Position numbers and translations under genes: made by a program
Shown: piece by piece, positions 1-64,000 of the stretch
Numbering within the stretch: the first letter of the stretch is position 1
How the letters are laid out: each line of letters opens with the position of its first letter
Source: Lachnospiraceae bacterium
GTDB lineage: Bacteria > Bacillota > Clostridia > Lachnospirales > Lachnospiraceae
Assembly (NCBI GenBank): GCA_017546025.1
Contig: JAFYYS010000035.1
Location: 27,809-91,808 of the forward strand
Length of the DNA stretch: 64,000 nt
Reading direction: 5' to 3'
Notes under the pieces: generated by a model
What the model was told of the DNA's origin: nothing
Databases searched by the model: none
Seen by the model: the letters and a program-made list of their open reading frames with translations, nothing else

Positions 1-570
1 CTTCCGATCATCGAAACCCAGGCAGGTGACGTTTCCGCGTACATCCCGACCAACGTAATCTCGATTACCGACGGTCAGATTTATCTCGAAACCGAAATGT
101 TCAACTCCGGTTTCCGTCCGGCTGTTAACGCCGGTCTGTCCGTGTCCCGTGTAGGCGGCGCGGCACAGATTAAGGCGATGAAGAAGATTGCCGGTCCGAT
201 TCGTATTGAACTTGCACAGTACCGTGAGCTTGCCGCTTTCTCCCAGTTCGGTTCGGACCTCGATGCCGACACGAAGGAAAAGCTTGCACAGGGCGAACGC
301 ATCCGTGAAATCCTGAAGCAGCCGCAGTACAAGCCCATGAAGGTATCCGAGCAGGTTATCATCATTTATGCCGCAACGAAGAAGTATCTCCTCGACATTC
401 CGGTGGCGAGAGTGCTTGCGTTCGAGACGGCTCTGATTAACTTGATTTATGCAAAATATGCCGAGGTGGAGGAGTCCATCCGCACCGCGAAGGAACTGAA
501 GCCCGAGACCGAAGCGCTTTTGGTAAAGGCTATCGAAGAGTGCAAGAGAGAGTTCCTTTCCGACAAATGA
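1..570 (+). CDS. atpA: F0F1 ATP synthase alpha subunit, C-terminal fragment (5' end lies outside the window)
   Basis: Frame 1 is open from base 1. The translation [30 protein letters not shown]...[19 protein letters not shown] is the conserved alpha core. It is followed by gamma, beta and epsilon in canonical order. Confidence 0.95.
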
Positions 571-601
571 CATGCCGGGCATATGAGAGAGGATTGACGT
601 T

Positions 602-2898
<2,297 letters not shown>

Positions 2899-2904
2899 CA
2901 AGTC

Positions 2905-3303
2905 GTGAGTGATAAGCAGCTGAAATTGAACATCTACTCGCCGAGCCGGATTTTCTATGAGGGAGAGGCGGATTTCGTCGAATTTGTCACAACCGAAGGC
3001 GAACTCGGCATCTATCCGGACCACATTCCGTTAACGGCAGTTGTGGCGCCCGGAATCCTTCGGATCACGAAGGACGGCAAGGTGCGCGAGGCAACGCTTC
3101 TGGACGGATTTGCGACGGTGCTGCCGCGCGAGATTACGGTCCTTTCCGAGGCATGCGAATGGCCGGAGGAGATTGATATCCACAGAGCCGAAGAGGCGAA
3201 GATCCGCGCTGAGCGGAAGCTTGCCATGGAGCAGACGCTTCGTGATGAGCTTGCTTTACGGCGCGCGCTTGTCCGCATTCAGATGGCAAGCAAGGCAAAA
3301 TAG
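2905..3303 (+). CDS. atpC: F0F1 ATP synthase epsilon subunit
   Basis: 132 aa, immediately after atpD. The LKLNIYSPSRIFYEGEADFV...GILRI pattern is typical of epsilon. Confidence 0.9.
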   Translation: MSDKQLKLNIYSPSRIFYEGEADFVEFVTTEGELGIYPDHIPLTAVVAPGILRITKDGKVREATLLDGFATVLPREITVLSEACEWPEEIDIHRAEEAKIRAERKLAMEQTLRDELALRRALVRIQMASKAK

Positions 3304-3365
3304 TTTCTGATGACAGGAGGGTCGGCGTGCCCTCCTGCTTGTGTAAAATACCATAAAGAGGTCAG

Positions 3366-4253
3366 GTGATAGAGATGGGTCTGATAGTGGTAACCGGTCT
3401 TTCGGGAGCCGGCAAATCGATAGCAATCAATGCCCTTGAGGATATGGGATACTATTGCGTCGACAATCTGCCGCCGCGGTTTCTGGTAAGCTTTGCCGAT
3501 CTGTACGGCATGTCGGAGAGCAACCTTGAGAAGAACATCGCGACGGTTGTCGACATCCGCGGCAAGGATATGTTCGGGGATTTCTTCCAGGCCATGGAGG
3601 AGCTCGGGAGGAAGCAGTATCCGTACCGGATTCTGTTCCTCGATGCGGACACCAAGACGCTAATCAACCGGTATAAATACACGAGAAGAAGACATCCGCT
3701 GATGGAGGAGGAGAACATCTCCCTCGAGGAAGCCATCACGGAGGAGCGCAACTTCTTAAAGTCCACGATGGACCGCGCGGACTACATTGTCGATACGTCG
3801 ACACTGAAGCCGATGCAGCTTCGAAAGAAGATACAGAGCCTCGTCGATACGTCGCACGGGAAGGGCGGGCTGATTCTTCGGGTTGTGTCGTTCGGTTTCA
3901 AGGAGGGAATTCCCTCCGACGCGGATATGGTATTCGATGTCCGCTGCCTGCCGAATCCGTACTATATTGACGAACTGAAGACACACGACGGAACGGAAGC
4001 GTGTGTGCAGGAATATGTGATGGGATTTGCCGAAAGCAGAGAGTTCTTCGACAAGACGGCAGCCATGATTTCGTACCTCCTTCCCTATTACCGGAAGGAA
4101 GGCAAAAACGAGCTCGTTGTAGCGTTCGGCTGCACGGGCGGAAGACACCGTTCGGTATGCTTTGCCGAGAAATTTGCCGAGCGCATGCGCGAGGAAGGCA
4201 ACTACGTTCTGCTGACGCACAGGGAACTGGAGAAGCATACGGAGAACATTTGA
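3366..4253 (+). CDS. rapZ: RNase adapter / nucleotide-binding protein RapZ (YvcJ family)
   Basis: Walker A GLSGAGKS near the N-terminus, then YYCVDNLPP and the C-terminal FGCTGGRHRSV motif. The start is ambiguous: GTG 3366 or ATG 3375. Confidence 0.9.
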   Translation: MIEMGLIVVTGLSGAGKSIAINALEDMGYYCVDNLPPRFLVSFADLYGMSESNLEKNIATVVDIRGKDMFGDFFQAMEELGRKQYPYRILFLDADTKTLINRYKYTRRRHPLMEEENISLEEAITEERNFLKSTMDRADYIVDTSTLKPMQLRKKIQSLVDTSHGKGGLILRVVSFGFKEGIPSDADMVFDVRCLPNPYYIDELKTHDGTEACVQEYVMGFAESREFFDKTAAMISYLLPYYRKEGKNELVVAFGCTGGRHRSVCFAEKFAERMREEGNYVLLTHRELEKHTENI

Positions 4254-4264
4254 GGAGGAGAAGA

Positions 4265-5281
4265 ATGAAGGTATTACTTGCAGGGGGAGCCGGCTACATC
4301 GGAACCCATACGGCGGTAGAGATGTTGAACGCCGGACACGAGGTTGTCATCGTTGACAATTATTATAACAGCTGTCCCGAGGCAGTTCGCCGCGTGGAGA
4401 AGATTACCGGTAAGAAGATTGCGCTTTATGAAGCGGATGCCACCGATAAGGAAGCGATGCGTGGCATTTTCCAAAAAGAGAAGATTGAGGCGGTTGTGCA
4501 TTTCGCGGGCATGAAGGCAGTAGGCGAGTCGGTTGCCAAGCCTTTGATGTATTACCGGAACAACCTGGATACGACGCTGACGCTTCTTGAAGTGATGAAG
4601 GAATGCAAATGCACGAAGTTCATCTTCAGCTCGTCCGCGACGGTTTACGGAGACCCGGACAGCCTGCCGCTTTTCGAGAATGCGCCGAAGAAGGCGTGCT
4701 CGAATCCGTACGGCTGGACGAAGTGGATGATTGAGCAGATTCTGGTGGATGCTGCCGCAGCAGACCCCGAGCTGAGCGTTGTGCTGCTTCGTTACTTCAA
4801 CCCGATTGGGGCGCATGAGAGCGGCATAATCGGGGAGGACCCGAAGGGCATTCCGAACAATCTGATGCCGTTCATCGCACAGGTGGCTGTCGGCAGAAGA
4901 GACCACCTGAATGTGTTCGGTAACGATTATCCGACGCCGGACGGAACATGCATCCGCGACTATATTCACGTCGTTGACCTGGCGAAGGGTCATGTGTGCG
5001 CCGCGAAATATACCGAAAGCCATAAGGGCTGCGAGATTGTCAACCTCGGTACCGGTAAAGGCAGCAGCGTGCTTGACATGGTTGAGGCGTTCGAGCGCGT
5101 GAACGGCGTGAAGATCCCGTATGAGATTACGGCGCGCCGCCCCGGCGACATCGCAGTCAACTACGCGAACGCCGATAAGGCGAAGGAACTGTTCGGCTGG
5201 ACAGCGGAGAAGACGCTTGACGATATGTGCCGCGATACCTGGAAGTGGCAGTCGCAGAACCCGAACGGTTACGCCGACTGA
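4265..5281 (+). CDS. galE: UDP-glucose 4-epimerase
   Basis: MKVLLAGGAGYIGTHT Rossmann motif, SSSATVYG, and YGWTKWMIEQIL (YxxxK). ATG 4265 follows GGAGGAG. The longer ORF from 4001 overlaps rapZ and is rejected. Confidence 0.93.
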   Translation: MKVLLAGGAGYIGTHTAVEMLNAGHEVVIVDNYYNSCPEAVRRVEKITGKKIALYEADATDKEAMRGIFQKEKIEAVVHFAGMKAVGESVAKPLMYYRNNLDTTLTLLEVMKECKCTKFIFSSSATVYGDPDSLPLFENAPKKACSNPYGWTKWMIEQILVDAAAADPELSVVLLRYFNPIGAHESGIIGEDPKGIPNNLMPFIAQVAVGRRDHLNVFGNDYPTPDGTCIRDYIHVVDLAKGHVCAAKYTESHKGCEIVNLGTGKGSSVLDMVEAFERVNGVKIPYEITARRPGDIAVNYANADKAKELFGWTAEKTLDDMCRDTWKWQSQNPNGYAD

Positions 5282-5307
5282 ATTCCTGCAGCGAAGAGGA
5301 GAAAAAT

Positions 5308-6003
5308 ATGATCGGAATTATCGGAGCCATGGAATCCGAGGTCGAGAGACTTCGTGAGGCAATGGTAGTTGAGAAAACGGAAAATGTAGCGGGAATGAAA
5401 TTCTACTGCGGTAGAATAGATGGCACCGAGTGTGTGGTTGTCCGCTCGGGCATCGGCAAAGTCAACGCCGCCATCTGCACGCAGATCCTGTGTGACCTTT
5501 TCCCGATTACCAGCATTTGGAATACCGGCATCGCCGGCTCGCTTCGCGCCGAAATCAATATCGGAGACATTGTTATCTCGACCGACGCGATTCAGCATGA
5601 TATGGACGCACGCTACTTCGGCTATGAGCCGGGTGTCATCCCTCAGCAGAAGGTGTCCGCATTCCCGGCGGACGAGGCACTCGCCGAAAGAGCCGAGGCA
5701 GTCTGCAAAACGGTCAACCCCGACATTTCCGTGTTCCGCGGACGCGTGCTCTCGGGCGACCAGTTCATTGCGGAAAAGGAGAAGAAGCAGTGGCTTTCCG
5801 ATACCTTCGCCGGCATGTGCACCGAGATGGAGGGCGCGGCCATCGCGCATGCAGCTTATAAAAACGGCATGCCGTTTCTGATCATCCGTGCCATCTCGGA
5901 CAAGGCGGACGATTCCGCGACCGAGGATTATACAACATTTGAAAAGAAAGCAATCGACCATATGGTAAGGTTGACACTTGCATTACTGAAGGAGGAAGCA
6001 TAA
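5308..6003 (+). CDS. mtnN: 5'-methylthioadenosine/S-adenosylhomocysteine nucleosidase
   Basis: MIGIIGAMESEV...VVRSGIGKVNAA...GDQFI...TEMEGAAIAH...IRAISDKAD are the Pfs/MtnN signature blocks. The RBS GAGGAG lies upstream of ATG 5308. Confidence 0.9.
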   Translation: MIGIIGAMESEVERLREAMVVEKTENVAGMKFYCGRIDGTECVVVRSGIGKVNAAICTQILCDLFPITSIWNTGIAGSLRAEINIGDIVISTDAIQHDMDARYFGYEPGVIPQQKVSAFPADEALAERAEAVCKTVNPDISVFRGRVLSGDQFIAEKEKKQWLSDTFAGMCTEMEGAAIAHAAYKNGMPFLIIRAISDKADDSATEDYTTFEKKAIDHMVRLTLALLKEEA

Positions 6004-6251
6004 TGGTTTATCAGACAAGCGGAACCTGTTCCCGCGAGATTCACTACGATATCGTTGAGGAAGACGGAAAGAAAGTAGTTCGTAACGTAAAATACATCGG
6101 CGGATGCAACGGCAATCTGCAGGGCATCGGCCGTCTGGTGGAAGGCCTTCCGGTAGAGGAAGTTGTGGAGAAGCTGAAGGGAATCCGCTGCGGCTTCAAG
6201 TCCACCTCCTGCCCGGACCAGCTGGCGCAGGCACTTTCGAAGGAGCTGTAA
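6003..6251 (+). CDS. TSCPD-domain small protein (TIGR03905-like four-Cys family)
   Basis: 82 aa containing the literal TSCPD motif (FKSTSCPDQL) plus GGCNGN. Its start overlaps the mtnN stop (TAATG). Confidence 0.7.
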   Translation: MVYQTSGTCSREIHYDIVEEDGKKVVRNVKYIGGCNGNLQGIGRLVEGLPVEEVVEKLKGIRCGFKSTSCPDQLAQALSKEL

Positions 6252-6285
6252 GAATTCCGATAGGAAAGAAGGAGTTTTACCCGGA

Positions 6286-7350
6286 ATGAAGAAGATTGTT
6301 CTGACGGGCGGGGGAACGGCAGGTCATGTCACCCCCAACATCGCGCTGCTTCCGTCACTTAAGGAAGCAGGATTTGAAGTCTATTATATCGGCTCGAAAG
6401 AGGGTATTGAGAAGCAGCTGATTGAGAACCTCGGGATTCCGTATTACGGCATTTCCTCGGGTAAGCTTCGCCGCTATTTCTCCTGGAAGAATTTCACCGA
6501 CCCGTTTCGGGTTTTGAAGGGCTGTCGGGAAGCAAAGAAGATCATGAAGGAACTGAAGCCCGACGTCGTATTTTCCAAGGGGGGCTTCGTGACCGTGCCG
6601 GTCGTAAGGGCCGCTGGCAAATGTAAAGTTCCCGTCGTGTGTCACGAGTCGGATATGACACCGGGACTTGCCAACCGGATCGGAATGCGGTATGCGACGA
6701 AGATCTGCTGCAATTTTCCGGAGACGCTGCCGAAGCTTAAAGGAAAGGGCATTCACACCGGAACGCCGATCCGGCAGGAGCTCTTTACGGGAAGCCGGGA
6801 AGCGGGGCTTTCGTTCGTCGGCCTTTCCGCTGACAAGCCGGTCATTCTGGTGGTCGGCGGAAGCACCGGAGCACTTCGCGTGAACGAGGCGGTTCGCGGC
6901 ATCCTTCCGGAGCTTTTGAAGGAGTATCAGGTAATTCATCTGTGCGGAAAGGGCAAGACCGACCCGTCCTTTGACGGCACGCCCGGCTATGTGCAGATGG
7001 AGTATTGTGATAAGGAGATGAAGGATTTGTTCGCAGCGGCCGACATCGTGATTTCAAGAGCCGGGGCAAATGCCATCTGTGAGCTTCTCGCACTCCGTAA
7101 GCCGAATCTTCTGATTCCGCTGTCCGCCGAGGCGAGCAGAGGCGACCAGATTCTGAACGCGGCTTCCTTTGAGAAGCAGGGCTTCAGTATGGTTTTGCAG
7201 GAAGAGGAAATCACGAAGGAGAAGCTTCTTGGTAAGGTGCAGGAGCTCTTTGCAAAGAAAGACGAATATACAAAGACGATGTCGGAAAGCGAAACCGGCG
7301 ATGCCGTGAAAACGATTGTCGGACTGCTTAACGGATTCGTGAAACAGTAG
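6286..7350 (+). CDS. murG: Undecaprenyldiphospho-muramoylpentapeptide beta-N-acetylglucosaminyltransferase
   Basis: MKKIVLTGGGTAGHVTPNIAL N-terminal G-loop and a C-terminal SRAGANAICELL block. Confidence 0.93.
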   Translation: MKKIVLTGGGTAGHVTPNIALLPSLKEAGFEVYYIGSKEGIEKQLIENLGIPYYGISSGKLRRYFSWKNFTDPFRVLKGCREAKKIMKELKPDVVFSKGGFVTVPVVRAAGKCKVPVVCHESDMTPGLANRIGMRYATKICCNFPETLPKLKGKGIHTGTPIRQELFTGSREAGLSFVGLSADKPVILVVGGSTGALRVNEAVRGILPELLKEYQVIHLCGKGKTDPSFDGTPGYVQMEYCDKEMKDLFAAADIVISRAGANAICELLALRKPNLLIPLSAEASRGDQILNAASFEKQGFSMVLQEEEITKEKLLGKVQELFAKKDEYTKTMSESETGDAVKTIVGLLNGFVKQ

Positions 7351-7353
7351 GAT

Positions 7354-7388
7354 ACACCGCAGAGTGACATACATTCTGCGGTGTTTTT
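7354..7388 (+). terminator. Rho-independent terminator after murG
   Basis: ACACCGCAGA / TCTGCGGTGT 10-bp stem followed by a T-run. Confidence 0.8.
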
Positions 7389-7549
7389 CAATGGAAAGTG
7401 ACGCAATATGCGTCTTATTTGCATTTTTCACAAAAACCGTCCGTAAAAGCTTTTGCAAAACACAAGGTCCGTAGGGTACTATTATAGTATCAATACGGAC
7501 TTTTTATTTGTTCGGACGCGTATCAGGCGAAGAGAGGAGGATGGTTTAT

Positions 7550-9496
7550 ATGAAAAATACGAAAAAAGCTTTTGCAGTCCTGCTGGCGCTTCTGATGGTT
7601 TCGGCCATGACGCTTGGCGGCTGCGGCGAAGACGACGATGACGGCGGCGGAAAGCGGAAGAAACCGACCGAGGAAGGAACGCTGGAAACGGGTGAAAAGC
7701 TTTGCAAAGCACTCAAAATCGGGTCTGAGCTTCCGAAGAGCGTCAACCTGACCGAGCAGTCGGACAACGGAACGGATATGTACATGACGATGGACGCCGG
7801 TCATATCCAAAACTTCATGAACGTTCTCTCGGAAGTGACGATCGGCGATTATAAGGGAACGACCAAGGAGAAGAAACTTAACTCGCTGAAGCTTAAATGG
7901 AGCGACGGCAAGGAGATTGAGATTTTGTATTCTGAGGGGCGATTCATCTATAAGACGGACGACGGCAACGAAGAGTACAAGCTGACCGGCAAGACACTGA
8001 AGGATGCGGCGGAGGCGCTTCGGGACGACGTGGAGGCCTCCGGGCTGGTAACCGTGACCTGCAAGGAGCTCGGCTTCAAAACGAAGGCATCGAGCGTTGC
8101 GCAGACGGAATATGACGAGGATGCCGGCTTCTATATCGGCGTCGGTCCGGGCACGCCGAGCAACGTTCCTTACGTGCTAATCTACCGCTACCGGGATGCG
8201 AAATGTACCGCAGCCCAGTACTTTGAGCAGATGGGAATTCCGTTCTTCAAGGAGAACTACGGGAGTGACCTCATCTCGTACAGCGACGTGGAGAAGCTTG
8301 ACGCGCAGCTTGCCGACGGCACGGAAAAGACGTTCTACGGGTGCACGTTCACGTATGAGGCATACGGAAACCGCCTGTGCGCATACCGCCTGGTCGGGCA
8401 GTTCGGAAGCGACATCATATACTTCACCGCAAAGTATGCTGACGGTGACGAGGACATGATGAATGACGCGATGGAAACACTCGAAAACGCTGCGATTTAT
8501 TTCTCCTTAACGGACGGCAGTGTTGTCTCGAAGCCTGAACCGACGGATACGCCGAAGCCGACCGGCAAACCGAATCCTGACGGAAACTTCAAGGTGGTCG
8601 CAAGCCCTGCTTCGCAGGTCACCTATGTCAAATACGACAACGGCCTGTTCAGTGCGCAGGTTCCGAAGGGCTGGGTTGTGGAAACCCATGACAAGTCGGA
8701 TTACATTCATTACACGTTCCAGATCTACGATCCGGAGAACCCGAATCTGCGCATCGTTTATAACATGCAGACGAGTGATTACTGGGCTACGAAGGCGGAT
8801 TACGATTTCTACCATAACCTCTATCCGACCTCGATTCTGTGCCAGAACCCCTGGCTCGAGGAACAGTCCACTATGGGAATCCTCCCGGCGTTCTTCAAAG
8901 CCGTAATCGACGGAAACTATTTCACCTTCCGCAGGCTGTCGGGTTTTGAAAAAATCGAGACCCTCGGGAAAGACCCGTTCGGCGGGGAAATCATTCATGC
9001 CACGGCGCTTGACCCTGACGGGAAGAAGGTGGAGGGCATCTTCGGGTGCTCCTTCCAGATCCTTAATATGTATTATGTGAACTTTGCCAATGTTTACGGG
9101 ATGGTCATGATGACCGCTCCGGAGGGCGAGCTCAGCAACTGGATTGAAGTGCTTGAGCATGTATACGGTTCAATCGAATACAGCCAGTTTTATCAGACAG
9201 AGCTGAATAAGCAGCTGATTGCAAGCGGACAGGCGACAAGGGAAATCGCCAGAATCTGCTCGCAGACAACCGATATCGTCATCAGCGGCTGGGAGTCGAG
9301 ACAGGCAGCTTACGACCGGATCTCCCAGAAGCAGAGCGATGCGACACTCGGATATGAGAGAGTCTACGACACGGAGAAGAACGAAATCTACCGGGCACCG
9401 CTTGACTTCTTCGACAACTATTCCGGAAGCCGTTATCAGCCGGTTACGGACAATCAGTACCTGCTTCCAATCGACGGATACATTCAGTGGAAGTAA
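7550..9496 (+). CDS. Putative lipoprotein, unknown function
   Basis: MKNTKKAFAVLLALLMVSAMTLGGCG is a signal peptide plus lipobox, followed by a D/G-rich linker. ATG 7550 lies 10 nt after AGAGGAGG. I recognise no family. Confidence 0.75.
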   Translation: MKNTKKAFAVLLALLMVSAMTLGGCGEDDDDGGGKRKKPTEEGTLETGEKLCKALKIGSELPKSVNLTEQSDNGTDMYMTMDAGHIQNFMNVLSEVTIGDYKGTTKEKKLNSLKLKWSDGKEIEILYSEGRFIYKTDDGNEEYKLTGKTLKDAAEALRDDVEASGLVTVTCKELGFKTKASSVAQTEYDEDAGFYIGVGPGTPSNVPYVLIYRYRDAKCTAAQYFEQMGIPFFKENYGSDLISYSDVEKLDAQLADGTEKTFYGCTFTYEAYGNRLCAYRLVGQFGSDIIYFTAKYADGDEDMMNDAMETLENAAIYFSLTDGSVVSKPEPTDTPKPTGKPNPDGNFKVVASPASQVTYVKYDNGLFSAQVPKGWVVETHDKSDYIHYTFQIYDPENPNLRIVYNMQTSDYWATKADYDFYHNLYPTSILCQNPWLEEQSTMGILPAFFKAVIDGNYFTFRRLSGFEKIETLGKDPFGGEIIHATALDPDGKKVEGIFGCSFQILNMYYVNFANVYGMVMMTAPEGELSNWIEVLEHVYGSIEYSQFYQTELNKQLIASGQATREIARICSQTTDIVISGWESRQAAYDRISQKQSDATLGYERVYDTEKNEIYRAPLDFFDNYSGSRYQPVTDNQYLLPIDGYIQWK

Positions 9497-9510
9497 ACCG
9501 AAAACAATAC

Positions 9511-9548
9511 GAGGGTAGCGGAGACAATCCGCTGCCCTCAGTTTTTTT
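9511..9548 (+). terminator. Rho-independent terminator
   Basis: GAGGGTAGCGG / CCGCTGCCCTC stem (one G-U pair) followed by TTTTTTT. Confidence 0.75.
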
Positions 9549-9570
9549 GTCAGCAAAATAAGGAAGCTTT

Positions 9571-9987
9571 TCAGTCGATGGCGGCGCGAAGCTTTGCGGC
9601 AAGGCCGGCTGCTTCGCCGTCCTCGTAGCTTCCCTGCGGCCAAACCGGAAGGATGCCGTCGCCTTCATAACGCGGAACAACATGAACATGCAGATGGAAT
9701 ACGGACTGGCCGGCAGCTGTTCCGTTGTTCTGCAGGATGTTGACACCGTCACAGCCGAGCGTATCCTTTACCGCCTGAGCGACCTTCTTCGCAACCGGGA
9801 AAACCTTCGCGGCAGTCTCTTCGTCAAGCTCGAAGATGTTGGCCGCATGCTTCTTCGGAAGGATGATGGTGTGGCCCTTGTGGGCGGGAGCAATATCGAG
9901 AATGGCACGGAAATCGTCGTCCTCATATACGGTGGCGGAAGGAATCTGCCCCGCAGCAATCTTACAGAAAATGCAATTATCGTTCAT
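9571..9987 (-). CDS. HIT-family (histidine triad) nucleotide hydrolase
   Basis: MNDNCIFCKI...ILDIAPAHKGHTIILPKKH...HLHVHVVPR contains the HxHxHxx triad. Confidence 0.9.
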   Translation of the reverse strand: MNDNCIFCKIAAGQIPSATVYEDDDFRAILDIAPAHKGHTIILPKKHAANIFELDEETAAKVFPVAKKVAQAVKDTLGCDGVNILQNNGTAAGQSVFHLHVHVVPRYEGDGILPVWPQGSYEDGEAAGLAAKLRAAID

Positions 9988-10066
9988 GGGTGACCTCCTG
10001 AGTTGTACTTCAGGAAATATTTTACCACTTTTTGCGAAAGAATAAAAGGGAAAAAACGCCTTCCGT

Positions 10067-10096
10067 ATTGCGACGCAATGGGATATTTGCTATAAT
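10067..10096 (+). promoter_or_regulatory. Candidate operator palindrome plus extended -10 upstream of the LytTR operon
   Basis: Perfect 13-bp palindrome ATTGCGACGCAAT (10067-10079), followed by TGcTATAAT (10088-10096). Confidence 0.35.
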
Positions 10097-10144
10097 ATTT
10101 CCGTTGATGTACTTTATGCTAAGAAACGGCAGGGAATACTGATT

Positions 10145-10864
10145 ATGAGGATTGCTATTGCGGATGACAGCAGGGAGGACATGGAACACCTGCGGGCGGA
10201 ACTCTATAAAGTGTTCAATGAGTTCGGCTATACGATGGACAATGTGAGGGCCTTCCCGAGCGGAGAGAGCATCCTCAATGACTTTCAGCCCGGGATGTAC
10301 GATATCATTTTCCTCGACATTTTCATGGGAGGCATCACGGGCGTAGTGGCAGCGGAGAAGATCCGCGAGATGGACGACAAGGTCAGCATCATCTTCACGA
10401 CGACGTGCAACGATTATGCCAACCAGAGCTACCGCCTTCGAGCGTCGTATTATCTGCTGAAGCCTTTCGGCACCGAAGAGGTGCGGCAGATGATCCGGAT
10501 GATTGACCTGCACCGGTTCGAGGCGGAGCGTACCGTGGAGTTTCCGGACGGAAGCAAGTGCCGGCTTCACGATATCATTTACACGGAATATTCCAACCAC
10601 AAAATCACGATTCACCTGACTGGGGGTCGGACGCACAGCGTCTGGATGTCCCAGACGGAGATGGAGGACCTGTTGTGCGGGCTCGGGGACTTTTTCACCT
10701 GCACGAAGGGTATTCTGATCAGTCTCGAGCAGATTCGCGATCTGGACGAAGACTGTGTGAAATTATGTAACGGGGATGTTGTGCCGGTGAGCCGCGCAAG
10801 ACGTCCGGAACTGAAGAAAGCGCACGCGGAGTTTGCCATTCGCAGTCTCCGAAACAGAGGATAG
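10145..10864 (+). CDS. LytTR-family response regulator
   Basis: The receiver domain (MRIAIADD...IIFLDIFMGG) is followed by a C-terminal LytTR-like DNA-binding region (...IIYTEYSNHKITIHL...VPVSRARRPELKK). Confidence 0.9.
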   Translation: MRIAIADDSREDMEHLRAELYKVFNEFGYTMDNVRAFPSGESILNDFQPGMYDIIFLDIFMGGITGVVAAEKIREMDDKVSIIFTTTCNDYANQSYRLRASYYLLKPFGTEEVRQMIRMIDLHRFEAERTVEFPDGSKCRLHDIIYTEYSNHKITIHLTGGRTHSVWMSQTEMEDLLCGLGDFFTCTKGILISLEQIRDLDEDCVKLCNGDVVPVSRARRPELKKAHAEFAIRSLRNRG

Positions 10865-10867
10865 TTT

Positions 10868-12199
10868 ATGGAATACGCGCCTTGGGAATTTGTCATGTAT
10901 AATGTGCTGCGAACGGGAGTACTGGTTCTGTTCGCCTATCCCTTCCTGCGCGACAAGGGAAGATTTTCCGAGAAGACAACAAAATTCTTTTTTGTGCTTC
11001 TCGAGGTATTGTGGATTATCATCGCCATGCTCGGGTACACCGAACCGATCAAATCAATCCCGTTCGAGCCGAAGATTGAAGTGGCGCAGACCGTCATGAT
11101 GGTCATTGTCCTTTTGATTGCCATCAAGGAGAGACCGGGCAAGCTTTTGTTCGTTCTGTTTGAATTATATACACTCGGTACGTTTATTTCGCTTCTGGCG
11201 AAATACTTAGAAATCACATTTGTCCATGATATGGCATATCAGAAATACCGCTGGACGGCGTCTGTTTCCATTGTCATCGTCAACACATTCGTCCTGGTGC
11301 CGATCATATTCCTGATTCATAAGGATTTCAAAGCGGCGATGGGCAAGACCGGAGACAGCACGATGTGGCGTTATCTGTGGCTGATCCCCGGCGCATTTTA
11401 TCTGTTCTGGATGCAGAGCTTTTATTCGACATACGGCGCGACGCTTGATTACGCGAGCAAAGCCGAGAATATCATCTTCATCGGAACGATTGAGATCGCG
11501 GCGCTGTTCATCTATCATATGGTCGTCCGGCTGGTCGTCGAGCACGACAGCCTTTTGCAGGAGAAGATTCTGACCCATTCGCTGCAGATGCAGGTTATGG
11601 AATTCAATGACCTGAGCAACCGAATCAATGACGCGAGAAAGTCCCGTCACGACCTGAGACACCACCTCGCCGTTTTGGAGAACATCGCCGAGAAGATGGA
11701 CCGCCAGGCACTTCGGGATTACATCGACGAGTTCCGGGCCGTGAACCGTCTCGACGAGGTCATGACCTATTGTGAAAACGTGACGGCCAACGCCGTATTG
11801 ACATACTTCGGTCAGGTGGCAGCAGAGCAGGAAACCGCCTATAAGGTCGACTTCTTCATGCCGGAGAATGTGCACATCGACCGCTGCGACATCTCCGTAC
11901 TTCTCGGCAACATTCTGGAAAATGCCGTAGAGGCCTGCACCAAGCTCCCGAAGGGGACTGCTTTCGTGAATGTGAAGGGCGGAATGCTGAATGAAGGTGT
12001 TCTGGCATTTGACGTGGAGAATTCCTGTCGGAATGAACTTAAAGTGGATCCGGACGGTTCCATCCGCTCGACCAAACACGAAGGCAAAGGCTTCGGAACG
12101 GAATCGGTCCGCGGCATTGTGGAACGACATAAGGGAACGGTAAACTTCGAAGCAGACGAAGACAGGTTCCGTGTTTCGGTGGTAATGTATATTAAGTGA
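10868..12199 (+). CDS. Membrane sensor histidine kinase, AgrC/ComD-like (HPK10-type GHKL)
   Basis: About 6 N-terminal TM helices, then an H-box region (SRHDLRHHL), an N-box (LGNILENAVEA) and a G-box (GKGFGTESV). It starts 3 nt after the regulator stop. Confidence 0.85.
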   Translation: MEYAPWEFVMYNVLRTGVLVLFAYPFLRDKGRFSEKTTKFFFVLLEVLWIIIAMLGYTEPIKSIPFEPKIEVAQTVMMVIVLLIAIKERPGKLLFVLFELYTLGTFISLLAKYLEITFVHDMAYQKYRWTASVSIVIVNTFVLVPIIFLIHKDFKAAMGKTGDSTMWRYLWLIPGAFYLFWMQSFYSTYGATLDYASKAENIIFIGTIEIAALFIYHMVVRLVVEHDSLLQEKILTHSLQMQVMEFNDLSNRINDARKSRHDLRHHLAVLENIAEKMDRQALRDYIDEFRAVNRLDEVMTYCENVTANAVLTYFGQVAAEQETAYKVDFFMPENVHIDRCDISVLLGNILENAVEACTKLPKGTAFVNVKGGMLNEGVLAFDVENSCRNELKVDPDGSIRSTKHEGKGFGTESVRGIVERHKGTVNFEADEDRFRVSVVMYIK

Positions 12200-12311
12200 T
12201 TAACGGACTACGTTAGTAGAAAAACAGGGGTCCGAAAATTCGACAGAAGTAGTGTACTGAAAACGCTACTATATGAAAAATCGCACACGTACGCGTATAC
12301 GCGTATACGAG

Positions 12312-12341
12312 AAAAGGAGAGCCAAAACGGCCCTCCTTTTC
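12312..12341 (+). terminator. Terminator of the two-component operon
   Basis: AAAAGGAGAGCC / GGCCCTCCTTTT imperfect hairpin ending in a T-run. Confidence 0.6.
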
Positions 12342-12376
12342 ATTCGTTTATACGGAATATTCGCCGAATATGCACC

Positions 12377-12445
12377 AAATTACTCAAACTGTGTATAAAA
12401 CTACTCGAAACGGCGTTCCATTTTCCAAACACCCTTTGCTATAAT
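12377..12445 (+). promoter_or_regulatory. Candidate LytTR-type direct-repeat box pair plus extended -10 promoter of the surface-protein gene
   Basis: AAAtTACTCAAAC (12377-12389) and AAAcTACTCGAAAC (12398-12411). The TACTC cores are 21 nt apart. TGcTATAAT lies at 12437-12445 and there is no good -35. Confidence 0.35.
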
Positions 12446-12552
12446 TAGCATCGTTGGAAAATCTTTTTTCACTTCAAGGAAACTGTTATGATGATGCGAG
12501 GTTCCGAGAAGAACTAACCATTAAACCATTAAACCATTGGGAGGAACAAACA

Positions 12553-15500
12553 ATGAACAAATCAAGTAAGTTCCATCGTCTTATGCAGATCTTAGCAATG
12601 TTCTTATGCGTTGCTATGGTTGCCGGGACGTTCGGAACGGCAAACGCGTCCAGCGGAAATAATAACGCTAAAACGCCGGCGATTACGATTTCCGTACCGC
12701 CGACGAGTATCGACTACTATAATCAGAACGGAGAACCTTCCACTTGGAAGCCGACATTCAATATAACGGCGAAGGTTCAGAACGTTGTATATCAGAATGG
12801 AATGAAACTGATTTTCAACTGGCAGGAAAAACATGCCGGCTCAGATGTTTTTGTCGACAGCCCTCTTATCGTTGACGAGAATCATCCGGAGAATACAAAG
12901 CTTAGTAGCGAAATTACTCATGACGCTGCAACTAGTAAGTACTTTTACTGGGGTAGTTGGCAGAACATGAATATTTCTCTTCCTATCTCTTCGGCAGATG
13001 GAAAGAATGTTGCCCGCAACGGAGCAATTTTCCGTTGTAAGATTATTCTTGTGGATAAAGACAACAACGAGATTTGCTCTGTAATGTCCAACGAAGTCAA
13101 GGTTAACTATACGGTCAGAGTTACTTTGCACGACGGTGAAAAAAAGGAAGATATTAAGGTTCCGTATAATCAGGTTGTAACGATCCCTGCTTCTTATAAT
13201 CAGGAAGGATACACCACCGGATGGCAGACTCGTGAAGCTCATTATGATTATTTGACGCATAAAACAACATATACTTATACTGATTTTGATGTTACAAAGG
13301 GAATTACCGCTCCGGTTGATCTTTATGTAAAGCGCACCAAGCTGGTAACCGTTTCCTTCAATATGAACGGTCATGGAACGCAGATTCCTTCGCAGACTTT
13401 CGCAGCGGGTCAAAAAGCGAAAGAACCTGCTAAACCTCAGGCTACTGACGGATATGAGTTCGTTGAATGGCAGGATGAAAAAGGAAATGCGTATGATTTC
13501 AGCAAGCAAGTTGAAGAAAACATTACGTTGACTGCTAAGTGGAAGACGTCTAAGGTTAGTGTTACATTGTACTATAACGGTCATGGATATGGTCATGCTC
13601 CGGTGGTGACTTGGGTCGAACCCGGAACTACGAATGTAATCCCGACAAATGTAGTATGTACTTCTCCTTTTGCTGGCACCCATAAATTCATTGGATGGTA
13701 TACAGATCCTCAGTTTAATTCGAATCAATACACAGAGCCAGCAGACGGAATTACTTCTAGTGTAGTTTTGTATGCAAAATGGGGAACATACTATACGGTA
13801 AGCTTCGCGGCAGGAAAGGACTTCTCGTTTGATCAGAATGCTGATGTACCCGATAGTCAGGATGTGGAGAAAGACCATTATGCTACTGTTCCTACTGTAA
13901 CGCCCAAGTCGGCTAATGAAGGATATGAGTTTGCAGGTTGGTATGAAGACATAACTTGCACAAAAGAATTCAAATTCGCTCTGAAGAAGATTACTTCAAA
14001 TACTGTTGTTTATGCAAAATTCGAGAAGAAACCTACCGTAACCGTTACTCTTCATGCTAACGGTCATGGAAATGACGATAGTACTGATACCATCTATAAA
14101 GGTGAGACTTATGCTGTTCCCGCAGCGCTTACGAGTGACGATACAGTTCATGACACCTTCCTTGGTTGGTTCACGGATAAAGCTTGCACGAAGGCATATG
14201 ATAAGGCTACTAAACTCGAATCAAACCTTGACCTCTACGCCGGTTGGAAGACCGAGTATACTGTTAAGTTTGATGCAAACGGTAAGACCTTTGTTGGTTC
14301 GTATGGCGATCAGAAGGTTGTAAAAGGCAATTCCATCACCCTTCCGACAAATGTGACTGAGGATTCTGACAAATACGACTTCACCGGTTGGACTCTGAAC
14401 GGTGAATCCGTAAGCGGTGATTTCACTGTTAACGGTGATGTAACATTTGTTGCAAATTGGGCTGCAAAACTGATTAAATTCGAGTTAGCTGGTTCTGCAC
14501 AGAATGTATACTATGTCGGTGATTCGTTTAATCCGACCGGTCTTAAGATTCGGTATACTTATGCTGACGGGACCAAAAAGGAATATGATGTCTCCCGCAA
14601 TAACTGCGACTATGATTTCTCAACTGCAGGCAGCAAGACTGTTGCCATCAGCTACGATGGACGTACATTCAATTATGATGTAACCGTTAAGAAGAACGCC
14701 GGTTTTGTAGACGTAGTAACGGAGAGCATTTCCGCGACATACGGAGATACGCCTATTACCATTCTCGGCGAAGCAGCTTCTGATACACCTGTTGTAACAA
14801 GCGGCGAAGAAAAAGTTGTAAAGATTGAGAATAATAAGGTTGTAATCGTTGGTGTTGGTACGACAGATGTTACCGTATCCGTTGGAGCAACTGATACACA
14901 CGAAGCCAAGACTGTTACCATTTCGGTTACAATCAGCCCTAAGACGCTTACGGTTGGCTGGGATGAAGAAAGCCTCGTTCTTACCTATAACGGCGATAAG
15001 CAGGCACCTAAGGTTGATGTAGAGGGAATCCTTGAAGGTGACATCGTCAATGTGACGGTAAGCGGTGCACAGAAGAATGTCGGAGACGATTATTCTGCTA
15101 AGGTTTCCGTAGACAATAAGAATTACGTAATCGCCGAGGAAGATGCAGAGCAGCTGTTCTCTATCGCTCCTAAGACCGTTGAAGTTATCTGGACCAATAC
15201 GGAACTGATTTATGACGGAACCGAGCAGGGACCTGATGCCGCACTCACTGAGGACAGCATCTTTGAAGGCGATGAGGTAAATGTAACGGTTAGCAACAAG
15301 GCAACAAAGGTTGGCAATGAGTATGTTGCAACTGCGTCGATTGACGATGACAACTATGTGATTTTGGACGACACAAAATCTTGCGGTTTCTCCATTGCTC
15401 CGAAGCCGATTGAACTCGTTTGGAGCAACACCGAGTTCGTTTACGACGGTACCGAGAAGAAGCCTTCTGCATCTGTAAAGGCCGGTGAGCTTTGCGGATC

Positions 15501-16938
15501 GGATAAGTGTAATGTTATTGTAACCGGTGTTCAGACGGATGCCGGCAAACACACTGCACATGCATCTCTCGATAATGGCAACTATGAGATTTCTGATGAT
15601 TTCAAAGAACAAGCATTTGTAATTTCTCCGAAGGAAGTTAAGGAGCTTACGGTTACAATCGGAACGCTCGTTTGCGGTACTGAAATTGAACCTCTGCTGG
15701 CTGAGGGCATGCTTCGCGCGATTCCTGCGGGCCTGAGATTTAAACAAAATTGGAACAATGTTACTGTAGCATTTAGCGATGAAAATGCAAGTTATTCCGG
15801 TATGTTCTCATTAATCGGCTTATCCGAGGAGGAGATTTCATCGGATTACAGGTTCTTCATCGGAACGATTGAAGGCGGCAAGAACTACTTGGGCGCACTG
15901 CAGATTAAACTTGATGCGAACCATAAGCTGGCTTCCGATGCAAAAGTGACTGTAACCTATGGTAAAGAAGCACTGAAAGCAATAGATGTGACGCAGTTTA
16001 GCAGTGAAACAGATCTGAGTGATGCGTTGGTATCTAATTCTGTGATGGTGCTCAATGACAAAGAAGAAATCATGATTGCTGCAAATCTTCTTGCTGTTCA
16101 TGTTCCCGGCGAAGCAGTAAGAGAAGAAGTTGCTGCTGCGACCTTCGAGGCAGAGGGCAGCTACGATATGATCGTGAAGTGCACCGAGTGCGGTGAAGTT
16201 CTCAGCAGAGAGTCCTTCCCGCTTGGAAAGCTTGTTCCTGAAATCAAAGAAATTACCTTTGGCGGATTTGACCAGGCTAAGAAGGATTACCTGATTGACG
16301 AAGATTTGGATGTATCCGGTCTTTCTGTAGAGGTTAAGTGGACCAACGGCGACGTTACGAAGGAAGATGTTAAGAAGGAATGGGTATCCGGCTTCAATAG
16401 CAAAGTAGAAAACAAGGCTCTTGTTCTTTCCGTTTCTTACCACGGCAAGGCGGCTACCTACACGGTATCTGTTTCTGAGCCTGCAGGTGAGTTCGTTGTA
16501 GAAGGCGACACCAAGTTTAACGGCAAGGACAATATGAAGCTTCATATTATCCACACGAATGCAAAGCGTAACGCTTTGATCTTCTCCCAGTTCGGCGGAA
16601 TTGAGATGGACGGCAAGGTTGTCGGAACGGTCAACTACGATGCTACCGAAGGCAGTATCAAGCTTGATATTCATGCTGACTACCTGAAGACCCTCACCGA
16701 AGGTGAGCACACTCTTACCGTTGATATCGGCGAAGACAAAGTTGACGTAAAGATTTCGGTTACCCAGATTAAGGAAGAGCCCACGCAGCCCGCACAGCAG
16801 GCAGCTACGAGCGACAATGCTCCTTCCACCGGTGACACCGGTTCTCTTGTACTCTGGTATGTAATTGCTCTGATTGCTCTGCTTAGCGCTGCAGCTCTTG
16901 CTGTAGCCCGTCAGAAGAGCAGAAGAGAAGAATTCTGA
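12553..16938 (+). CDS. Giant cell-wall-anchored surface protein (repeat-rich adhesin-like)
   Basis: - Signal peptide: MNKSSKFHRLMQILAMFLCVAMVAGTFGTANA.
- About 7 Listeria-Bacteroides type repeats (GYEFVEWQDEKGNAYDF...LTAKW pattern).
- Ig-like segments (YYVGDSFNPTGLKIRYTYADG).
- 3 MBG/YDG-type repeats (LTYNGDKQAP, LIYDGTEQGP, FVYDGTEKKP).
- C-terminal APSTGD, then a hydrophobic helix and an RQKSRREEF tail.
- ATG 12553 follows GGGAGG. Confidence 0.85.
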   Translation: MNKSSKFHRLMQILAMFLCVAMVAGTFGTANASSGNNNAKTPAITISVPPTSIDYYNQNGEPSTWKPTFNITAKVQNVVYQNGMKLIFNWQEKHAGSDVFVDSPLIVDENHPENTKLSSEITHDAATSKYFYWGSWQNMNISLPISSADGKNVARNGAIFRCKIILVDKDNNEICSVMSNEVKVNYTVRVTLHDGEKKEDIKVPYNQVVTIPASYNQEGYTTGWQTREAHYDYLTHKTTYTYTDFDVTKGITAPVDLYVKRTKLVTVSFNMNGHGTQIPSQTFAAGQKAKEPAKPQATDGYEFVEWQDEKGNAYDFSKQVEENITLTAKWKTSKVSVTLYYNGHGYGHAPVVTWVEPGTTNVIPTNVVCTSPFAGTHKFIGWYTDPQFNSNQYTEPADGITSSVVLYAKWGTYYTVSFAAGKDFSFDQNADVPDSQDVEKDHYATVPTVTPKSANEGYEFAGWYEDITCTKEFKFALKKITSNTVVYAKFEKKPTVTVTLHANGHGNDDSTDTIYKGETYAVPAALTSDDTVHDTFLGWFTDKACTKAYDKATKLESNLDLYAGWKTEYTVKFDANGKTFVGSYGDQKVVKGNSITLPTNVTEDSDKYDFTGWTLNGESVSGDFTVNGDVTFVANWAAKLIKFELAGSAQNVYYVGDSFNPTGLKIRYTYADGTKKEYDVSRNNCDYDFSTAGSKTVAISYDGRTFNYDVTVKKNAGFVDVVTESISATYGDTPITILGEAASDTPVVTSGEEKVVKIENNKVVIVGVGTTDVTVSVGATDTHEAKTVTISVTISPKTLTVGWDEESLVLTYNGDKQAPKVDVEGILEGDIVNVTVSGAQKNVGDDYSAKVSVDNKNYVIAEEDAEQLFSIAPKTVEVIWTNTELIYDGTEQGPDAALTEDSIFEGDEVNVTVSNKATKVGNEYVATASIDDDNYVILDDTKSCGFSIAPKPIELVWSNTEFVYDGTEKKPSASVKAGELCGSDKCNVIVTGVQTDAGKHTAHASLDNGNYEISDDFKEQAFVISPKEVKELTVTIGTLVCGTEIEPLLAEGMLRAIPAGLRFKQNWNNVTVAFSDENASYSGMFSLIGLSEEEISSDYRFFIGTIEGGKNYLGALQIKLDANHKLASDAKVTVTYGKEALKAIDVTQFSSETDLSDALVSNSVMVLNDKEEIMIAANLLAVHVPGEAVREEVAAATFEAEGSYDMIVKCTECGEVLSRESFPLGKLVPEIKEITFGGFDQAKKDYLIDEDLDVSGLSVEVKWTNGDVTKEDVKKEWVSGFNSKVENKALVLSVSYHGKAATYTVSVSEPAGEFVVEGDTKFNGKDNMKLHIIHTNAKRNALIFSQFGGIEMDGKVVGTVNYDATEGSIKLDIHADYLKTLTEGEHTLTVDIGEDKVDVKISVTQIKEEPTQPAQQAATSDNAPSTGDTGSLVLWYVIALIALLSAAALAVARQKSRREEF

Positions 16939-16970
16939 TGATTATCCTATAATCATAAACAGTATTCCTA

Positions 16971-17009
16971 GGAAACGGCGGACGCGAAAGCGTCCGCTGT
17001 TTCCGTTTA
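16971..17009 (+). terminator. Rho-independent terminator after the surface-protein gene
   Basis: 15-bp stem GGAAACGGCGGACGC / GCGTCCGCTGTTTCC with a GAAA loop, then GTTTAT. Confidence 0.8.
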
Positions 17010-17123
17010 TGCAGGCGGCACATGGCCCGCAGAAACCGAAAAGGTTTGCAAAGAGAGCGGAAAAAGCATATAATATAATTTGGTGTTTTATACACAGAAG
17101 TCAGTTTACGGTGTGAGGTTTGT

Positions 17124-19694
17124 ATGAAGCTTCGTTATATGCGAATTCATGTCTGGGTGTTCTTCGGAGTATTTATCATCTCCCTGGCACTCTTTTACGG
17201 CACTTTAGATAATCATGTTCTGGTCAACGAGTTCCACACGGTCCGTTCCGTGGACGCAACCCTTCCGGTGATATCGTTTGAGACATCCGGGGCGGAGATT
17301 AACCGTACCCTCGGCTATACCTTCATCCCGCAGGAAGGCAAGATGCGCGAGAGTATCACGCCGGTTTCCCCGACGAACAGAACTTTTACCGTTCTGGTCG
17401 ACGAAAAGGACAGCAATGTCAGAAAAATCGGCTGTACCGTTTCCGAGGTCGTAACAGGTGTCGTACTTGACAATATTGAACTGATGTCATTAAAGCGGAC
17501 ATCGGACGGCCGCCTGTCCGGGCAGTTCTTCCTGTCCGCCAACTATGCGACCAATACGGAATACACGATGCGCATCACCATCACGACGAGTGAAGGCAAG
17601 GTGGCATATTACTATACGCGTCTGTTCCTGCCGACCTACGGCAATCCGAAGCGGGAAGTGGAGTTTCTCGAGAATTTCCATGAGGCGATTCTGACAGAGG
17701 ACCGCCGTACCGAGGTCGAGAAATACCTTGAGACGGAGGACGGCTATACCGGCTCCGATTTCAGCCGTATCACGCACCGTGACACGGTCGATTCCGTTGG
17801 CTACGGGCAGATGGAACCGAAGGAGGTCGAGACCTTCGTACCCCGCTTCGTCGAGTACACGACGCAGTATGTTGCCGCGGAGAAGGAATTCTACGTGGAG
17901 GCCTACAGCAACGACGGCCTTGAGACCTACGCATGCGTCGAGCATTACCGTTTCCGTACGGAAACCAAGACCAACTATCTGTTCTCGTTTGAGCGAAAGA
18001 TGGAGGTCGTATTTTCCCCGGAATATTTTAACCTGAGCCAGCAGCAGATTAAGCTCGGCATCACGGGCGAGCAGAAGCTGAACGCCCTTTTAAGCGACAA
18101 TGAAAAATACCTGATTTTCGTCCGCGACGGCGATCTTTGGGAATATGATATGGCGGAAAATGTCATGATTCCGCTTTTCTCCTTCGACCGGGAAGGCGGC
18201 GACAACGAGCGGTATCACAACCGGAACCACAATTTCCGGCTGATTTCCGTCGATGACAAAGGAAACGCCGATTTCGTCTTTTACGGCTATATCATCCGCG
18301 GCGAATACGAGGGCCGCGTCGGCATCCTGTATTACCGCTACTACGCCGAGGAGCAGCGAGTCGAAGAGCTGATGTTTGCGCCGGTTACGGTGCCGTATGA
18401 CATACTGAAGGAAGAGTTCGGCGACATCTGCTACATGAACAAATTCGATGAGTTCTTCTTCACGCTGTACGGCACGCTGTACCGCTACCGTACAACGCTC
18501 CACGATACCGTTATCGTGGCCGAGAACATGCATGAGCCGTTCTATCTCGACGGCAGCCGCCTGGTCTATCAGGAGGCTGAAAATGACGTCAATACACGTA
18601 TCGTATATTACGATCTTGAGGCAAATACGACCGATTACCGCGAGGCGGACGAGGGCGACCTTGTGCTGTTCCTCGGAAGCATCGACGGCGACCTGATCTA
18701 TGGTGATGCGCACAAGTCCGACCTGTCCTTTAAGGACAACGGGCAGCCGCACGTGCCGATGTACCGCATTCGGATTGAGAACAGCGACGATGAGCTTCTG
18801 AAAACGTATGTCAGAGAGCACCCGGACGAGTATTATCTCGATGCGGAACTTTCGGATTACGGCCTTGCGCTTAACATCAATAAGAAGACCGGAACGGTTT
18901 CCGGCGTGAAAAAGGATGGCACGGCATTCACGCATGCGACGTACGAGGACATCGGAACCTACAACATTCTGAAGAGCACCGAACCGAAGACGGAACGCGT
19001 CAAGTTGAGCACCCGTTACTCCGAGCCGATGCGGCGTGAGTACTATCTGAACTTGCCGACATCCTTTAAGCTGTCGGTAGTACCGACGATGATTTCCGTC
19101 AAGAACACGCAGGGCAGCGGCCGTACGCCGGTTCGCACCAACGAGCGTTCGGTTCCCGTTTATTATGTGGAGGCGTTTGGTAAGGTAATTTCCGTATCCG
19201 AAGACCTTGCGTACTGCGTCTCATACGCCAACGCCAACTACGGCGGCGTTTTCGACGAAAGAGGACAAATTGTATGGCTGCGAGGCATGCGTGCGAATTC
19301 CGCGCTTTTACGAAATGTCACGCCTACTTTCACGAACGACACCATCGGCGAGAAAGAGGCCGTGCTGCAGATTCTTTTAAGCTATAAGGGCGCTGCGGTC
19401 AATGCATGGGACTGCAACCTCGACGAAAAGGGCATGCTCGCCTGGGTGGACGAGAACATCCCCGGCAAGGCGGTTGATCTGACCGGCGTCACGATGATGG
19501 AAGCGCTGAACTTCGTTTCGGACGGACATCTTCTCGTGACCTATCTGGATGATCACTGGATGGTTGTCATCGGTTACACGGCCAATATCGTGCATGTCAT
19601 CAGCCCCGGCGAGGGCAGGCAGAGAACGATCCTGTTGAGCCGAATGAGAAACACGCTCGACAACCACGGTATTTTCTACACTTACATCGACTAA
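17124..19694 (+). CDS. Membrane-anchored protein of unknown function (856 aa)
   Basis: A single N-terminal TM (VWVFFGVFIISLALFYG) is followed by a long ORF with normal codon usage. The C-terminal ~120 aa (AWDCNLD...DDHWMVVIGY) is reminiscent of C39-like/papain-fold domains; this is weak. Confidence 0.7.
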   Translation: MKLRYMRIHVWVFFGVFIISLALFYGTLDNHVLVNEFHTVRSVDATLPVISFETSGAEINRTLGYTFIPQEGKMRESITPVSPTNRTFTVLVDEKDSNVRKIGCTVSEVVTGVVLDNIELMSLKRTSDGRLSGQFFLSANYATNTEYTMRITITTSEGKVAYYYTRLFLPTYGNPKREVEFLENFHEAILTEDRRTEVEKYLETEDGYTGSDFSRITHRDTVDSVGYGQMEPKEVETFVPRFVEYTTQYVAAEKEFYVEAYSNDGLETYACVEHYRFRTETKTNYLFSFERKMEVVFSPEYFNLSQQQIKLGITGEQKLNALLSDNEKYLIFVRDGDLWEYDMAENVMIPLFSFDREGGDNERYHNRNHNFRLISVDDKGNADFVFYGYIIRGEYEGRVGILYYRYYAEEQRVEELMFAPVTVPYDILKEEFGDICYMNKFDEFFFTLYGTLYRYRTTLHDTVIVAENMHEPFYLDGSRLVYQEAENDVNTRIVYYDLEANTTDYREADEGDLVLFLGSIDGDLIYGDAHKSDLSFKDNGQPHVPMYRIRIENSDDELLKTYVREHPDEYYLDAELSDYGLALNINKKTGTVSGVKKDGTAFTHATYEDIGTYNILKSTEPKTERVKLSTRYSEPMRREYYLNLPTSFKLSVVPTMISVKNTQGSGRTPVRTNERSVPVYYVEAFGKVISVSEDLAYCVSYANANYGGVFDERGQIVWLRGMRANSALLRNVTPTFTNDTIGEKEAVLQILLSYKGAAVNAWDCNLDEKGMLAWVDENIPGKAVDLTGVTMMEALNFVSDGHLLVTYLDDHWMVVIGYTANIVHVISPGEGRQRTILLSRMRNTLDNHGIFYTYID

Positions 19695-19724
19695 TAAGGG
19701 CCGGTTTTATAAGACACGAATCGT

Positions 19725-19754
19725 ATGGCATTTTCCAAAGATGGAAAATGCCAT
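19725..19754. repeat. Perfect 13-bp inverted repeat (ATGGCATTTTCCA-AAGA-TGGAAAATGCCAT)
   Basis: Read directly from the sequence. It lies between the 856-aa gene and deoB and has no T-run after it. Confidence 0.9.
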
Positions 19755-19794
19755 AGTTCTACAACGGTAGAATAAAACGCATGAGGAGGGGTTT

Positions 19795-21015
19795 ATGAAA
19801 AGAGTATTTTTGATTGTACTGGACAGCTGCGGCGTCGGTGAGCTGCCGGATGCAGCCGCTTTCGGGGACGAGGGAAGCTTTACGCTTCGGAGCGCCGCGA
19901 GCGACGAGAGCTTTTCCATGCCGAACATGGAACGGTTGGGGCTGTTCCACATTGACGGCGTGCGCGGCGTTGTGAACGGCTCCGGGCTCGGAGAGCAGAG
20001 AAAGAAGACGTTTACGGGCTCGGTGTGCAGACTTGCCGAGCGTTCCATGGGAAAGGACACCACGACCGGTCACTGGGAGATCGGCGGCGTGGTCAGCGCC
20101 TCGCCGATGCCGACATTTCCGGACGGCTTCCCGAAGGAACTGATTGACGAGCTTTCGAAACGGACCGGACGGGCGATTCTTTGCAACAAGCCGTATTCCG
20201 GTACCGAAGTCATTAAGGATTACGGACGCGAGCAGCTTGCAACGGGTGCTCTGATTGTGTATACGTCGGCGGACAGCGTGCTGCAGATTGCGGCGCATGA
20301 TCAGCTGATTCCGACCGAGCAGCTTTATGAATACTGTAAGATTGCTCGTGAGATCTGTCAGGGGCCTTGGGGCGTCGGACGAATCATCGCGAGACCGTTC
20401 ACGGGTGAGTGGCCGTATACGAGAACGGCGCTCCGCCACGACTTTTCGCTTGTGCCGCCGACGACGATGTTAAATGTGCTTTCGGACGCAGGCTTTGCCG
20501 TGCATTCGGTCGGCAAGATTATCGATATCTTCGCGGAAAGCGGCATCACGGAATATGTCAGAACGCAGAACAATGCGGAAGGCATCGAGCGCACGATTGA
20601 GGAGATGGATAAGGATTTCGAAGGACTCTGCTTCACGAACCTTGTCGATTTCGACATGCAGTACGGACACAGAAACGATATTCCCGGATACGCGAAGGCA
20701 CTCAGCTATTTCGATTCGAAGCTGCCTGAGATGCTTAAAAAGCTTCGCGACGGTGACATTCTGATGGTAACCGCTGACCACGGCTGCGACCCGGCGACGG
20801 CGTCGACCGACCATTCCCGCGAGTACATTCCGCTTGTCGCGTTCGGTAAGAACGTGGCAGCAGGCAGAAACTTCGGAACGAGAGACTGCTTTTCCGACAT
20901 CGCGCAGACGATTCTCGGCTATTTCGGCGTAAAGAACGACCTGGCCGGAACCGCGATTGACGGGCTTGTGAAAAAGCCTGCCGGCAAAAGAACCTGCGGA
21001 AAGAGAACCAAATAA
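19795..21015 (+). CDS. deoB: Phosphopentomutase
   Basis: MKRVFLIVLDSCGVGELPDA..., the GKDTTTGHWE motif, and VTADHGCDP. Confidence 0.93.
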   Translation: MKRVFLIVLDSCGVGELPDAAAFGDEGSFTLRSAASDESFSMPNMERLGLFHIDGVRGVVNGSGLGEQRKKTFTGSVCRLAERSMGKDTTTGHWEIGGVVSASPMPTFPDGFPKELIDELSKRTGRAILCNKPYSGTEVIKDYGREQLATGALIVYTSADSVLQIAAHDQLIPTEQLYEYCKIAREICQGPWGVGRIIARPFTGEWPYTRTALRHDFSLVPPTTMLNVLSDAGFAVHSVGKIIDIFAESGITEYVRTQNNAEGIERTIEEMDKDFEGLCFTNLVDFDMQYGHRNDIPGYAKALSYFDSKLPEMLKKLRDGDILMVTADHGCDPATASTDHSREYIPLVAFGKNVAAGRNFGTRDCFSDIAQTILGYFGVKNDLAGTAIDGLVKKPAGKRTCGKRTK

Positions 21016-21016
21016 C

Positions 21017-21655
21017 ATGATTAAGATTGTCTTTTTCGATATGGACGGGACGCTGATTGATACCGAGAAGTATTTCCGCCGGTTCTGGCCGAAGGCCGCT
21101 GCGGCATTCGGGTACGAGATGAGTGACGAGCAGGCGCTTTCCATGCGAAGCCTCGGCAGACCGTTCGCCCCGGCGCAGCTGAAAGCGTGGTTCGGTCCCG
21201 AAACCGATTACCAGGCGATTCGCGCCAAGCGTACCGAGATGATGGAGGCGCAGTTTGCCATTGACGGGCTTCAGTTAAGGCCCGGCGCCGTGGAAATCCT
21301 GACGGAGCTGAAGGAACGCGGGATTCCGGCGGTTGTCGTGACGGCTTCGCCGATTGAACGGACGGAGCGGTATCTGACGGAGGTCGGGATACTGCAGTAT
21401 TTCGACCGGATCATCAGCGCCACACAGGTTGCGGAGGGGAAGCCCTCCCCGGATGTGTATCTTTTGGCAAGTAAAGAAGTGGGATTTCCCACGGAAGAGT
21501 GCCTCGCGGTTGAGGATTCCCCGAACGGCGTATTATCAGCCTACCGCGCGGGGTGCAAGGTTGTCATGGTGCCCGACCAGACTCCGGCGGACGAGATGCG
21601 GCCGTATCTTGACGGTGTGGCGGAGACACTTGCGGACCTTGGAAAGTTTGTTTAG
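21017..21655 (+). CDS. HAD-superfamily hydrolase (beta-phosphoglucomutase-like subfamily IA)
   Basis: FFDMDGTLIDTE motif I, VVTAS motif II, and EDSPNG motif IV. Confidence 0.85.
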   Translation: MIKIVFFDMDGTLIDTEKYFRRFWPKAAAAFGYEMSDEQALSMRSLGRPFAPAQLKAWFGPETDYQAIRAKRTEMMEAQFAIDGLQLRPGAVEILTELKERGIPAVVVTASPIERTERYLTEVGILQYFDRIISATQVAEGKPSPDVYLLASKEVGFPTEECLAVEDSPNGVLSAYRAGCKVVMVPDQTPADEMRPYLDGVAETLADLGKFV

Positions 21656-21689
21656 GAAATATAAGAAAAGTGAAGTGAGGGGAAATTTT

Positions 21690-22943
21690 ATGGCGGAGTC
21701 AGGAAAGAAGAAATTCATTATGAAGCGCAAGCCGTTCATCATTACCATCATTGTGGTGTGCGTTGTGTTGGCAATTGCGGAGGTGCTGCTGTTAACCAAG
21801 GTGTTCTCCAAGAAGAACAATGAAAAGAAGAATGATAAGCAGTCCAATCAGCAGTCCGGGCAGCAGTCCGGGACGCCTGCACCGGCGGGGCCTGAAGATA
21901 TGAACAATGTGTGGAAGGTTGCAAGGGTGTTTGTTCAGTATGAGGGCTGTGAGAAAGAACTGTACCTGGAATACGAGTACGATGAATCGGGAAGAGAAAA
22001 GCAGATGACCGGTTCCTATAATCAGGAAAAATGCTACCAGAATGTGAAGAAACAGGATGGCGTATTTGTTACGGGATACATCGCCCTTTGCGGGGAAGAC
22101 GGCAATCTTGTCGACAATCTTGCCGCGCTGATGAGCGGATACAAAAAAGATTACTCCTTTGCGGAAAAGTTTGATACACGCGGAAATCTGATTGAAGTTT
22201 CAAAGGTGTATAACCAAACAGAAGAGGTATACGAAAGATGGGAATTTGAATTCGATGATCAGGACCGGGCCGTTAAAATGAAGGATTATTCGTTTATGAA
22301 CGGCGGTCTGGAGCTTTTTCGGTATTTCATCTTTCAATATGATTCCTTTGACCGTGTGAAATGTATGGAAGAGTACTGGACACAAGACGGCGACAGAATC
22401 ACGTCCAAGCTGGAATACGATTATGCAAACAACAAAATGATTCGTACTTTTTATGAAGGAAACTACTATGGTGATGGGGAAGAAACATATTGTGTCGCAG
22501 AGTTTTCCGGAAAGCAGAGAGAGACACTGAAGGACTATCGCGGAGAGAAGTGCGTAGGCGATACACGCTATCTTGTTTTGAAAGGCAATTTCCCTTCCGA
22601 CTCGTATTTTATTGACAATGTGTTTCCCTTTGGGAGAAAATTCTGTACACTCACCGCTGAGCTTACCTATCTTGACGGAAGCATGAGGAAAGAGGATTCC
22701 TGGGAGTATGATCAGCAAGGCCGCCCGATTGGCTTCTCGGAGTACGGTAATGAAATCTCTCTTTCCTATGATGAGCAGGGGTATTGCATAAGCGCCGACG
22801 TGACGACAAACGGAGCGCATAACAATTATGAGTACTCCTTCGACGAGCGCGGGAATCTGACAGAAGTCAGTTTTACGGAAGAACTTGAAGGCGGCGAAAA
22901 AGTGACATACTTTTATGAATGGGTCAAGCTTCCGAACCGTTAA
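21690..22943 (+). CDS. N-terminally membrane-anchored protein with YD/RHS-like short repeats
   Basis: A TM (PFIITIIVVCVVLAIAEVLLL) and a Q/S/N-rich linker are followed by repeated YxYDxxGR/N-like motifs (YEYDESGREK, FDTRGNLIEV, YDQQGRPIGF, FDERGNLTEV). ATG 21690 follows GTGAGGGGA. Confidence 0.7.
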   Translation: MAESGKKKFIMKRKPFIITIIVVCVVLAIAEVLLLTKVFSKKNNEKKNDKQSNQQSGQQSGTPAPAGPEDMNNVWKVARVFVQYEGCEKELYLEYEYDESGREKQMTGSYNQEKCYQNVKKQDGVFVTGYIALCGEDGNLVDNLAALMSGYKKDYSFAEKFDTRGNLIEVSKVYNQTEEVYERWEFEFDDQDRAVKMKDYSFMNGGLELFRYFIFQYDSFDRVKCMEEYWTQDGDRITSKLEYDYANNKMIRTFYEGNYYGDGEETYCVAEFSGKQRETLKDYRGEKCVGDTRYLVLKGNFPSDSYFIDNVFPFGRKFCTLTAELTYLDGSMRKEDSWEYDQQGRPIGFSEYGNEISLSYDEQGYCISADVTTNGAHNNYEYSFDERGNLTEVSFTEELEGGEKVTYFYEWVKLPNR

Positions 22944-23094
22944 AACCCCCGCGGAAACCGCACGAAACCTGCAGTTGCAACTGTCAGTTGACACATTTCA
23001 AGGTCGGCTTTATGGCATGTAACCGACGTTTCCGCTATGATGAGGGCACAAAGACACAAGCGCTTGGGTCCGAACAAAAACGGAGGAAAATGAT

Positions 23095-24072
23095 ATGATT
23101 TTAGCAGATAAGATTATTGATGAAAGAAAGAAAAACGGTTGGTCTCAGGAAGAACTTGCAGACCGTCTCGGGGTTTCGAGACAGGCCGTCAGCAAATGGG
23201 AGAGTGCACAGTCGGTTCCCGATCTGCAGCGCATCCTTGAAATGAGCAGACTGTTCGGTGTCAGCACCGACTACCTTTTAAAGGATGAAGAAGGCGTGCG
23301 CATCCAGGAGGACTATGATGAGGTCGGACGGACCGGCAGAATGGTTTCCTTAGAGGATGCAAACGAATTCCTTATCCATAATGAAAAATTCTCGAAGAAG
23401 ATTGCAATCGGTGTACCGATTTGCGTAGCATGCCCGGTGCCGCTTCTTCTGCTCCACGCGGCGCAGAAGCTCGGCTGGCTTTCCCTTTCGGATAATGCCG
23501 TCGCCGCGCTCGGCGTAACGTTGCTGTTCGTTTTCATCGCCTCGGCGCTTGCCCTGTTCATTCCCGCAGGAATCGCAAACAGCCGCTACAGCTGGCTTGA
23601 GAAAGAGTCCTTTGACACGGCCTACGGCGTGAACGGCATGGTCCGTGAGCGCGCAGAGCGCTTCCGCAGCCGTTTCGTAACCAGTATTACTGTCGGCGTC
23701 CTTTTGATTATCTTCGGCGTGACTGCACTCGTTCTGGCGACCTTCTTAAGCAATGAGAATGAAGGTGTTGCCATCGGCATGGCCGGATTCCTTTTGATCA
23801 CAATTGCTGCGGCCGTGCACCTGTTTGTATCCGCAGGCATCATCCAGAGCGGCTTTCAGAAGCTGCTCCAGGAGGGTGACTTCACCAAGGCGAAGAAGGA
23901 TCATTCCCTGATGAATCTCATCGCACCCGTATACTGGCTCACCATGACCGCGGCCTTCCTTTTCTGGGGTTTTGTCTTCGACGGATGGGGCATTTCCTGG
24001 GTCATCTGGCCGATTGCAGGCGTCGTATTTGCCATCATTGCGGCCGTCGTGCACTATGCAGAGGAGAAGTAA
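23095..24072 (+). CDS. XRE-family HTH regulator fused to a polytopic membrane domain
   Basis: The N-terminal NGWSQEELADRLGVSRQAVSKWESAQSVPDLQRILEMSRLFGVSTDYLL is followed by about 5 TM helices. Confidence 0.85.
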   Translation: MILADKIIDERKKNGWSQEELADRLGVSRQAVSKWESAQSVPDLQRILEMSRLFGVSTDYLLKDEEGVRIQEDYDEVGRTGRMVSLEDANEFLIHNEKFSKKIAIGVPICVACPVPLLLLHAAQKLGWLSLSDNAVAALGVTLLFVFIASALALFIPAGIANSRYSWLEKESFDTAYGVNGMVRERAERFRSRFVTSITVGVLLIIFGVTALVLATFLSNENEGVAIGMAGFLLITIAAAVHLFVSAGIIQSGFQKLLQEGDFTKAKKDHSLMNLIAPVYWLTMTAAFLFWGFVFDGWGISWVIWPIAGVVFAIIAAVVHYAEEK

Positions 24073-24131
24073 TATTTTCCTTCGAAAATTGTTGACACAA
24101 CGCAGGAAAACTGATATTATAACTTTTGCTT

Positions 24132-24215
24132 GCAGTTGTGGCGGAATTGGCATACGCGCATGATTCAGGTTCATGTCCATGTACTTGGGTGTGGGTTCAA
24201 GTCCCATCAACTGCA
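24132..24215 (+). tRNA. tRNA-Leu (anticodon CAG), type II with long variable arm
   Basis: Acceptor GCAGTTG/CAACTGC, anticodon stem CATGA/TCATG with loop TTCAGGT, T-arm GTGGG-TTCAAGT-CCCAT, discriminator A. No CCA is encoded. Confidence 0.9.
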
Positions 24216-24222
24216 CAAAAGA

Positions 24223-24258
24223 AGAGCTGTTGCGAATTTGCAACAGCTCTTTTCTTTT
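24223..24258. terminator. Bidirectional terminator hairpin
   Basis: AGAGCTGTTGC-gaattt-GCAACAGCTCT, flanked by an A-run upstream and a T-run downstream. It sits between tRNA-Leu (+) and GH5 (-). Confidence 0.8.
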
Positions 24259-24272
24259 CGTGGAAAATGTGA

Positions 24273-25322
24273 CTACGCCTCGTGCTTCATTACCGCAAGA
24301 AGGCGGTCTCTCACGCCGTCCATACGGGCGTCGTCGATGCCGAAATCCATCCGGCGGTAGCTCCAGGCGGCGGAACCGATTGCGTAGCGGCGCATCGTCT
24401 TATGGAAGGCGCTGTACCAGAGGAGAGCCTCCTCGGGATCGACGCGGTCGATGACTCCGTACTCACCGCAGTAAAGCGGAACGTTACGCTCCTCGGCAAC
24501 CTTGATGGCATCTGCAAACAGTGCTTCAAAGTAGTTTTCGTCCGGCGTGCCGTCGGGGTTAAAACGGTCAAACGAAGCGGAGAATGCGGCACCAAGCTGC
24601 TCAACGCTTTTCTTCGCATAATCTGCGTACTTCATGCCGAACGGGCAGCGGAACGAGGTGTCCATAGAAGCAATCCACGGCGCGCCCTGGTGCGTGAACA
24701 GAAGCGGCTCATAGCAGTGGAAGTTATAAATGATATGCGCGTCCTGCGGCATTCCGAGGTCGCGGACAGCCTCAACGCTGTTGTTGTAGTAGCCACCGAC
24801 AAGAATGGAGATGTCGGGAGCAATCGCGCGAATCTTTTTGATGCAGGTGTCCGCAACGCGGTTCCAAGCCTCGCAGTACTCCTTCGCGGTCACTTCGTTT
24901 AAAAGCTCGAACGCAAGGCAGTCGGTACAGCTGCCGTACCGCTTCGCAAGCTCTTCCCAGATGCGGTAGAACGTTTCCTGACACTCGGGAAGCTCGAAAA
25001 GGCCGTTCTCCTTTACACCCGGGTCAAAAGAGAAGCCGGGCGTTCTGTGCAGGTCAAGAATCATGTTAAGGCCGTTCTCGCGGCACTGTGCAACGGCAAA
25101 ATCGATATAACGGAAGCGGTCATTAAGGAACGAGCCGTCCGCTCCTAAAAACAAATCATAGTCCACGGGGATGCGGATGTGGTCGAGTCCCCAGGAAGCC
25201 ACCTTCTTAAAATCGTCCGCGCCGATGAAGGAATCGTAATGCGTTTCCGTGTGGCGGCATTGGGAAAGCCATCCGCCGAAATTAATGCCGTGTTCATATC
25301 CGGGCCAGTTTCTCATAATCAT
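24273..25322 (-). CDS. Glycoside hydrolase family 5 (cellulase/cellodextrinase-like), no signal peptide
   Basis: GINFGGWLSQ, HIRIPVDYD, FELLNEV (acid/base Glu) and YCGEYGV (nucleophile Glu) blocks. Confidence 0.88.
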   Translation of the reverse strand: MIMRNWPGYEHGINFGGWLSQCRHTETHYDSFIGADDFKKVASWGLDHIRIPVDYDLFLGADGSFLNDRFRYIDFAVAQCRENGLNMILDLHRTPGFSFDPGVKENGLFELPECQETFYRIWEELAKRYGSCTDCLAFELLNEVTAKEYCEAWNRVADTCIKKIRAIAPDISILVGGYYNNSVEAVRDLGMPQDAHIIYNFHCYEPLLFTHQGAPWIASMDTSFRCPFGMKYADYAKKSVEQLGAAFSASFDRFNPDGTPDENYFEALFADAIKVAEERNVPLYCGEYGVIDRVDPEEALLWYSAFHKTMRRYAIGSAAWSYRRMDFGIDDARMDGVRDRLLAVMKHEA

Positions 25323-25385
25323 CCTCTTTTCATTACTTAATGATAATAAGGGGGCACACCCGAAAGAGTGTGCCGCCCGAATTAA

Positions 25386-26192
25386 TTAGTTCAGCTGTGA
25401 ACCGCAGTACTCGCAGCAGCCGCCCTGGGGAACGGTCTTTGCACCGCAGAACGGGCAGATTACGGGCTCAACGGGAGCGGCCGGCTGAGGTGCCGGGGCA
25501 GCGTTACGTGCGCCGAAATCAGTAGGAGCAGCGTTCTTCATTTGATCAACGGCATCCTTGATCTGCGTGCCGATGTTCAGACAGTCATAGTATTCTTTTG
25601 TGCGAAGGTTGGTGCCGATGCCGGTCGTGTGGATGGTCCAGCCGTTCGGATTGGCGGTCATCTGCTGCTCGCCGGTCTTGATGTAGCCGCTCGAAACACC
25701 GAATTCCATCTCGTCGAAGTAAGGATTGCTGACGCGAATCGTTGCCTTCAGATTGTAGGAATACTCATATCTGGGCGGATTGTAGCTGACAAGACGTCCG
25801 TTAGCGTCCTTCTGCTTCAGCTCGTTGCGGCTTTCCTGAATGTCCAGGTTGCAGCCGAGCGCCTGTGAAAAATCAAGCACATCGGGATTGGCCTTCACCA
25901 GATCGGTGGCCGAGGTTACCATAAACTTACGCGCGTTGTCATCAATCAACAGCTTGGTGTACTTACCGAGCGTTCTCGTGACATGAAAAGCGGCAACGGC
26001 AGCCTTGTTCTGCTCGCGGTAAGCAAGCTGCTGCTCGATGTCAGCCTTGGTGCTGTGACGTCTCTCGCTGAACCACGGAGAAAGCTTCGAAGCGCAGTCC
26101 TTGCACATGTTGCCGTCCTCGAGCTTCCGGTTGCCGAGAAGACCGATTTTGTTTCCGCAGAAATCACAGAATTTCTTATCAAAGAGTCCCAT
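25386..26192 (-). CDS. Zinc-ribbon protein of unknown function
   Basis: N-terminal CDFCGN...CKDC and C-terminal CPFCGAKT...CCEYCG Cys pairs. ATG 26192 follows AAGGAAGG. The upstream ATG at 26234 lacks an RBS. Confidence 0.7.
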   Translation of the reverse strand: MGLFDKKFCDFCGNKIGLLGNRKLEDGNMCKDCASKLSPWFSERRHSTKADIEQQLAYREQNKAAVAAFHVTRTLGKYTKLLIDDNARKFMVTSATDLVKANPDVLDFSQALGCNLDIQESRNELKQKDANGRLVSYNPPRYEYSYNLKATIRVSNPYFDEMEFGVSSGYIKTGEQQMTANPNGWTIHTTGIGTNLRTKEYYDCLNIGTQIKDAVDQMKNAAPTDFGARNAAPAPQPAAPVEPVICPFCGAKTVPQGGCCEYCGSQLN

Positions 26193-26361
26193 GGAAATGA
26201 CCTTCCTTTTCTTTTGATTCTCTAATTGTACCATAGAACACCTGCCGATTCAAGAAATAACCGAGGCGGAAGTTACGTTGTCTTTCGCGGTGAAATCTGC
26301 TATAATGGGACCGAAGTCTGACGAAAAAGTCCCTTCGGGACTATGGATGAGGAAACGCGTA

Positions 26362-27324
26362 ATGAAGAGCGAAATGATTCGTAAGATAACCGCACTTGTT
26401 TTGGCGGCCTGTCTTGTATTCGGGCTTGCCGGATGCGGTAAGAAGAGTGCTTCGAAGGAGGGGGAGGTTACACCCGAACCCACAAAGGAGCAGCAGGCGG
26501 AGCCAAGCCCCGAAAAGCCGCAGAATACGCCGACGGAGGTTCCGAGAACCAAGCGCGGCATCATCGATGAGATGCTTGCGGCTTACGGCGCATTCGGGGG
26601 CGCTGCGAAGAACCGTGTGAATACACTTCTTTCGGATCTCAAGCAGATGGACCCGGCTGAAGCGGAGCGATGGGAACGCATCGTAACGATGTGGCAGTCG
26701 ATTGACGATACGGCCGTGAACTTTGACTGCCTCCCGGACGGGCTTCCCGACACGGACGAGCTTTGTATTGTGGCACTGGGGTTCCAGCTTGCATCTGACG
26801 GAAGCATGCTGACGGAACTGAAGGAACGGCTGAAGGTGCTTTATAAGAGCGCAAATAAGTATCCGAACGCCCTGATCGTCTGCACGGGCGGCGGAACGGC
26901 AGCGGACAATCCGGAAGCGACGGAAGCCGGTAAGATGGCGGAATGGCTGATCGCCTTTGGCATCGCCCCGGAGCGCATTATCGTCGAGGACCGGTCCATC
27001 ACGACCGCGCAGAATGCCATCTACACCCTCGGCATCCTCCATGAGAAATACCCTCAAGTCAAAAAGCTCGCTATCATCTCCAGCGACTATCACATTCCGA
27101 CCGGCGTTTTGCTGTTTGAGGCGGAGTCCATGCTTCATGCCGAAAGCGAAGAAGCCCGTGTCAAGGTCGTTTCGAACGCCGCGTGGGATGCTCCCACGGG
27201 AACGCTTTCCCGGATGTTCCAGGCGGGCGCGCTGATCGAAATCTCGGGCAACATCGAGACCGCCTTTGACATCTATTATGATAATTATGATATTCACGAA
27301 CTGCCGCCGCTTGACGGCAGGTAA
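26362..27324 (+). CDS. Lipoprotein with a YdcF/DUF218 (ElyC/SanA-like) domain
   Basis: Lipobox VFGLAGCG. DUF218-like blocks: LCIVALGFQL, LIVCTGGG, AGKMAEWL, IIVEDRSITTAQNA and IISSDYHIPTG. Confidence 0.8.
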   Translation: MKSEMIRKITALVLAACLVFGLAGCGKKSASKEGEVTPEPTKEQQAEPSPEKPQNTPTEVPRTKRGIIDEMLAAYGAFGGAAKNRVNTLLSDLKQMDPAEAERWERIVTMWQSIDDTAVNFDCLPDGLPDTDELCIVALGFQLASDGSMLTELKERLKVLYKSANKYPNALIVCTGGGTAADNPEATEAGKMAEWLIAFGIAPERIIVEDRSITTAQNAIYTLGILHEKYPQVKKLAIISSDYHIPTGVLLFEAESMLHAESEEARVKVVSNAAWDAPTGTLSRMFQAGALIEISGNIETAFDIYYDNYDIHELPPLDGR

Positions 27325-27333
27325 GGAGGCTAC

Positions 27334-27675
27334 ATGGCTACGGTAAATGTGTATGAGCAGTACTTCGAAGCTTCGTGCGAATATAACGGCGTGCCGAGAA
27401 AGGCAGCGCTTGTCATGCTGACGGCGGATTCCTGCGACGGCAACATCCGCTACAGCGCGGGTGTCACATTTTTCCCGCATCGGGACGAAGAGGACTTTGC
27501 GGTATCCTACGATGCCTTCTTCGAAAAGATGCTGTTTGAGGGAAAGGGACGCCGTTCCAAAAAGCGTGAGCAGGCCTTCCTTGCGGATTTCCGGACGGCA
27601 GTCGACGAACTGGCGGCAGAGCAGAATGCAGAGGTGTTCTGGGACAGGCCGCTCGGCGGCGAAAGAAGAGGATAA
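27334..27675 (+). CDS. Hypothetical protein (113 aa)
   Basis: ATG preceded by AAGGAGG. It is tightly linked to the upstream gene. No family is recognised. Confidence 0.55.
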   Translation: MATVNVYEQYFEASCEYNGVPRKAALVMLTADSCDGNIRYSAGVTFFPHRDEEDFAVSYDAFFEKMLFEGKGRRSKKREQAFLADFRTAVDELAAEQNAEVFWDRPLGGERRG

Positions 27676-27760
27676 AGATAGCTGACACCCCTTGTAAGCG
27701 TCCTCATTTTCCGATATAATAATTCTGTTAAGAACCATACGGTTGAAGGGAGCAAAGACG

Positions 27761-28333
27761 ATGGAAGAGCGCAGAAAGAATAATTCCGTGAGACAGTTTT
27801 GTATCGTGACGTTGTTTTGGCTTTTGGCAGCAGGGCTTTCCTTTGTGTGCAGTGAGATTCAGGTCTCCGAAATCCGTGATACCGGCGAATCCCACACGGG
27901 TTCATTTCTGAACGGAACGCTCTATTCCTATAATCTCACCAATTACATCATCGGAGCGGTGCTGTTCTTCGGAATCTTCATGCTTTTGTGGTTCTTCATC
28001 ATGAGGGGGCGTTTCCCGAAGATCCGCAGATGCCACATCATCGGGCAGGTCGGCTGCATTCTGATTACGGTGGCAGGACTGTTCGGCATATTTGCCGCGA
28101 CGGTATATACCGATATGAATGCAACCGGTATCTTCAGCGGAATCAGGGAGGAATTCCTGGAAGCGCTGACGCTGATCGGCTGGGTGCTCTTTGCGTTTTT
28201 GTTCACCCTTGCGGGGACGGTCGGCGGCTTTTCGAGAGAGAAGAAGTTCGGCCGCGAGGGCAGGCCGCATCCGCACGGTCACAGACCGCCGGAGGGCCCT
28301 CACAAGCCTGACGGAGAGAAGAAGTTTAAATAA
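27761..28333 (+). CDS. Hypothetical polytopic membrane protein with a His/Pro/Lys-rich tail
   Basis: 4 predicted TM helices. ATG 27761 lies 8 nt after GAAGGGAG. Tail: GRPHPHGHRPPEGPHKPDGEKKFK. Confidence 0.6.
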   Translation: MEERRKNNSVRQFCIVTLFWLLAAGLSFVCSEIQVSEIRDTGESHTGSFLNGTLYSYNLTNYIIGAVLFFGIFMLLWFFIMRGRFPKIRRCHIIGQVGCILITVAGLFGIFAATVYTDMNATGIFSGIREEFLEALTLIGWVLFAFLFTLAGTVGGFSREKKFGREGRPHPHGHRPPEGPHKPDGEKKFK

Positions 28334-28340
28334 TCAATTC

Positions 28341-28380
28341 CACCCTTCAAATCAGTAAAACCGGTTTGAAGGGTGTTGTT
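28341..28380 (+). terminator. Terminator preceding the six-paralog array
   Basis: CACCCTTCAA / TTGAAGGGTG stem followed by TTGTT. Confidence 0.6.
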
Positions 28381-28443
28381 ATGATTTGAATGTTAAATCG
28401 AGGTAAAATCGGCCTCTATACTGTGGTAAATGTGACTTACAAA

Positions 28444-28452
28444 TGCTATACT
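28444..28452 (+). promoter_or_regulatory. Extended -10 (TGcTATACT), candidate promoter of the six-paralog operon
   Basis: Read directly. The 9-mer CTATACTGT occurs twice, 30 nt apart (28416 and 28446). Confidence 0.35.
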
Positions 28453-28523
28453 GTCATGCAAATGAAAGACTTGAAAAAGTGCCTTCAGGCACCATGCGGG
28501 GGAAGGAATCCGGTTAAGAAACC

Positions 28524-29507
28524 ATGATGACGGATGAACAGAAAATCGAACAGATTGAGGAATTTCGAACAAAAGCTTTAAGTAAAAAAAGATTCCTCGG
28601 GATTTGGATTTTTTTAGTTATCGTGACGGTGCTTGGCCTGACCGCTTTCCTGGCAGACAGAATGGGGGATGAGGGTTTTCCTGCCATTATGCTTTTATGG
28701 ATTCTGGGAGCCCTGAGTGTTACGGGATTGGGTATGGCAATTCACAATCTGAAAGGTGATTATTCGGAAGAGATAAAATGTTACCTGGTTGAGACCGCCG
28801 CAGAGGGGATGTTCGACAGTTTTTCCTACAGGCCGGAAGAAGGGTTCCTGGTGGATGATCTGTGCAATGCAGATATGATGAAAATCCGTGCCTGCAAAAC
28901 CGACGATATGATGGTCGGAGAATATAATGACGTGACGTTTGTCCATGGGGATGTAACGATTAATGCCGATAGTGAATCCCTCGGAGCGCCGTTTTACGGA
29001 ACCTGGACAGTATACTCGTTTTTGAAGCCGTTCACATCAGATTTACAGGTTACAACGGTAGAGATGCTGTCTCACAGCCGGGTAAACCGCACATTTTTCA
29101 CGAAGAAAGATGAGAAGAGGCATCTGTTTTTGACGGGAGACACGGAGTTTGACGACTTGTTCGCATGCTCCGGACAGGACGAGCAGGAAGCGATGACACT
29201 TCTGACGCCGGCAGTCAGAAAACGGCTGATTCGCATCTATCAGGACACCGGACTTCCGATGATTATCGGCTGGAAGGACAAGGAGCTGCATTTCATTACC
29301 GGAAATGCGCTTGCCCCGTTTGGTTATGAACTGGAAGCAACGCTTGATTATGAGGCCATGCTTGCGGAAACCAGAAGAAAACTCTATCTGATCAGAAGAG
29401 TTATAGAAGAACTGATCATGAGCCGCAGCGTCTTTTCGGAGTATGCGCTCGAGGAGTACTCGATGCCTGTTGATACAGAGCACGAAGAAGGATTGAGAAG
29501 ACAGTGA
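28524..29507 (+). CDS. Two-TM membrane protein, DUF3137-like, paralog 1 of 6
   Basis: - TM hairpin: FLGIWIFLVIVTVLGLTAFLA / FPAIMLLWILGALSVTGLGMAI.
- Shared blocks: CYLVETAAEGMFDSFSY, GEYNDVTF, GTWTVYSF, TGDTEFDDLFACSGQDEQEAMTLLTP.
- The DUF3137 label is from memory of the family consensus and is not verified. Confidence 0.85.
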   Translation: MMTDEQKIEQIEEFRTKALSKKRFLGIWIFLVIVTVLGLTAFLADRMGDEGFPAIMLLWILGALSVTGLGMAIHNLKGDYSEEIKCYLVETAAEGMFDSFSYRPEEGFLVDDLCNADMMKIRACKTDDMMVGEYNDVTFVHGDVTINADSESLGAPFYGTWTVYSFLKPFTSDLQVTTVEMLSHSRVNRTFFTKKDEKRHLFLTGDTEFDDLFACSGQDEQEAMTLLTPAVRKRLIRIYQDTGLPMIIGWKDKELHFITGNALAPFGYELEATLDYEAMLAETRRKLYLIRRVIEELIMSRSVFSEYALEEYSMPVDTEHEEGLRRQ

Positions 29508-30478
29508 GAACGGAAGAAGATATCAAACTGATTCAGAAAAGGGCGAAAAGAAGAAATATCATCTATTGGGGATGGATTGTCGCTCTGATTATCGCCGGCG
29601 CATGCATAACCGGTGCGTTGAACGATGCATTGGAGTGGGACCGCGCTTTTCCGTGGATTATGGTTCTTTGGGTTTTGTTTACCATGGTGATTCTGGGACT
29701 CGGTGTTGCGTTATTCGACCTTTCTTCGTCGTTTTCGAAGGATATCAAGAAGTATCTTGTGGAAACTGCTTCGGATGGGATGTTTGACAGCTTCTCCTAT
29801 AATCCGGACGAGGGTTTCAGCGTAGATGTGTTAGACAAAGCGGATATGATGAGGGGAGTCTATTCCTGCAGCACCGACGACATGATGCGCGGAGAATATA
29901 ATGATGTGAAGTTCTGCCGCGGGGATGTCAGCATTAATACGGGAAGCACCGTATCCAGTACGTTTCACGGATCGTGGACGCTGTATTCCTTTATGAAACC
30001 GTTCATTTCGGATCTGCAGGTCACGACGCAGGAGATGGTGGCGCACAGCCGTGTGAACCGCACAATCTTTACGAGAAAAGAAGAAAAGAGACATCTGTTC
30101 AAAACCGGTGATCCGGAGTTCGACAGCATATTTGTGTGTTCCGGACAGGATGAACAGGAGGCTATGACACTGCTGACGCCGACAGTCAGAAAACGGCTGA
30201 TCCGACTCTATCAGGATACCGGGCTTCCGATGATTGTCGGATGGAAGGACAACGAGCTGCATTTCATCACCGGAAATGCGCTTGCCCCGTACGGTTACAG
30301 AATCCATTCGAAGATGGATCTTGAGGCCATGGTCGCAGATACGAGAAGAAAGCTTTATCTGACCAGAAGAGTCATTGAAGAGCTGATTATGAGCCGCAGC
30401 GTCTTTTCGGAGTATGCGCTTGAGCAGTATTCGATGCCTGTTGATGCGGGACACGGAGAGGAATTAAGAAGACAGTGA
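29504..30478 (+). CDS. Two-TM membrane protein, DUF3137-like, paralog 2 of 6
   Basis: Its GTG start overlaps the paralog-1 stop (GTGA). It has the same architecture and, by eye, is roughly three-quarters identical to paralog 1 over the C-terminal ~200 aa. Confidence 0.85.
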   Translation: MRTEEDIKLIQKRAKRRNIIYWGWIVALIIAGACITGALNDALEWDRAFPWIMVLWVLFTMVILGLGVALFDLSSSFSKDIKKYLVETASDGMFDSFSYNPDEGFSVDVLDKADMMRGVYSCSTDDMMRGEYNDVKFCRGDVSINTGSTVSSTFHGSWTLYSFMKPFISDLQVTTQEMVAHSRVNRTIFTRKEEKRHLFKTGDPEFDSIFVCSGQDEQEAMTLLTPTVRKRLIRLYQDTGLPMIVGWKDNELHFITGNALAPYGYRIHSKMDLEAMVADTRRKLYLTRRVIEELIMSRSVFSEYALEQYSMPVDAGHGEELRRQ

Positions 30479-31464
30479 AGAATGATAAGACAGTAAGAAC
30501 TCTGGAAGAAATCAGAGGGCTGCAGAAAACCACCAGAGAAAACAGAAGGGTTTTGTTTTATGTCCTGCTGCTGTTGATACCCATGGATTTGGTTTTCACT
30601 TATTTGGCAGTGTCTTCGGGGGATATTGCGGGAACCTGTGTCCCGTTGATTGCTTTTTATATAATGACAGCAGCCACATTCTATGCCTGGGTAAGAGTTC
30701 CCCGGGAACTATACAGGGAATACAAGACATATCTTGTCAATAGCGCTGCAGACGGCCTGTTCGACGAGTACCAATACTTTCCGGACGGCTGTTTCGACCG
30801 GGAGGTGCTTGAAGAAACAAACCTGCTGGACCTTGAGGGTAAAAAGTTCGAGAGCAATGATTTCTTTGAGGGAACCTATCAGGGCGTCCGGTTTGCAAGA
30901 GCCGATATCGAAATCTATAATGGCCTTACGGGACGGTTTAAAAAGCAGTACTTCGGAAACTGGAACGTGTTCTCATTTTCCAAAGCCTCACCCCGTAAGA
31001 TTTGGATTTCGACAAGAAAACTGTTCACCCATTCGCGGCTGAGGACAGAGTTTATTCAGTTTTCGAACAACGGAGAAAACGGGATTACAACCGGCGATGA
31101 TTACTTTGACAGCCTGTTCTTCTGCGGCTGCGAGGATGAGCAGGCAGCCCGTGAACTCCTGACACCGCAGCTCATGAAGATTCTGTGCGGGTTTTATAAT
31201 AAGAACGGCTATCCGTTCATCGTGGCCTGGGTTGACGGCCGCCTGCACGTCATTGTAGAGGACAAAAAGGATACCGTGCATCCGTCCGTTGATATGGATG
31301 TCAACCCCGTGCTGGAGATTGAGAAAGCACGGGAAGATTTGAAATTTGTGTGCGACATCGTTGATGAACTGGTCATCGGTGACAAAGTATTCTCCGAATA
31401 TGCCATGTACGGTCAGGCCGTGGATTCGGAGCCTGTGATTGGGAAAGGGTTGAGAAGACAGTGA
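30475..31464 (+). CDS. Two-TM membrane protein, DUF3137-like, paralog 3 of 6
   Basis: GTGA start/stop overlap. Blocks: TYLVNSAADGLFDEYQY, GTYQGVRFARADI, GNWNVFSF, TGDDYFDSLFFCGCEDEQAARELLTP. Confidence 0.85.
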   Translation: MKNDKTVRTLEEIRGLQKTTRENRRVLFYVLLLLIPMDLVFTYLAVSSGDIAGTCVPLIAFYIMTAATFYAWVRVPRELYREYKTYLVNSAADGLFDEYQYFPDGCFDREVLEETNLLDLEGKKFESNDFFEGTYQGVRFARADIEIYNGLTGRFKKQYFGNWNVFSFSKASPRKIWISTRKLFTHSRLRTEFIQFSNNGENGITTGDDYFDSLFFCGCEDEQAARELLTPQLMKILCGFYNKNGYPFIVAWVDGRLHVIVEDKKDTVHPSVDMDVNPVLEIEKAREDLKFVCDIVDELVIGDKVFSEYAMYGQAVDSEPVIGKGLRRQ

Positions 31465-32576
31465 CTACGGAACAGGAACTCGAGAAGCGGCGAAAAACGG
31501 CAAGGCTTGGCAGATACGGCGGCACTGTATTACAATTGGCCGGAATCGTTTTGATGATGCTGGGACTCTTATATCTGTTTTTTGATTTCGCCGATTGGGA
31601 CCTTACAGCGAAAACGTGTCTTGTGCTGGCGGCGGCTGTCATTGCCATGATAGGGGGATATCTGCTTGAGAATCGTACACAAAAGAAGTACGAAAAGGAA
31701 TACAAGACCTACGTGATAGGCAGGGCCGCTCTGGGATTGTTTGATGAGTACGAGTTTCTGCCGGAGTGGGGATTCCCCAAGAAAGAAGTTAAGTCGAAAG
31801 GTCTGATTCGGATTAAGTACGGCTACAGAAGTGACACGCTTCTTAAGGGACAATACCATGATGTCGGATTTGCCCGCGCTGATTTCTCTATGAGACAGAA
31901 TCGGATTTCCGATATGAGAGTCAAAGGTTACTGGACCATCTTCACGTTTCCGAAGCCTTTTAAGAGCGACCTGCAGGTGTCCTGCGGGTTCATGCAGCAG
32001 GAGAGCGGAATCCGGCAGGGTCTTTTCGTTCCGAAAAAAGAGCGTCGCCACATCATTACGACGGGCAACGAAGAATTCGACAGGGAATTCACCTGCTCCG
32101 GCCAGGACACGGAAGAGGCTTTGTCTCTGCTGACGCCGGCGGTACGCAGAAAGCTGCTGTCGATGCGCTATATGAGGCGCAACGCCTTCGTCATGGGCTG
32201 GGTAAACCAGGAGCTTCATATGATTGTCATCAACGGAACGGACACGGCTCCGGCACCGGCCAAGGGAAAGCTTGATCTCGGTCAGGCGCTGCACCAGACG
32301 CAGGAAGAACTTCGCGTCATCTGTGAGATTATCGATGACATGATGATGAGCCGTAGCATTTTCGCCGATTATGTCATGGCGGAGATGGAAAATGTGATGA
32401 CTTCGCCACATGAAATCCCTGACGGCACCCTTCAGGAAGAAGACTACGACATTGTTCCGGCGAGCGAAGACTACGATATAACTTCGGTGAACGAAGACTA
32501 CGACATTGCTCCGGTAAACGAAGACTACGACGTCGATTTGCCGGAGGAAAAATACGAAATGCGTGGGAGTAATTAA
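31461..32576 (+). CDS. Two-TM membrane protein, DUF3137-like, paralog 4 of 6 (with an acidic EDYD repeat tail)
   Basis: GTGA overlap. Blocks: GQYHDVGFARADF, GYWTIFTF, TGNEEFDREFTCSGQDTEEALSLLTP. There is a C-terminal 4 x 9-aa EDYDIxPxx repeat. Confidence 0.85.
   Translation: MTTEQELEKRRKTARLGRYGGTVLQLAGIVLMMLGLLYLFFDFADWDLTAKTCLVLAAAVIAMIGGYLLENRTQKKYEKEYKTYVIGRAALGLFDEYEFLPEWGFPKKEVKSKGLIRIKYGYRSDTLLKGQYHDVGFARADFSMRQNRISDMRVKGYWTIFTFPKPFKSDLQVSCGFMQQESGIRQGLFVPKKERRHIITTGNEEFDREFTCSGQDTEEALSLLTPAVRRKLLSMRYMRRNAFVMGWVNQELHMIVINGTDTAPAPAKGKLDLGQALHQTQEELRVICEIIDDMMMSRSIFADYVMAEMENVMTSPHEIPDGTLQEEDYDIVPASEDYDITSVNEDYDIAPVNEDYDVDLPEEKYEMRGSN
32439..32546 (+). repeat. 4 x 27-nt tandem repeat inside paralog 4 (GAAGACTACGAC...)
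   Basis: Units start at 32439, 32466, 32493 and 32520. They encode EDYDIVPAS / EDYDITSVN / EDYDIAPVN / EDYDVDLPE. Confidence 0.9.
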
Positions 32577-32590
32577 CGAGGAGGAAGAAA

Positions 32591-33502
32591 ATGTATAACA
32601 ACGATTGGGAGCAACTGAACAAGACAAGAAAGCAGCTGGTATTACTCGGCATAATCGGAACGATCCTGCTTGTTGCGGGACTGATTCTGCCGATTGTATT
32701 CATGGCGAAGCATCCGCTTTTCTTTAATCCGTTCATGATTCTTTTCGGCATGGTTCCCGGAGCAATCTGCTGGCTGATTTTCGGCAAAGGCAACTCCGGC
32801 TACCGGAAGGATTACAAGGCGCTTGTGGTGAACCGAGCCGCGACCGGCATGTTTGACGAGTACAGCTACTACGCGGGCATGGGTTTTGATTACCGGGAGA
32901 TTCAGGCCACCGGCATCATGTACATGGGCAACCGGTATAAGAGTGAGGACCTCGTGGAAGGACGCTACAAGGGCGTTCCGTTCCGCCGTGCCGACATGTA
33001 TATCGCACAGCATACCTCGAGCGGTAAGAGCAGCCATACGACCGTATATCTGCGCGGAACGTGGATGATTTTCTCCTACAACAAAGCATTCGTTTCCGAT
33101 GTGCAGGTCATGTCCAAGGCTTTCGGGTTTTCCAATAAGAAGACGAGCCGCCTGTTTACGAGAAGCGGAGACCGCCGTCATAAGCTCGAGACGGAGGACG
33201 TGGAGTTCAACAACATGTTCAACGTGACCTGCCAGAACGATTCCGAAGCATTCTACCTGCTGACGCCCCGCGTCATGCAGATGCTGAAGCTGCTGCAGGC
33301 CGACTTCATGCATCCGTTCATGGTCGGATTTGTCAACAACGCCCTGCATATCGCCGTCAACACCGGCAAGGATTCGATGGAACCGTCGGTTTTCAAGGCA
33401 CTGAAGCCCGAGCTTGAGATTGAAAAGACCCGCCGCGAGCTGAAGGCAATCTGTAACGTCATCGACGCGCTGGCAATTGACCGGGATATTTTCAAGGAGT
33501 AA
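32591..33502 (+). CDS. Two-TM membrane protein, DUF3137-like, paralog 5 of 6
   Basis: ATG after AGGAGG, 14 nt after the paralog-4 stop. Blocks: GRYKGVPFRRADM, GTWMIFSY, TEDVEFNNMFNVTCQNDSEAFYLLTP. Confidence 0.85.
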   Translation: MYNNDWEQLNKTRKQLVLLGIIGTILLVAGLILPIVFMAKHPLFFNPFMILFGMVPGAICWLIFGKGNSGYRKDYKALVVNRAATGMFDEYSYYAGMGFDYREIQATGIMYMGNRYKSEDLVEGRYKGVPFRRADMYIAQHTSSGKSSHTTVYLRGTWMIFSYNKAFVSDVQVMSKAFGFSNKKTSRLFTRSGDRRHKLETEDVEFNNMFNVTCQNDSEAFYLLTPRVMQMLKLLQADFMHPFMVGFVNNALHIAVNTGKDSMEPSVFKALKPELEIEKTRRELKAICNVIDALAIDRDIFKE

Positions 33503-33506
33503 ACGG

Positions 33507-34535
33507 TTGAAAGACTATTCGATGATAACGCCCGAGGCATTGACCGAGGAGGCGCGGAAAATTGCAAAACACTCGGACAGAGCCCCGTTCATTGCGCTTG
33601 GGCAGCTCACCCTGCTGGGAATTCCGTTCCTGCTGTTGTGCATGGGAGTGCTGCCTCCAATCCCGTTTGTCGTGGCATTTGCCATCGCATTAATCCTTGT
33701 CGGCGTGACTGCCATATTCGGGCATGACCGGCAGAAGGAGTACGATGAGCGGCAGAAGGAACTGGTTGTTGCGTTCAAGTCGCTGGTTGTGAACCATGCC
33801 GCGCAGGAGCTGTTCCATCATTATTCCTATGACATGGAAAATGGCATCGCAGAGGAAGACATTCCGCTCAACGAAGTGCTGCCGTATTCCTACTTCGGAA
33901 GAAGCACGAATCTGCTGACCGGCTTCTACCGGGGTGTCGAATTCCGGCGCGCCGATCTTGAGGCAAGTGCAGCCTCGACGCATGTCAACTTTTATTCGAC
34001 GAACCGTGTCTTTCTCGGACAGTATATTGATTTCCCGTGTCCTGTGAAGTTTTCCTCGACGCTTTATATCTACACAAAGGACATGCTTGACGATATCGAG
34101 CGGAAGACCTTCCTGTATTCCGGGAACACGCGCGGGGAGATGTATTATGAAACGGGTGATGAGGCGTTTGATAAGAAATTCCGTTGCCTGACTACCGATC
34201 AAACTGAGGCGGAGACGCTTCTTACTCCGGAGTATGTCAGAAGCATTGTGAAGCTTTCAAACCTGATTAAGGATTGGTTTGTGATTGGCTTCAAAGAAGG
34301 CAGAATCTTTCTTTTGATTGACACCGGCACGGACCATCTGGAGCCGCCGAAATACCTCGGTTATATCGACAAAATGGACATGGATTACGAGATGGAGCGC
34401 GCGGTGAAAACGTTACAAACGGTGTGCGATGCCATTGACCGGCTGGCCCGTCCGAGCGAGGAGAAAACCCCGCCTGAGACAAATGTGATCGATGAACTTG
34501 AAAGCTACTGGAAAGAGGGAACACCGACCGTCTGA
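33507..34535 (+). CDS. Two-TM membrane protein, DUF3137-like, paralog 6 of 6 (most divergent)
   Basis: Blocks: GFYRGVEFRRADL and TGDEAFDKKFRCLTTDQTEAETLLTP. The start is uncertain: TTG 33507 lies 7 nt after AAGGAG, and ATG 33522 is the alternative. Confidence 0.75.
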   Translation: MKDYSMITPEALTEEARKIAKHSDRAPFIALGQLTLLGIPFLLLCMGVLPPIPFVVAFAIALILVGVTAIFGHDRQKEYDERQKELVVAFKSLVVNHAAQELFHHYSYDMENGIAEEDIPLNEVLPYSYFGRSTNLLTGFYRGVEFRRADLEASAASTHVNFYSTNRVFLGQYIDFPCPVKFSSTLYIYTKDMLDDIERKTFLYSGNTRGEMYYETGDEAFDKKFRCLTTDQTEAETLLTPEYVRSIVKLSNLIKDWFVIGFKEGRIFLLIDTGTDHLEPPKYLGYIDKMDMDYEMERAVKTLQTVCDAIDRLARPSEEKTPPETNVIDELESYWKEGTPTV

Positions 34536-34565
34536 GCGCGGACCTTTCGAAAAACGAAAAAACTG

Positions 34566-34594
34566 TTGACAAGCGGCGGGAAAGGTCTTATAAT
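34566..34594 (+). promoter_or_regulatory. Consensus sigma-A promoter (TTGACA-17 nt-TATAAT)
   Basis: TTGACA at 34566-34571, a 17-nt spacer, and TATAAT at 34589-34594. Confidence 0.8.
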
Positions 34595-34600
34595 GTGCCT

Positions 34601-34886
34601 AATTTTACAACTTCATATCGTTCAAAGGCTGTGACGAAGACGGTCTCGGGAACGCATTTTCAGAGAGCCGGTGGTTGGTGTGAACCGGTATTGCAGAACG
34701 AATCGACCTATCCCTTCCGAGCTGAAGGTCTGAACCCCTTGTGGAAAGTAAGAACTTCCGTGATTGCCGCGTCAAGGCATAGGATTTGTTGGAATCCGAA
34801 GAGTGGCGTACAGTGTACGCAAGTTGAGTGGTACCGCGGGTGAAAGGCTCGTCTCAAACGTTCGTTTGGGGCGGGCTTATTTTATT
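34601..34886 (+). promoter_or_regulatory. T-box riboswitch leader (tRNA-sensing transcription attenuator)
   Basis: - Stem I has a GA/K-turn (GUGACGAAG...CUUCCGAGC), an AGAGAG bulge (34662-34667) and a distal loop GGUUGGUGUGA.
- The T-box sequence AGUUGAGUGGUACCGCGGG lies at 34822-34840, with a UGGU bulge.
- The antiterminator is GAG[UGGUACC]GCGGG...CUCGUCUC.
- It competes with a 13-bp terminator (34847-34876) followed by UUAUUUUAUU. Confidence 0.85.
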
Positions 34887-34946
34887 GCCTCAGGGAACAC
34901 AACCTTTCAGAGAATCACTCAACAAAAAACAAAGGAGAGTAAAACA

Positions 34947-37211
34947 ATGGGAGACATGGATCTGAAGCTTAAGGAAGTCGCCGCACGTATCCGCGAGATG
35001 CGTGAGATCGCAGGCTTTACCGAAGGCGAGATGGCAGACAAGACGGATGTCAGCGTGGAAGAGTATGTGGCTTATGAGGCCGGCGAAACGGATATGCCGT
35101 TTACGTTCATTCATAAGTGCTCGCTCGCATTTGACGTCGAAATGAGCGCTTTGCTTGAAGGCCATACGGCAAAGCTTACCAGCTACACCGTAACGAGAAA
35201 GGGCGAAGGTCAGATCACTTCCGAAGAGGAAGGCATCCTGATCAAGAACCTTGCTTCCAACTTTAAGAAGAGACTCGGTGAGCCCTACTGGGTTCGCTAT
35301 GAATACTCCGCCGAGCAGCAGAAGAAGCCGATTCATCTGACCAAGCACAGCGGTCAGGAATTCGATATCGTCATGAAGGGCTGCCTGAAGGTTCAGGTCG
35401 GTGAGCACACCGAAATCCTGCACGAGGGCGACAGCATCTTCTACAACAGCTCGACGCCGCACGGCATGATTGCCATCAACGATCAGGACTGTACCTTCAT
35501 CGCAGTCGTACTGCCCGGTGAGGATGTCGGCGAGAAGGAAATCGTCGATACGCTTGTGGAAGGCCGTACCGCGAAGAAGAGCTTCGTCTGTGACAAATTC
35601 ATCAAGACTGTCGAGGACGAAAAGGGCCGCCTGAAGTCCATCGATTTCGTAAACGAAGAGAAGTTCAACTTCGCCTATGATGTTGTTGACGCCATCGCGA
35701 AGAAGAATCCCGAGAAGCTTGCGATGATTCATCTGGACCGCGACAAGAACGAGAGACGCTTCACATTCCTTGACATGAGTAAGAAGAGCGGCCAGGCCGC
35801 AAACTACTTCAAGTCCCTGGGCATCGAGCCCGGCGACCGCGTCATGCTTGTATTGAAGCGCCATTACCAGTTCTGGATCAGCATGCTTGCGCTTCATAAG
35901 ATCGGCGCAATCGCAATCCCGGCTACTTATCAGCTTCAGGAGCATGACTTTGAGTACCGTTTCAAGTCCGCAGGCGTTAAGGCAATCGTTTGTACCGGCG
36001 ACGGTGATACCGCCAACCAGGTTGATCTTGCGGCACCGCGCTGTGAGACACTGATCCACAAGATCTGTGTCGGCGCTCCGAGAGAAGGCTGGCGCAACTT
36101 CGATGAAGAGTATGTGATGTACAGCTCGCATTTCGACCGCGTCGAGAACAGCCCGTGCGGTTCCGACCGTTTCATCATGTTCTTCACCTCCGGCACGACC
36201 GGTTATCCGAAGATTGCGTGCCATTCCTACAAGTACGCGCTCGGTCATTATGTAACCGCCAAGTACTGGCATCAGGTTGAGCCTGACGGCCTGCACCTGA
36301 CCATTTCCGATACCGGCTGGGGTAAAGCGCTTTGGGGCAAGCTGTACGGCCAGTGGCTGTGCGAAGCACCCGTTTTCGTATATGACTTCGACCGCTTCCA
36401 TGCAGAGGACATCCTGCCGCTGTTTGCACAGTACCATATCACGACGTTCTGCGCACCGCCCACGATGTACCGCATGCTGATCAAGGAAGACATCAGCAAA
36501 TACGACCTCAGCTCGATTGTGCATGCAACGACCGCCGGTGAGGCCCTTAACCCCGAGGTTTACAACGTCTTCAAGGAGAAGACCGGTCTCCGCATCCACG
36601 AGGGCTTCGGTCAGACCGAGACAACGCTTGTCATCGGTAACCTGTACGGCGAGAAGCGCAAGCTCGGATCCATGGGTAAGCCTACGCCGCAGTATCATGT
36701 CGACATCCTCGATCCGGACGGCAAGCCCGTACCGGTCGGCGAGAACGGCGAGATCTGCATCTACACAAACGACAAGACGCCCTGCGGACTGTTCCGCGGC
36801 TACTATAACGATCCCGAGCGCACGAAGGAAGCGTGGCATGACGGCATCTATCATACCGGCGACGTCGCGTGGAAGGACGAGGACGGCTTCTACTGGTATG
36901 TCGGCCGTATCGACGACGTCATCAAGTCGTCCGGCTACCGTATCGGACCGTTCGAAATCGAAAGCGTCATCATGGAACTTCCGTATGTGCTTGAGTGCGG
37001 TGTCAGCGCCGCCCCCGACCCGATCCGCGGCCAGGTTGTAAAGGCAAGCATCGTATTGACAAAGGGTACACAGCCCTCCGATGAGCTCAAGAAGGAAATC
37101 CAGGATTACGTTAAGAAGCACACAGCACCTTACAAGTACCCGCGTATCGTTGTCTTCATGGATGAACTTCCGAAGACCATCAGCGGCAAGATTCAGAGAA
37201 ACAAACTGTAA
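34947..37211 (+). CDS. Fusion protein: XRE-type HTH plus cupin domain (N-terminal ~190 aa) fused to an AMP-forming acyl-CoA synthetase (ACSM/MbcS-like)
   Basis: - N-terminus: KEVAARIREMREIAGFTEGEMADKTDVSVEEYVAYEAG (HTH), then a cupin (HSGQEFDIVMKG...GDSIFYNSSTPHG).
- The remainder has FFTSGTTGYPK (A3), TAGEALN, EGFGQTET, YHTGD and SSGYRIGPFEIES adenylation motifs.
- It is one uninterrupted ORF. ATG 34947 follows AAAGGAGAG. Confidence 0.85.
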   Translation: MGDMDLKLKEVAARIREMREIAGFTEGEMADKTDVSVEEYVAYEAGETDMPFTFIHKCSLAFDVEMSALLEGHTAKLTSYTVTRKGEGQITSEEEGILIKNLASNFKKRLGEPYWVRYEYSAEQQKKPIHLTKHSGQEFDIVMKGCLKVQVGEHTEILHEGDSIFYNSSTPHGMIAINDQDCTFIAVVLPGEDVGEKEIVDTLVEGRTAKKSFVCDKFIKTVEDEKGRLKSIDFVNEEKFNFAYDVVDAIAKKNPEKLAMIHLDRDKNERRFTFLDMSKKSGQAANYFKSLGIEPGDRVMLVLKRHYQFWISMLALHKIGAIAIPATYQLQEHDFEYRFKSAGVKAIVCTGDGDTANQVDLAAPRCETLIHKICVGAPREGWRNFDEEYVMYSSHFDRVENSPCGSDRFIMFFTSGTTGYPKIACHSYKYALGHYVTAKYWHQVEPDGLHLTISDTGWGKALWGKLYGQWLCEAPVFVYDFDRFHAEDILPLFAQYHITTFCAPPTMYRMLIKEDISKYDLSSIVHATTAGEALNPEVYNVFKEKTGLRIHEGFGQTETTLVIGNLYGEKRKLGSMGKPTPQYHVDILDPDGKPVPVGENGEICIYTNDKTPCGLFRGYYNDPERTKEAWHDGIYHTGDVAWKDEDGFYWYVGRIDDVIKSSGYRIGPFEIESVIMELPYVLECGVSAAPDPIRGQVVKASIVLTKGTQPSDELKKEIQDYVKKHTAPYKYPRIVVFMDELPKTISGKIQRNKL

Positions 37212-38581
37212 TGAAGCATCCGAATTATGACATTCCCGGGATTCCGGAAGGATACGAGGTATTCTTCCGGATGACCCGTAAGTGCAGACTCGAAACGGTT
37301 GATGAAGCAGACGAAGACGAAGATTCCATGAAAGACTGGAAGTATGACCGTCTCCACAACTACATCAAACAGCGTGACGGAAAAGGAAACGTATATGTTT
37401 ATCGCATCCGGGAGGACAATACCTGTACCTGCGAGCGTTGGTTCATGAAGGACGGCGCAAGGTACTGCGAGCCCGGCGCTGTGTTTGATCCCGGTATCGA
37501 GATTGTGTTTCAGGAAACGGACCGGGAAAGCTGGGAGTATGATGAGCGCGGCAACTGCGTGACATTTATCACAAAAGGGAAAGACCGCTGGCTGAACACC
37601 TATGATGCAAAGAACCGGGTCGTTTCGGAAAAAAGGTATTTTTCCGACGGGCTTTTATGGGCCGATAAGGGATATGCCTACAATGAGGACGGCACCCTGC
37701 GTGAGTATTATGAGGACATGCTCGATATTCAGAACGGGCACGGCGATTATCATACGATGCATTACAAAAAGACGGTTCCCGAATACGACAGTACGGGCCG
37801 GACGGTTTCCGAGCATTCGTATGACCGGGAAGGCAAGCTGATCGGGCAGATGTATTGGGAGCCGGGCGGGAAGGTTCAGATCTCGACAAAGAACCAGTTC
37901 GAATATTGGCAGGTCCGCTCAAGAATTGAGCATGACGACGAAGGAAGAGTCATCTCGGACGACTTTGAGCTGAACGGAAAGCCGCAGTCAAGGACCGAAT
38001 ACGAGTACCGTGACGACGGCAGCTACACCGAGCGCAGGTACATTGCAATCATGGAGAGAGACAATGAGCTGCTGCTCCGTGAAGAAAAGACGTTTGATAA
38101 GGCCGGCAGGAGGACCGCCTGGATTGAATACGGTTACAACAGTAAGAGAGTATACGAAGCCTTTTATCAGGAGTATGACGAAGAAGGCAATCTGACCAGA
38201 ACGGTTCGTAAGACAATAACCGGGACAAAGCCGCAAAAGGAAGAAACCTATATCGTTCTTTTCGGCACGGTCGGAGGCTTCAAACACGACCGTCTGCGGG
38301 TTAAGGAATACGAGATCCGGGACGGGAAGGCAGGAAACGTCACCGAATACAAGTATTTCTTCCCGGATGAGAACACCGTGATGCAGTTCAGCATCAAAAA
38401 CGGCGAAGTCCGGTTCGTGGAAATCTATGAATATGACAGCTACGGAAACCTGCTTGCCCGGTACTCGGCGAGTGGCTCGGGGAGGTACGGCAAAGCCTTC
38501 GAATACACGCCTTTTGTTGCGCCCAAGGGGCGGTTCACGAAAGAGGACCGCGATGAAGAGCACCACAAGGTGGTGAGTTAA
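37211..38581 (+). CDS. Cytoplasmic protein with YD/RHS-like repeats (no signal peptide or TM)
   Basis: Its start overlaps the upstream stop (TAATG). Repeats: WEYDERGNCV, YDAKNRVV, YNEDGTLR, YDSTGRTV, YDREGKLI, HDDEGRVI, YDEEGNLT, YDSYGNLL. Confidence 0.75.
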   Translation: MKHPNYDIPGIPEGYEVFFRMTRKCRLETVDEADEDEDSMKDWKYDRLHNYIKQRDGKGNVYVYRIREDNTCTCERWFMKDGARYCEPGAVFDPGIEIVFQETDRESWEYDERGNCVTFITKGKDRWLNTYDAKNRVVSEKRYFSDGLLWADKGYAYNEDGTLREYYEDMLDIQNGHGDYHTMHYKKTVPEYDSTGRTVSEHSYDREGKLIGQMYWEPGGKVQISTKNQFEYWQVRSRIEHDDEGRVISDDFELNGKPQSRTEYEYRDDGSYTERRYIAIMERDNELLLREEKTFDKAGRRTAWIEYGYNSKRVYEAFYQEYDEEGNLTRTVRKTITGTKPQKEETYIVLFGTVGGFKHDRLRVKEYEIRDGKAGNVTEYKYFFPDENTVMQFSIKNGEVRFVEIYEYDSYGNLLARYSASGSGRYGKAFEYTPFVAPKGRFTKEDRDEEHHKVVS

Positions 38582-38650
38582 GCCGCTAAGGCAGATAGAG
38601 GTTGCATTTTCCCGTGATAAAGGGTATAGTTATTAAGTTAAGGTGATGTT

Positions 38651-39322
38651 ATGGATTTTAAGCGTTTGGTGCTCTTTGCGGGGCATTACGGCAGCGGAAA
38701 AACAAATATTGCGGTCAATGTGGCAATCGACCTTAAAAAAGAGGGGAAGAATGTTGTCATTGCGGACCTCGATATCGTGAATCCGTATTACCGGACGAAG
38801 GACAGCGAGCAGGAGCTTGAGGCGGCGGGAATTCCGCTGATCAGTTCCGAATACGCGAATTCGAACGTCGATGTACCGGCACTTCCGCAGGCCCTTTATT
38901 CCCTGGTCGATCAGAAGGACCGTTACGGGATCATGGATATCGGCGGCGACGACCGCGGCGCTTTGGCGCTCGGGCGGTATGCTCCGGCAATCCTTGAGGA
39001 GAACAACTACGAAATGCTCCTCGTCATCAACAAGTATCGTCCGCTGACTCCGGATGCGGCAAGCACCCTGGAGGTCATGCGTGAGATAGAAATCGCGGGC
39101 GGGATTCCGTTCACCGGGATTGTGAACAACTCAAATCTCGGAAGGGAGACGACCGCGGAGGATGTCATCAAAACCCACGCCTACGCCATGGAAATGGCTG
39201 AGGACACGGGGCTGCCGCTTCGGATGACGACCGTTAAGGAAGACATCGCGGAAGAGGTGGCGAAAGTAATTCCGAATGTCGTACCGCTAAGGTTACAGAA
39301 CAAACGGCTTTGGAATGACTGA
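38651..39322 (+). CDS. P-loop NTPase, MinD/CooC-like (SIMIBI class)
   Basis: Walker A FAGHYGSGKTN at residues 9-19, VIADLD switch-like motif, MDIGGDD Walker B-like motif. Confidence 0.6.
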   Translation: MDFKRLVLFAGHYGSGKTNIAVNVAIDLKKEGKNVVIADLDIVNPYYRTKDSEQELEAAGIPLISSEYANSNVDVPALPQALYSLVDQKDRYGIMDIGGDDRGALALGRYAPAILEENNYEMLLVINKYRPLTPDAASTLEVMREIEIAGGIPFTGIVNNSNLGRETTAEDVIKTHAYAMEMAEDTGLPLRMTTVKEDIAEEVAKVIPNVVPLRLQNKRLWND

Positions 39323-39383
39323 GACGTACATGCATGGCATTTTCCATTACGGAAGATGTGATTTAAGTTACAGGAGGTAAGAA

Positions 39384-39593
39384 ATGAACAAAGTAACGTT
39401 CAACACGGACCTTTGTAAGGGCTGCGGCCTCTGCGTGGCAGCCTGCCCGAAGAAGATTCTTCGGATGTCGGAGACGGTCATCAATGCGAAGGGCCATCAT
39501 CCGGCGGAAATGACCGACCAGTCCCAGTGTATCGCGTGTGCATTCTGCGCAACGATGTGCCCGGATTGCGTAATTACGGTGGAAAGGGGTTAA
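39384..39593 (+). CDS. 2-oxoacid:ferredoxin oxidoreductase delta subunit (2x[4Fe-4S] ferredoxin)
   Basis: 69 aa with CKGCGLCVAACP and CIACAFCATMCP cluster motifs. Confidence 0.9.
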   Translation: MNKVTFNTDLCKGCGLCVAACPKKILRMSETVINAKGHHPAEMTDQSQCIACAFCATMCPDCVITVERG

Positions 39594-39597
39594 GAGC

Positions 39598-40665
39598 ATG
39601 GCAGATAAAGTATTGATGAAGGGCAATGAAGCCATTGCCGAAGCCGCCATTATGGCCGGCTGCCGATTCTATTTCGGCTATCCGATTACGCCCCAGACCG
39701 AGGTTGCCGCATACATGGCAAAGCGTATGCCCAAGATCGGCGGAACCTTCCTTCAGGCAGAGAGCGAAATTGCAGCAATTAACATGTGTATCGGTGTTGC
39801 TTCTACCGGTAAGAGAGTTATGACGAGCTCCTCAAGCCCCGGAATCTCCCTTAAGGAAGAGGGCATCAGCTACATGGCAGGATGCGACCTTCCGGCGCTG
39901 ATTGTTAACGTTGAGCGTGGCGGCCCGGGTCTCGGCGGCATTCAGCCTTCCCAGTCCGACTATTTCCAGGCTACCAGAGGCGGCGGACACGGTGACTATC
40001 ACCTCTTCGTTGTTGCTCCGGCAAGCGTACAGGAGATGGTAAGCCTTACCGCTCATGCATTTAACGTAGCTGAAAAGTACCGCGTTCCCGCGATGCTTCT
40101 TGCCGACGGTACGCTCGGTCAGATGATGGAGCCTGTTTCGATTGAAGGCATCACCGTTGAGGACCATGACAAGTCCTGGGCTCTCACCGGAACGGACTGC
40201 AAGAGAAAGCACAACATCATCAACTCCCTGTCCCTGCTTCCCGAGGAACTCGAGCAGTGGAACCTGGAGCGTTATAAGAGATACGAGAAGATCGAAGAGA
40301 ACGAGCCCATGTGGGAAGAGTACATGACCGAGGACGCAGACATCTGTGTTGTTGCATTCGGTATCGCATCCCGCGTAAGCCGTAACGCCATCAAGGCTGC
40401 ACGTGCACAGGGCATCAAGGTCGGCATGATCCGTCCGATTACCCTTTGGCCGTTCCCGAAGAAGCCTCTTGCCGCTATCGCTGACAAGGTTAAGGCTTTC
40501 GTAACCGTTGAGCTTAACATGGGCCAGATGGTTGAGGACGTTGAGCTTGCAACCCGCTGCAAGAAGCCGGTTCTCATGGCGAACCGCGTAGGCGGCTGCA
40601 TCCCGACTCCCGAGCAGGTACTTGCTCAGATTGTCGAAGCCAATAAGTTAGGAGGTGCACAGTAA
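39598..40665 (+). CDS. 2-oxoacid:ferredoxin oxidoreductase alpha subunit (VorB/KorA-type)
   Basis: MKGNEAIAEAAIMAGCRFYFGYPITPQTE... is the typical OFOR alpha N-terminus. 355 aa. Confidence 0.9.
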   Translation: MADKVLMKGNEAIAEAAIMAGCRFYFGYPITPQTEVAAYMAKRMPKIGGTFLQAESEIAAINMCIGVASTGKRVMTSSSSPGISLKEEGISYMAGCDLPALIVNVERGGPGLGGIQPSQSDYFQATRGGGHGDYHLFVVAPASVQEMVSLTAHAFNVAEKYRVPAMLLADGTLGQMMEPVSIEGITVEDHDKSWALTGTDCKRKHNIINSLSLLPEELEQWNLERYKRYEKIEENEPMWEEYMTEDADICVVAFGIASRVSRNAIKAARAQGIKVGMIRPITLWPFPKKPLAAIADKVKAFVTVELNMGQMVEDVELATRCKKPVLMANRVGGCIPTPEQVLAQIVEANKLGGAQ

Positions 40666-41417
40666 TGGGTGAGATTGTATTTCAGAAACCGAAGTCACTG
40701 TGTGACGTTCCGCTTCATTATTGCCCCGGCTGCACGCACGGTATCGTGCACCGTCTCGTTGCGGAAGCAATCGACGAGCTCGGCATTGAGGGCAAGACCA
40801 TCGGCGTAGCCAGCGTAGGCTGCTCCGTATTTACCTACAACTATTTCGAGTGTGATATGGTTCAGGCCGCACACGGACGTGCTCCGGCTGTTGCTACCGG
40901 CGTGAAGAGAAGCGATCCTTCTAAGATTGTTTTCACGTACCAGGGCGACGGCGACCTTGCTTCCATCGGTACTGCTGAGACCGTTCATTCGGCTGCACGT
41001 AACGAGAACATCACCATCATCTTCATCAACAACGCCATTTACGGCATGACCGGCGGTCAGATGGCTCCTACCTCCCTTCCGGGGCAGGTAACCCAGACTT
41101 CTCCTTACGGCCGTGACGTTAACACCGTAGGTTATCCGGTACGCATCTGCGAGATGCTTTCGCAGCTCGAGGGTCCGACGTATCTGGAGCGTGTTGCCGT
41201 GAACAACGTAAAGAACGTTAAGGCAGCCAAGAAGGCCATCAAGAAGGCTTTCGAGAACCAGGTAGAAGGCAAGGGCTTCTCCCTCATCGAAGTTGTTTCC
41301 ACCTGCCCGACCAACTGGGGCAAGACGCCTGAGAAGGCTATGGAGTGGCTCGAGGAGAACATGCTTCCTTACTATCCGCTCGGCGTTTACAAAGACAAGA
41401 CGAAGGAGGAGAAGTAA
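40665..41417 (+). CDS. 2-oxoacid:ferredoxin oxidoreductase beta subunit (TPP-binding)
   Basis: YCPGCTHGI and GDGDLASIG TPP motif, then NNAIYGMTGGQ. The start overlaps the alpha stop. Confidence 0.9.
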   Translation: MGEIVFQKPKSLCDVPLHYCPGCTHGIVHRLVAEAIDELGIEGKTIGVASVGCSVFTYNYFECDMVQAAHGRAPAVATGVKRSDPSKIVFTYQGDGDLASIGTAETVHSAARNENITIIFINNAIYGMTGGQMAPTSLPGQVTQTSPYGRDVNTVGYPVRICEMLSQLEGPTYLERVAVNNVKNVKAAKKAIKKAFENQVEGKGFSLIEVVSTCPTNWGKTPEKAMEWLEENMLPYYPLGVYKDKTKEEK

Positions 41418-41418
41418 A

Positions 41419-41958
41419 ATGGCACAGACCGGTATGCTTTTTGCAGGTTTCGGCGGACAGGGCATTCTGTTCTCCGGCAAATTCTGCGCTTACGACGGCT
41501 TGATTTCCGATAAGCAGGTCAGCTGGCTTCCTTCCTACGGCCCTGAGATGCGCGGAGGTACCGCAAGCTGCAGCGTTGTATTCAGCGATGAAATCATCGG
41601 CTCCCCGATTGTTACGAACCCTGATATCCTCGTTGTCATGAACCTTCCTTCCCTTGACAAATACGAAGCTTCTGTCGTTCCCGGAGGTAAGATTTTCTAT
41701 GATTCGACCCTCATCGGACGCAAGGTTGCAAGAACCGACGTAACGGCTTATGCCGTTCCCGCCACGAAGCTTGCTGCCGACAACGGAATGCCTACGCTTG
41801 CCAACATGATTCTCGTAGGTAAGATGATCAAGGAAACCGGCATCATCTCGACCGAGAACATCGACAAGATCATTGACAAGATTGTAAGTGCCCGCCATCA
41901 GGACCTCAAGGAACTGAACGCTAAGGCAATCAAGATGGGATTTGACTACGCTGAGTAG
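41419..41958 (+). CDS. 2-oxoacid:ferredoxin oxidoreductase gamma subunit
   Basis: [16 protein letters not shown] and [11 protein letters not shown] motifs. ATG 41419 follows GGAGGAG. Confidence 0.9.
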
Positions 41959-41978
41959 TTTTTACCGACAGAAAAAAA

Positions 41979-42010
41979 CCGCACAACCGGTAACGGCTGT
42001 GCGGTTTTTT
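41979..42010. terminator. Bidirectional terminator shared by the oxidoreductase operon and the convergent BI-1 gene
   Basis: CCGCACA / TGTGCGG stem with AAAAAAA upstream and TTTTTT downstream. Confidence 0.8.
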
Positions 42011-42028
42011 ATGTTATGTAAGCTGAGC

Positions 42029-42739
42029 TCAGTTATTCCAGCGATAGGATTCGATATACATGCTGAACAGCACAATCGGAACCCTGATGATGAAAAATGC
42101 GACGTCCAAATAGATGTCGACAGCACAGTCGACGGCGTGCTTCACCGTTTTGGAGAATACCTGCGAATGCGCCATGTCATAGAGGAAGCAGAAGCAGATG
42201 AAGATTGCCGCGAACCATGCCCAGATGCTTGTATCCCTGCTGACCAGCGCAACAATCGTGATGGCAGCAGCCAGTCCGATGCCGCCGATACCGGAAAGCG
42301 TGAGAAGATTATCGCACTGCTCCGGACGTAAGGTTGCGAACAGGGTTACCGCTGCCGTCACGCATGTGACAATGATGACGGTCTGCAAAGCGACCTCCGC
42401 GCCGGACTTTACGGAGAAGAGGTCAATGACGGAAGCGGCAATGATTCCGATCGGAGCCACAATCATATAATAGGCAATGCAGACAACAACCGTATTCGGG
42501 ACCTCGGTCGCGAGAACGACACCCGAGAGCCAGACTGCAATGTAGATGAAAATCAGGACGATCGGGTTCAGGTCCTTCGTGTAATCGTGCGCGAGGACAA
42601 GCAGAACCCAGTTGATGATTAATCCGATGACCACGATGCCGCCCTGAATCAGGTTGAAGGTCCCGGCAGAAACATCTTTTGCGAATACCGAATAATCGTT
42701 CAGTCTTTCCTGCTTTCTTCCCGTCTCAAAAAGTTTCAT
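42029..42739 (-). CDS. BAX inhibitor-1/YccA-family membrane protein
   Basis: About 7 TM helices and a C-terminal VDCAVDIYLDVAFFIIRV motif typical of BI-1/YccA. ATG 42739 follows GGGGGTG. Confidence 0.8.
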   Translation of the reverse strand: MKLFETGRKQERLNDYSVFAKDVSAGTFNLIQGGIVVIGLIINWVLLVLAHDYTKDLNPIVLIFIYIAVWLSGVVLATEVPNTVVVCIAYYMIVAPIGIIAASVIDLFSVKSGAEVALQTVIIVTCVTAAVTLFATLRPEQCDNLLTLSGIGGIGLAAAITIVALVSRDTSIWAWFAAIFICFCFLYDMAHSQVFSKTVKHAVDCAVDIYLDVAFFIIRVPIVLFSMYIESYRWNN

Positions 42740-42975
42740 TTCATCACCCCCTGACGATATGTTACCATAGCATTTTCCTAAGGTCAATCAGGGGAGGGCA
42801 GTACTGTGTGGATTGTTAAGAGAATGTTAAATCAACGGTAAATGAGATTGACACAGGCGGGGCGTTGTGGTAATATCTCTTTCAAGCACAGAGACAACAT
42901 ATCGATATGAACGGCAGCGGTTAATGCCCTGCCGAAACGGTGCAGCGTGGTTCCTGCGGAAAGGAGCAATGAAAC

Positions 42976-43662
42976 ATGTCAAGCTTTGCAGCAAACAGAA
43001 GAGAAGAGAGATTAAACGCAGTTTACAGCGTTTCGGAACTGATCACAGAGCAGAAATACAACATTGTATTATGCGGCGCAGTTTTGTGGGGATTAATTAT
43101 CAATTTCATTTTATGTATCACGGTCGGTAATGTTTACGAATATATCAATCCGATCCCGTTCTTCATCGGGTATTTCGTATTGGTAATTGCCGGAAGCCTT
43201 ATCGCATCGAAATCGGACAATGCCATGGTTTCCTTCATCGGATACAACATGATTGTACTTCCGATCGGACTGGTTGTCTCGACCGTCGTGGAGCTTTACG
43301 GCGGTGTGCAGTCGACCGTCGTGGCCGAGGCCTTCCTGATTACGATGTGCGTGACCGCAGTGATGGCGCTGTTCGCCGTCACGAAGCCCGATCTTGTGGC
43401 AACGATCGGCGGGATACTGTTTCCGTGCCTGATCGGTCTGATTGTCGCGGAAGTGGTCGTGCTGCTGCTCGGCTATAATAACAACATATTCTCCTGGATC
43501 GGAGCGGCGCTGTTCAGCCTTTATATCGCTTATGATATTTACCGCTCGCAGCAGTTCACCAAGACGGTGGACAATGCCGTGGACTGTGCGGTGGACATCT
43601 ACCTCGACATCACCAACCTCTTCCTGAGAATCCTGAGAATTGTTGCAAACAGCGACGACTGA
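42976..43662 (+). CDS. BAX inhibitor-1/YccA-family membrane protein (divergent paralog)
   Basis: Same architecture, with a C-terminal VDCAVDIYLDITNLFLRILRI motif. Confidence 0.85.
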   Translation: MSSFAANRREERLNAVYSVSELITEQKYNIVLCGAVLWGLIINFILCITVGNVYEYINPIPFFIGYFVLVIAGSLIASKSDNAMVSFIGYNMIVLPIGLVVSTVVELYGGVQSTVVAEAFLITMCVTAVMALFAVTKPDLVATIGGILFPCLIGLIVAEVVVLLLGYNNNIFSWIGAALFSLYIAYDIYRSQQFTKTVDNAVDCAVDIYLDITNLFLRILRIVANSDD

Positions 43663-43761
43663 GCTAATATTCCGGGGCGCACCCGTTTGAAAAAGCCTGT
43701 GGGAGATTTTCTTCCGCAGGCTTTGTTATTTGCAGGGGGAAAATACCACGACCCGCAGTTT

Positions 43762-43906
43762 TTTGAAAGGAAAGCAAGTATCGCTCCGTTACTGTTTTTT
43801 TATATTCCGCATGCTGTCTCCGGCACGCCGTTTCTTGAAAAGAAAGCAAGCATCGCTCCGTCACTGCTATTATTTCCATATTTCCCTTACTGTCTCCGGC
43901 ACGACG
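43762..43906. repeat. Two-copy degenerate tandem repeat (~73-76 nt unit), non-coding
   Basis: TTGAAAGGAAAGCAAGTATCGCTCCGTTACTG...CTGTCTCCGGCACG repeats as TTGAAAAGAAAGCAAGCATCGCTCCGTCACTG...CTGTCTCCGGCACG. Confidence 0.85.
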
Positions 43907-44033
43907 GTCAGTATAATAAAACACGCAGCCGCGCCCGGAACGGTTGCGGGAAAGGATTTTCCTCCTTTCCGCAACCGTTACCGTCGGCAGGCTGCGTTTG
44001 TTGTTACCTAACCCCGTCGTGCCGCCATCCGCC

Positions 44034-45737
44034 CTAAGCGAAATAAGCGAAAACCAGCACAGTGATGGAGTTCCAGTAAATTGCGATTTCGTTGGTCGAG
44101 AACGCCCCTACGTCGTCCAGGTAGCACCGCATCGGCGGAGCACCCTCGGGAATGACGGCACGAGCCGGTTCGTCCATAGGGTGTGCGTTCGGTCCTCCGG
44201 AAACAAGGCCCGGGAACGGATCGTCCACACCGTCGCTTGCAGTCGGACGGTTGTGCGGGTTGCGGAACGCATTCGCACCGTGCCCGGTGACGTAGCTTGT
44301 GTCAAGCGGGTTGCGCCCGAGAAGATAGTGCACATTTTCCTCGGCGGCAGCAGCGTAAGCGGCGTTTCCGGTCAGGAAGGAGGCCGTCAGAAGCGTTGCG
44401 GCGCAGTTCATGACATTCATGTTGCTGCCCCAGACAAAGCCGTCGCGCGGCATCGCCAGGCGGTAGCCGTTCTGGCCCATGACGGCGAGAAGGCTGTCGG
44501 CTTTTTCACGGAAGGCTTCATAGAAGACGGTAACCAGTTCGTCCGGGAACGTGTCCGCGGGAGCGAAGACAACGCTCATGCCGGCAAGGCCGCCGACCTG
44601 TCCCCAGCCGAGGACGGTCTTATCAACGCTCTGCGGAAGGTTGAGCTTCTTAAAGAACGGGCTCGCTAAAAGCTCCGGAGGATACTTCGGCGGGTTGTTG
44701 TCGCCGGCGAGTGTCTGTAGCATCTTCAGATCCTCTGCGTCACCCGTCAGGCGGTAGAGCTCGGCATACATCCACATGCGCTCGTCCCTGTCATCCCAGT
44801 CCCAGTAGCCGCCGGTCGCGTTGCCGGGCGGGTTGCGGAATCCGATCAGGTCCGGATGGTCGGCAAGGAAGGCACGTGCCGCAAGCGCGGCTTTCTTCAT
44901 CTTTGTGGCAAATGCGACGTCGTACCGCTCGTAAATCCGTGCGCCGAGAGCGGCAATCGCGCCGAGGTCGGCAGTCGCCATCGAGGAAATCGGGTACAGT
45001 ACCATCTGCTCCCGGTCGTCCTCAGGCATGATGAAGGGTGCGAACTTCTCAGTGGTCAGTTTGTGATAGGCGCTTCCGTCTTCCTTCTGCATCTTAAGAA
45101 GCCACTCGAGTTCGTAGCGGCACTCGTTCAGAATGTCGGGCACGCCGTTTCCGCTTTCGGGAATGTTCAGCTCGGGGCACTTCTGGGAGTAGAGCTCATA
45201 AGCATACAGAAGATGAGCAGCGGCAACCGCGCCGGGCGTCGTGTAGCGTCCGTAGTCGCCGGCGTCATGCCAGCCGCCTGTCATCGGCGGAAGAACGGCA
45301 CCGTCATCGTAACGAAGCGTCGAGCCGTCGTGGCAGCACTTGTGATGATATGCTCCGGCATACTTCTCCGGCAGCTCACAGCCGCAGCGCATGAAATAAA
45401 ACATACGAATCAGGTCTTTGAAGACCTCCTGATAGACGGCAGACGAGATGGAGAACGTCTCGGAGCGAACCGGTGATTCGGCTTCCCCGCCGGGCCGGCT
45501 ACAGTCGTAGTATTCGATAAAATAACGGCCTTCCGTTTTGACATCGCTGAAATCGACCGTATAGACGGCATCTCCGGAGTAGGAATCGTCACCAAAGGCG
45601 GAAATGCTTAATTCTACTGATGTAGTACCATCCTCGCTTTTCAGGTAAGCCCAGCCCTTGGGTTCGGTATCTGACGTGAGAACCGCACATTTTTCACTGT
45701 CCGGACGATACCCGAGCTGGTCAACATGAATCTTCAT
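44034..45737 (-). CDS. Glycoside hydrolase family 9 with an N-terminal Ig-like (CelD_N) domain, no signal peptide
   Basis: MKIHVDQLGYRPDSEK N-domain. GGWHDAGDYGRY, HRPTASDG-like and GGPN blocks are typical of GH9. Confidence 0.88.
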   Translation of the reverse strand: MKIHVDQLGYRPDSEKCAVLTSDTEPKGWAYLKSEDGTTSVELSISAFGDDSYSGDAVYTVDFSDVKTEGRYFIEYYDCSRPGGEAESPVRSETFSISSAVYQEVFKDLIRMFYFMRCGCELPEKYAGAYHHKCCHDGSTLRYDDGAVLPPMTGGWHDAGDYGRYTTPGAVAAAHLLYAYELYSQKCPELNIPESGNGVPDILNECRYELEWLLKMQKEDGSAYHKLTTEKFAPFIMPEDDREQMVLYPISSMATADLGAIAALGARIYERYDVAFATKMKKAALAARAFLADHPDLIGFRNPPGNATGGYWDWDDRDERMWMYAELYRLTGDAEDLKMLQTLAGDNNPPKYPPELLASPFFKKLNLPQSVDKTVLGWGQVGGLAGMSVVFAPADTFPDELVTVFYEAFREKADSLLAVMGQNGYRLAMPRDGFVWGSNMNVMNCAATLLTASFLTGNAAYAAAAEENVHYLLGRNPLDTSYVTGHGANAFRNPHNRPTASDGVDDPFPGLVSGGPNAHPMDEPARAVIPEGAPPMRCYLDDVGAFSTNEIAIYWNSITVLVFAYFA

Positions 45738-45886
45738 AGGTAAACCCCCTTTTTGTTACTTGCCATGAGTATAGCATGCCTGCCGCACCCGTAACATAGA
45801 TTATATTAGCATTTTTGGATGATTTTCAACTGATTTATGGTTTTTCTTGGGGTATATTTTGAAAGCTCCGCGGAGGCGCCGGTTTC

Positions 45887-45915
45887 TTGACACCCCGTAA
45901 GGAAGATGCTATAAT
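45887..45915 (+). promoter_or_regulatory. Sigma-A promoter (TTGACA-17 nt-TATAAT with a TG extension)
   Basis: TTGACA at 45887-45892 and TGcTATAAT at 45907-45915. Confidence 0.7.
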
Positions 45916-45968
45916 CGGCTCGCTGCCTGTGGGAGCGGCATAAACACATCATTCAGGAGGTTTCGGAC

Positions 45969-46925
45969 ATGAAGAAAGCATTTGCCCTTGTTCTTACGCT
46001 TGTTCTCGCGATCGGACTGCTTTCTGCGTGCGGAACCGGAAAGAATTCGGATAAGCTGCAGATTGTGACAACCGTTTTCCCGGAGTATGACTGGGTGAAG
46101 AACGTGCTCGGCGACCGCGCTTCGTCGGCGGAGATTACGCTTTTATGTGACAACGGCGTTGACATGCACAGCTACCAGCCGACTGCCGAGGATGTCATGA
46201 AGATTTCGACCTGCGACCTGTTCATCTATGTCGGCGGCGAGTCCGACGCCTGGGTGAAGAAGGCGCTTGAGAATCCGAAGAATAAAAAACGCGTGGTCAT
46301 CAATCTGATGGAAGTCCTCGGGGAAAATGCCAAGCAGGAGGAAACTGTCGAAGGCATGGAGAACGAAGACGGTGAAGAGGATGAGGCGGAGTATGACGAG
46401 CATGTGTGGCTTTCTTTCGGGAACGCCGTCACATTTTCCGACAGGATTGCTGCGGAGCTCGGTAAGCTTGATCCGGACCATGCGCAGGAATACAGAGACA
46501 ACGCGAAACAATATGCAGAGAAGCTTGGTGCATTGAAGGCGGAATATCAGAAGGCCGTTGACGCTTCCGCTAAGAAGACGCTTCTGCTTGCGGACCGGTT
46601 CCCGTTCCGCTATCTGGTGGACGAATTCGGGCTTTCCTATTACGCGGCGTTTAAGGGCTGCTCGGCGGAGACCGAGGCTTCGTTTGAAACGGTAATCTTT
46701 CTTGCCGGAAAAGCAGACGAGCTCGGGCTTAACACCGTTCTCACGATTGACGGCGGGAGCCGGAAGATAGCGGAGGCCGTCATCTCGAATACAAAGGATA
46801 AGAACCGGCAGATTCTTTCGCTCAATTCCATGCAGTCCGTTACCAAAAAGGACATTGAGGCCGGAACCACGTATCTTTCCGTCATGACCGACAACCTGGA
46901 GGTTTTGAAGCAGGCACTCCGATAG
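45969..46925 (+). CDS. Metal (Zn/Mn) ABC-transporter substrate-binding lipoprotein, ZnuA/TroA-like
   Basis: Lipobox LLSACG, H..YQPT metal-ligand context, an acidic loop ENEDGEEDEAEYDEHVW, and the FKGCSAETE block. Confidence 0.85.
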   Translation: MKKAFALVLTLVLAIGLLSACGTGKNSDKLQIVTTVFPEYDWVKNVLGDRASSAEITLLCDNGVDMHSYQPTAEDVMKISTCDLFIYVGGESDAWVKKALENPKNKKRVVINLMEVLGENAKQEETVEGMENEDGEEDEAEYDEHVWLSFGNAVTFSDRIAAELGKLDPDHAQEYRDNAKQYAEKLGALKAEYQKAVDASAKKTLLLADRFPFRYLVDEFGLSYYAAFKGCSAETEASFETVIFLAGKADELGLNTVLTIDGGSRKIAEAVISNTKDKNRQILSLNSMQSVTKKDIEAGTTYLSVMTDNLEVLKQALR

Positions 46926-47094
46926 ACGCGTAATTCAAATTATTATGGAAAATGTGAACTCCTTTGACCGAAGTTCGGTCAAGGGAGTTTTTTTCGAAAA
47001 CGGGTCTTTTTTTGCGATTATTATGGAATTAAAGGGCGGGATGTGGTACAATAACATATAATACTATTTCCATACCCTTTTGGAGGCATGTCGG

Positions 47095-50000
47095 ATGATA
47101 AAATCTAGACTTCAGATACGAAGGGAATCCTTCCTTCCGGTATTGGCCGTCATTGTTTCTGTATTTGCCGTGGCGATGCTGATTCTGGAGTGGGAGGCGG
47201 GAAGCGGCGGAACGAAAGTATTGATTGCCGATCCGTTTAAGGCAGACGTTCTGAACGGAATCGGATGGATCTTACAGCTGGTCGGAACCGTCGCCCTGAT
47301 CATCTTCCTGTTTGTAAAAGGAAGAACTTCCCTGATGACGCTTTTGATCCCCGTTTCGGTGTATGCAGTCGGAATGGTGCTCCGTTCGATGGTGGAAGGC
47401 GGGCTTTGGATTTTCCTCGCAATCATCTTTCTGATTGGCTGGTCATTCTGGCTGGCAGTGAGCGGGGAGACCGACGGAACCAAATGGCTGGCCATCGGGA
47501 TCTGCATTCTCGGTACGGTGGTGACCGTGCTGCTGTGCATTCCGGGTATTTCCGATTTTGTGGCGGGGCTGTTCAAGGGGTACCGCCCGTACCTGTACCG
47601 CACGGAACAGGCGGCAGGGCTGCCCGACCGTCAGATTTGGAACGTATCCTATCTTATACATGAGATTTCATTTCTCTGTGTCATTTTCCTCATTCTTTGT
47701 TCCACCACCCGCCAGTACGCGGTGGAGGAAGCAGAGGAAGGAAAGACCGCCGGAGAAGGTGAAGGACAGGAGGGTGACGACGTGAAGAAGAAAAAGAAAC
47801 ATCAGGAAGCGGCAAGCAGTTCCGAAGATCCTTTTGAGTCCATGAAGAAGCTGTACAGCAACATGGACAGTGCGTCGGAATCCGATGACAGGAAGGGTAA
47901 GAAGGGCAAGGACAAGGAAAAGGACAAGCCGCACACGCCGGAATACCATTCGCTGAAGTCTGAGGAGCCCGTGAAAGCCGAGGAACCGAAGGAGGAAGTG
48001 AAGGAGGAACGTGAAGCGGCAGAGCCCGAGCGCGTGACCGACGCCGAGCCGGTAATCACCGTTCCGGTGAGCGGTTCCCGCCTGCAGAAGTCCTTAAAGG
48101 AAGAAATCGTTTACGACCGCGATCAGAAGTTAGAGCACAGAAATGTAGTCCGTGCCTTCTCGGTCATCGGTATGGCGGTAAGCTTTTTGATGATGGTTGC
48201 CGGCATTCTGATGGTAACCGAAGTGGTCAAGCTCGATTACGGGACCATCTGCGGCATCATGCTGATTGCCATCGGTGTTGCCCTGTTCTGTGTATTCGGT
48301 AACAACGTTACTTATAAAGAATACTACATGAAGACCATCGTTACGGAACGAAAGGTTGTTCATGAGGAAAGCAACTGGGAAGAAGTTCTCGCCAACCGTT
48401 TGGAGGAGGACGAGAAGAGCATCGCAAGTCTGTCCGAGACATACGCCCGCATGACGGAGATGTATGCAAAGCTGTTGGCGTCAACCGCGGAACTCTCGAA
48501 TACTGTGAAGGCGCTCGGAATGAGGGCGCAGGAAACGCCGATTCTTCCGGCTGCCGAGGAGGTTGTCGAGACCGCGGCCGAAGAGGTCAGCATGCCGGCC
48601 GACGAACCCGTTACGCTGGCTTCGCAGGAGGATGAGATCGCCCGCCTCAGAGAAGCACTTCGGGCGATGGATGAAGATGATAACGAACGCACCGAGCGTG
48701 AAGCCCGTGCCCGTGAGCAGGCTGTAGCCGCAAAGGCAGCCCGTGAGCAGGAAGAGGCCAGACTCGCAGCCGAGGAAGCTGCCAGAATCGAAGCCGAGGC
48801 AATCGCCCTTGCGGAAGCGGAAGCGAAGCGCGCCGAGGAAGAGGCACAGCGGATTGCCGAGCAGCAGAGACTGGAAGCCGAAGAAGCAGCACGCGCTGCT
48901 GAAGAAGCCAGACGTGCCGAAGAAGAAAGACTTGCCGCTGAGGAAGCAGCCCGTGCCGCCGAGGAAGAAAGAAAGGCCGAGGCCGCCAGACTTGCAGCCG
49001 AAGAGGAAGCAAGAAGAGCTGAGGAAGAGGCAAGAATCGCTGCCGAAGAAGAAGCAAGAAGAGCCGAGGAAGAGGCCAGACTTGCAGCTGAAGAGGAAGC
49101 AAGAAGAATTGAAGAAGAAAGACTCGCTGCTGAGGAAGCAGCCCGCGTAGCCGAGGAAGCAAGAAAGGCTGAGGAAGCCCGGATTGCAGCCGAGGAGGAG
49201 GCGAGAAAGGCCGAGGAGGCAAGACTTGCAGCCGAAGAAGAAGCGAGACTTGCTGCTGCCGAAGAGGCCGCGATTACCGAAGAGCCGCAAAGCGTTACCG
49301 GGAACCTGTCCGATCATTATGATAAGGACGAGATGGCCAAGGCTTACGAAGAGGCTATGGCTGAGGGCTTCCTTCCGGAAGACTTCGCAGACAGCTTCCG
49401 TCAGGATTTCAGAAAGCCGATTGAGCCGGTTATTTTCGAAGGTTATGAAGAATACGCCGACGCCATCCGGGAGACGACGCCCGGCATGATGCAGAAGACC
49501 GAGGAGCCCGCTCCGGAGATTACCGAAGAGCCTGAGATTGAGGCGGTTGAAGAGATCACGGAAGAACCTGAGATTGAGCCCGAAGCTGAAACGGTTGAAG
49601 AACCTGTTATCGAGGCAGCTGAGGAGGTTGAAGCGGAACCTGAAATCGAGGTTGCTGAGGAGCCTGAAGCCGAGCCCGAAATCGAGGCGGTTGAAGAGCC
49701 GATCATTGAAGCAGTTGAAGAACCCGAGATTGAGCCTGTGGCTGAGGCGGTTGAAGAGCCTGCTGAGGAGCCCGAGGTCGAAGCATCGGAAGACATTAAC
49801 CCGAACGAGTCGCTTCTTTCGGAGCTGTTCTCCGAGAAGAAGGCAGAGCCCCAGGCACCGAGCTTTTTCAACAACGCATTCTACGCATCGCTCAGCGATG
49901 ACACGCCGATTGTGCAGAACGCATATGGCGCAGAGGAACAGAGCACCGAGGCTGAACCCGAGCCGATTTTCAATCCGTTTGAAGAAGAGCCCGAACCGAT

Positions 50001-50697
50001 TTTCAATCCGTTTGAAGGCGAGGACGACGAGCCTTATACCGATTATCCTTCCGACGAGCCGAAGTTCGAAGATGAGCCGGCCTATCCGGAGGATGAGGAC
50101 GACGAAGACATTACGGATTTGCCGGAAAGCACCGAAAGAAAGATCATTGAAAACTTTGTTTTGCCGACCTTCCGCGGTTCGGGATTTGAAACACCCGAAG
50201 ACAGCGAGGAGGAAGAGGAAGAAGATCCTTACTTCAATCCGAACGGTTACAAGATGAAGTCCTTCACCAAGAAGAAAGACCTCTCCTGGCTGAAAGAAGA
50301 CGACGACGATGACGACTTCGGAAAGCCGGTCGGACCGCAGGCAGAAGCCAAGACGGAAGAGCCCGCCGCTCCGATGGACGAAGAGCCTGAGGCCCCGATG
50401 GATGAAGAGCCCGAAATTCCGATGGATGAGGAACCGGAGCTTCCGATGGACGAGGAGCCGGAGCTTCCGATGGATGAAGAGCCTGATCTCCCGATGGATG
50501 ACGAGCCTGAAATCCCGATGGATGACGAGCCCGAGCTTCCGATGGAAGCTGAGCCGGACCTTCCGGCAGGGGAAACCGAGGACAAGGTTGCACCTGCATC
50601 GGAGGACGAAAAGGAGCGAATCAGAAAGCTTCAGGAAAGACTTGAGGAGATTCGCCGCCGAAACAGCGAAATGACATTTGACGACTTAGAACTGTAA
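47095..50697 (+). CDS. Large polytopic membrane protein with a long acidic/coiled-coil low-complexity C-terminal region (1200 aa)
   Basis: ATG 47095 lies 8 nt after GGAGG. About 6 N-terminal TMs and a second TM pair near aa 345-400 precede Glu/Ala/Arg heptad-like repeats, an [10 protein letters not shown] array, 8 x PMDEEPEx, and the tail [17 protein letters not shown]. Confidence 0.8.
48700..49275 (+). repeat. Degenerate GAA/GCC-rich coding repeats ([15 protein letters not shown]... region)
   Basis: Read from the translation. All six frames stay open here, which explains the many overlapping ORF-track entries. Confidence 0.85.
50371..50562 (+). repeat. 8 x 24-nt tandem coding repeat (CCGATGGAYGARGAGCCNGARNTN; PMDEEPEx)
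   Basis: Units start at 50371 and recur every 24 nt through 50539. Confidence 0.9.
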
Positions 50698-50708
50698 GCC
50701 GAAACGAA

Positions 50709-50741
50709 ACAAGGGACTGCATCAACAGTCCCTTGTTTTTC
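50709..50741 (+). terminator. Rho-independent terminator of the 1200-aa gene
   Basis: ACAAGGGACTG / CAGTCCCTTGT stem followed by TTTTT. Confidence 0.85.
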
Positions 50742-50778
50742 TCTGATGGCAAATGCCACGCCCCTACGAACAAAAAAG

Positions 50779-50814
50779 AAGAGCTGCTGCATATTGTGCA
50801 ACAGCTCTTTTTGC
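50779..50814. terminator. Bidirectional terminator hairpin
   Basis: AAGAGCTGCTGC...GCAACAGCTCTT with an A-run before and a T-run after. It serves the minus-strand gene at 50830-51177. Confidence 0.7.
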
Positions 50815-50829
50815 TGTGATCAGAATGAA

Positions 50830-51177
50830 TCAGTTGAAGTCGGTATAGATGGTATCCAACTCGCCGTCACCGGTCGTGTCGGTCAGAACCGTGTCAACCT
50901 CGCCGTCACCGGTCGTATCCAGAAGGACGGTATCAATCTTGCCGTCGCCGGTCGTGTCCATCATGAACGTATCGATGTTGCCGTCGCCGGTGCGATCGGA
51001 AACATAAACGGGATTCTCATCGCCCACAACAGGGTCCTTCTCGAAGATGTCTTCCTCATCATTGCCCTCGGTAAAATCCTGCTTCTCAAACCGCTTCCGG
51101 TTGATGATGCGGATAGCGGCGTAAATTCCGGCCAGAACACCGATAACCCCAATGATATATCCAATCAGTTTCTTCAT
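50830..51177 (-). CDS. Small single-TM protein with four 13-aa DTTGDGxxDTxxx repeats (Ca-binding-loop-like)
   Basis: N-terminal TM LIGYIIGVIGVLAGIYAAI, then DRTGDGNIDTFMM / DTTGDGKIDTVLL / DTTGDGEVDTVLT / DTTGDGELDTIYT. AAAGAGG RBS. Confidence 0.7.
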   Translation of the reverse strand: MKKLIGYIIGVIGVLAGIYAAIRIINRKRFEKQDFTEGNDEEDIFEKDPVVGDENPVYVSDRTGDGNIDTFMMDTTGDGKIDTVLLDTTGDGEVDTVLTDTTGDGELDTIYTDFN

Positions 51178-51360
51178 CCCAGTACCTCTTTCCGCGTTTT
51201 CAGACGCTCATAGTGGATAAAGTATACCAAAAAGGAGAAAAAAATGCAACGGATTTTCGTTTTCCGTTGCACAATTCCCTTCGGGCAAGTATAATATTTT
51301 TCATAGACATTTGCGTCGCGCGGGAAGGCGCGCCGCAAAGCGCGAAAACGGAGGATTGGG

Positions 51361-52242
51361 ATGAAAAACAGCAAGACATGGATCGGCATAGCATTTTGCA
51401 TCATTCTCGGTTTGGTACTGCTGATTCCGGCATGGAAGGACTATCGGAGTCTGAAGACGGCACCGGATGTTTCCACACTCAAGGAATCGGATTATGAGGA
51501 CGGGCTGATGGTTCGCGGTCATGCAGACATGGTATTTGCCTGCTACTGCGGTCAGTACGACGATAACAATAACGAAGTGTTCCGCTGGTACCTCGTTCCG
51601 GCGCAGGACGACCTGACGCCTTTGTATCTCGGAATCAAGGTCAATTCCAAGTTGTACGAAAGCTACGATATGATTTACGACTCCACCTGGGATTATCTTG
51701 AGCACAAGACGGACGCGCTGACGAAGACAATCAGCTTCCAGGGCAGACTGAAGAAGGTGGACGGAGATGTCGAGAGATATCTGGACAAGTTCATTAACGA
51801 CTACGAGACAAAGCCCGACTATTTCGTACGCTACTATGTTGAGCTGAAGACGACGAAGGCTTCCTTCGGTCTGATGATTGCGGGCGGCGTATTCCTCCTG
51901 ATCGGCGTCATCATGATCATCCTCGGTTTTGTAAACGACAAGAAGGACAAACGCATGGAGGCTGAAACGGAGCAGTTCTATGCGAGCACCCCCTGGTCCG
52001 GCGGCTTCTCGCTCGTACTTGACAATCAGGAGCTTGACCGCATGTCGGCATCGAGACAGCCCGTGGCACCCAGAAAGCCGTCCTATGATGTGACAAATGC
52101 GACCCCGGCCGCGCCTGTTTCGGCTGACCCCGTAACGGAACCGACCGTTCCGGATGTACCCGCTTCCGCGGAGACGGAATCCGAAAACGAAACGCAGAAG
52201 CCTGCGCAGGACTCGGACAACAATGATATTTTCGTATTATAA
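51361..52242 (+). CDS. Hypothetical two-TM membrane protein with a Pro/Thr/Ala-rich tail
   Basis: ATG after GGAGGA. TM helices at the N-terminus (WIGIAFCIILGLVLLIP) and mid-protein (FGLMIAGGVFLLIGVIMIILGF). Confidence 0.7.
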   Translation: MKNSKTWIGIAFCIILGLVLLIPAWKDYRSLKTAPDVSTLKESDYEDGLMVRGHADMVFACYCGQYDDNNNEVFRWYLVPAQDDLTPLYLGIKVNSKLYESYDMIYDSTWDYLEHKTDALTKTISFQGRLKKVDGDVERYLDKFINDYETKPDYFVRYYVELKTTKASFGLMIAGGVFLLIGVIMIILGFVNDKKDKRMEAETEQFYASTPWSGGFSLVLDNQELDRMSASRQPVAPRKPSYDVTNATPAAPVSADPVTEPTVPDVPASAETESENETQKPAQDSDNNDIFVL

Positions 52243-52275
52243 GTAACGCAGAAATAAAACTACAGGAGCAAAAGA

Positions 52276-53163
52276 ATGTATCGGATCATTTCCAAAACGG
52301 AGCCCGCAGCCAACATTTTCACGATGGTTGTGGAAGCACCCCGCGTGGCGAAAAACTGCCTGCCGGGACAGTTTATCATCCTTCGTGTAGACGAGGAAGG
52401 CGAGCGGATTCCGCTTACCATATGTGACTATGACCGCGAAGCAGGCACGATTACAATCGTGTTCCAGATTGTCGGTGCGTCGAGCCTCAGACTTTCGAAG
52501 GTACAGGCAGGAGAAGAGGTCGCCGATTTCGTGGGACCGCTCGGAAAGCCGTCCGAATTCTGTGAGACTCCGATTGAAGAACTCAAACAGAAGAGTATCC
52601 TTTTTGTAGCCGGCGGTGTCGGAACCGCACCGGTGTATCCGCAGGTCAAGTGGCTTAAGGAGCACGGTGTGCCGTCCGATGTCATCATCGGCGCGAAGAA
52701 TAAGGATTTTGTCATTCTCGAAGAAGAGATGAAGGCTGTTGCAGCCAATGTATACGTTACGACCGATGACGGCTCCTACGGCCGCTCCGGTATGGTTACG
52801 AAGTGCATTGAGGACCTGATTGCAGAAGGAAAGCATTACGATGTCTGCGTCGCCATTGGTCCGATGATCATGATGAAATTCTGCGCCCTGACGACGAAGA
52901 AATACGGCATCAAAACCGTTGTTTCCATGAACCCGATCATGGTGGACGGAACCGGCATGTGCGGCGGCTGCCGTCTGAGTGTCGGCGGTGAGGTGAAATT
53001 TGCCTGTGTGGACGGCCCTGAGTTTGACGGCCATCTCGTGGATTTCGACCAGGCCATGAAGCGCGCGCAGCAGTATAAGACGGCAGAGGGCCGCGCTTAT
53101 CTGAAGGAGAAGGAAGGCAATACGCACCATGGGGGATGCGGAAACTGCGGAGGTGAAGAGTAA
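52276..53163 (+). CDS. nfnA: NADH-dependent reduced ferredoxin:NADP oxidoreductase subunit A-like (FAD/NAD-binding, 2Fe-2S)
   Basis: GQFIILRVDEEGERIPLT (FAD-binding barrel), the GGVGTAP NAD motif, and the C-terminal GMCGGCRL...FACVDGPEF cluster motif. Confidence 0.8.
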   Translation: MYRIISKTEPAANIFTMVVEAPRVAKNCLPGQFIILRVDEEGERIPLTICDYDREAGTITIVFQIVGASSLRLSKVQAGEEVADFVGPLGKPSEFCETPIEELKQKSILFVAGGVGTAPVYPQVKWLKEHGVPSDVIIGAKNKDFVILEEEMKAVAANVYVTTDDGSYGRSGMVTKCIEDLIAEGKHYDVCVAIGPMIMMKFCALTTKKYGIKTVVSMNPIMVDGTGMCGGCRLSVGGEVKFACVDGPEFDGHLVDFDQAMKRAQQYKTAEGRAYLKEKEGNTHHGGCGNCGGEE

Positions 53164-54554
53164 TGGGTGATCCGATGAAGAAGGTGCCGGTCCGCGAGCA
53201 GGACCCGAAGGTGCGTGCGACGAATTTTGAAGAAGTATGCCTCGGTTATGATGCAGAAGAAGCAGTTGCGGAAGCAAGCCGCTGCCTGACCTGCAAGAAG
53301 CCGCTTTGTGTAGAGGGCTGCCCGGTTAACATCAACATTCCGGGTTTCATTTCCTATGTGAAAAGCGGTGAATTCGAAAAGGCTTATGCCGTCATCAGTG
53401 AGTCGAGCTCGCTGCCGTCGGTTTGCGGCCGCGTATGTCCGCAGGAGCGCCAGTGCGAAGGCAAATGCATCCGCGGCATCAAGGGCGAATCCATCGCCAT
53501 CGGCAAGCTGGAACGCTTTGTCGGGGACACGGCAAGGGCAGAGGGATGGAAGCCTACTACAGCTGTAGAACAAAACGGCCGGAAGGTGGCTGTCATCGGT
53601 TCCGGTCCTGCCGGATTGACCTGTGCGGGCGACCTCGCAAAGCTCGGTTACAGCGTAACGATTTTCGAAGCGCTTCATAAACCCGGCGGTGTACTTGTTT
53701 ACGGCATTCCGGAGTTCCGTCTTCCGAAGGACGGCGTTGTGATTCCGGAGATTGAGAATATCAAAAAGCTCGGCGTGGAAATCGAGACCAATGTCATCGT
53801 CGGCAAATCCGTGACGATTGACCAGCTCATTAATGACGAGGGCTTTGAAGCTGTATTTGTCGGCTCCGGCGCAGGACTTCCGAAGTTCATGGGAATCCCC
53901 GGCGAGCAGGCAAACGGCGTTTATTCCGCCAATGAGTATCTCACAAGAAGCAATCTGATGAAGGCCTTTGCCGAGGACAGCGATACGCCGATCATGCGTG
54001 CCAAATGTGTGGCTGTTGTCGGCGGCGGCAACGTTGCGATGGATGCGGCCAGAACCGCGCTCCGTCTCGGTGCCGAGACGCATATCGTATACAGAAGAAG
54101 CGAAGCAGAACTTCCGGCCCGTGCGGAGGAAGTTCATCACGCGAAGGAAGAAGGCATTGTCTTCGACCTTCTTTGCAATCCCGAAGAGATCCTGGTCGAC
54201 GAGAACGGCTGGGTAAAGGGCATCCGCTGCATCCGCATGGAGCTCGGTGAGCCCGATGCCTCCGGACGCCGCAGTCCCGTGGAGATTCCCGGCTCGCAGT
54301 TCGTCATCGATGCCGACATGGTCATCATGGCGCTCGGAACGAGCCCGAACCCGCTTCTCACGAGCACGACCAAGGGTCTTGATGTCAACCGCCGCGGCGG
54401 CCTCATCATCAATGAGGAATCGTGCATGACGACAAGAGACGGCGTATTTGCCGGCGGCGATGCCGTTACCGGCGCCGCCACCGTCATCCTTGCCATGGGC
54501 GCAGGCAAAGCCGCTGCAAAGGGAATTGATGAATATCTGAGAGCGAAAGCGTAA
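53163..54554 (+). CDS. nfnB: NfnB / glutamate-synthase small-chain-like NADPH oxidoreductase
   Basis: CLTCKKPLCVEGCPV and CGRVCPQERQCEGKC clusters, VAVIGSGPAGLTCAGDL and VVGGGNVAMDAAR dinucleotide folds. The start overlaps the nfnA stop. Confidence 0.85.
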   Translation: MGDPMKKVPVREQDPKVRATNFEEVCLGYDAEEAVAEASRCLTCKKPLCVEGCPVNINIPGFISYVKSGEFEKAYAVISESSSLPSVCGRVCPQERQCEGKCIRGIKGESIAIGKLERFVGDTARAEGWKPTTAVEQNGRKVAVIGSGPAGLTCAGDLAKLGYSVTIFEALHKPGGVLVYGIPEFRLPKDGVVIPEIENIKKLGVEIETNVIVGKSVTIDQLINDEGFEAVFVGSGAGLPKFMGIPGEQANGVYSANEYLTRSNLMKAFAEDSDTPIMRAKCVAVVGGGNVAMDAARTALRLGAETHIVYRRSEAELPARAEEVHHAKEEGIVFDLLCNPEEILVDENGWVKGIRCIRMELGEPDASGRRSPVEIPGSQFVIDADMVIMALGTSPNPLLTSTTKGLDVNRRGGLIINEESCMTTRDGVFAGGDAVTGAATVILAMGAGKAAAKGIDEYLRAKA

Positions 54555-54602
54555 AGCATCACATTTTCCGCAATACAATTTTATATGAGGGAGGTACAGC
54601 TT

Positions 54603-56702
54603 ATGTACTATATCATTCTTTCGGTTGCCGTGCTGGTCATGCTGTATGTCATGGTGACGTATGTAAGGATTAAGAAAATGCCCGAGGGCACTCCCATGAT
54701 GATGAAACTGGCCGGGATTATACGCGGCGGTTCGAAAACGTTTCTTAAGATTCAGTTTCGGACAGTCGCCGTTGTTGTTGTGTTCCTGGCCATTGTTTTT
54801 TCTCTGTTCATTGAGACGTGGAGCGGCCTGACATTCCTTCTCGGAGCGACGATGAGCTCGGCGGTATGCATTCTCGGCATGCACAGCGCGACGCATGCAA
54901 ATGTGCGCACGACCGACCGCGCGCGGAACACGTTCTCGGTCGGCGAAACCGTGAAAGTGGCGCTGATGGGCGGAAGCATTTCCGGCCTTGCCGTGCAGGC
55001 TTGCGGAACGTTCGGCCTTGTACTGATTCTCTGCATCCGCGGCGGCGTGGATCCGGCTGCATCCGGCTACGGACTGATTAAGCTGTCCGCCTGCAATCCG
55101 ACGATCATGATGACGACCACGTACGCGCTCGGCTGTTCCATCGTGGCGATGTTCAACCGTGTATCGGGCGGTAACTTCACGAAGGCTGCGGACATCTCGG
55201 CGGATATCCTCGCGAAGGTAAGGCACGACATGCCGGAGGATGACCACCGCGTGCCGAACGTCATGGCCGACTTCTGCGGCGACAACGTAAACGATATTGC
55301 GGGTAACTGTTCAGACCTTCTTGAGAGCTACGTTGCAACGATTGCGGCAACGCTTGCGATTGCGGTTTCCATATTCAATAAATCCGAAACGGTTGCGAAG
55401 AGCCTGTTTGACGCGACGGTGCTCTTCCCGATTCTTCTCGCGGGCTGCGGCCTTTTGAGCTGCCTGATCGGAATCATCATCGTAACCGTCCGGAAGATGA
55501 GTGACAACCCGTCTAAGGAGCTCGACCTTGCAACCTACATTTCCGCGGGTCTCACGATGCTCGGCGGCCTCGGAATTTCCTATTATGTATTTGCGGGCGA
55601 AGAGCTTTATGACAGCTTTAAGCTCGGCTGGGTATCCCCGTTCATTGCAGCGCTTCTCGGCATCGCCGTCGGCGTGGCCATCGGTAAGATTACCGAGTTC
55701 TATACCTCGGGCGATTACAAGCCGACCAAGGGTGTGGCCGCCAGCTCTCCTGAAGGTCCTGCTTTCCTCGTTACGTTAGGCGACGCACTCGGAAGCAGAA
55801 GTGTTCTGGTTCCGTGCCTCTGCATCGCGCTTGCAACATTTGCTTCGTTTAAGATTTGCGGCATCTACGGAATTTCAATCGCCGCACTCGGCATGCTTTC
55901 GTTCGTCGGCACGACGGTTTCAATCGATGCCTTCGGTCCGATTTCCGACAACGCGGGCGGTCTCGCGGAAGCGTGCGAACTCGACCCGAAATGCCGTGAG
56001 ATTACCGATAAGCTGGATGCCGTGGGAAATACGACCGCAGCCATCGGTAAGGGCTTTGCCATCGGTTCCGCGGCGCTTGCGACGGTTTCCTGGATTACCT
56101 CGTTCGTCAGCGGATATTCCTCGGGCGAACCGGTTCTCAACATCGCATCCGCCGTTGTCATGTCCGGTGCGATCATCGGCGTTGCCTTGGTCGAATACTT
56201 CTCGGCGATGCTTACGAAAAATACGATTGACTCCGCGGTTCTGATGGCCGACGAAGGCGAGCGGCAGCTTAATGGCATCCTTGCCGGAACGGCAGAGCCG
56301 GATTACAACCGCTGCATCGAGCTGGCAACCAGAGAAGCGTTAAAGAAGATGACGGTTCCGTCCACAATTGCCATCTTCGTACCGATTGTCGGAGGACTTT
56401 TGTTCGGCCTTGAATTTGTCGGTGGCGTGCTGATCGGCTCGACGCTTGCAGCCATCCCGAAAGCAATCTTCATGGGTAACTCCGGCGGCGCGTTCGATAA
56501 CGCGAAGAAGTACATTGAGGGCGGCAACCTCGAAGGCCACGGAAAAGGCTCCGCGGCCCACAAGGCAGCCGTCATCGGCGACACCATCGGCGACACCCGT
56601 AAGGACGTTGTCGGTGTAGCACTCGACATCTTCATCAAGATGATGAGCACGGTAGCCAACACACTCGTTTCGGTGCTTCGGAATGTGGCGCTGTTTAAGT
56701 AA
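54603..56702 (+). CDS. hppA: Membrane-integral ion-translocating pyrophosphatase
   Basis: GDNVNDIAG, DAVGNTTAAIGKGFAIGSAALA, GGAFDNAKKYIE and DTIGDTRKD motifs. GNTTAA (Ala rather than Lys) suggests the K+-dependent subfamily. ATG 54603 lies 8 nt after GAGGGAGG. Confidence 0.92.
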   Translation: MYYIILSVAVLVMLYVMVTYVRIKKMPEGTPMMMKLAGIIRGGSKTFLKIQFRTVAVVVVFLAIVFSLFIETWSGLTFLLGATMSSAVCILGMHSATHANVRTTDRARNTFSVGETVKVALMGGSISGLAVQACGTFGLVLILCIRGGVDPAASGYGLIKLSACNPTIMMTTTYALGCSIVAMFNRVSGGNFTKAADISADILAKVRHDMPEDDHRVPNVMADFCGDNVNDIAGNCSDLLESYVATIAATLAIAVSIFNKSETVAKSLFDATVLFPILLAGCGLLSCLIGIIIVTVRKMSDNPSKELDLATYISAGLTMLGGLGISYYVFAGEELYDSFKLGWVSPFIAALLGIAVGVAIGKITEFYTSGDYKPTKGVAASSPEGPAFLVTLGDALGSRSVLVPCLCIALATFASFKICGIYGISIAALGMLSFVGTTVSIDAFGPISDNAGGLAEACELDPKCREITDKLDAVGNTTAAIGKGFAIGSAALATVSWITSFVSGYSSGEPVLNIASAVVMSGAIIGVALVEYFSAMLTKNTIDSAVLMADEGERQLNGILAGTAEPDYNRCIELATREALKKMTVPSTIAIFVPIVGGLLFGLEFVGGVLIGSTLAAIPKAIFMGNSGGAFDNAKKYIEGGNLEGHGKGSAAHKAAVIGDTIGDTRKDVVGVALDIFIKMMSTVANTLVSVLRNVALFK

Positions 56703-56717
56703 AAGAGATTTTTCGGA

Positions 56718-56749
56718 AAGGGGCACGTCAAAAAGACGCGCCCCTTTTT
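56718..56749 (+). terminator. Terminator after hppA
   Basis: AAGGGGCACGTC-aaaaa-GACGCGCCCCTT imperfect hairpin followed by TTTTT. A TTGACA-17-GATAAT promoter follows at 56759-56787. Confidence 0.7.
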
Positions 56750-56896
56750 CACATTTTTTTGACAGGATTCTCCCTTCACCGGATAATATATTCTATGTTC
56801 AACCGATAGAAAATCCGATACAATGTTATCATACAGGAAAGCGTTGTATACACACGGCAGGTTGTGCCGGAGATTATGTCCGAAAGGGGTTTACAC

Positions 56897-58078
56897 ATGG
56901 ATAATTTCAGTTTCTACGCACCTACTTATTTTGCCTTCGGAAAAGGCGCAGAGAACCGCGCGGGCGAGCTCGTTGAGAAGTTCGGCGGCACGAAGGTTCT
57001 GATTCACTACGGCGGCGGTTCGGTTGTACGCTCCGGTCTTTTGGACCGCGTGAAGAAGTCATTAAGCGACGCGGGCATCGGCTATGTCGAGCTCGGCGGC
57101 GTTAAGCCAAATCCGAGAAGCGGCCTTGTGTATCAGGGAATCGACATCTGCCGTCAGGAAGGTGTGGATTTCATTCTCGCAGTCGGCGGCGGCAGCACGA
57201 TTGACTCCAGTAAGGCAATCGCAGCCGGCACGCTTTATGACGGCGATTTCTGGGATTTCTACGAAGGCAAGCAGGTGACGAAGGCACTTCCGGTCGGAAC
57301 GGTATTGACGATTGCGGCAGCCGGCTCCGAGGGTTCTCCGGACTCCGTCATCACGAAGGAAGAAGGCATGATCAAGCGCGGCGCAAGCGGCCCTGCATAC
57401 CGCCCGAAGTTCTCCATCATGAATCCGGAGCTTACATGCACGCTTTCGCCTTATCAGACCGCAGCCGGCGCGACCGACATCATTGCGCATCTTTACGAGC
57501 GTTATCTGACCAACACGAAGAACGTGCAGACGACCGACCGCATGATTGAGGCACTCATCATGGCCATGGTTGAGGAGACCCCGAAGGTCATCGCCGATCC
57601 GTACGATTACGATGCACGGGCAAATATCATGTGGGCCGGTATGATGGCACACAACAATTCCTGCGGCGTAGGCCGTTCGCAGGACTGGACAAGCCATCAG
57701 ATCGAGCATGAGCTTTCCGCACTGTATGACTGTGCGCACGGCGCCGGTCTTGCGGTGACGATGCCTGCCGTATTCCGTTATAATATGAAGCACGATCCCG
57801 CACGCTTCGCGCAGATTGCAACCCGCGTCTGGGGCGTTAAGGATAACGGCAACGTAGAAGAGACGGCGCTTGCCGGAATCGATGCGCTTCAGGAATTCCT
57901 CTGTTCCATCGGCATGCCGAGAAACTTCGAAGAACTCGGCGCCAACGAGGCCGATATTGATTACCTTGCCCACACCTGCTGCTACGGCGATGCCGAGAGT
58001 GACGGCAATGGAAAAGTATACGGCTTCACGGTACTTTCCGAGGAAGACGTACGCAACATCTACCGTCTGATGCTGTAG
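56897..58078 (+). CDS. Iron-containing (group III) alcohol dehydrogenase, butanol-dehydrogenase/YqhD-like
   Basis: FYAPTYFAFGKGA, the GGGSTIDSSKAIA motif, and H...H metal ligands (WTSHQIEHELSALYDCAHGAG). Confidence 0.88.
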   Translation: MDNFSFYAPTYFAFGKGAENRAGELVEKFGGTKVLIHYGGGSVVRSGLLDRVKKSLSDAGIGYVELGGVKPNPRSGLVYQGIDICRQEGVDFILAVGGGSTIDSSKAIAAGTLYDGDFWDFYEGKQVTKALPVGTVLTIAAAGSEGSPDSVITKEEGMIKRGASGPAYRPKFSIMNPELTCTLSPYQTAAGATDIIAHLYERYLTNTKNVQTTDRMIEALIMAMVEETPKVIADPYDYDARANIMWAGMMAHNNSCGVGRSQDWTSHQIEHELSALYDCAHGAGLAVTMPAVFRYNMKHDPARFAQIATRVWGVKDNGNVEETALAGIDALQEFLCSIGMPRNFEELGANEADIDYLAHTCCYGDAESDGNGKVYGFTVLSEEDVRNIYRLML

Positions 58079-58214
58079 TTTCCGGGCGTCCGTCCGCTGT
58101 CAGCGGGGGGTGTTTTCCCGTGCGCGGAGGAGCGGCGGGGGTGTGGCATTTTCCAAAGAAAAAAACAATCCGCAGAAAATTGTACAATTTTGTATTATTG
58201 TATACAAAAAAATC

Positions 58215-58243
58215 TTGCATTTGAAAAAATCCTGTTATATAAT
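58215..58243 (+). promoter_or_regulatory. Sigma-A promoter of gdhA (TTGCAT-17 nt-TATAAT)
   Basis: TTGCAT at 58215-58220 and TATAAT at 58238-58243. It is overlapped by a 12-bp inverted repeat (see findings). Confidence 0.65.
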
Positions 58244-58311
58244 CTGTCCGTGTGGTTCATTTTCCGCACGGACAGATTGTTTTAGGGAAATGTTCCTGCA
58301 CGCAATCCTGA

Positions 58312-59688
<1,377 letters not shown>

Positions 59689-59710
59689 TTGAACTGATTT
59701 AGAAATGAGA

Positions 59711-59742
59711 ACTGCCGCACCGGTTGGTGCGGCAGTTTTTTT
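59711..59742 (+). terminator. Rho-independent terminator of gdhA
   Basis: ACTGCCGCACC / GGTGCGGCAGT stem followed by TTTTTTT. Confidence 0.9.
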
Positions 59743-59761
59743 GTTTCAAGCAAGATGGCGC

Positions 59762-59920
59762 TTCCCACGAAACTATTCAACTGGAGGATTCCGTAGGAAT
59801 CGATAAGAGCATGTTTCCTACGAAACTATTTGCAGACAAGATTCCGTAGGAATCGATAACGAGGCGATTCCTACGGAATACTAAGAAAAAGGATTCTTGT
59901 GGGAATCAGGATCTGTCTTT
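59762..59920. repeat. Three ~53-nt tandem units, each carrying two 11-bp near-palindromic boxes (TTCCTACGRAA / TTCCGTAGGAA)
   Basis: Units start at 59762, 59815 and 59868. GATTCCGTAGGAATCGATAA occurs at 59787 and 59840, with a degenerate copy at 59892. Confidence 0.85.
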
Positions 59921-60224
59921 TGCATACGGAAATCAAAGATAGGGGAAAAGGGTAGGAACCCCTTGTAATAATGCCACCTACTAAAAAGCGAGTTTCACAT
60001 TTTCCGTAGGCAAATCCGACAGCGTCGTTCATACCAAATTTAGCAATTAAACAGAATAGTAGGAAAGCCAAAAGATTGTGCTTGCAAAATGAGCACAAAG
60101 CAGGTAATATTTCCATACACATCTTTATTCTTGCATGCGGTTTCTTGGGGAACCGTGTCGACTATTTCTTTACAGTTCTATATCTTATTTTTTCCATTCA
60201 CTGGTTTTATCTGAAGGAGGGAGC

Positions 60225-61010
60225 ATGGACTCTTTTTTTGCTGCGCTGAAAAAGCGAAATCTTGAATTGAAGAACATTTTGAAGGAGTGCAGAAGACAGT
60301 TGGCGCATTTGCCGGAGGGGAGGCTTCGGATTGCCGAAAAGGCAGGAAAGCCGCAGTATTATCAAAGCGGAGGCGAAAAGGATGTATACCTGCACGTGAA
60401 GAACAGAACGATAGCGGAGCAGCTGGCGCAAAGGCGGTACTGCGAAAAAGTGATTCGTCAGGTGGAAAAGGAACTGAAGCAGATGGAATCGCTGGCGGCA
60501 GTATATCAGGAGGACATTCTGGCAAAGGTTTGGGAAGAGATGAATCCGCTCCGCAGGGCTTTGGTTCAGCCGCTTGATGTTCCGGACGAGGAGTATGCGC
60601 GGGCGTGGAGCGAAGTTGCGTACGTGGGAAAGGAAATCGATGAGACGGAGAGGACATTTCTCACGGAACGCGGTGAGACAGTCCGCTCAAAATCAGAGAA
60701 GATTATCGCCGATATGCTGGCTCTGCGAGGTGTTCCGTATCGCTATGAGTATCCGCTGAAGCTCCGCGGGTGGGGCACATTTTATCCGGATTTCCTGGCG
60801 CTTAATGTGCGAACCCGCGAGGAATTCATTTGGGAGCATTTCGGTATGATGGACAATCCCGAATACGTCAGGAAATATCTGAAGAAAACACGAATCTATG
60901 AGAAGAGCGGCATTTATCCGGGACATAACCTGCTTTGTACCTTTGAAACATCGGTCGAACCATTGGACCCGCTGATGGTTGAAGCGTTAATCCAAAGATT
61001 TCTGCTTTGA
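60225..61010 (+). CDS. Hypothetical protein with a PD-(D/E)xK nuclease-like C-terminal core (TnsA-N/Vsr-like)
   Basis: ATG 60225 follows GAAGGAGGGAG. The motif order SKSEKIIADML ... FYPDFLAL ... FIWEHFGM resembles an E...PDF...(E/Q)xK-type restriction-endonuclease fold. The assignment is by eye only. Confidence 0.55.
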   Translation: MDSFFAALKKRNLELKNILKECRRQLAHLPEGRLRIAEKAGKPQYYQSGGEKDVYLHVKNRTIAEQLAQRRYCEKVIRQVEKELKQMESLAAVYQEDILAKVWEEMNPLRRALVQPLDVPDEEYARAWSEVAYVGKEIDETERTFLTERGETVRSKSEKIIADMLALRGVPYRYEYPLKLRGWGTFYPDFLALNVRTREEFIWEHFGMMDNPEYVRKYLKKTRIYEKSGIYPGHNLLCTFETSVEPLDPLMVEALIQRFLL

Positions 61011-61545
61011 TGCATTGCCGGCATGGCGTCAGGCGTTGTTTACAGGTCACCTTTTACGGATTAATCAGACAGAGTTGCCGAGTAGTACATTCCGTATGTG
61101 CGCATTTTTCTGTCGGAGTTTTTCTCGAAACCCATGAATTATCAAGCATTGAGGATTCCGTAGGAAAGAAGAATGACAAATGACACACGAAACTTAAGAA
61201 AGGTGAAGAACAGTGGGTATGATTTTCCGCAAGGCAGCCTACTTTTCTGTTCATCCGCTTTGTTCTGTAGGAAAATGACACATCCGGATTCATACGAAAT
61301 GGCAAGGCGAGAAAGAAAAGTGGGAATGAGAACTTGAGATTTCCTACCGTTTTATGTGATAAACAAGTTCAGTGGGCCCGAAGACCCACTGAAATCATTG
61401 GATACCAAAAGTATAATACATGGCATTTTCCGCGGGAATGGATAATGTTTGCCGATTTTCTTATCCCTGCGGCATGCCCCTGCGGGTTTGTTTTTCATGG
61501 AAAATGTGATATAATGAATCACTACAAAACAACGGGGGAACGGCG

Positions 61546-62223
61546 ATGGAAAGAATCCTGATTGTGGACGATGACAACAGCATCAATCTGATGATGAAGG
61601 AGGCGCTTGAGCGGGAGGGCTTTGCCTGCGGGCAGGCATATTCGGGCTCGGAATGCATTCTGATGCTTCGGGTGGAGCATTACGACCTGGTCCTTTTGGA
61701 CCTGGCTCTTCCCGGAAAGACCGGTGAAGAGGTGCTTCGCGAGATCAGAGAGAGCGGCAATCACATGCCGGTCATCGTCGTGAGTGCGAAGGACGATCTG
61801 GATTCCAAGGTCGATGTCTTAAGCATCGGCGCGGACGATTACGTGACAAAGCCGTTTGAAATAAAGGAAGTGACCGCGCGCATCCGCGTGCAGCTTAGAA
61901 AGCGTGTGGAGACGCCCTCGGACATGCTCCGCTACGGCGGGCTCTCGATGGACCGGGAGCATTTTTCCGTGACGGCAGACGGAGTTGAGGTGCCGAAGCT
62001 TACGAGGCAGGAATTCCGCATTCTGGAGCTTTTGGTGCAGCATCCGACACGGGTATATTCGAAGGACGCCATCTACGAATACGCGTGGCAGGAACCGTAC
62101 ATCGGCGAAACGAAGACGCTTGACGTACATATGAGCAACTTACGAAAGAAGTTGAAGCAGGCAAGCAATCACGAATATATCGAGACAATCTGGGGCATCG
62201 GCTACCGCATGAAGAACGGCTGA
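61546..62223 (+). CDS. OmpR/PhoB-family response regulator
   Basis: Receiver domain (ILIVDDD...DLVLLDLALPG...SAKD) plus a winged-helix domain (LTRQEFRILELL...IETIWGIGYRM). TGaTATAAT at 61507-61515. Confidence 0.92.
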   Translation: MERILIVDDDNSINLMMKEALEREGFACGQAYSGSECILMLRVEHYDLVLLDLALPGKTGEEVLREIRESGNHMPVIVVSAKDDLDSKVDVLSIGADDYVTKPFEIKEVTARIRVQLRKRVETPSDMLRYGGLSMDREHFSVTADGVEVPKLTRQEFRILELLVQHPTRVYSKDAIYEYAWQEPYIGETKTLDVHMSNLRKKLKQASNHEYIETIWGIGYRMKNG

Positions 62224-62381
62224 GAAGGGCCGAAGCGGCAGCACTTTTCCATGTAACCCACTCGGCCGGATATGAAACCCGGCCGAGTTAACATCTTTAG
62301 AAAATCTTTACTTTTGCTTGACGATGTTTTGAATGATGCCGTTTATGATAAAGCCATAACAAGCGAACGGAGGTGCTCAAC

Positions 62382-63287
62382 ATGAGCGAAATAATCCTGC
62401 AGACACATGAACTGAAAAAGGTATACGGTAAGCAGGTCGCAGTAGACGGCATTGATTTGAAAGTAGAGAGAGGTTCAATTTACGGACTGATCGGAAAGAA
62501 CGGAGCCGGTAAGACGACGACTCTTAAGATGATCAGCGGACTGGCCAAGCCGACGAGCGGAAGCTTTTCCCTCTTCGGAAAGACCGGAAGCGAGCTGGCC
62601 GATGTGAGAGGCCGTGTGAGCTGCCTGATTGAGGAGCCGGGCCTTTACCCGAACATGACGGCATTTGAAAACCTCAAGGCCAAATGCCTCTGCTACGGTG
62701 TCAAAGGAGACGCCTACATCAAAGAGCTGCTGGAGCGTGTGGGACTGGCGAACGTCGGAAAGAAGAAGGCCGGACATTTTTCACTGGGTATGAAGCAGAG
62801 ACTCGGCATCGCGATGGCAATGGTCGGAGAGCCTGATCTGCTGATTTTGGACGAGCCGATTAACGGACTGGATCCGGAAGGCATCGTGGAAATTCGTGAT
62901 ACGCTGACACAGTTCAGCAAGGAAAAGGGTGTAACCATTCTGATTTCGAGCCACATCCTCGAGGAACTCTCGAAGGTGGCAACCCATTACGGAATCATGA
63001 GCAAGGGCCGTCTGGTGGAACAGCTGACGGCGGAAGAACTTGCCGACCGCTGCAGCCTCCGCATCGAGGCGGTTGTGGACAGACCGGAGATTGCCGGAAC
63101 GGTTCTCGAAAGACTCGGAATCACCAACTACAAGGTCGTTGACAAGGAGACCATCAACATCTCGGAACGTCTCGAGGACGTTGCGCAGATTAACCGCGCG
63201 CTCAATGAGGCCGGTGTGCTTGTCAGCAAGATCATGGTGAACAACGAGAGCCTTGAGTCGTTCTTCTTAACGACGACGGCGGACTGA
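62382..63287 (+). CDS. ABC transporter ATP-binding protein (ABC-2/bacitracin-lantibiotic exporter type)
   Basis: Walker A GKNGAGKTT, signature FSLGMKQRL, Walker B LLILDEP. ATG 62382 lies 8 nt after GGAGG. Confidence 0.92.
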   Translation: MSEIILQTHELKKVYGKQVAVDGIDLKVERGSIYGLIGKNGAGKTTTLKMISGLAKPTSGSFSLFGKTGSELADVRGRVSCLIEEPGLYPNMTAFENLKAKCLCYGVKGDAYIKELLERVGLANVGKKKAGHFSLGMKQRLGIAMAMVGEPDLLILDEPINGLDPEGIVEIRDTLTQFSKEKGVTILISSHILEELSKVATHYGIMSKGRLVEQLTAEELADRCSLRIEAVVDRPEIAGTVLERLGITNYKVVDKETINISERLEDVAQINRALNEAGVLVSKIMVNNESLESFFLTTTAD

Positions 63288-63310
63288 AGAAAGGAATGGT
63301 GGAAAATACT

Positions 63311-64000
63311 ATGTTGAATCTGATTCGTATGAATTTATACCGCCTGGTGCGGATGAAAAGCCTTTATGTCATTGTTATCATCACGGTTGTCATGAACATC
63401 GCGACCATGATTATTGATGAGCAGATGAAAAGCGACCCCAAGCAGGCAGAATTGCTCCAGATGGCCGAAGAGACCAAGGACGATCCGGTGTCCAACATCG
63501 GAATGAACATTACGGTTACTTCCCGGGCAGACGGCAATTATAATTTCGTTGACGTCATGGCATCTCCGCTTTGCGGTATGCTCTGTGCACTTCTGATCGG
63601 CATCTTCACGGTCATCTTCGCCACCGCCGATTTCTCCACGGGAGATATCAAAAACTACGGCGGAGCAATGAAACACCGGTATCAGATTGTGGTATCGAAG
63701 GTCGTTTCCGTGGCATTTTACACGGTCGGATTTCTGGTGGTGTTCGGCGTGTCGGGCTGCATCGGCGTTTACGCAGCGGGACGTAAGGTCGTCTTTGAGA
63801 AGATGGGCGCCGCGATGGGGTATCTCGGGGTACAGACCGTGCTGCACATTGTATTTGCCGCAGTCATCACCTGCATCTGCATGATTCTTCGGAGCAATCT
63901 TCTGAGCATGATTCTGACGGTCTGCATCTCCATGCATGCGTTGGCAGCAGTCTATGCGCTCCTTGACAAGGCGCTTGTGAAGGCCGGCTGGAAGAACGCC
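63311..64000 (+). CDS. ABC-2-type permease, N-terminal part (3' end outside the window)
   Basis: The frame is open from ATG 63311 to the window end (230 codons). MLNLIRMNLYRLVRMKSLYVIVIITVV... is followed by several TM helices. It is absent from the ORF track because no stop codon is reached. Confidence 0.8.
   Translation, partial: MLNLIRMNLYRLVRMKSLYVIVIITVVMNIATMIIDEQMKSDPKQAELLQMAEETKDDPVSNIGMNITVTSRADGNYNFVDVMASPLCGMLCALLIGIFTVIFATADFSTGDIKNYGGAMKHRYQIVVSKVVSVAFYTVGFLVVFGVSGCIGVYAAGRKVVFEKMGAAMGYLGVQTVLHIVFAAVITCICMILRSNLLSMILTVCISMHALAAVYALLDKALVKAGWKNA

Follow-up and report, generated by a model that had tools for sequence, protein, structure and literature searches.

Organisation of the array

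The locus lies in a rumen Lachnospiraceae genome, within the 64-kb stretch of DNA analysed here (the window), and consists of six ORFs on the + strand between positions 28524 and 34535. P1 (28524–29507, 327 aa), P2 (29504–30478, 324 aa), P3 (30475–31464, 329 aa) and P4 (31461–32576, 371 aa) are followed by P5 (32591–33502, 303 aa) and by the most divergent paralogue, P6 (33507–34535). ORF calling and a Pfam search confirmed that these are six consecutive paralogous two-TM genes on one strand, as a preliminary description of the sequence had proposed, and the family that it named, DUF3137, was the right one: all six proteins exceed the gathering score of PF11335 (cutoff 26.1 bits) with 45–95 bits, P1 scoring 44.8, P6 63.8 and P5 95.5 bits. 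Read from its first TTG, the ORF of P6 spans 33477–34535 (352 aa); the likely start is the TTG at 33507, which gives 342 aa, because an AAGGAG Shine–Dalgarno sequence lies 7 nt upstream and the same choice is made by the gene caller in four related loci (L001–L004). P4 carries an acidic C-terminal tail of 9-residue EDYDIxPVN-like repeats, seen in the DNA of the + strand as a repeat of period 27 in 3.4 copies (32439–32531).

The spacing of the genes is, in order, −4, −4, −4, +14 and +4 nt, the anatomy previously claimed, with three identical 4-nt overlaps; the GTG start of P2, for example, lies within the overlap with the P1 stop. The window contains three copies of AGACAGTGA (0.3 expected), one at each overlap and none elsewhere. 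The conserved junction is in fact 15 nt long, TTRAGAAGACAGTGA, and this motif, which includes the stop/start overlap, lies at 29493–29507, 30464–30478 and 31450–31464 on the + strand. A purine-rich, Shine–Dalgarno-like stretch is found 11 nt 5′ of each junction GTG, and the Shine–Dalgarno sequence of P5 is GAGGAGG. NTGA overlaps are retained in the arrays L035 and L037 despite start codons that may be GTG, TTG or ATG, which makes the suggested translational coupling of the array genes plausible.

At its 5′ boundary the array is preceded by an intrinsic-terminator-like hairpin on the + strand at 28341–28375 (−19.9 kcal/mol; z = −3.9 against 200 shuffles) with the U-rich sequence UUGUUAUGAUUU directly 3′ of it. 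This upholds the terminator reported earlier. The hairpin ends the upstream gene for a 4-TM protein (27743–28333), and L001, L035 and L037 share its stem but differ in the loop. Beyond P6, the consensus promoter of the next unit was also borne out (34566–34594, a 12/12 match), with a T-box leader 3′ of it at 34622–34859.

The proteins and their usual partner

Each protein is predicted to comprise an N-in/C-in two-helix membrane hairpin and an alpha/beta domain of ~220 aa. The latter is placed in the cytoplasm because lysine and arginine together number 35 in the N-termini, 4 in the loops and 24 in the 20 residues after TM2. In the AlphaFold2 model of P5 (pLDDT 91.9; 83.6 for P1) the hairpin helices extend over residues 2–40 and 47–84. 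The paralogues are 21–31% identical, yet the family-invariant residues are all kept (P1 numbering: K85, A92, F97, G132, Y134, V137, F139, D143, G159, T204, F209, F213, A223, L226, L227, T228, P229 and L287), and the conserved blocks listed previously are present in the alignment. Two of the earlier similarity estimates needed revision. P1 and P2, given as ~75% identical, share 65% of their residues overall and reach ~74% in the soluble domain only (nucleotide identity is 76% across the 3′ 730 nt); P6, called barely alignable, shares 23–28% identity with the other copies, at BLASTP E values of 1e-12 to 1e-26.

Foldseek comparison of the P5 model with the PDB gave a single significant match, to TtfA (Rv0383c/MSMEG_0736; 6T84), the MmpL3-associated trehalose-monomycolate transport factor, with E = 2.2e-4, a probability of 1.00, a target-normalised TM-score of 0.63 and 9% identity. 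TtfA is linked to envelope biogenesis and, like the DUF3137 copies, has an N-terminal membrane anchor and a soluble core without known activity; it also has a dispensable disordered C-terminal tail, to be compared with the acidic repeat tail of P4. The array products might on this basis be accessory to a transporter of lipids or envelope precursors, each copy docking to it by its membrane segment as TtfA does with MmpL3, which we regard as improbable. A second structural search, with the P1 model, failed to recover the match, TtfA being missing from the top 50, and there is no similarity in sequence between the two, the DUF3137 family profile finding no relative in the PDB by this means. Whereas TtfA is single-copy, has one TM helix and is essential in mycolate producers, the array encodes hairpins and no MmpL partner, and RND/MmpL genes are absent beside both arrays and LemA operons.

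Elsewhere in Bacillota and Mycoplasmatota, the usual context of the family is a canonical operon of LemA (PF04011) followed by one or two DUF3137 (PF11335) genes, whose products have the same architecture as those of the array; the family is mostly single-copy, one copy being enough in most bacteria. Of 30 species loci, 19 have LemA as the direct neighbour on the same strand, as do all three further contexts, which gives 22 of the 33 species-level contexts other than the window. The K/R-rich stretch after its single TM helix predicts that the LemA domain is cytoplasmic as well. Among LemA-family proteins, MamQ alone has been assigned to a known process, membrane biogenesis (PMC4902198). In rumen Lachnospiraceae tandem DUF3137 pairs are already the norm in the canonical operon. 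In trees, the counterpart of P5 in that operon is the DUF3137 gene that comes first behind LemA, to which P5 is orthologous, while four of the six array genes belong to a lineage-specific clade. Unlike the canonical operon, the array has its genes joined by 4-nt overlaps and varies in copy number between strains, and no LemA gene is present anywhere in the 64 kb of the window, so that the logic of the partnership may not apply to it. The array is thus self-contained, as had been stated, in this lineage but not in the family at large. The literature searched contained no description of tandem DUF3137 arrays, in agreement with the preliminary description, and nothing on the function of DUF3137, which is mentioned there in two papers and in passing only.

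Copy-number variation and selection

In related species or strains, loci at the same syntenic site, with flanking genes in common, carry 2 (L010), 3 (L009), at least 5 (L005), 6 (the window), 7 (L001), 9 (L037 and L038) and 10 (L035) copies. Close relatives have an additional paralogue, and two of their copies are damaged: P3 carries a frameshift in two independent assemblies, and a copy in L035 has been truncated to 174 aa. In the tree, orthologues of each of P3, P4, P5 and P6 occur in the 9–10-copy arrays of other species, and P1 is a species-specific duplicate of P2. Orthologues of P6 take the last position in L001, L005, L035 and L037. Gene order is not conserved, the P3 orthologue standing second in L037. 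P5 and its L037 orthologue share 88% identity, and omega for P5 is 0.03–0.06. The other copies evolve 5–7 times faster in dN with omega ~0.2–0.25, indicating purifying selection, and omega is higher in the hairpin than in the soluble domain. Synonymous sites are saturated in these cross-species comparisons (dS 1.2–2.4). The claim of an old, maintained array therefore stands insofar as this is not a recent amplification, since P3–P6 have orthologues in the 9–10-copy arrays and purifying selection acts on every copy; it must be qualified insofar as the locus, with 2 to 10 copies, is not static.

These observations bear on whether the six paralogues form one obligate membrane complex in fixed stoichiometry, which would explain translational coupling. 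The overlaps are kept across species, the P3–P6 groups are retained under selection, and the long hairpin helices could pack together. The number of copies, however, is 6, 7, 9 or 10 depending on strain and species, gene order is not kept, frameshifted and truncated copies occur, and a single copy serves most bacteria. A fixed hetero-oligomer, one of the roles raised earlier, is hard to reconcile with such variation in copy number, and we consider it distinctly unlikely. Another reading, that the extra copies are redundant duplicates which arose through rounds of unequal crossing-over at a junction prone to recombination, adding dosage or nothing and slowly decaying, receives little credence from us. 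The identical 15-nt junction could act as a recombination substrate, copy number is polymorphic with pseudogenised and truncated copies, and the accessory copies are less constrained than P5; but their omega is ~0.2 rather than ~1, orthologue groups persist between species at saturated synonymous divergence, and the invariant residues survive at low overall identity.

Between P3 and its counterparts in the L001 and L002 strains, divergence is 47% over the first 240 nt and 1.5% over the remainder (Fisher p ~1e-68), the hairpin segment of P3 being a different allele. Replacement of the hairpin alone is seen in two genes between near-identical strains, the second with 32% against 3.2% divergence; none of the sequences compared proved to be a donor. 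Paralogous immunity genes in polymorphic-toxin and bacteriocin loci form tandem arrays, and in pattern the DUF3137 array resembles them, with same-strand paralogues, gain and loss of copies at one locus, strain-level differences and a hypervariable segment. The accessory copies might then be alternative specificities against membrane-targeting toxins, bacteriocins or phage membrane proteins, the hairpin serving as recognition surface; their faster evolution, the missing donor, the higher omega of the hairpin and the independent expansion to four copies in L024 would all fit. We nevertheless judge an immunity or phage-exclusion role, also suggested previously, to be unlikely. Unlike immunity-gene arrays, this one has no cognate toxin, bacteriocin or secretion genes beside it and no mobile element. 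PADLOC gave no significant model (best E = 0.007, for a single protein), a PHROG search found no match, and phage, plasmid and IMG/VR viral-contig collections held no relatives. The locus is a stable chromosomal site amid housekeeping genes, overall omega is well under 1, and the mostly single-copy family has a conserved LemA partner and a housekeeping-type promoter.

The promoter and a possible role

The extended −10 element TGCTATACT at 28444–28452 (+ strand), noted before, does not vary between the window, L001, L035 and L037, which include species whose proteins are only ~50% identical, and all 16 aligned promoters have the form TGnTATAnT. Upstream, at 28391–28407 on the + strand, lies a WalR-type direct repeat, TGTTAA-ATCGA-GGTAAA, with one mismatch to the consensus TGTWAH-N5-TGTWAH (PMC4168254; bioRxiv 10.1101/2022.04.01.486798). 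Orthologous boxes match the consensus exactly in 15 other species, and the distance from box to extended −10 is 51–53 nt in 16 promoters from 16 loci (53 nt in the array). A proximal element, GGTAAAT-N4-CTTAC (28425–28440, + strand), occupies the −35/spacer region in columns conserved through 16 ungapped promoters; in other species it is a near-palindrome, GGTAAAT-N3-ATTTAC, and it is possibly a third half-site or an operator. The canonical operons of rumen Lachnospiraceae share this design of WalR-type box, GGTAAAT...TTTAC and extended −10. In a 1.34-Mb search space, 17 of 23 exact TGTWAH-N5-TGTWAH matches fall within 170 nt upstream of LemA/DUF3137 operons, a region that makes up 0.46% of the total.

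This promoter, overlooked in the preliminary description, is the best functional clue to the array. WalR (YycF/VicR) regulon promoters of Bacillota carry the repeat on the coding strand just 5′ of the −35 region, as here, and many genes of these regulons encode envelope or hypothetical membrane proteins, in keeping with an array that encodes membrane proteins. The C. difficile WalRK paper, the sole regulon study searched, mentions neither LemA nor DUF3137. We take the repeat as a putative OmpR-family response regulator site; the likeness is one of sequence, and WalR itself is only a putative regulator because the box has one mismatch and the consensus is partly common to other members of the family, which recognise similar repeats. 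The B. subtilis PhoP box TTAACA, for instance, is the reverse complement of the WalR-type half-site.

Because the conserved promoter common to related arrays carries the WalR-like site, the array is probably part of the machinery of membrane and envelope maintenance. The best explanation we can offer is a single operon of six diverged DUF3137 paralogues with LemA unlinked, which represents a lineage-specific and still-changing expansion of the widespread module of LemA plus one or two DUF3137 genes and whose products are membrane-anchored adaptor or scaffold subunits for membrane and cell-envelope homeostasis. Taken whole, together with its promoter, we put this at roughly 45%. Transcription would start from the extended −10 promoter under the control of a cell-wall-sensing two-component regulator bound at the repeat ~53 nt upstream, and the 4-nt overlaps would couple translation of the genes. 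Each product would be anchored in the cytoplasmic membrane by its hairpin and display the conserved domain on the cytoplasmic face. P5 would be the conserved core subunit, and the faster-evolving copies would present the same domain on alternative hairpins that serve different in-membrane partners or mixed oligomers; the identity of the regulator, oligomerisation and cellular role are here what we infer, whereas the analysis shows the anatomy of the genes, their family, the predicted topology, the comparative genomics, the pattern of selection and the conserved cis-elements. That copy number varies and some copies are decaying speaks against a need for every copy.

A second WalR-type promoter is found in the window at 42814–42876 (+ strand). 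Its box, TGTTAA-GAGAA-TGTTAA (42814–42830), is exact and is followed by TTGACA (42848–42853), a 17-nt spacer and a TG-extended TAATAT (42871–42876), with 54 nt from box to extended −10 against 53 nt for the array. The gene behind it (42976–43662) encodes a Bax1-I/YccA-family membrane protein, and its co-regulation with the array is possible.

The array as a probable expansion of the LemA–DUF3137 module

The reading best supported by the combined evidence is that the six genes make up a single operon, whose DUF3137 products are anchored in the membrane and face the cytoplasm, and that this operon is a lineage-specific expansion of a module of LemA plus one or two DUF3137 genes. A WalR-type promoter would express it within an envelope/membrane homeostasis regulon; P5 would be the conserved core subunit and the other paralogues faster-evolving accessory subunits, with the membrane hairpin (the two N-terminal helices) as their main variable part.

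All six genes lie on the forward strand: P1 at 28524–29507, P2 at 29504–30478, P3 at 30475–31464, P4 at 31461–32576, P5 at 32591–33502 and P6 at 33507–34535. The preliminary description had named DUF3137, and rightly so, as their scores against PF11335 (44.8, 45.5, 65.6, 52.6, 95.5 and 63.8 bits from P1 to P6) all exceed the curated whole-protein gathering score of 26.1 bits. P1 and P2, which had been put at about 75% identity, share 65% in our alignment, every other pair shares 21–31%, and 18 columns are invariant among the six copies. The six are ordinary members of a known family, in a clade where tandem pairs are common. A profile search of 1.84 billion representative proteins returned 9,937 clusters at E ≤ 1e-3, so the family is large, with about 9,900 clusters when grouped at 50% identity; the literature searched mentions DUF3137 twice, each time in passing. 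The 150 best representatives are mostly 280–340 aa with full-length matches, the typical architecture being ~300 aa with a hairpin followed by the domain. From the best homologues and the related loci, the source organism is judged to be a rumen Lachnospiraceae.

The first three junctions had been described as sitting on one and the same sequence, and this is borne out: AGACAGTGA is found exactly three times in the 64-kb window (0.3 expected), always at a stop/start overlap. The full shared junction is longer than the motif first described, comprising 15 nt, TTRAGAAGACAGTGA, and each junction GTG is preceded by a purine-rich Shine–Dalgarno-like stretch. The Shine–Dalgarno sequence of P5 is GAGGAGG, and P6 most likely starts at the TTG at 33507, behind AAGGAG and 4 nt past the P5 stop. 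The 4-nt overlap is kept in other species, with GTG, TTG or ATG as start codon, and this conservation supports functional translational coupling. The boundaries proposed earlier also stand. At the 5′ end a terminator hairpin (28341–28375, −19.9 kcal/mol, z = −3.9) is followed by the extended −10, TGCTATACT, at 28444–28452; at the 3′ end the promoter of the next unit (34566–34594) matches the consensus at 12/12 positions, and beyond it lies a T-box leader (34622–34859) that controls the gene of an HTH–cupin–AMP-binding protein. An Rfam search of the leader upstream of P1 gave no riboswitch or leader match, and its fold is no better than that of shuffled sequence (z = −0.1). The sequence CTATACTGT is present twice, 30 nt apart (28416–28424 and 28446–28454), giving two TATACT boxes, of which only the downstream one, within TGCTATACT, is kept in other species.

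Clustering of the neighbours of DUF3137 genes at 30 species-level loci gave one recurrent partner, identified by Pfam as LemA (PF04011). It is directly adjacent on the same strand at 19 of the 30 loci (tblastn) and in 3/3 further, more distant contexts. No LemA was found in the 64-kb window by tblastn with six LemA proteins (best E = 0.33), and the array lacks the adjacent LemA gene usual in the module. To our knowledge neither DUF3137, a large family, nor LemA, a widespread one, has a known function. LemA has almost no N-terminus and one transmembrane helix followed by a K/R-rich stretch, so that its helical domain is predicted to be cytoplasmic too. MamQ, which acts in magnetosome membrane biogenesis, is according to PMC4902198 the sole member of the LemA family linked to an established cellular process. 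At some canonical loci (L011, L017 and L019) an extra, divergent DUF3137 gene lies ~0.1–2.5 kb upstream of LemA and upstream of the WalR-type promoter, giving the order DUF3137, promoter, LemA, DUF3137, DUF3137.

A WalR-type promoter common to arrays and LemA operons

The intergenic region 5′ of P1 is kept in two loci from other species, L035 and L037, despite proteins only about 50% identical to those of the window, and the terminator stem and TGCTATACT are invariant. The sequences 5′ of the leading gene were compared for every LemA/DUF3137 operon, which revealed one promoter architecture common to canonical LemA operons and LemA-less arrays of rumen Lachnospiraceae: TGT(T/A)AA-N5-TGT(T/A)AA, then GGTAAAT-N3-5-(A/C)TTAC, then TGnTATAnT. 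Its direct repeat equals the WalR/YycF/VicR consensus, TGTWAH-N5-TGTWAH (PMC4168254; bioRxiv 10.1101/2022.04.01.486798). The 1.34 Mb searched on both strands contains 23 exact matches to this consensus. Seventeen of them, from 15 distinct species, occupy the coding strand within the 170 nt that precede LemA/DUF3137 operons, a target equal to 0.46% of the sequence space scanned. Another two are one window site and its copy in L001, a near-identical strain. In 16 promoters from 16 loci the box starts 51–53 nt upstream of the extended −10. The box of the window array (28391–28407) has one mismatch and lies 53 nt from TGCTATACT, within the shared geometry. The sharing of this architecture indicates that the canonical module's cis-regulatory region has been retained by the array.

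The window holds two exact matches, against a mean of 0.21 in shuffles of the window. One box, at 42814–42830, is exact and is followed at 54 nt by a TAATAT that is TG-extended and has a TTGACA −35; this promoter precedes the gene of a Bax1-I/YccA-family membrane protein (region 42814–43662). The match in geometry between the two promoters suggests a small shared regulon, and the array and the YccA/BI-1-type protein are probably under a common regulator. We infer that this is WalR from the match to its consensus; repeats of a similar kind are also bound by other members of the OmpR family. PhoP of B. subtilis has the box TTAACA, which is the reverse complement, although the repeat found here runs in the WalR orientation relative to the coding strand. 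Envelope proteins and hypothetical membrane proteins are over-represented in WalR regulons, and a promoter of this type would put the module and the YccA/BI-1-type protein into one cell-envelope regulon.

Copy number, core and accessory copies

A gene-neighbourhood census covered the 30 species-level loci, and copy number varies. As these loci were found with P5-like peptide patterns, with a few look-ups added, the census is biased towards P5-like genes; at least two copies lie within 10 kb at 18 of the 30, a frequency that applies to this set of loci. The site is syntenic across relatives, with HTH, GH5 cellulase, DUF4428, DUF218, 113-aa and four-TM proteins encoded upstream and the T-box/AMP-binding gene downstream. 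There are two DUF3137 genes in L010, three in L009, six in the window, seven in L001 (the same species), nine in L037 and L038 and ten in L035, where one copy is shortened to 174 aa; L005 has at least five, its contig being truncated and its flanking synteny not shown. The more distant Holdemania, Anaerorhabdus and Mycoplasmatota have one copy, and L024 carries an independent four-copy expansion followed by LemA. Together the loci form a natural series of 1–10 copies. In the region 6910–8874, L001 has a distinct seventh paralogue, which lies between P2 and P3 and is 61% identical to P2, and the frameshifted P3 orthologue described below. Synteny with the array in L001, L009, L010, L035 and L037 is seen for the DUF4428 zinc-ribbon protein (25386–26234, reverse strand) and the 196-aa four-TM protein (27743–28333); L035 and L037 have an additional 188-aa gene between the four-TM gene and the array. 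Searches with the 196-aa, 113-aa and 188-aa proteins gave no informative family match.

In a tree of all copies, P3, P4, P5 and P6 define orthologue groups common to the 9–10-copy arrays, P1 and P2 come from a species-specific duplication to which L001 adds a third member, and the window lacks any copy from three groups; gene order is not conserved among arrays. The earlier view of an old, maintained array therefore holds as to age, in that orthologue groups are shared across species, and needs qualifying in that copies are still being gained and lost. A fixed hetero-oligomer, for which the coupled junctions and shared P3–P6 groups speak and against which the variable copy number and order speak, appears quite unlikely to us.

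The rates of evolution single out one core copy. In canonical operons the orthologue of P5 is the DUF3137 gene that comes first behind LemA. P5 evolves slowly, with 88% identity to its L037 orthologue and an omega of 0.03–0.06. The other copies are 46–56% identical to their orthologues, with dN 5–7 times higher and omega about 0.2–0.25. Purifying selection acts on every copy. In L001 (73 + 261 aa), and also in L004, an independent assembly from another sample, a frameshift within the hairpin segment splits the P3 orthologue; L002 and L003 have an intact copy of the same hairpin allele. Weighing the frameshifts and the selection together, we regard it as very unlikely that the copies are redundant, decaying duplicates.

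Protein architecture and replacement of the membrane hairpin

All six proteins have two hydrophobic 19-mers within the first 75 residues. Each opens with a charged stretch and continues with two hydrophobic helices, and the loop is short and mostly acidic. Over all six proteins, K + R add up to 35 for the N-termini, 4 for the loops and 24 for the 20 residues that follow the second helix; by the positive-inside rule this predicts an N-in/C-in topology with a cytoplasmic soluble domain. P4 ends in an acidic tail of 9-aa repeats (DNA repeat 32439–32531, period 27, 3.4 copies). Family-invariant positions are mainly hydrophobic or structural and few are polar (K85, D143 and T204, P1 numbering), and so a binding or scaffold role would suit the domain better than an enzymatic one.

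The AlphaFold2 model of P5 (52-sequence alignment; pLDDT 91.9, pTM 0.85) has long helices at 2–40 and 47–84, a beta-rich alpha/beta domain and a terminal long helix at 273–293. The P1 model is of lower confidence (pLDDT 83.6), with the same order of secondary structure in its soluble part. In a Foldseek search of the PDB, the P5 model matched a single structure significantly: mycobacterial TtfA (6T84), with E = 2.2e-4, probability 1.00, a TtfA-normalised TM-score of 0.63 and 9% identity. TtfA, an essential protein anchored in the membrane by its N-terminus, is a partner of the MmpL3 flippase, and its solved core has no obvious lipid pocket. This match speaks for a role as a TtfA-like transporter accessory, but the P1 model found nothing significant, with TtfA outside its top 50, a profile of 52 family sequences against all PDB sequences found no PDB relative and did not reach 6T84 at E ≤ 10, and the annotated neighbours of the array and the related loci include no MmpL/RND gene. 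We therefore take the similarity as a lead only and the role itself to be very doubtful.

Other assignments were tried. DUF3137 was considered as a possible member of the Tubby-like/scramblase/LOR clan; the searches gave no Tub, Scramblase or LOR Pfam match at E ≤ 1, and with neither model did Foldseek match a PDB chain of this kind. Against the model of the SLATT (2TM effector) domain (NCBIfam NF033634, cutoff 41 bits) P1 and P2 reached 11.8 and 13.2 bits (E = 0.18 and 0.07), probably a generic likeness between transmembrane hairpins, and the other four gave no match. A Rosetta-stone search of ten family members with N-terminal extensions of 40–195 aa found no extra Pfam domain.

In two genes the hairpin is also where near-identical strains differ sharply. 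P3 of the window diverges from L001/L002 by 47% in its first 240 nt and by 1.5% in the remainder (p about 1e-68), and gene 6 of L035 from that of L037 by 32% in the hairpin segment and 3.2% elsewhere (p about 4e-32). In both genes the difference is sharp and confined to the segment encoding the two membrane helices, the N-terminal charged helix (the first ~56 nt of P3) and the soluble domain being conserved; two further genes show a weaker excess in this segment (p = 0.001–0.005). Since synonymous divergence is raised as well, the pattern indicates replacement of the segment by recombination rather than positive selection driven by point mutation. No donor was found among the loci compared. 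If the accessory hairpins were specificity determinants, this would be a new diversification mode for bacterial membrane proteins.

Such replacement might suggest an immunity-like repertoire. The PADLOC-DB defence models gave no significant match (the sole weak one being P2 against a CARF model, E = 0.007), the six proteins had no PHROG match, tblastn with P5 gave no match among 50,697 phage records and 72,556 plasmid records, IMG/VR contigs held no relatives, and the single structural match from viral metagenomes is an uncharacterised protein. With these searches essentially negative for a defence system, we consider the repertoire rather unlikely. Its more specific form is less likely still: interchangeable hairpins on a constant cytoplasmic domain, diversified by cassette replacement and gene gain and loss and switched on by a cell-wall-sensing two-component system, would serve for recognition at the membrane and would sense or neutralise a range of agents that insert into it, for instance bacteriocins, toxins or proteins of phages. 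Were this form to hold, a ‘housekeeping’ protein associated with LemA would have given rise to a novel type of envelope-linked defence.

With its core and accessory copies and hairpin-specific allelic replacement, the locus offers handles on both families: a conserved LemA partner, soluble domains predicted to be cytoplasmic in both, and a high-confidence fold model. The literature searched holds no description of LemA-less, translationally coupled arrays of 6–10 genes, of core-plus-accessory evolution or hairpin-specific replacement, or of a WalR-type promoter common to arrays and LemA operons.

Several other features were observed in the window. The promoter at 34566 is a perfect sigma-70 consensus (TTGACA-17-TATAAT), followed by the T-box leader (RF00230, 102.7 bits; terminator hairpin 34845–34878); the gene below it (ATG 34947) encodes HTH, cupin and acyl-CoA-synthetase-like AMP-binding domains and is an unusual T-box target. 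ORFs of 414–504 aa at 21429–22940 and 37211–38578, and at 2594–3835 of L037, have faint RHS/YD-repeat matches with no recognisable toxin domain; the start of the one at 37211 and the stop of the AMP-binding gene overlap in ATGA, and the L035 locus lacks this ORF. A tRNA gene (24132–24215; RF00005, 53.4 bits) lies between the HTH and GH5 cellulase genes. A LytTR response regulator and a GHKL kinase (10145–12199) precede a 1,494-aa protein with Listeria–Bacteroides repeats and a Big_3 domain (12454–16938), which lies in the only clearly low-GC stretch of the window (43–45% against about 53%); this may be horizontally acquired surface-protein DNA.

Follow-up and report, generated by a model that had tools for sequence, protein, structure and literature searches.

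An AUC T-box riboswitch upstream of an acyl-CoA synthetase and 2-oxoacid:ferredoxin oxidoreductase operon, a probable isoleucine salvage route in a Lachnospiraceae bacterium

Background

That anaerobes of the rumen and gut require or use branched short-chain acids (isoacids) for isoleucine, valine and leucine has been known since the 1960s, and isoacids are fed to ruminants for the synthesis of these amino acids by anaerobes. The labelling studies of Allison, Bryant and Robinson in that decade reportedly showed that rumen anaerobes convert branched-chain and aromatic acids to amino acids by reductive carboxylation. VOR-type enzymes (2-ketoisovalerate:ferredoxin oxidoreductases) can work in both directions, and many anaerobes use them to ferment amino acids oxidatively. 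AMP-forming synthetases run in the direction of acyl-CoA and conserve no ATP. Isoleucine is the normal precursor of the primer for anteiso branched-chain fatty acids.

Two described acyl-CoA synthetases are close to the enzyme considered here. MacsMa from Methanosarcina acetivorans, a medium-chain enzyme, prefers 2-methylbutyrate and releases 2-methylbutyryl-CoA (PMC10455477). MbcS from Staphylococcus aureus, a methylbutyryl-CoA synthetase, activates 2-methylbutyrate and isobutyrate of exogenous origin and has hardly any activity with isovalerate; its documented role is the supply of primers from the first two acids (PMC10026030). The literature searched, whose scope did not take in a 2008 comparative-genomics T-box study (RNA), contained no report of a T-box linked to acyl-CoA synthetase or VOR genes, and neither genes nor control logic were found there for the route from isoacids to amino acids.

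The window analyzed here is a 64,000 nt stretch from a Lachnospiraceae bacterium (assembly GCA_017546025.1, contig JAFYYS010000035.1, forward-strand positions 27,809–91,808). All positions below are those of the window, and all features are on its plus strand. An original prediction had placed a canonical T-box riboswitch upstream of an acyl-CoA synthetase gene in this window.

Results

T-box leader and promoter

The presence of a T-box at positions 34622–34859 is confirmed. The leader matches Rfam model RF00230 over its complete length (model positions 1–219) with 102.7 bits, which is above the gathering score of 93, and an E value of 1.5e-21; this was the first check that the original prediction had called for. 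Every T-box hallmark it listed is found, at or very near the position proposed. The match to RF00230, the promoter and the antiterminator/terminator pair together support a canonical T-box of the transcription-attenuating type, and the leader RNA is orthodox for its class apart from the compactness of its specifier loop. When the entire leader is folded to its minimum free energy, the result carries no information (z 0.07), as expected because the switch needs tRNA.

The sigma-70 promoter (34566–34594) consists of TTGACA at 34566–34571, a 17-nt spacer and TATAAT at 34589–34594. It agrees with the consensus at 12 of 12 positions, as had been claimed, and an alignment of orthologous leaders shows that the hexamers TTGACA and TAYAAT are kept. 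By its sequence the promoter looks constitutive. Inspection of this alignment by eye revealed no conserved palindrome near the promoter that could be an operator for the helix-turn-helix domain fused to the synthetase.

Stem I spans positions 34627–34722 in the covariance-model alignment. Its basal helix is GC/GC. The K-turn halves UGUGAC (34630–34635) and CGA (34718–34720) flank the helix GAAG/CUUC (34636–34639 and 34714–34717), and a second helix, GGUC/GACC (34642–34645 and 34705–34708), lies beyond the specifier loop. We infer that the AG bulge AGAGAG (34662–34667) and the distal loop GGUUGGUGUGA (34673–34683) form the platform for the tRNA elbow. Stem II (34724–34758) carries an S-turn motif with GAA at 34732–34734 and AGUA at 34747–34750, and Stem III (34806–34820) is the hairpin GCGUAC-AGU-GUACGC, which is also present in the minimum free energy fold. 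Both stems align to the RF00230 model, whose scope does not include the Stem IIA/B pseudoknot.

Covariation among orthologous leaders, the second check proposed originally, supports the Stem I structure. The structure was written by hand and then tested by pair counts. With the 26 Stem I sequences aligned by MAFFT, RNAalifold detected the distal helix only, since the register of the variable helices was lost in that alignment. In the 26 orthologous leaders 89% of the cells are paired and 13 pairs show double changes, a result as high in 0 of 500 shuffles; slid controls gave 20–44% paired. A count over 147 distinct relatives, made on an alignment fitted to the model, gave 91.9% paired, with double changes at all 23 pairs. 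The distal helix is 97–99% paired in these two sets, with compensatory changes. Conservation of the leader with compensatory changes is thus far beyond chance.

The antiterminator (34824–34857, fold of -9.1 kcal/mol) contains the 7-nt T-box bulge UGGUACC at positions 34829–34835, and UUGAGUGGUACCGCGGGU is invariant in the 26 orthologues. U34832 would pair with the discriminator A73 of the tRNA. The discriminator of tRNA-Ile is A73, and the UGGU bulge fits an A73 tRNA as was foreseen. An intrinsic terminator at 34845–34886 was located by the terminator scan and has a stem at 34845–34878 and a U-tract that runs to 34886. It is highly stable, with -22.2 kcal/mol (z -6.45; 0 of 200 shuffles as stable), and the antiterminator is the weaker of the two structures. 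They share the strand CUCGUCUCA; positions 34848–34856 are the 3' strand of the antiterminator and lie inside the 5' arm of the terminator, which makes the two mutually exclusive. The shared strand and the U-tract are as originally described, but the terminator stem has 15 base pairs and not 13.

Specifier codon

The 3' side of the specifier loop reads U-AUC-C (34709–34713), with AUC at positions 34710–34712. This triplet, the best guess of the original prediction, is invariant in 26 of 26 orthologous leaders and in 71 of 71 more distant ones, all of which (97 in total) are upstream of orthologous synthetases. All four bases, U, A, C and G, occur in front of it among the orthologues. CUA (Leu) and CCU (Pro), which had been kept as alternatives, are ruled out because the preceding base varies and AUC does not; UAU is rejected on the same grounds. 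AUC occupies positions -4 to -2 before the helix strand CUUC. Applied to the genome's valS, tyrS, thrS, ileS, pheS and trp leaders, this register finds the expected codon in every case, and it agrees with the TBDB rule (PMC7778990). Sister leaders have GUA/GUC and CUC/CUG at this position. By sequence, Stem I presents AUC, and the specifier is assigned as Ile.

The loop itself is unusually small. Its 5' side is AC only (34640–34641) and the usual AGUA/GAA S-turn is absent, with AGUA deleted in the covariance-model alignment. A specifier-loop S-turn is a common T-box feature but not a universal one. The purine that usually follows the codon is also lacking, as had been noted; the base is C, and is C or A across leaders of this type. 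Both deviations also occur in other apparently functional leaders. The same compact loop is found in sister leaders for Ile, Val and Leu. AGUA/GAA is present in the remaining T-boxes of the genome. Within this T-box lineage, marked by its minimal specifier loop, specificity appears to have switched among AUC, GUC/GUA and CUC/CUG.

Genes of the operon

The target of the T-box is a 7.4-kb operon and not a lone acyl-CoA synthetase gene. The first gene (34947–37211, ribosome binding site AAGGAGAG at 34932–34939) encodes a fusion protein of 754 aa. Pfam domains are an XRE-type helix-turn-helix (HTH, residues ~13–70), a cupin (~130–187) and an AMP-forming short/medium-chain acyl-CoA synthetase (~232–754). 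The closest solved relative is MacsMa (PDB 3ETC), which scores 645.9 bits and is 55% identical along 520 residues in the catalytic part; a sequence search for PDB relatives of the N-terminal HTH-cupin module (~230 residues) found none. The best NCBIfam family is MbcS (NF047394) at 444.4 bits. This is far under the equivalog cut-off of 850, and the assignment as an MbcS orthologue was rejected in favor of a related short branched-chain synthetase. The protein is a candidate 2-methylbutyrate-CoA ligase. A preference for 2-methylbutyrate is suggested by the 55% identity to MacsMa and by the consistent position of this synthetase clade behind AUC T-boxes.

An open reading frame at 37211–38581 (456 aa) resembles YD-repeat proteins, with a weak Pfam match to RHS_repeat, and a sequence search found no relative in PDB. 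It is absent between the synthetase and P-loop genes in 14 of 15 loci of the genus and was rejected as an operon member; it represents a lineage-specific insertion.

The next gene (38651–39322) encodes a P-loop NTPase of 223 aa with Pfam CbiA/ParA similarity. It is kept between the synthetase and VOR genes in 15 of 15 genus loci, and in distant loci as well. An AlphaFold2 model (pLDDT 78.5) has its best Foldseek matches among SRP54/FtsY/HypB-type NTPases with a TM score of ~0.55, and this fold search places the protein at the level of the SIMIBI class only. The PDB sequence search provided nothing useful, only a P-loop match to RecA.

Four genes follow that by their sequences encode a VOR-type 2-oxoacid:ferredoxin oxidoreductase. 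The delta subunit (39384–39593) is a 69-aa protein similar to 2x[4Fe-4S] ferredoxins, assigned from NCBIfam PorD_KorD/OGOR_delta matches that are below cut-offs and from its conserved position. The alpha-type subunit (39598–40665, 355 aa) has Pfam domains POR_N and PFOR_II and scores 537 bits against a cut-off of 399 with NF005507, '3-methyl-2-oxobutanoate dehydrogenase subunit VorB'. The beta subunit (40665–41417, 250 aa) is TPP-binding, with Pfam TPP_enzyme_C and matches to NCBIfam 2-oxoacid:ferredoxin oxidoreductase beta families, and the gamma subunit (41419–41958, 179 aa) was recognized from its translation by Pfam POR. An intrinsic terminator at 41979–42010 (fold of -24.1 kcal/mol, z -6.45) closes the operon; it was found by reading the sequence and is not among the terminator-scan listings. 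The order synthetase, P-loop, VOR delta, alpha, beta and gamma is kept in 15 of 15 genus loci.

Related loci and genome context

The family is large: species-representative genomes contain at least 596 related stretches. The relatives among the matches listed are metagenome-assembled genomes (MAGs) from rumen and hindgut. In related MAGs, T-box specificity follows the type of synthetase. Behind AUC (Ile) T-boxes the synthetase belongs to one clade (71/71); behind GUA/GUC (Val) T-boxes it belongs to the sister clade and is followed by P-loop, VOR and IlvE genes (44/51); behind CUC/CUG (Leu) T-boxes come leuA and a third synthetase (23/24). Mapped on the synthetase tree, the specifier label shows a single change (support 100; 0 of 500 shuffles as low). 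The enzyme of the window is in the Ile clade and shares 70% identity with the Ile type, against 59% with the Val type. IlvE follows the VOR genes inside the operon in many relatives. No T-box was found in the DNA around the loci of more distant full-length homologues (G043 with 54% identity, and paralogues with 42–47%). The T-box association is therefore a property of one particular clade and not of every HTH-cupin synthetase.

The genome, a MAG that is 98.7% complete, lacks ilvC and ilvD. These two genes are also missing in 15 of 18 genus mates and are present in 10 of 12 other families of the order. No match to leuA was found either, although the absence of ilv and leu genes from a MAG always carries some uncertainty. 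One IlvE-like gene for a class-IV aminotransferase is kept elsewhere in the genome, outside the operon. The only close VOR of the genome is the one under the Ile T-box, the only HTH-cupin synthetase with a T-box is that of the window, and the genus is without a Val-type synthetase paralogue. No tRNA-Ile gene is present among the 33 tRNAs of the 36-contig assembly or in the loci of relatives that were examined.

Two other T-boxes of this genome precede ligase genes. One, a Leu T-box, is located before a TIM-barrel-fused synthetase that lacks an accompanying VOR; the other, a Phe T-box, is located before a gene for a PaaK-like ligase. The Leu-linked synthetase would also need the one VOR of the genome, and a simple model of one amino acid per operon leaves this sharing unexplained.

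Discussion

A probable route for isoleucine salvage

The Ile T-box probably gates an operon for the salvage of isoleucine from 2-methylbutyrate, an acid of fermentation, and CO2. This reading is drawn from homology, gene context and gene loss, and the direction of the VOR reaction is not readable from sequence. The components of such a route are the synthetase and VOR in the operon, the IlvE-like gene elsewhere and the Ile T-box as a control by demand; the enzyme activities are predicted. Following the established T-box mechanism, with charged tRNA-Ile(GAU) the 15-bp terminator would form and transcription would stop at about position 34886. The anticodon of uncharged tRNA-Ile would pair with AUC and its free NCCA end with UGGU, which would stabilize the weaker antiterminator and allow RNA polymerase to read into the operon. 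The fused synthetase would then activate exogenous 2-methylbutyrate to 2-methylbutyryl-CoA. Reductive carboxylation by the four-subunit VOR, with reduced ferredoxin and CO2, would give 2-oxo-3-methylvalerate, and the lone class-IV aminotransferase encoded elsewhere would convert this to isoleucine.

The original prediction regarded the regulated gene as outside amino-acid biosynthesis. Its gene class is indeed unusual for T-boxes, but the operon is best read as an unconventional route of isoleucine biosynthesis or salvage, with ordinary T-box logic and unusual enzymes, because a VOR is present, relatives add IlvE, and ilvC, ilvD and leuA are missing. Because these three genes are absent, the operon may be the only route to isoleucine in this organism.

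Alternative explanations

An Ile-specific T-box could also control an operon that makes 2-methylbutyryl-CoA so that anteiso branched-chain fatty acids still have a primer during isoleucine scarcity, with the VOR as an accessory or oxidative enzyme. The acyl-CoA from the synthetase could serve both uses, and the best NCBIfam family, MbcS, is a primer-supply enzyme (PMC10026030). This explanation is nevertheless unlikely. The VOR genes are in the same transcription unit in all 15 loci and are followed by IlvE in many relatives, and an oxidative VOR would destroy the precursor of isoleucine just when tRNA-Ile is uncharged. T-boxes sense the charging of tRNA, which is a signal of protein synthesis. 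A genome that keeps IlvE but has lost ilvC, ilvD and leuA also needs 2-oxoacids from another source.

The salvage of branched acids may not be specific to isoleucine at the level of the enzymes. One synthetase and one VOR would also convert isobutyrate to valine, and the VOR would act on isovaleryl-CoA for leucine, with only tRNA-Ile being sensed. The single HTH-cupin synthetase with a T-box and the single close VOR in the genome are consistent with this, as are the acceptance of both 2-methylbutyrate and isobutyrate by MbcS and the separate Leu-controlled synthetase without its own VOR. Valine and leucine need a source too, because ilvC, ilvD and leuA are absent, but they may simply be imported. 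The cleanly separate clades of Ile- and Val-linked synthetases in relatives argue for specialized enzymes, and the enzyme of the window is closer to the Ile type (70% versus 59% identity), so that a broad range of this kind appears improbable.

A catabolic operon would work as in the fermentation of branched-chain amino acids (BCAA): after transamination, the VOR would decarboxylate the product oxidatively and the branched acid would be released. This is in keeping with the reversibility of VOR-type enzymes and their oxidative role in many anaerobes. It is very improbable here, as a degradative operon needs the reverse of a switch that uncharged tRNA-Ile turns on, the AMP-forming synthetase would run toward acyl-CoA with no ATP conserved, and degradation of scarce isoleucine on starvation would be self-defeating in a genome with no de novo synthesis. 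That CUA, CCU or UAU is read and another tRNA (Leu, Pro or Tyr) sensed is scarcely credible: the C after AUC and the atypically small loop make placement by eye uncertain, but AUC is constant in 97 leaders next to a variable base, the register-fixing helix GGUC/GACC covaries, and the register holds in six leaders of this genome with known targets and yields GUA/GUC and CUC/CUG in the sisters.

Wider implications

The proposed isoleucine salvage can be extended to a larger picture, which is possible but rather doubtful as a whole. The genus would have lost the de novo BCAA pathway and would depend on isoacids that microbes nearby supply by cross-feeding, with the Ile operon as its sole source of isoleucine and as one module of a tRNA-gated regulon for Ile, Val, Leu and Phe. 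The modules would be the Ile and Val sister synthetases, the TIM-barrel-fused Leu synthetase and the PaaK-like Phe ligase. The HTH and cupin domains would then provide a second, ligand-sensing layer atop the riboswitch, either by feedback inhibition or by DNA binding.

The regulon is new to the literature searched. The T-box acts as a functional label for the amino acid that is supplied downstream, which here is isoleucine, and at sister loci valine and leucine before sister enzymes. This provides testable gene candidates, namely the paralogue-specific acyl-CoA synthetases, the VOR, IlvE and the conserved P-loop NTPase, and it predicts isoacid dependence for a genus without ilvC, ilvD and leuA. 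RNA biology gains a T-box lineage whose specifier loop is minimal.

Comparison with known systems

The Ile T-boxes of ileS and ilv-leu type operons in Firmicutes have the same K-turn, AUC specifier, AG bulge, distal loop, Stem II S-turn, Stem III and UGGU antiterminator versus terminator, and their role, control over the supply of the cognate amino acid, is probably the same. The leader of ileS in this genome also reads AUC, but it has the AGUA/GAA S-turn in its specifier loop, which the compact loop of the window (5' AC, 3' N-AUC-N) lacks. The target differs as well, being an acyl-CoA synthetase/VOR operon, and none of the T-box surveys in the literature searched contained this class of genes.

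The synthetase is 55% identical to MacsMa in the catalytic part and adds ~230 residues with the XRE-HTH and cupin domains, a T-box and an adjoining VOR. The low use of isovalerate by MbcS mirrors the separate Leu-linked synthetase found here. MbcS, however, feeds fatty-acid primers and, unlike the synthetase of the window, is neither controlled by a T-box nor linked to a VOR. The VOR of the operon has the same four-subunit delta/alpha/beta/gamma organization as those of anaerobic archaea and bacteria. Characterized VORs have mostly been discussed as oxidative, whereas the isoleucine-starvation signal at this locus argues for the reductive, carboxylating direction. The predicted chemistry, 2-methylbutyrate and CO2 to isoleucine, is the same as in the reductive carboxylation of rumen anaerobes and has parallels in isobutyrate, isovalerate and phenylacetate. 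That pathway was reportedly defined biochemically, without genes or regulation; here both the genes and a tRNA-sensing regulator are proposed for it, from sequence only.

Leader sequence and specifier codon

A perfect sigma promoter (TTGACA-17-TATAAT), the one such site in a promoter scan, is present on the forward strand at positions 34566–34594. Two adjacent DUF3137 paralogues (303 and 352 aa, positions 32591–34535) are located directly 5' of it on the same strand. Positions 34622–34859 match the Rfam covariance model RF00230 over the whole model length with a score of 102.7 bits (E 1.5e-21; gathering score, 93 bits). The RF00230 alignment, set against the window sequence, places on the forward strand every T-box hallmark that the original prediction listed after this promoter: the K-turn halves UGUGAC and CGA (34630–34635 and 34718–34720), the AG bulge (34662–34667), the distal loop GGUUGGUGUGA (34673–34683), Stem II with the S-turn-like GAA/AGUA (34724–34758) and the T-box bulge UGGUACC (34829–34835). 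Stem III is at positions 34806–34820. By model score, architecture and covariation, this RNA is a T-box.

The antiterminator (34824–34857, forward strand) has a delta G of -9.1 kcal/mol when folded alone. Its 3' strand, CUCGUCUCA (34848–34856), is common to a terminator found by terminator scan (34845–34878, forward strand) that is followed by the predicted T-run, although the stem has 15 pairs and not 13 bp. The terminator has a delta G of -22.2 kcal/mol when folded alone and a z of -6.45, with no shuffled sequence equally stable. This difference in stability, with the strand in common, indicates that termination is the default and that read-through needs the ligand. If it works as other members of the family are known to, the leader would bind tRNA-Ile and antiterminate.

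The specifier was read by a register rule, which takes as the codon the triplet spanning -4 to -2 relative to the 3' strand of the loop-closing helix; TBDB places specifiers by the same rule (PMC7778990). The rule gives the correct codon in all six leaders of the same genome that have an unambiguous target (valS, tyrS, thrS, ileS, pheS and trp). In the window it gives AUC (Ile) at positions 34710–34712, previously a best guess, and the next base is C, i.e., the purine usual 3' of the codon is indeed absent. All 26 of the orthologous leaders, 25 of them from this genus and one from another genus of its family, have ATC at this position; 3' of it, 23 have C and three have A, and 5' of it the base is T, A or C. 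Because ATC is fixed and its neighbors vary, other specifiers, i.e., CUA, CCU and UAU, are excluded; the first two (Leu and Pro) had been left open.

Covariation among orthologous leaders, which together with the RF00230 search had been proposed as a check, is present. Stem I, with the structure written by hand, is 89% paired in 25 distinct sequences and has 13 doubly changed pairs; slid controls are 20–44% paired. None of 500 shuffles match the observed values on four of five measures, and 11 do on pair types. Compensatory changes are found in the helix directly above the specifier loop (GGUC, 34642–34645; GACC, 34705–34708).

Downstream operon

The first gene (34947–37211), as predicted an acyl-CoA synthetase, encodes a 754 aa protein in which an XRE-type HTH and a cupin are fused to an AMP-forming acyl-CoA synthetase. 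Among NCBIfam families it scores highest against MbcS, with 444 bits, well under the 850-bit equivalog cut-off. The closest solved relative is PDB 3ETC (MacsMa; 645.9 bits, 55% identity over 520 columns). MacsMa prefers 2-methylbutyrate and forms 2-methylbutyryl-CoA (PMC10455477); MbcS activates 2-methylbutyrate and isobutyrate, and isovalerate hardly (PMC10026030).

A P-loop protein of 223 aa (38651–39322) is encoded between the synthetase and a 2-oxoacid:ferredoxin oxidoreductase (VOR). Its GHYGSGKT and DLDIVNPYYRTKDS motifs are invariant, and the gene is kept in near and distant loci. The AlphaFold model (pLDDT 78.5) resembles SRP54/FtsY and the ATPase-type HypB (TM about 0.55), i.e., the predicted fold resembles a SIMIBI-class NTPase; it may help to mature or assemble the iron-sulfur enzyme, but this is speculative. 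The VOR delta, alpha, beta and gamma genes follow in that order (39384–41958), the alpha-type subunit scoring 537 bits against a VorB family cut-off of 399. A strong terminator after gamma (41979–42010) closes the operon; all these elements are on the forward strand. All 15 genus loci for which enough DNA was available have the order synthetase, P-loop, delta, alpha, beta, gamma.

A 456 aa ORF rich in YDxxG-type repeats (37211–38581, forward strand) overlaps the synthetase stop codon with its start (ATGA). No PDB relative of it was found. It separates the synthetase and P-loop genes here; 14 of 15 related loci lack it at this point, and only one other species has it, as a 33% identical homologue, a restriction that marks it as an insertion.

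Elsewhere in the genome (contig C31, 86945–89229), an HTH-cupin ORF of ~190 aa, 36% identical to fusion residues 7–188, is directly upstream of a stand-alone synthetase that is 51% identical; no T-box is present at this pair. The unfused arrangement points to the HTH-cupin module as a functional partner for such synthetases.

Related loci

A scan of species-representative genomes with the synthetase alignment gave at least 596 related stretches. Uncultured rumen, hindgut and faecal Clostridia account for all of the best 80 (labelled Oscillospiraceae, Acutalibacteraceae, Ruminococcus, Christensenellaceae and the like). With a Stem I covariance model built from the 26 leaders, 149 Stem I elements are found among these 80 loci, and a loose pattern detects a T-box-like motif, mostly UGGUACC, within 260 nt downstream of every one. 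The specifiers are all branched-chain codons (71 AUC, 44 GUA, 7 GUC, 16 CUC and 8 CUG), apart from three misaligned elements. Stem I covariation is extensive: 147 distinct elements are 91.9% paired, with 23 of 23 pairs doubly changed, values to be read with the caveat that their alignment was fitted to the model.

The association between specifier and synthetase clade is one-to-one. AUC precedes an HTH-cupin synthetase in 71 of 71 cases. GUA or GUC precedes a paralogous HTH-cupin synthetase followed by the P-loop gene, VOR and often IlvE in 44 of 51, most others being cut by contig ends. CUC or CUG precedes leuA, usually then a TIM-barrel-fused synthetase, in 23 of 24. A tree built from 119 synthetases requires a single change of the Ile/Val label (support 100; shuffled mean 33, with 0 of 500 as low). 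The window enzyme falls in the Ile clade, and is 70% identical to the Ile-type and 59% to the Val-type enzyme of one MAG.

In many related MAGs (loci L061–L140, e.g., L070:8675–20145, where Pfam confirms the downstream genes), Ile and Val T-boxes are in tandem, each before one of two adjacent paralogous synthetase genes, and a Leu T-box is near the pair, sometimes divergent, before leuA. The codons sit at the same loop position and most of their differences are in the first base, a pattern suggestive of duplication and later switching of the specifier.

Host genome

The assembly (2.2 Mb, 36 contigs, 98.7% complete) has ten T-box matches. It has no match to ilvC (TIGR00465) or ilvD (TIGR00110), 15 of its 18 genus mates likewise have none, and a leuA query finds nothing in the genome. 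Among other families of the same order, 10 of the 12 genomes examined have both ilv genes, and the profiles are positive in all 14 control genomes. One class-IV, IlvE-like aminotransferase is retained; with the canonical pathway missing, its 2-oxoacids would need another route. Three genus mates (G004, G006, G014) carry adjacent ilvC and ilvD together with the T-box/synthetase/VOR operon. ARAGORN finds 33 tRNA genes, none for Ile, Phe, Tyr or Asp; these probably sit in unassembled rRNA/tRNA clusters. One tRNA-Leu(CAG) is encoded in the window (24132–24216).

A second T-box (L141:145–2947, contig C13:122044–124846; 100.4 bits) has the specifier CUC (Leu) and precedes a single 840 aa gene, a xylose-isomerase-like TIM barrel (AP_endonuc_2) fused to an AMP-forming acyl-CoA synthetase. 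The same fused synthetase comes after leuA at the CUC/CUG T-boxes of relatives, and is a candidate isovalerate-activating enzyme. It has no oxidoreductase of its own; the genome has no second close VOR beside the one after the Ile T-box, the next match being 24% identical. A third T-box (L142:9731–11826, minus strand, contig C14:28730–30825; 106.1 bits) has UUC (Phe) as its most plausible specifier if the tyrS leader is taken as a guide, although the covariance model register would give UCC. It precedes genes for a PaaK-like phenylacetate-CoA ligase and an ACT-domain protein, and looks like an aromatic counterpart, phenylacetate to phenylalanine. The genome appears to repeat tRNA-gated acid use twice more.

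Proposed function

AMP-forming synthetases run toward the thioester, and the VOR class interconverts branched acyl-CoA plus CO2 and branched 2-oxoacids. We infer that the operon serves tRNA-gated salvage of isoleucine from a branched fermentation acid, because the signal is isoleucine starvation, the synthetase is related to two enzymes shown to activate 2-methylbutyrate, the VOR class performs this interconversion, ilvC, ilvD and leuA are missing, and relatives have the same arrangement in fuller form. Uncharged tRNA-Ile would cause read-through, the synthetase would convert 2-methylbutyrate, its putative substrate, to 2-methylbutyryl-CoA, the VOR would carboxylate this to the 2-oxoacid, and the distant IlvE-like enzyme would transaminate it. 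The route is probably essential where the genus has lost de novo synthesis; in the three mates with ilvC and ilvD the two would coexist.

As a side use the operon may, like MbcS, supply primers for anteiso fatty acids, but this leaves VOR, IlvE and the tRNA-charging signal unaccounted for. In this genus, which is without a Val module, a broader substrate range covering Val as well as Ile is a less likely variant. A catabolic operon is extremely unlikely, as it contradicts the regulatory sign.

Full-text searches found no paper in which acyl-CoA synthetase or VOR genes are linked to T-boxes; a 2008 RNA survey was outside their scope and may hold an earlier mention. T-box targets were surveyed in BMC Genomics in 2008, and that paper names no CoA or ferredoxin enzymes. 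The target was originally considered unusual. Read as amino acid salvage with VOR, it follows ordinary T-box logic, and the oddity dissolves in a regulon that would gate conversion of branched fermentation acids to branched-chain amino acids by tRNA charging. The leader itself is an orthodox T-box for Ile. Its specifier loop is compact: the 5' side is AC only, and the usual S-turn AGUA is deleted in the covariance model alignment, whereas the genome's own ileS leader keeps it.

Follow-up and report, generated by a model that had tools for sequence, protein, structure and literature searches.

A T-box operon joining an acyl-CoA ligase to a ferredoxin oxidoreductase in a Lachnospiraceae bacterium: a candidate route from 2-methylbutyrate to isoleucine

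Described T-box systems and the isoleucine-tRNA-sensing leader

The branched-chain T-boxes, such as those of ileS and the ilv-leu operon in Bacillus, belong to the same RNA family and use the same mechanism as a leader found in the window, i.e. the whole 64,000-nucleotide stretch of Lachnospiraceae DNA analysed here. The Bacillus leaders and the window leader have in common a Stem I with a specifier codon, a UGGN bulge and an antiterminator hairpin that competes with a terminator hairpin. Unlike the leaders of Bacillus ileS and ilv-leu, however, the window T-box controls genes for an acyl-CoA ligase and for a ferredoxin oxidoreductase. Two comparative surveys (PMC2494555; PMC3766115 with its supplements) include neither in their lists of T-box target groups, and a literature search found no published description of a tRNA-gated wiring of ligase and oxidoreductase, in line with a preliminary description of this DNA in which such wiring was not known to have been described.

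The leader is preceded by a promoter, TTGACA-17 nt-TATAAT (34566..34594, + strand), which matches the sigma-70 consensus at 12/12 positions; near-consensus promoters (at least 10/12) also lie upstream of almost all isoleucine, valine and leucine T-boxes in related loci. The T-box leader RNA itself (34622..34859, + strand) matches Rfam RF00230 over the full model (1-219) with 102.7 bits, against a gathering threshold of 93 (E=1.5e-21), and includes Stem I (with K-turn, Specifier Loop, AGAGA bulge and distal loop), Stem III and the antiterminator. The T-box sequence with its UGGU bulge, which pairs with the tRNA 3' ACCA end, is found at 34829..34838 (+ strand; UGGUACCGCG in the model alignment), and TGGT is present in every parsed T-box of the cluster family. 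It is followed by the leader terminator hairpin (34845..34878, + strand), a 15-pair stem with seven G-C pairs, followed by the U-run UUAUUUUAUU; this hairpin shares sequence with the 3' half of the antiterminator and has a fold energy of -32.9 kcal/mol (z=-2.6).

In the covariance-model alignment the specifier codon is AUC, for isoleucine (34710..34712, + strand). A pattern rule of our own, with GAG[CT] as its anchor and compared with covariance-model alignments in a handful of leaders, read AUC in 68/68 T-boxes that it could parse ahead of the orthologous ligase in related genomes, with variable flanking bases. The window leader differs from the Bacillus branched-chain T-boxes in that a C follows the specifier and the Specifier Loop is shortened on its 5' strand. 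A C in place of the usual purine also stands immediately 3' of the codon in 25/68 orthologous leaders, while the leader of one related locus (L025) reads AUC and then A in the covariance-model alignment; four second-position leaders gave an odd specifier parse under the GAG[CT] rule.

The ligase and its fused XRE-cupin module

Directly downstream of this complete T-box lie seven co-oriented genes (34947-41958, + strand), as the preliminary description had held in proposing T-box control, and all seven are where it had placed them and what it had taken them to be. The first (34947..37211, + strand) encodes a 754-aa fusion protein, in which an N-terminal XRE-type HTH and cupin (residues ~1-230) precede an AMP-forming ligase; its Pfam families are HTH_19/HTH_3, Cupin_2, AMP-binding and AMP-binding_C. 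The closest described enzyme is MacsMa, the medium-chain acyl-CoA synthetase of Methanosarcina acetivorans (PDB 3ETC), which the catalytic part matches with 646 bits and 55% identity across 521 residues. The preferred substrate of MacsMa is 2-methylbutyrate, with which it completes the full reaction (PMC10455477), and this agrees with the isoleucine specifier of the window. A pocket tryptophan of MacsMa is kept as W441 in the window ligase, and a single catalytic-domain position separates all Ile-type (65/65) from all Val-type (39/39) ligases, being Gly459 in the former and Ala in the latter (DTGW-G/A-K motif); MacsMa has Gly here, as in the Ile-type ligases. Unlike the window ligase, MacsMa is without an N-terminal XRE-cupin module, and searches turned up no T-box or oxidoreductase context for it. 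While the preliminary description had held that the sequence does not reveal substrate specificity, the AUC specifier and the ligase homology point to isoleucine and 2-methylbutyrate, and the enzyme is probably a 2-methylbutyrate-CoA ligase.

Among NCBIfam models, the closest to the catalytic part is MbcS, the short branched-chain acyl-CoA synthetase of Staphylococcus aureus, which prefers isobutyrate and 2-methylbutyrate (PMC13584741). Assignment of the ligase as an MbcS orthologue was rejected, as its score (444 bits) is about half of the family cut-off (850). MbcS also feeds fatty-acid rather than amino-acid synthesis and is without a fused sensor module.

The fusion of an XRE-cupin module to the ligase is a new observation, absent from the preliminary description. 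Its HTH and cupin architecture is that of XRE-cupin regulators such as DbuR and PauR, stand-alone proteins of ~185 aa in which the cupin has been described as the signal-sensing domain (PMC12724383), and residues ~1-190 of the ligase share 31-43% identity with many stand-alone proteins of 183-190 aa. In contrast to those regulators, the window module is fused to an enzyme, and it is a candidate DNA binder; no conserved operator palindrome was seen at the promoters.

The oxidoreductase, related loci and the predicted route

The last four genes encode a ferredoxin oxidoreductase with the delta-alpha-beta-gamma set, TPP and Fe-S motifs common to VOR (2-oxoisovalerate:ferredoxin oxidoreductase) and related four-subunit enzymes. 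The delta subunit (39384..39593, + strand; 69 aa) is a 2x[4Fe-4S] ferredoxin-like protein of the Fer4 families with two CxxCxxCxxxCP motifs. The alpha subunit (39598..40665, + strand; 355 aa; Pfam POR_N and PFOR_II) scores above the cut-off of the NF005507 'VorB' model (537 vs 399 bits), with 1YD7, 8YS5 and 6N2N as its best PDB matches. The TPP-binding beta subunit (40665..41417, + strand; 250 aa; TPP_enzyme_C) shows a CxxC...C...C cysteine pattern in its translation, and the gamma subunit (41419..41958, + strand; 179 aa) belongs to the Pfam POR family (E=1.4e-33). Alpha is the only subunit above the cut-off of a VOR-named model; the best NCBIfam models for beta, gamma and delta are generic or 2-oxoglutarate-type (KOR), all below cut-off, and the substrate of the oxidoreductase therefore rests on context.

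In contrast to VOR and the related four-subunit enzymes, the window oxidoreductase is encoded next to a conserved P-loop NTPase, under a tRNA sensor. The NTPase (38651..39322, + strand; 223 aa) is of the SIMIBI class, with a Walker A motif GHYGSGKT and weak Pfam matches to CbiA and ParA/NUBPL; it is annotated as hypothetical in the sources, and its structural model (pLDDT 77) has SRP GTPases and ATPase-type HypB as top Foldseek matches (TM ~0.55). Its gene precedes delta in 57 related loci; such a conserved accessory gene in the cluster is a new finding. The second gene of the operon, by comparison, encodes an RHS/YD-like repeat protein (37211..38581, + strand; 456 aa; weak Pfam RHS_repeat match) which is missing from 80/80 related loci and has only two matching clusters among 5.8 billion proteins; a 53% identical homologue occupies the same operon position in L081. 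It is a lineage-specific insertion, a near-orphan outside the conserved system, a point absent from the preliminary description.

A comparative survey of T-box, ligase and oxidoreductase, of the kind that description had proposed, revealed a conserved cluster in related Clostridia. A paralogous HTH-cupin ligase stands behind a T-box with a valine specifier (GUA or GUC) in the same clusters (50 cases), and a leucine T-box (CUC or CUG) lies upstream of a LeuA-like gene in 22 cases. The complete delta-alpha-beta-gamma set is found downstream in 49/79 related loci, and in 41 of these 49 a branched-chain aminotransferase gene adjoins it (NF009897, 485 bits vs a cut-off of 307); the window itself has neither an aminotransferase gene nor a Val-type ligase. 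The most common arrangement puts the oxidoreductase genes behind the valine T-box, not the isoleucine T-box, which makes their coupling to isoleucine sensing specific to the window lineage.

Taken together, we assign a probability of roughly 0.7 to a tRNA(Ile)-gated operon that makes isoleucine from exogenous 2-methylbutyrate, a gut fermentation acid. In such a system, a strong constitutive promoter would drive the T-box leader, and with charged tRNA(Ile, anticodon GAU) the leader terminator would halt transcription. When tRNA(Ile) is uncharged, the AUC specifier would pair with its anticodon and the UGGU bulge with its free ACCA end, stabilising the antiterminator and allowing RNA polymerase to enter the seven genes. 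The ligase would then convert 2-methylbutyrate, ATP and CoA to 2-methylbutyryl-CoA, from which the four-subunit VOR-type oxidoreductase, with CO2 and reduced ferredoxin, would form 3-methyl-2-oxopentanoate. A branched-chain aminotransferase, presumably encoded elsewhere in the window's genome and within the cluster in most relatives, would yield isoleucine. AMP-forming ligases are effectively irreversible toward the CoA ester, and induction by uncharged tRNA is sensible for synthesis only. Salvage by reductive carboxylation, as suggested in the preliminary description, is supported by the isoleucine specifiers, the paralogue behind the valine T-box, the adjacent aminotransferase and the MacsMa preference; the oxidoreductase probably runs reductively on the substrates given above.

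It is unlikely that isoleucine is made from propionate instead, with the ligase activating propionate and the oxidoreductase acting as a 2-oxobutyrate synthase whose product enters the ordinary ilv pathway. Anaerobes do make isoleucine from propionate, and the isoleucine specifier fits this route equally well. Propionate is also among the C3 to C8 acids adenylated by MacsMa, but with many acids other than 2-methylbutyrate the acyl-adenylate is unsuitable for the CoA step (PMC10455477). Moreover, most relatives have the same oxidoreductase behind a valine T-box and the paralogous ligase, and since valine is obtainable from isobutyrate only, the enzyme must accept branched acyl-CoAs. The Gly of the Ile type, smaller than the Ala of the Val type, suggests a larger pocket, whereas propionate versus isobutyrate predicts the opposite.

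Similarly improbable is a role outside amino-acid synthesis, either in providing membrane fatty-acid synthesis with branched acyl-CoA primers or in oxidative fermentation of branched-chain amino acids. VOR-type enzymes are reversible, and oxidative in some organisms, and the ligase has MbcS as its top NCBIfam match, although far under the cut-off. MbcS supplies branched acyl-CoA to fatty-acid synthesis in S. aureus (PMC10026030). The aminotransferase and the set of isoleucine, valine and leucine T-boxes, however, suit amino-acid supply, and in fermentation uncharged tRNA(Ile) would induce the destruction of isoleucine just when it is scarce, while the AMP-forming ligase would waste ATP.

Operon layout and neighbouring units

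The seven genes are probably transcribed together. The unit is closed by a bidirectional intrinsic terminator (41979..42010), with an A-run, a G+C-rich hairpin (41979-42004) and a T-run (42005-42010), which folds at -30.3 kcal/mol (z=-5.4; 0/200 shuffles fold as well), and this bears out the strong terminator reported earlier. Within the unit no convincing terminator or promoter was seen in the scans, as the preliminary description had found for terminators: terminator-like hairpins from 34594 to 41392 were weak and at chance frequency (12 found vs 10.1 expected). It is very unlikely that the T-box governs the ligase alone, with the oxidoreductase genes an independent unit adjacent by chance. 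In favour of such a split, the NTPase gene stands between the largest gaps (69 and 61 nt), there is a weak hairpin at 39337-39359, the recently inserted repeat-protein gene could bring its own signals, and a few relatives (L041, L057, L067) have no oxidoreductase near their T-box and ligase. Against it, the scan found no promoter-like site on the + strand from 34594 to 41392, and the hairpin has three G-C pairs with a U-run of poor quality. Start and stop codons overlap by one base at two junctions, and in ten related loci a single ligase lies directly upstream of the NTPase (or aminotransferase) and oxidoreductase genes, at ~7-65 nt from ligase stop to NTPase start in five of them (the window-type loci L069, L071, L074, L062 and L075).

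In related gut and rumen bacteria, the isoleucine unit is adjoined by valine- and leucine-gated units.

The T-box leader and its operon

The seven genes at 34947-41958 (+) are read here, with a probability of roughly 0.7, as a tRNA(Ile)-gated operon that would make isoleucine from exogenous 2-methylbutyrate. The operon is preceded by a standard transcriptional T-box leader with an isoleucine specifier, which matches RF00230 at 34622-34859 (+) over the full model (positions 1-219; 102.7 bits vs a gathering score of 93, E=1.5e-21) and is the single T-box leader that Rfam finds across the 64-kb window. A perfect promoter, TTGACA-17-TATAAT, was located by consensus scan at 34566-34594 (+), and the T-box sequence with its UGGN bulge is present (UGGUACCGCG), as is a leader terminator at 34845-34878, a 15-pair hairpin with a U-run, whose stem shares the 3' half of the antiterminator, so that the two structures are mutually exclusive. 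The covariance-model alignment places AUC (Ile) at the specifier position, 34710-34712, while the 5' strand of the Specifier Loop (34636-34642) is reduced to ACG and the AGUA element of the consensus is missing. MFE folding did not recover the T-box fold of Stem I, a result taken as uninformative because Stem I depends on non-canonical motifs. A TGGNACCRYG motif at 29636 was considered as a second T-box and rejected; it lies inside a DUF3137 open reading frame and has no Rfam match even at E<=0.01. Six tandem DUF3137 paralogues of 303-371 aa occupy 28524-34535 (+), immediately upstream of the T-box promoter, and the same six-gene array stands ahead of the operon in L081, a related locus in another genome. 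The sole tRNA gene in the window is a tRNA-Leu(CAG) at 24132-24216 (+).

The preliminary description had proposed a seven-gene unit behind the T-box, and this is borne out by seven co-oriented genes that lie exactly inside 34947-41958. The first encodes a ligase fusion of 754 aa (34947-37211, +), in which an XRE-type HTH and a cupin (about residues 1-230) precede the AMP-binding and AMP-binding_C domains. It is followed by an RHS/YD-like repeat protein of 456 aa (37211-38581, +), a near-orphan; a P-loop NTPase of 223 aa (38651-39322, +), with weak CbiA and ParA matches; and four oxidoreductase subunits, delta (39384-39593, +) with two CxxCxxCxxxCP motifs, alpha (39598-40665, +), which matches NF005507 'VorB' (537 bits vs 399), beta (40665-41417, +) with TPP_enzyme_C, and gamma (41419-41958, +) of the POR family. 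At its conserved core the operon joins a MACS-type ligase to a SIMIBI NTPase and a four-subunit 2-oxoacid:ferredoxin oxidoreductase. Neighbouring genes share one base at two junctions, and the two largest intergenic gaps measure 69 and 61 nt. The claimed lack of internal terminators held up, the terminator-like hairpins from 34594 to 41392 being weak and at chance (12 found vs 10.1 expected), and the bidirectional terminator said to close the unit was recovered at 41979-42010 as a G+C-rich hairpin flanked by an A-run and then a T-run (-30.3 kcal/mol, z=-5.4). Internal promoters had been raised as a possible objection; by consensus scan, no promoter-like site occurs on the + strand from 34594 to 41392. 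Downstream come a hydrophobic protein, probably of the membrane and lacking a Pfam match (42029-42787, -), and a Bax1-I family membrane protein (42976-43662, +).

A search of 5.8 billion proteins matched the repeat protein to only two clusters, neither of them an informative homologue: one is 99% identical and named Lachnospiraceae bacterium, the other 53% identical and occupying the same operon place in L081. Its gene is missing from all of the 80 best loci (of at least 587) in the ligase scan described below, and on sequence comparison it is an insertion peculiar to the window's small lineage.

Related loci and their specifiers

A ligase-alignment scan of one genome per species (GTDB) gave at least 587 matching stretches, of which the best 80 loci were kept; the counts in this section refer to these 80, and cluster gene orders were taken from a tblastn map. 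Specifiers were read by a rule anchored on the conserved GAG[CT] of the K-turn strand, with model alignments of the window, of L013 and of three L025 leaders as a check. The leaders of L081 and L051 were missed by this pattern rule and are both confirmed as T-boxes by Rfam, and four second-position leaders that parsed oddly were treated as rule failures. It had been stated that substrate specificity cannot be read from the sequence, but the specifier is AUC (Ile) in the window and ATC in 68 of 68 parsed leaders of orthologous ligases among the best 80 loci, with variable flanking bases. The base 3' of the specifier, at 34713, is C and not the usual purine; in these orthologous leaders it is C in 25 of 68 and A in 42 of 68.

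Two further T-boxes often accompany the Ile T-box among the best 80 loci, and each of the three classes has its own near-consensus promoters. The second carries GTA or GTC (Val) in 50 cases and stands ahead of a paralogous ligase of the same HTH-cupin architecture (L013, 12298-14918, T-box and ligase of about 762 aa; L025, 12298-12534, T-box). The third, CTC or CTG (Leu) in 22 cases, precedes a LeuA-like gene that is divergent and scores below the IPMS cut-offs. This Leu unit, often found beside the main cluster (22 loci; for instance L037, 4839-9639, and L013, 19343-21034), often continues after the LeuA-like gene with a second kind of ligase, an 817-aa protein in which a xylose-isomerase-like TIM barrel is joined to an AMP-binding ligase, and then with an Amidohydro_2 protein. 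In L043, a T-box-like element at about 12340-12600, with a specifier parsed as GCA, separates the Ile-gated ligase from the NTPase, and no second ligase is present; loss of the Val-type ligase could have left the element behind, or the parsing may be at fault.

The commonest order among the best 80 loci is T-box(Ile)-ligase 1-T-box(Val)-ligase 2-(aminotransferase)-NTPase-delta-alpha-beta-gamma-(aminotransferase), the bracketed gene being optional in either place, and in most of these relatives the oxidoreductase stands behind the Val T-box, not the Ile T-box. The complete oxidoreductase set is present in 49 of 79 related loci, 41 of which have a branched-chain aminotransferase beside it (NF009897, 485 bits vs 307); in contrast to most related clusters, no aminotransferase gene adjoins the window operon. 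The NTPase is kept beside delta in 57 related loci. Ten loci share the simple layout of the window, in which one Ile-gated ligase comes right before the NTPase (or aminotransferase) and the oxidoreductase, with a ligase-NTPase gap of about 7-65 nt in five of the ten. Among the matches listed, the closest by sequence are Lachnospiraceae with the window layout, L002 and L003 being 80% identical; L001, at 95% identity, ends within the ligase gene. The co-occurrence of T-box, ligase and oxidoreductase, for which a comparative survey had been recommended, is found among the best 80 of at least 587 loci. The hosts among the matches listed belong to Lachnospiraceae, Oscillospiraceae, Acutalibacteraceae, Christensenellaceae and Ruminococcus, and the samples came from human, ruminant, horse, rabbit and chicken.

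Substrates and the fused XRE-cupin module

The ligase has Pfam matches to AMP-binding (217.8 bits) and AMP-binding_C (78.4 bits), and its catalytic part matches MacsMa, the medium-chain acyl-CoA synthetase of Methanosarcina acetivorans (PDB 3ETC), at 646 bits and 55% identity across 521 residues. By homology, it belongs to the medium-chain acyl-CoA synthetases of the MacsMa/ACSM type within the ANL superfamily. The best NCBIfam model, the MbcS equivalog NF047394, is matched at 444 bits vs a cut-off of 850, so that the ligase is related to MbcS but is not its orthologue. The acid favoured by MacsMa is 2-methylbutyrate, which the enzyme carries through both reaction steps, whereas with many other acids it forms an acyl-adenylate unfit for the CoA step (PMC10455477). 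When 65 Ile-gated and 39 Val-gated ligases from the best 80 of at least 587 loci were compared, the sole position fixed differently in the catalytic part was Gly459 of the Ile-type, Ala in the Val-type, in a DTGW-G/A-K motif; MacsMa has Gly here, as the Ile-type ligases do. Gly and Ala differ by one methyl group, which would match the single carbon by which 2-methylbutyrate exceeds isobutyrate. From the Ile specifier, the homology to MacsMa and the Gly459 signature, we infer that the ligase makes 2-methylbutyryl-CoA. The Ile specifier would fit a route from propionate through 2-oxobutyrate to isoleucine too, but this route is improbable, since it agrees poorly with the sharing of an oxidoreductase behind a Val T-box, with how MacsMa behaves and with the direction in which Gly and Ala differ.

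All four oxidoreductase subunits have their Pfam domains, with TPP-binding and Fe-S motifs, and the enzyme has the four-subunit composition of the reference class, VOR, 3-methyl-2-oxobutanoate dehydrogenase (ferredoxin). The best NCBIfam models for beta, gamma and delta are generic or 2-oxoglutarate-type, all below cut-off, and alpha alone passes a VOR-named model; homology by itself therefore leaves the substrate unfixed. It is from context only, the Ile and Val T-boxes and the adjoining aminotransferase in relatives, that an activity with branched 2-oxo acids or branched acyl-CoAs is predicted. The NTPase, annotated as hypothetical in the sources, is of the SIMIBI class; its AlphaFold model (pLDDT 77) matches SRP GTPases, FlhF and ATPase-type HypB in Foldseek at TM ~0.55, which are generic SIMIBI relatives only and from which no specific function could be assigned. 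By analogy with other SIMIBI proteins that serve metalloenzymes, it may help to assemble or mature the Fe-S/TPP enzyme.

In the N-terminal module of the ligase, Cupin_2 scores above the Pfam gathering score and HTH_19/HTH_3 both score below it. A search of 1.84 billion representative proteins gave 493 matches to the module at E<=1e-10, many of them stand-alone proteins of 183-190 aa and 31-43% identity, and the module is, by sequence, homologous to stand-alone XRE-cupin regulators, a class that joins an XRE DNA-binding domain to a signal-sensing cupin domain (PMC12724383). Among the ligases from the best 80 of at least 587 loci, H134, E138 and H172 of the cupin do not vary (104/104), position 130 is His in the Ile-type and Glu in the Val-type, and 12 of the 13 positions separating the two types fall in this module. 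This distribution suggests that the module recognises something class-specific, for which the cognate 2-oxo acid, the amino acid and the free acid are candidates. The structural model is poor (pLDDT 61, pTM 0.43), and its Foldseek matches to HppE, HEPD and the 1Y9Q regulator at TM ~0.3 back the predicted two-domain architecture only; a PDB sequence search with the module gave no significant match. In a visual comparison of 68 promoter regions aligned on the -35, no shared palindromic operator was seen, the regions having in common only strong promoters with A/T-rich upstream tracts. GTGT...ACAC inverted repeats surround the -10 of the Ile T-box promoter in L007, L013, L020, L030, L034, L036 and L044 and are absent from the window promoter; they might serve the fused HTH module as operators or simply arise from an extended -10.

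Direction of the proposed pathway and its meaning

In the proposed mechanism, uncharged tRNA(Ile) would open the operon, the ligase would convert 2-methylbutyrate to 2-methylbutyryl-CoA, the oxidoreductase would carboxylate this reductively to 3-methyl-2-oxopentanoate, and an aminotransferase would complete isoleucine. The synthetic direction is favoured because AMP-forming ligases are effectively irreversible, induction by uncharged tRNA follows a biosynthetic logic, and the linkage to an aminotransferase fits synthesis. A role in lipid priming or fermentation is unlikely, as neither induction by amino-acid starvation nor reliance on an AMP-forming ligase is compatible with it. Least likely is that the oxidoreductase genes are transcribed independently of the T-box, for which neither the sequence nor the related layouts offer an argument. 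Further support for the synthetic direction comes from a review stating that rumen methanogens use 2-methylbutyrate and isovalerate to make isoleucine and leucine (PMC10658910).

Neither the RNA element nor the enzyme families nor the physiological pathway is new in itself. The wiring had been supposed to be undescribed, and indeed no report that ties a T-box to an acyl-CoA ligase or to a 2-oxoacid:ferredoxin oxidoreductase was found in the full-text literature searched or among the targets listed in comparative T-box surveys (PMC2494555; PMC3766115 and its supplementary regulon tables); an earlier mention elsewhere is possible. The comparisons point to an extension of the T-box regulon to CO2-fixing salvage, with sensor-fused ligases whose substrate would be labelled by the specifier, widespread in gut and rumen Clostridia. 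A fuller version is put forward tentatively: the window would be one branch of such a regulon, in which the Ile, Val and Leu T-boxes would each gate their own unit, all feeding one shared ferredoxin oxidoreductase and aminotransferase, and the Ile- and Val-type ligases might be 'trigger enzymes', in which the XRE-cupin module with its invariant His/Glu/His senses the cognate 2-oxo acid or amino acid. If this were true, the fused module would add a second, protein-level control above the tRNA sensor.

Branched-chain volatile fatty acids are needed by, or stimulate, many Firmicutes of the gut and rumen, cellulolytic ones among them, and labelling since the 1960s has shown their conversion to valine, leucine and isoleucine; to our knowledge, the genes and regulation of their use in these bacteria have so far been largely unassigned. 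The present reading would supply a testable gene set, with a ligase per acid, one VOR-type oxidoreductase, an aminotransferase and an accessory NTPase, in which the T-box specifier is a built-in label predicting the acid that each ligase activates, and the single Gly/Ala switch and the fused sensor module become experimental targets. The known T-box regulon, which covers synthetases, de novo biosynthesis and transporters, would also come to include a CO2-fixing salvage route.
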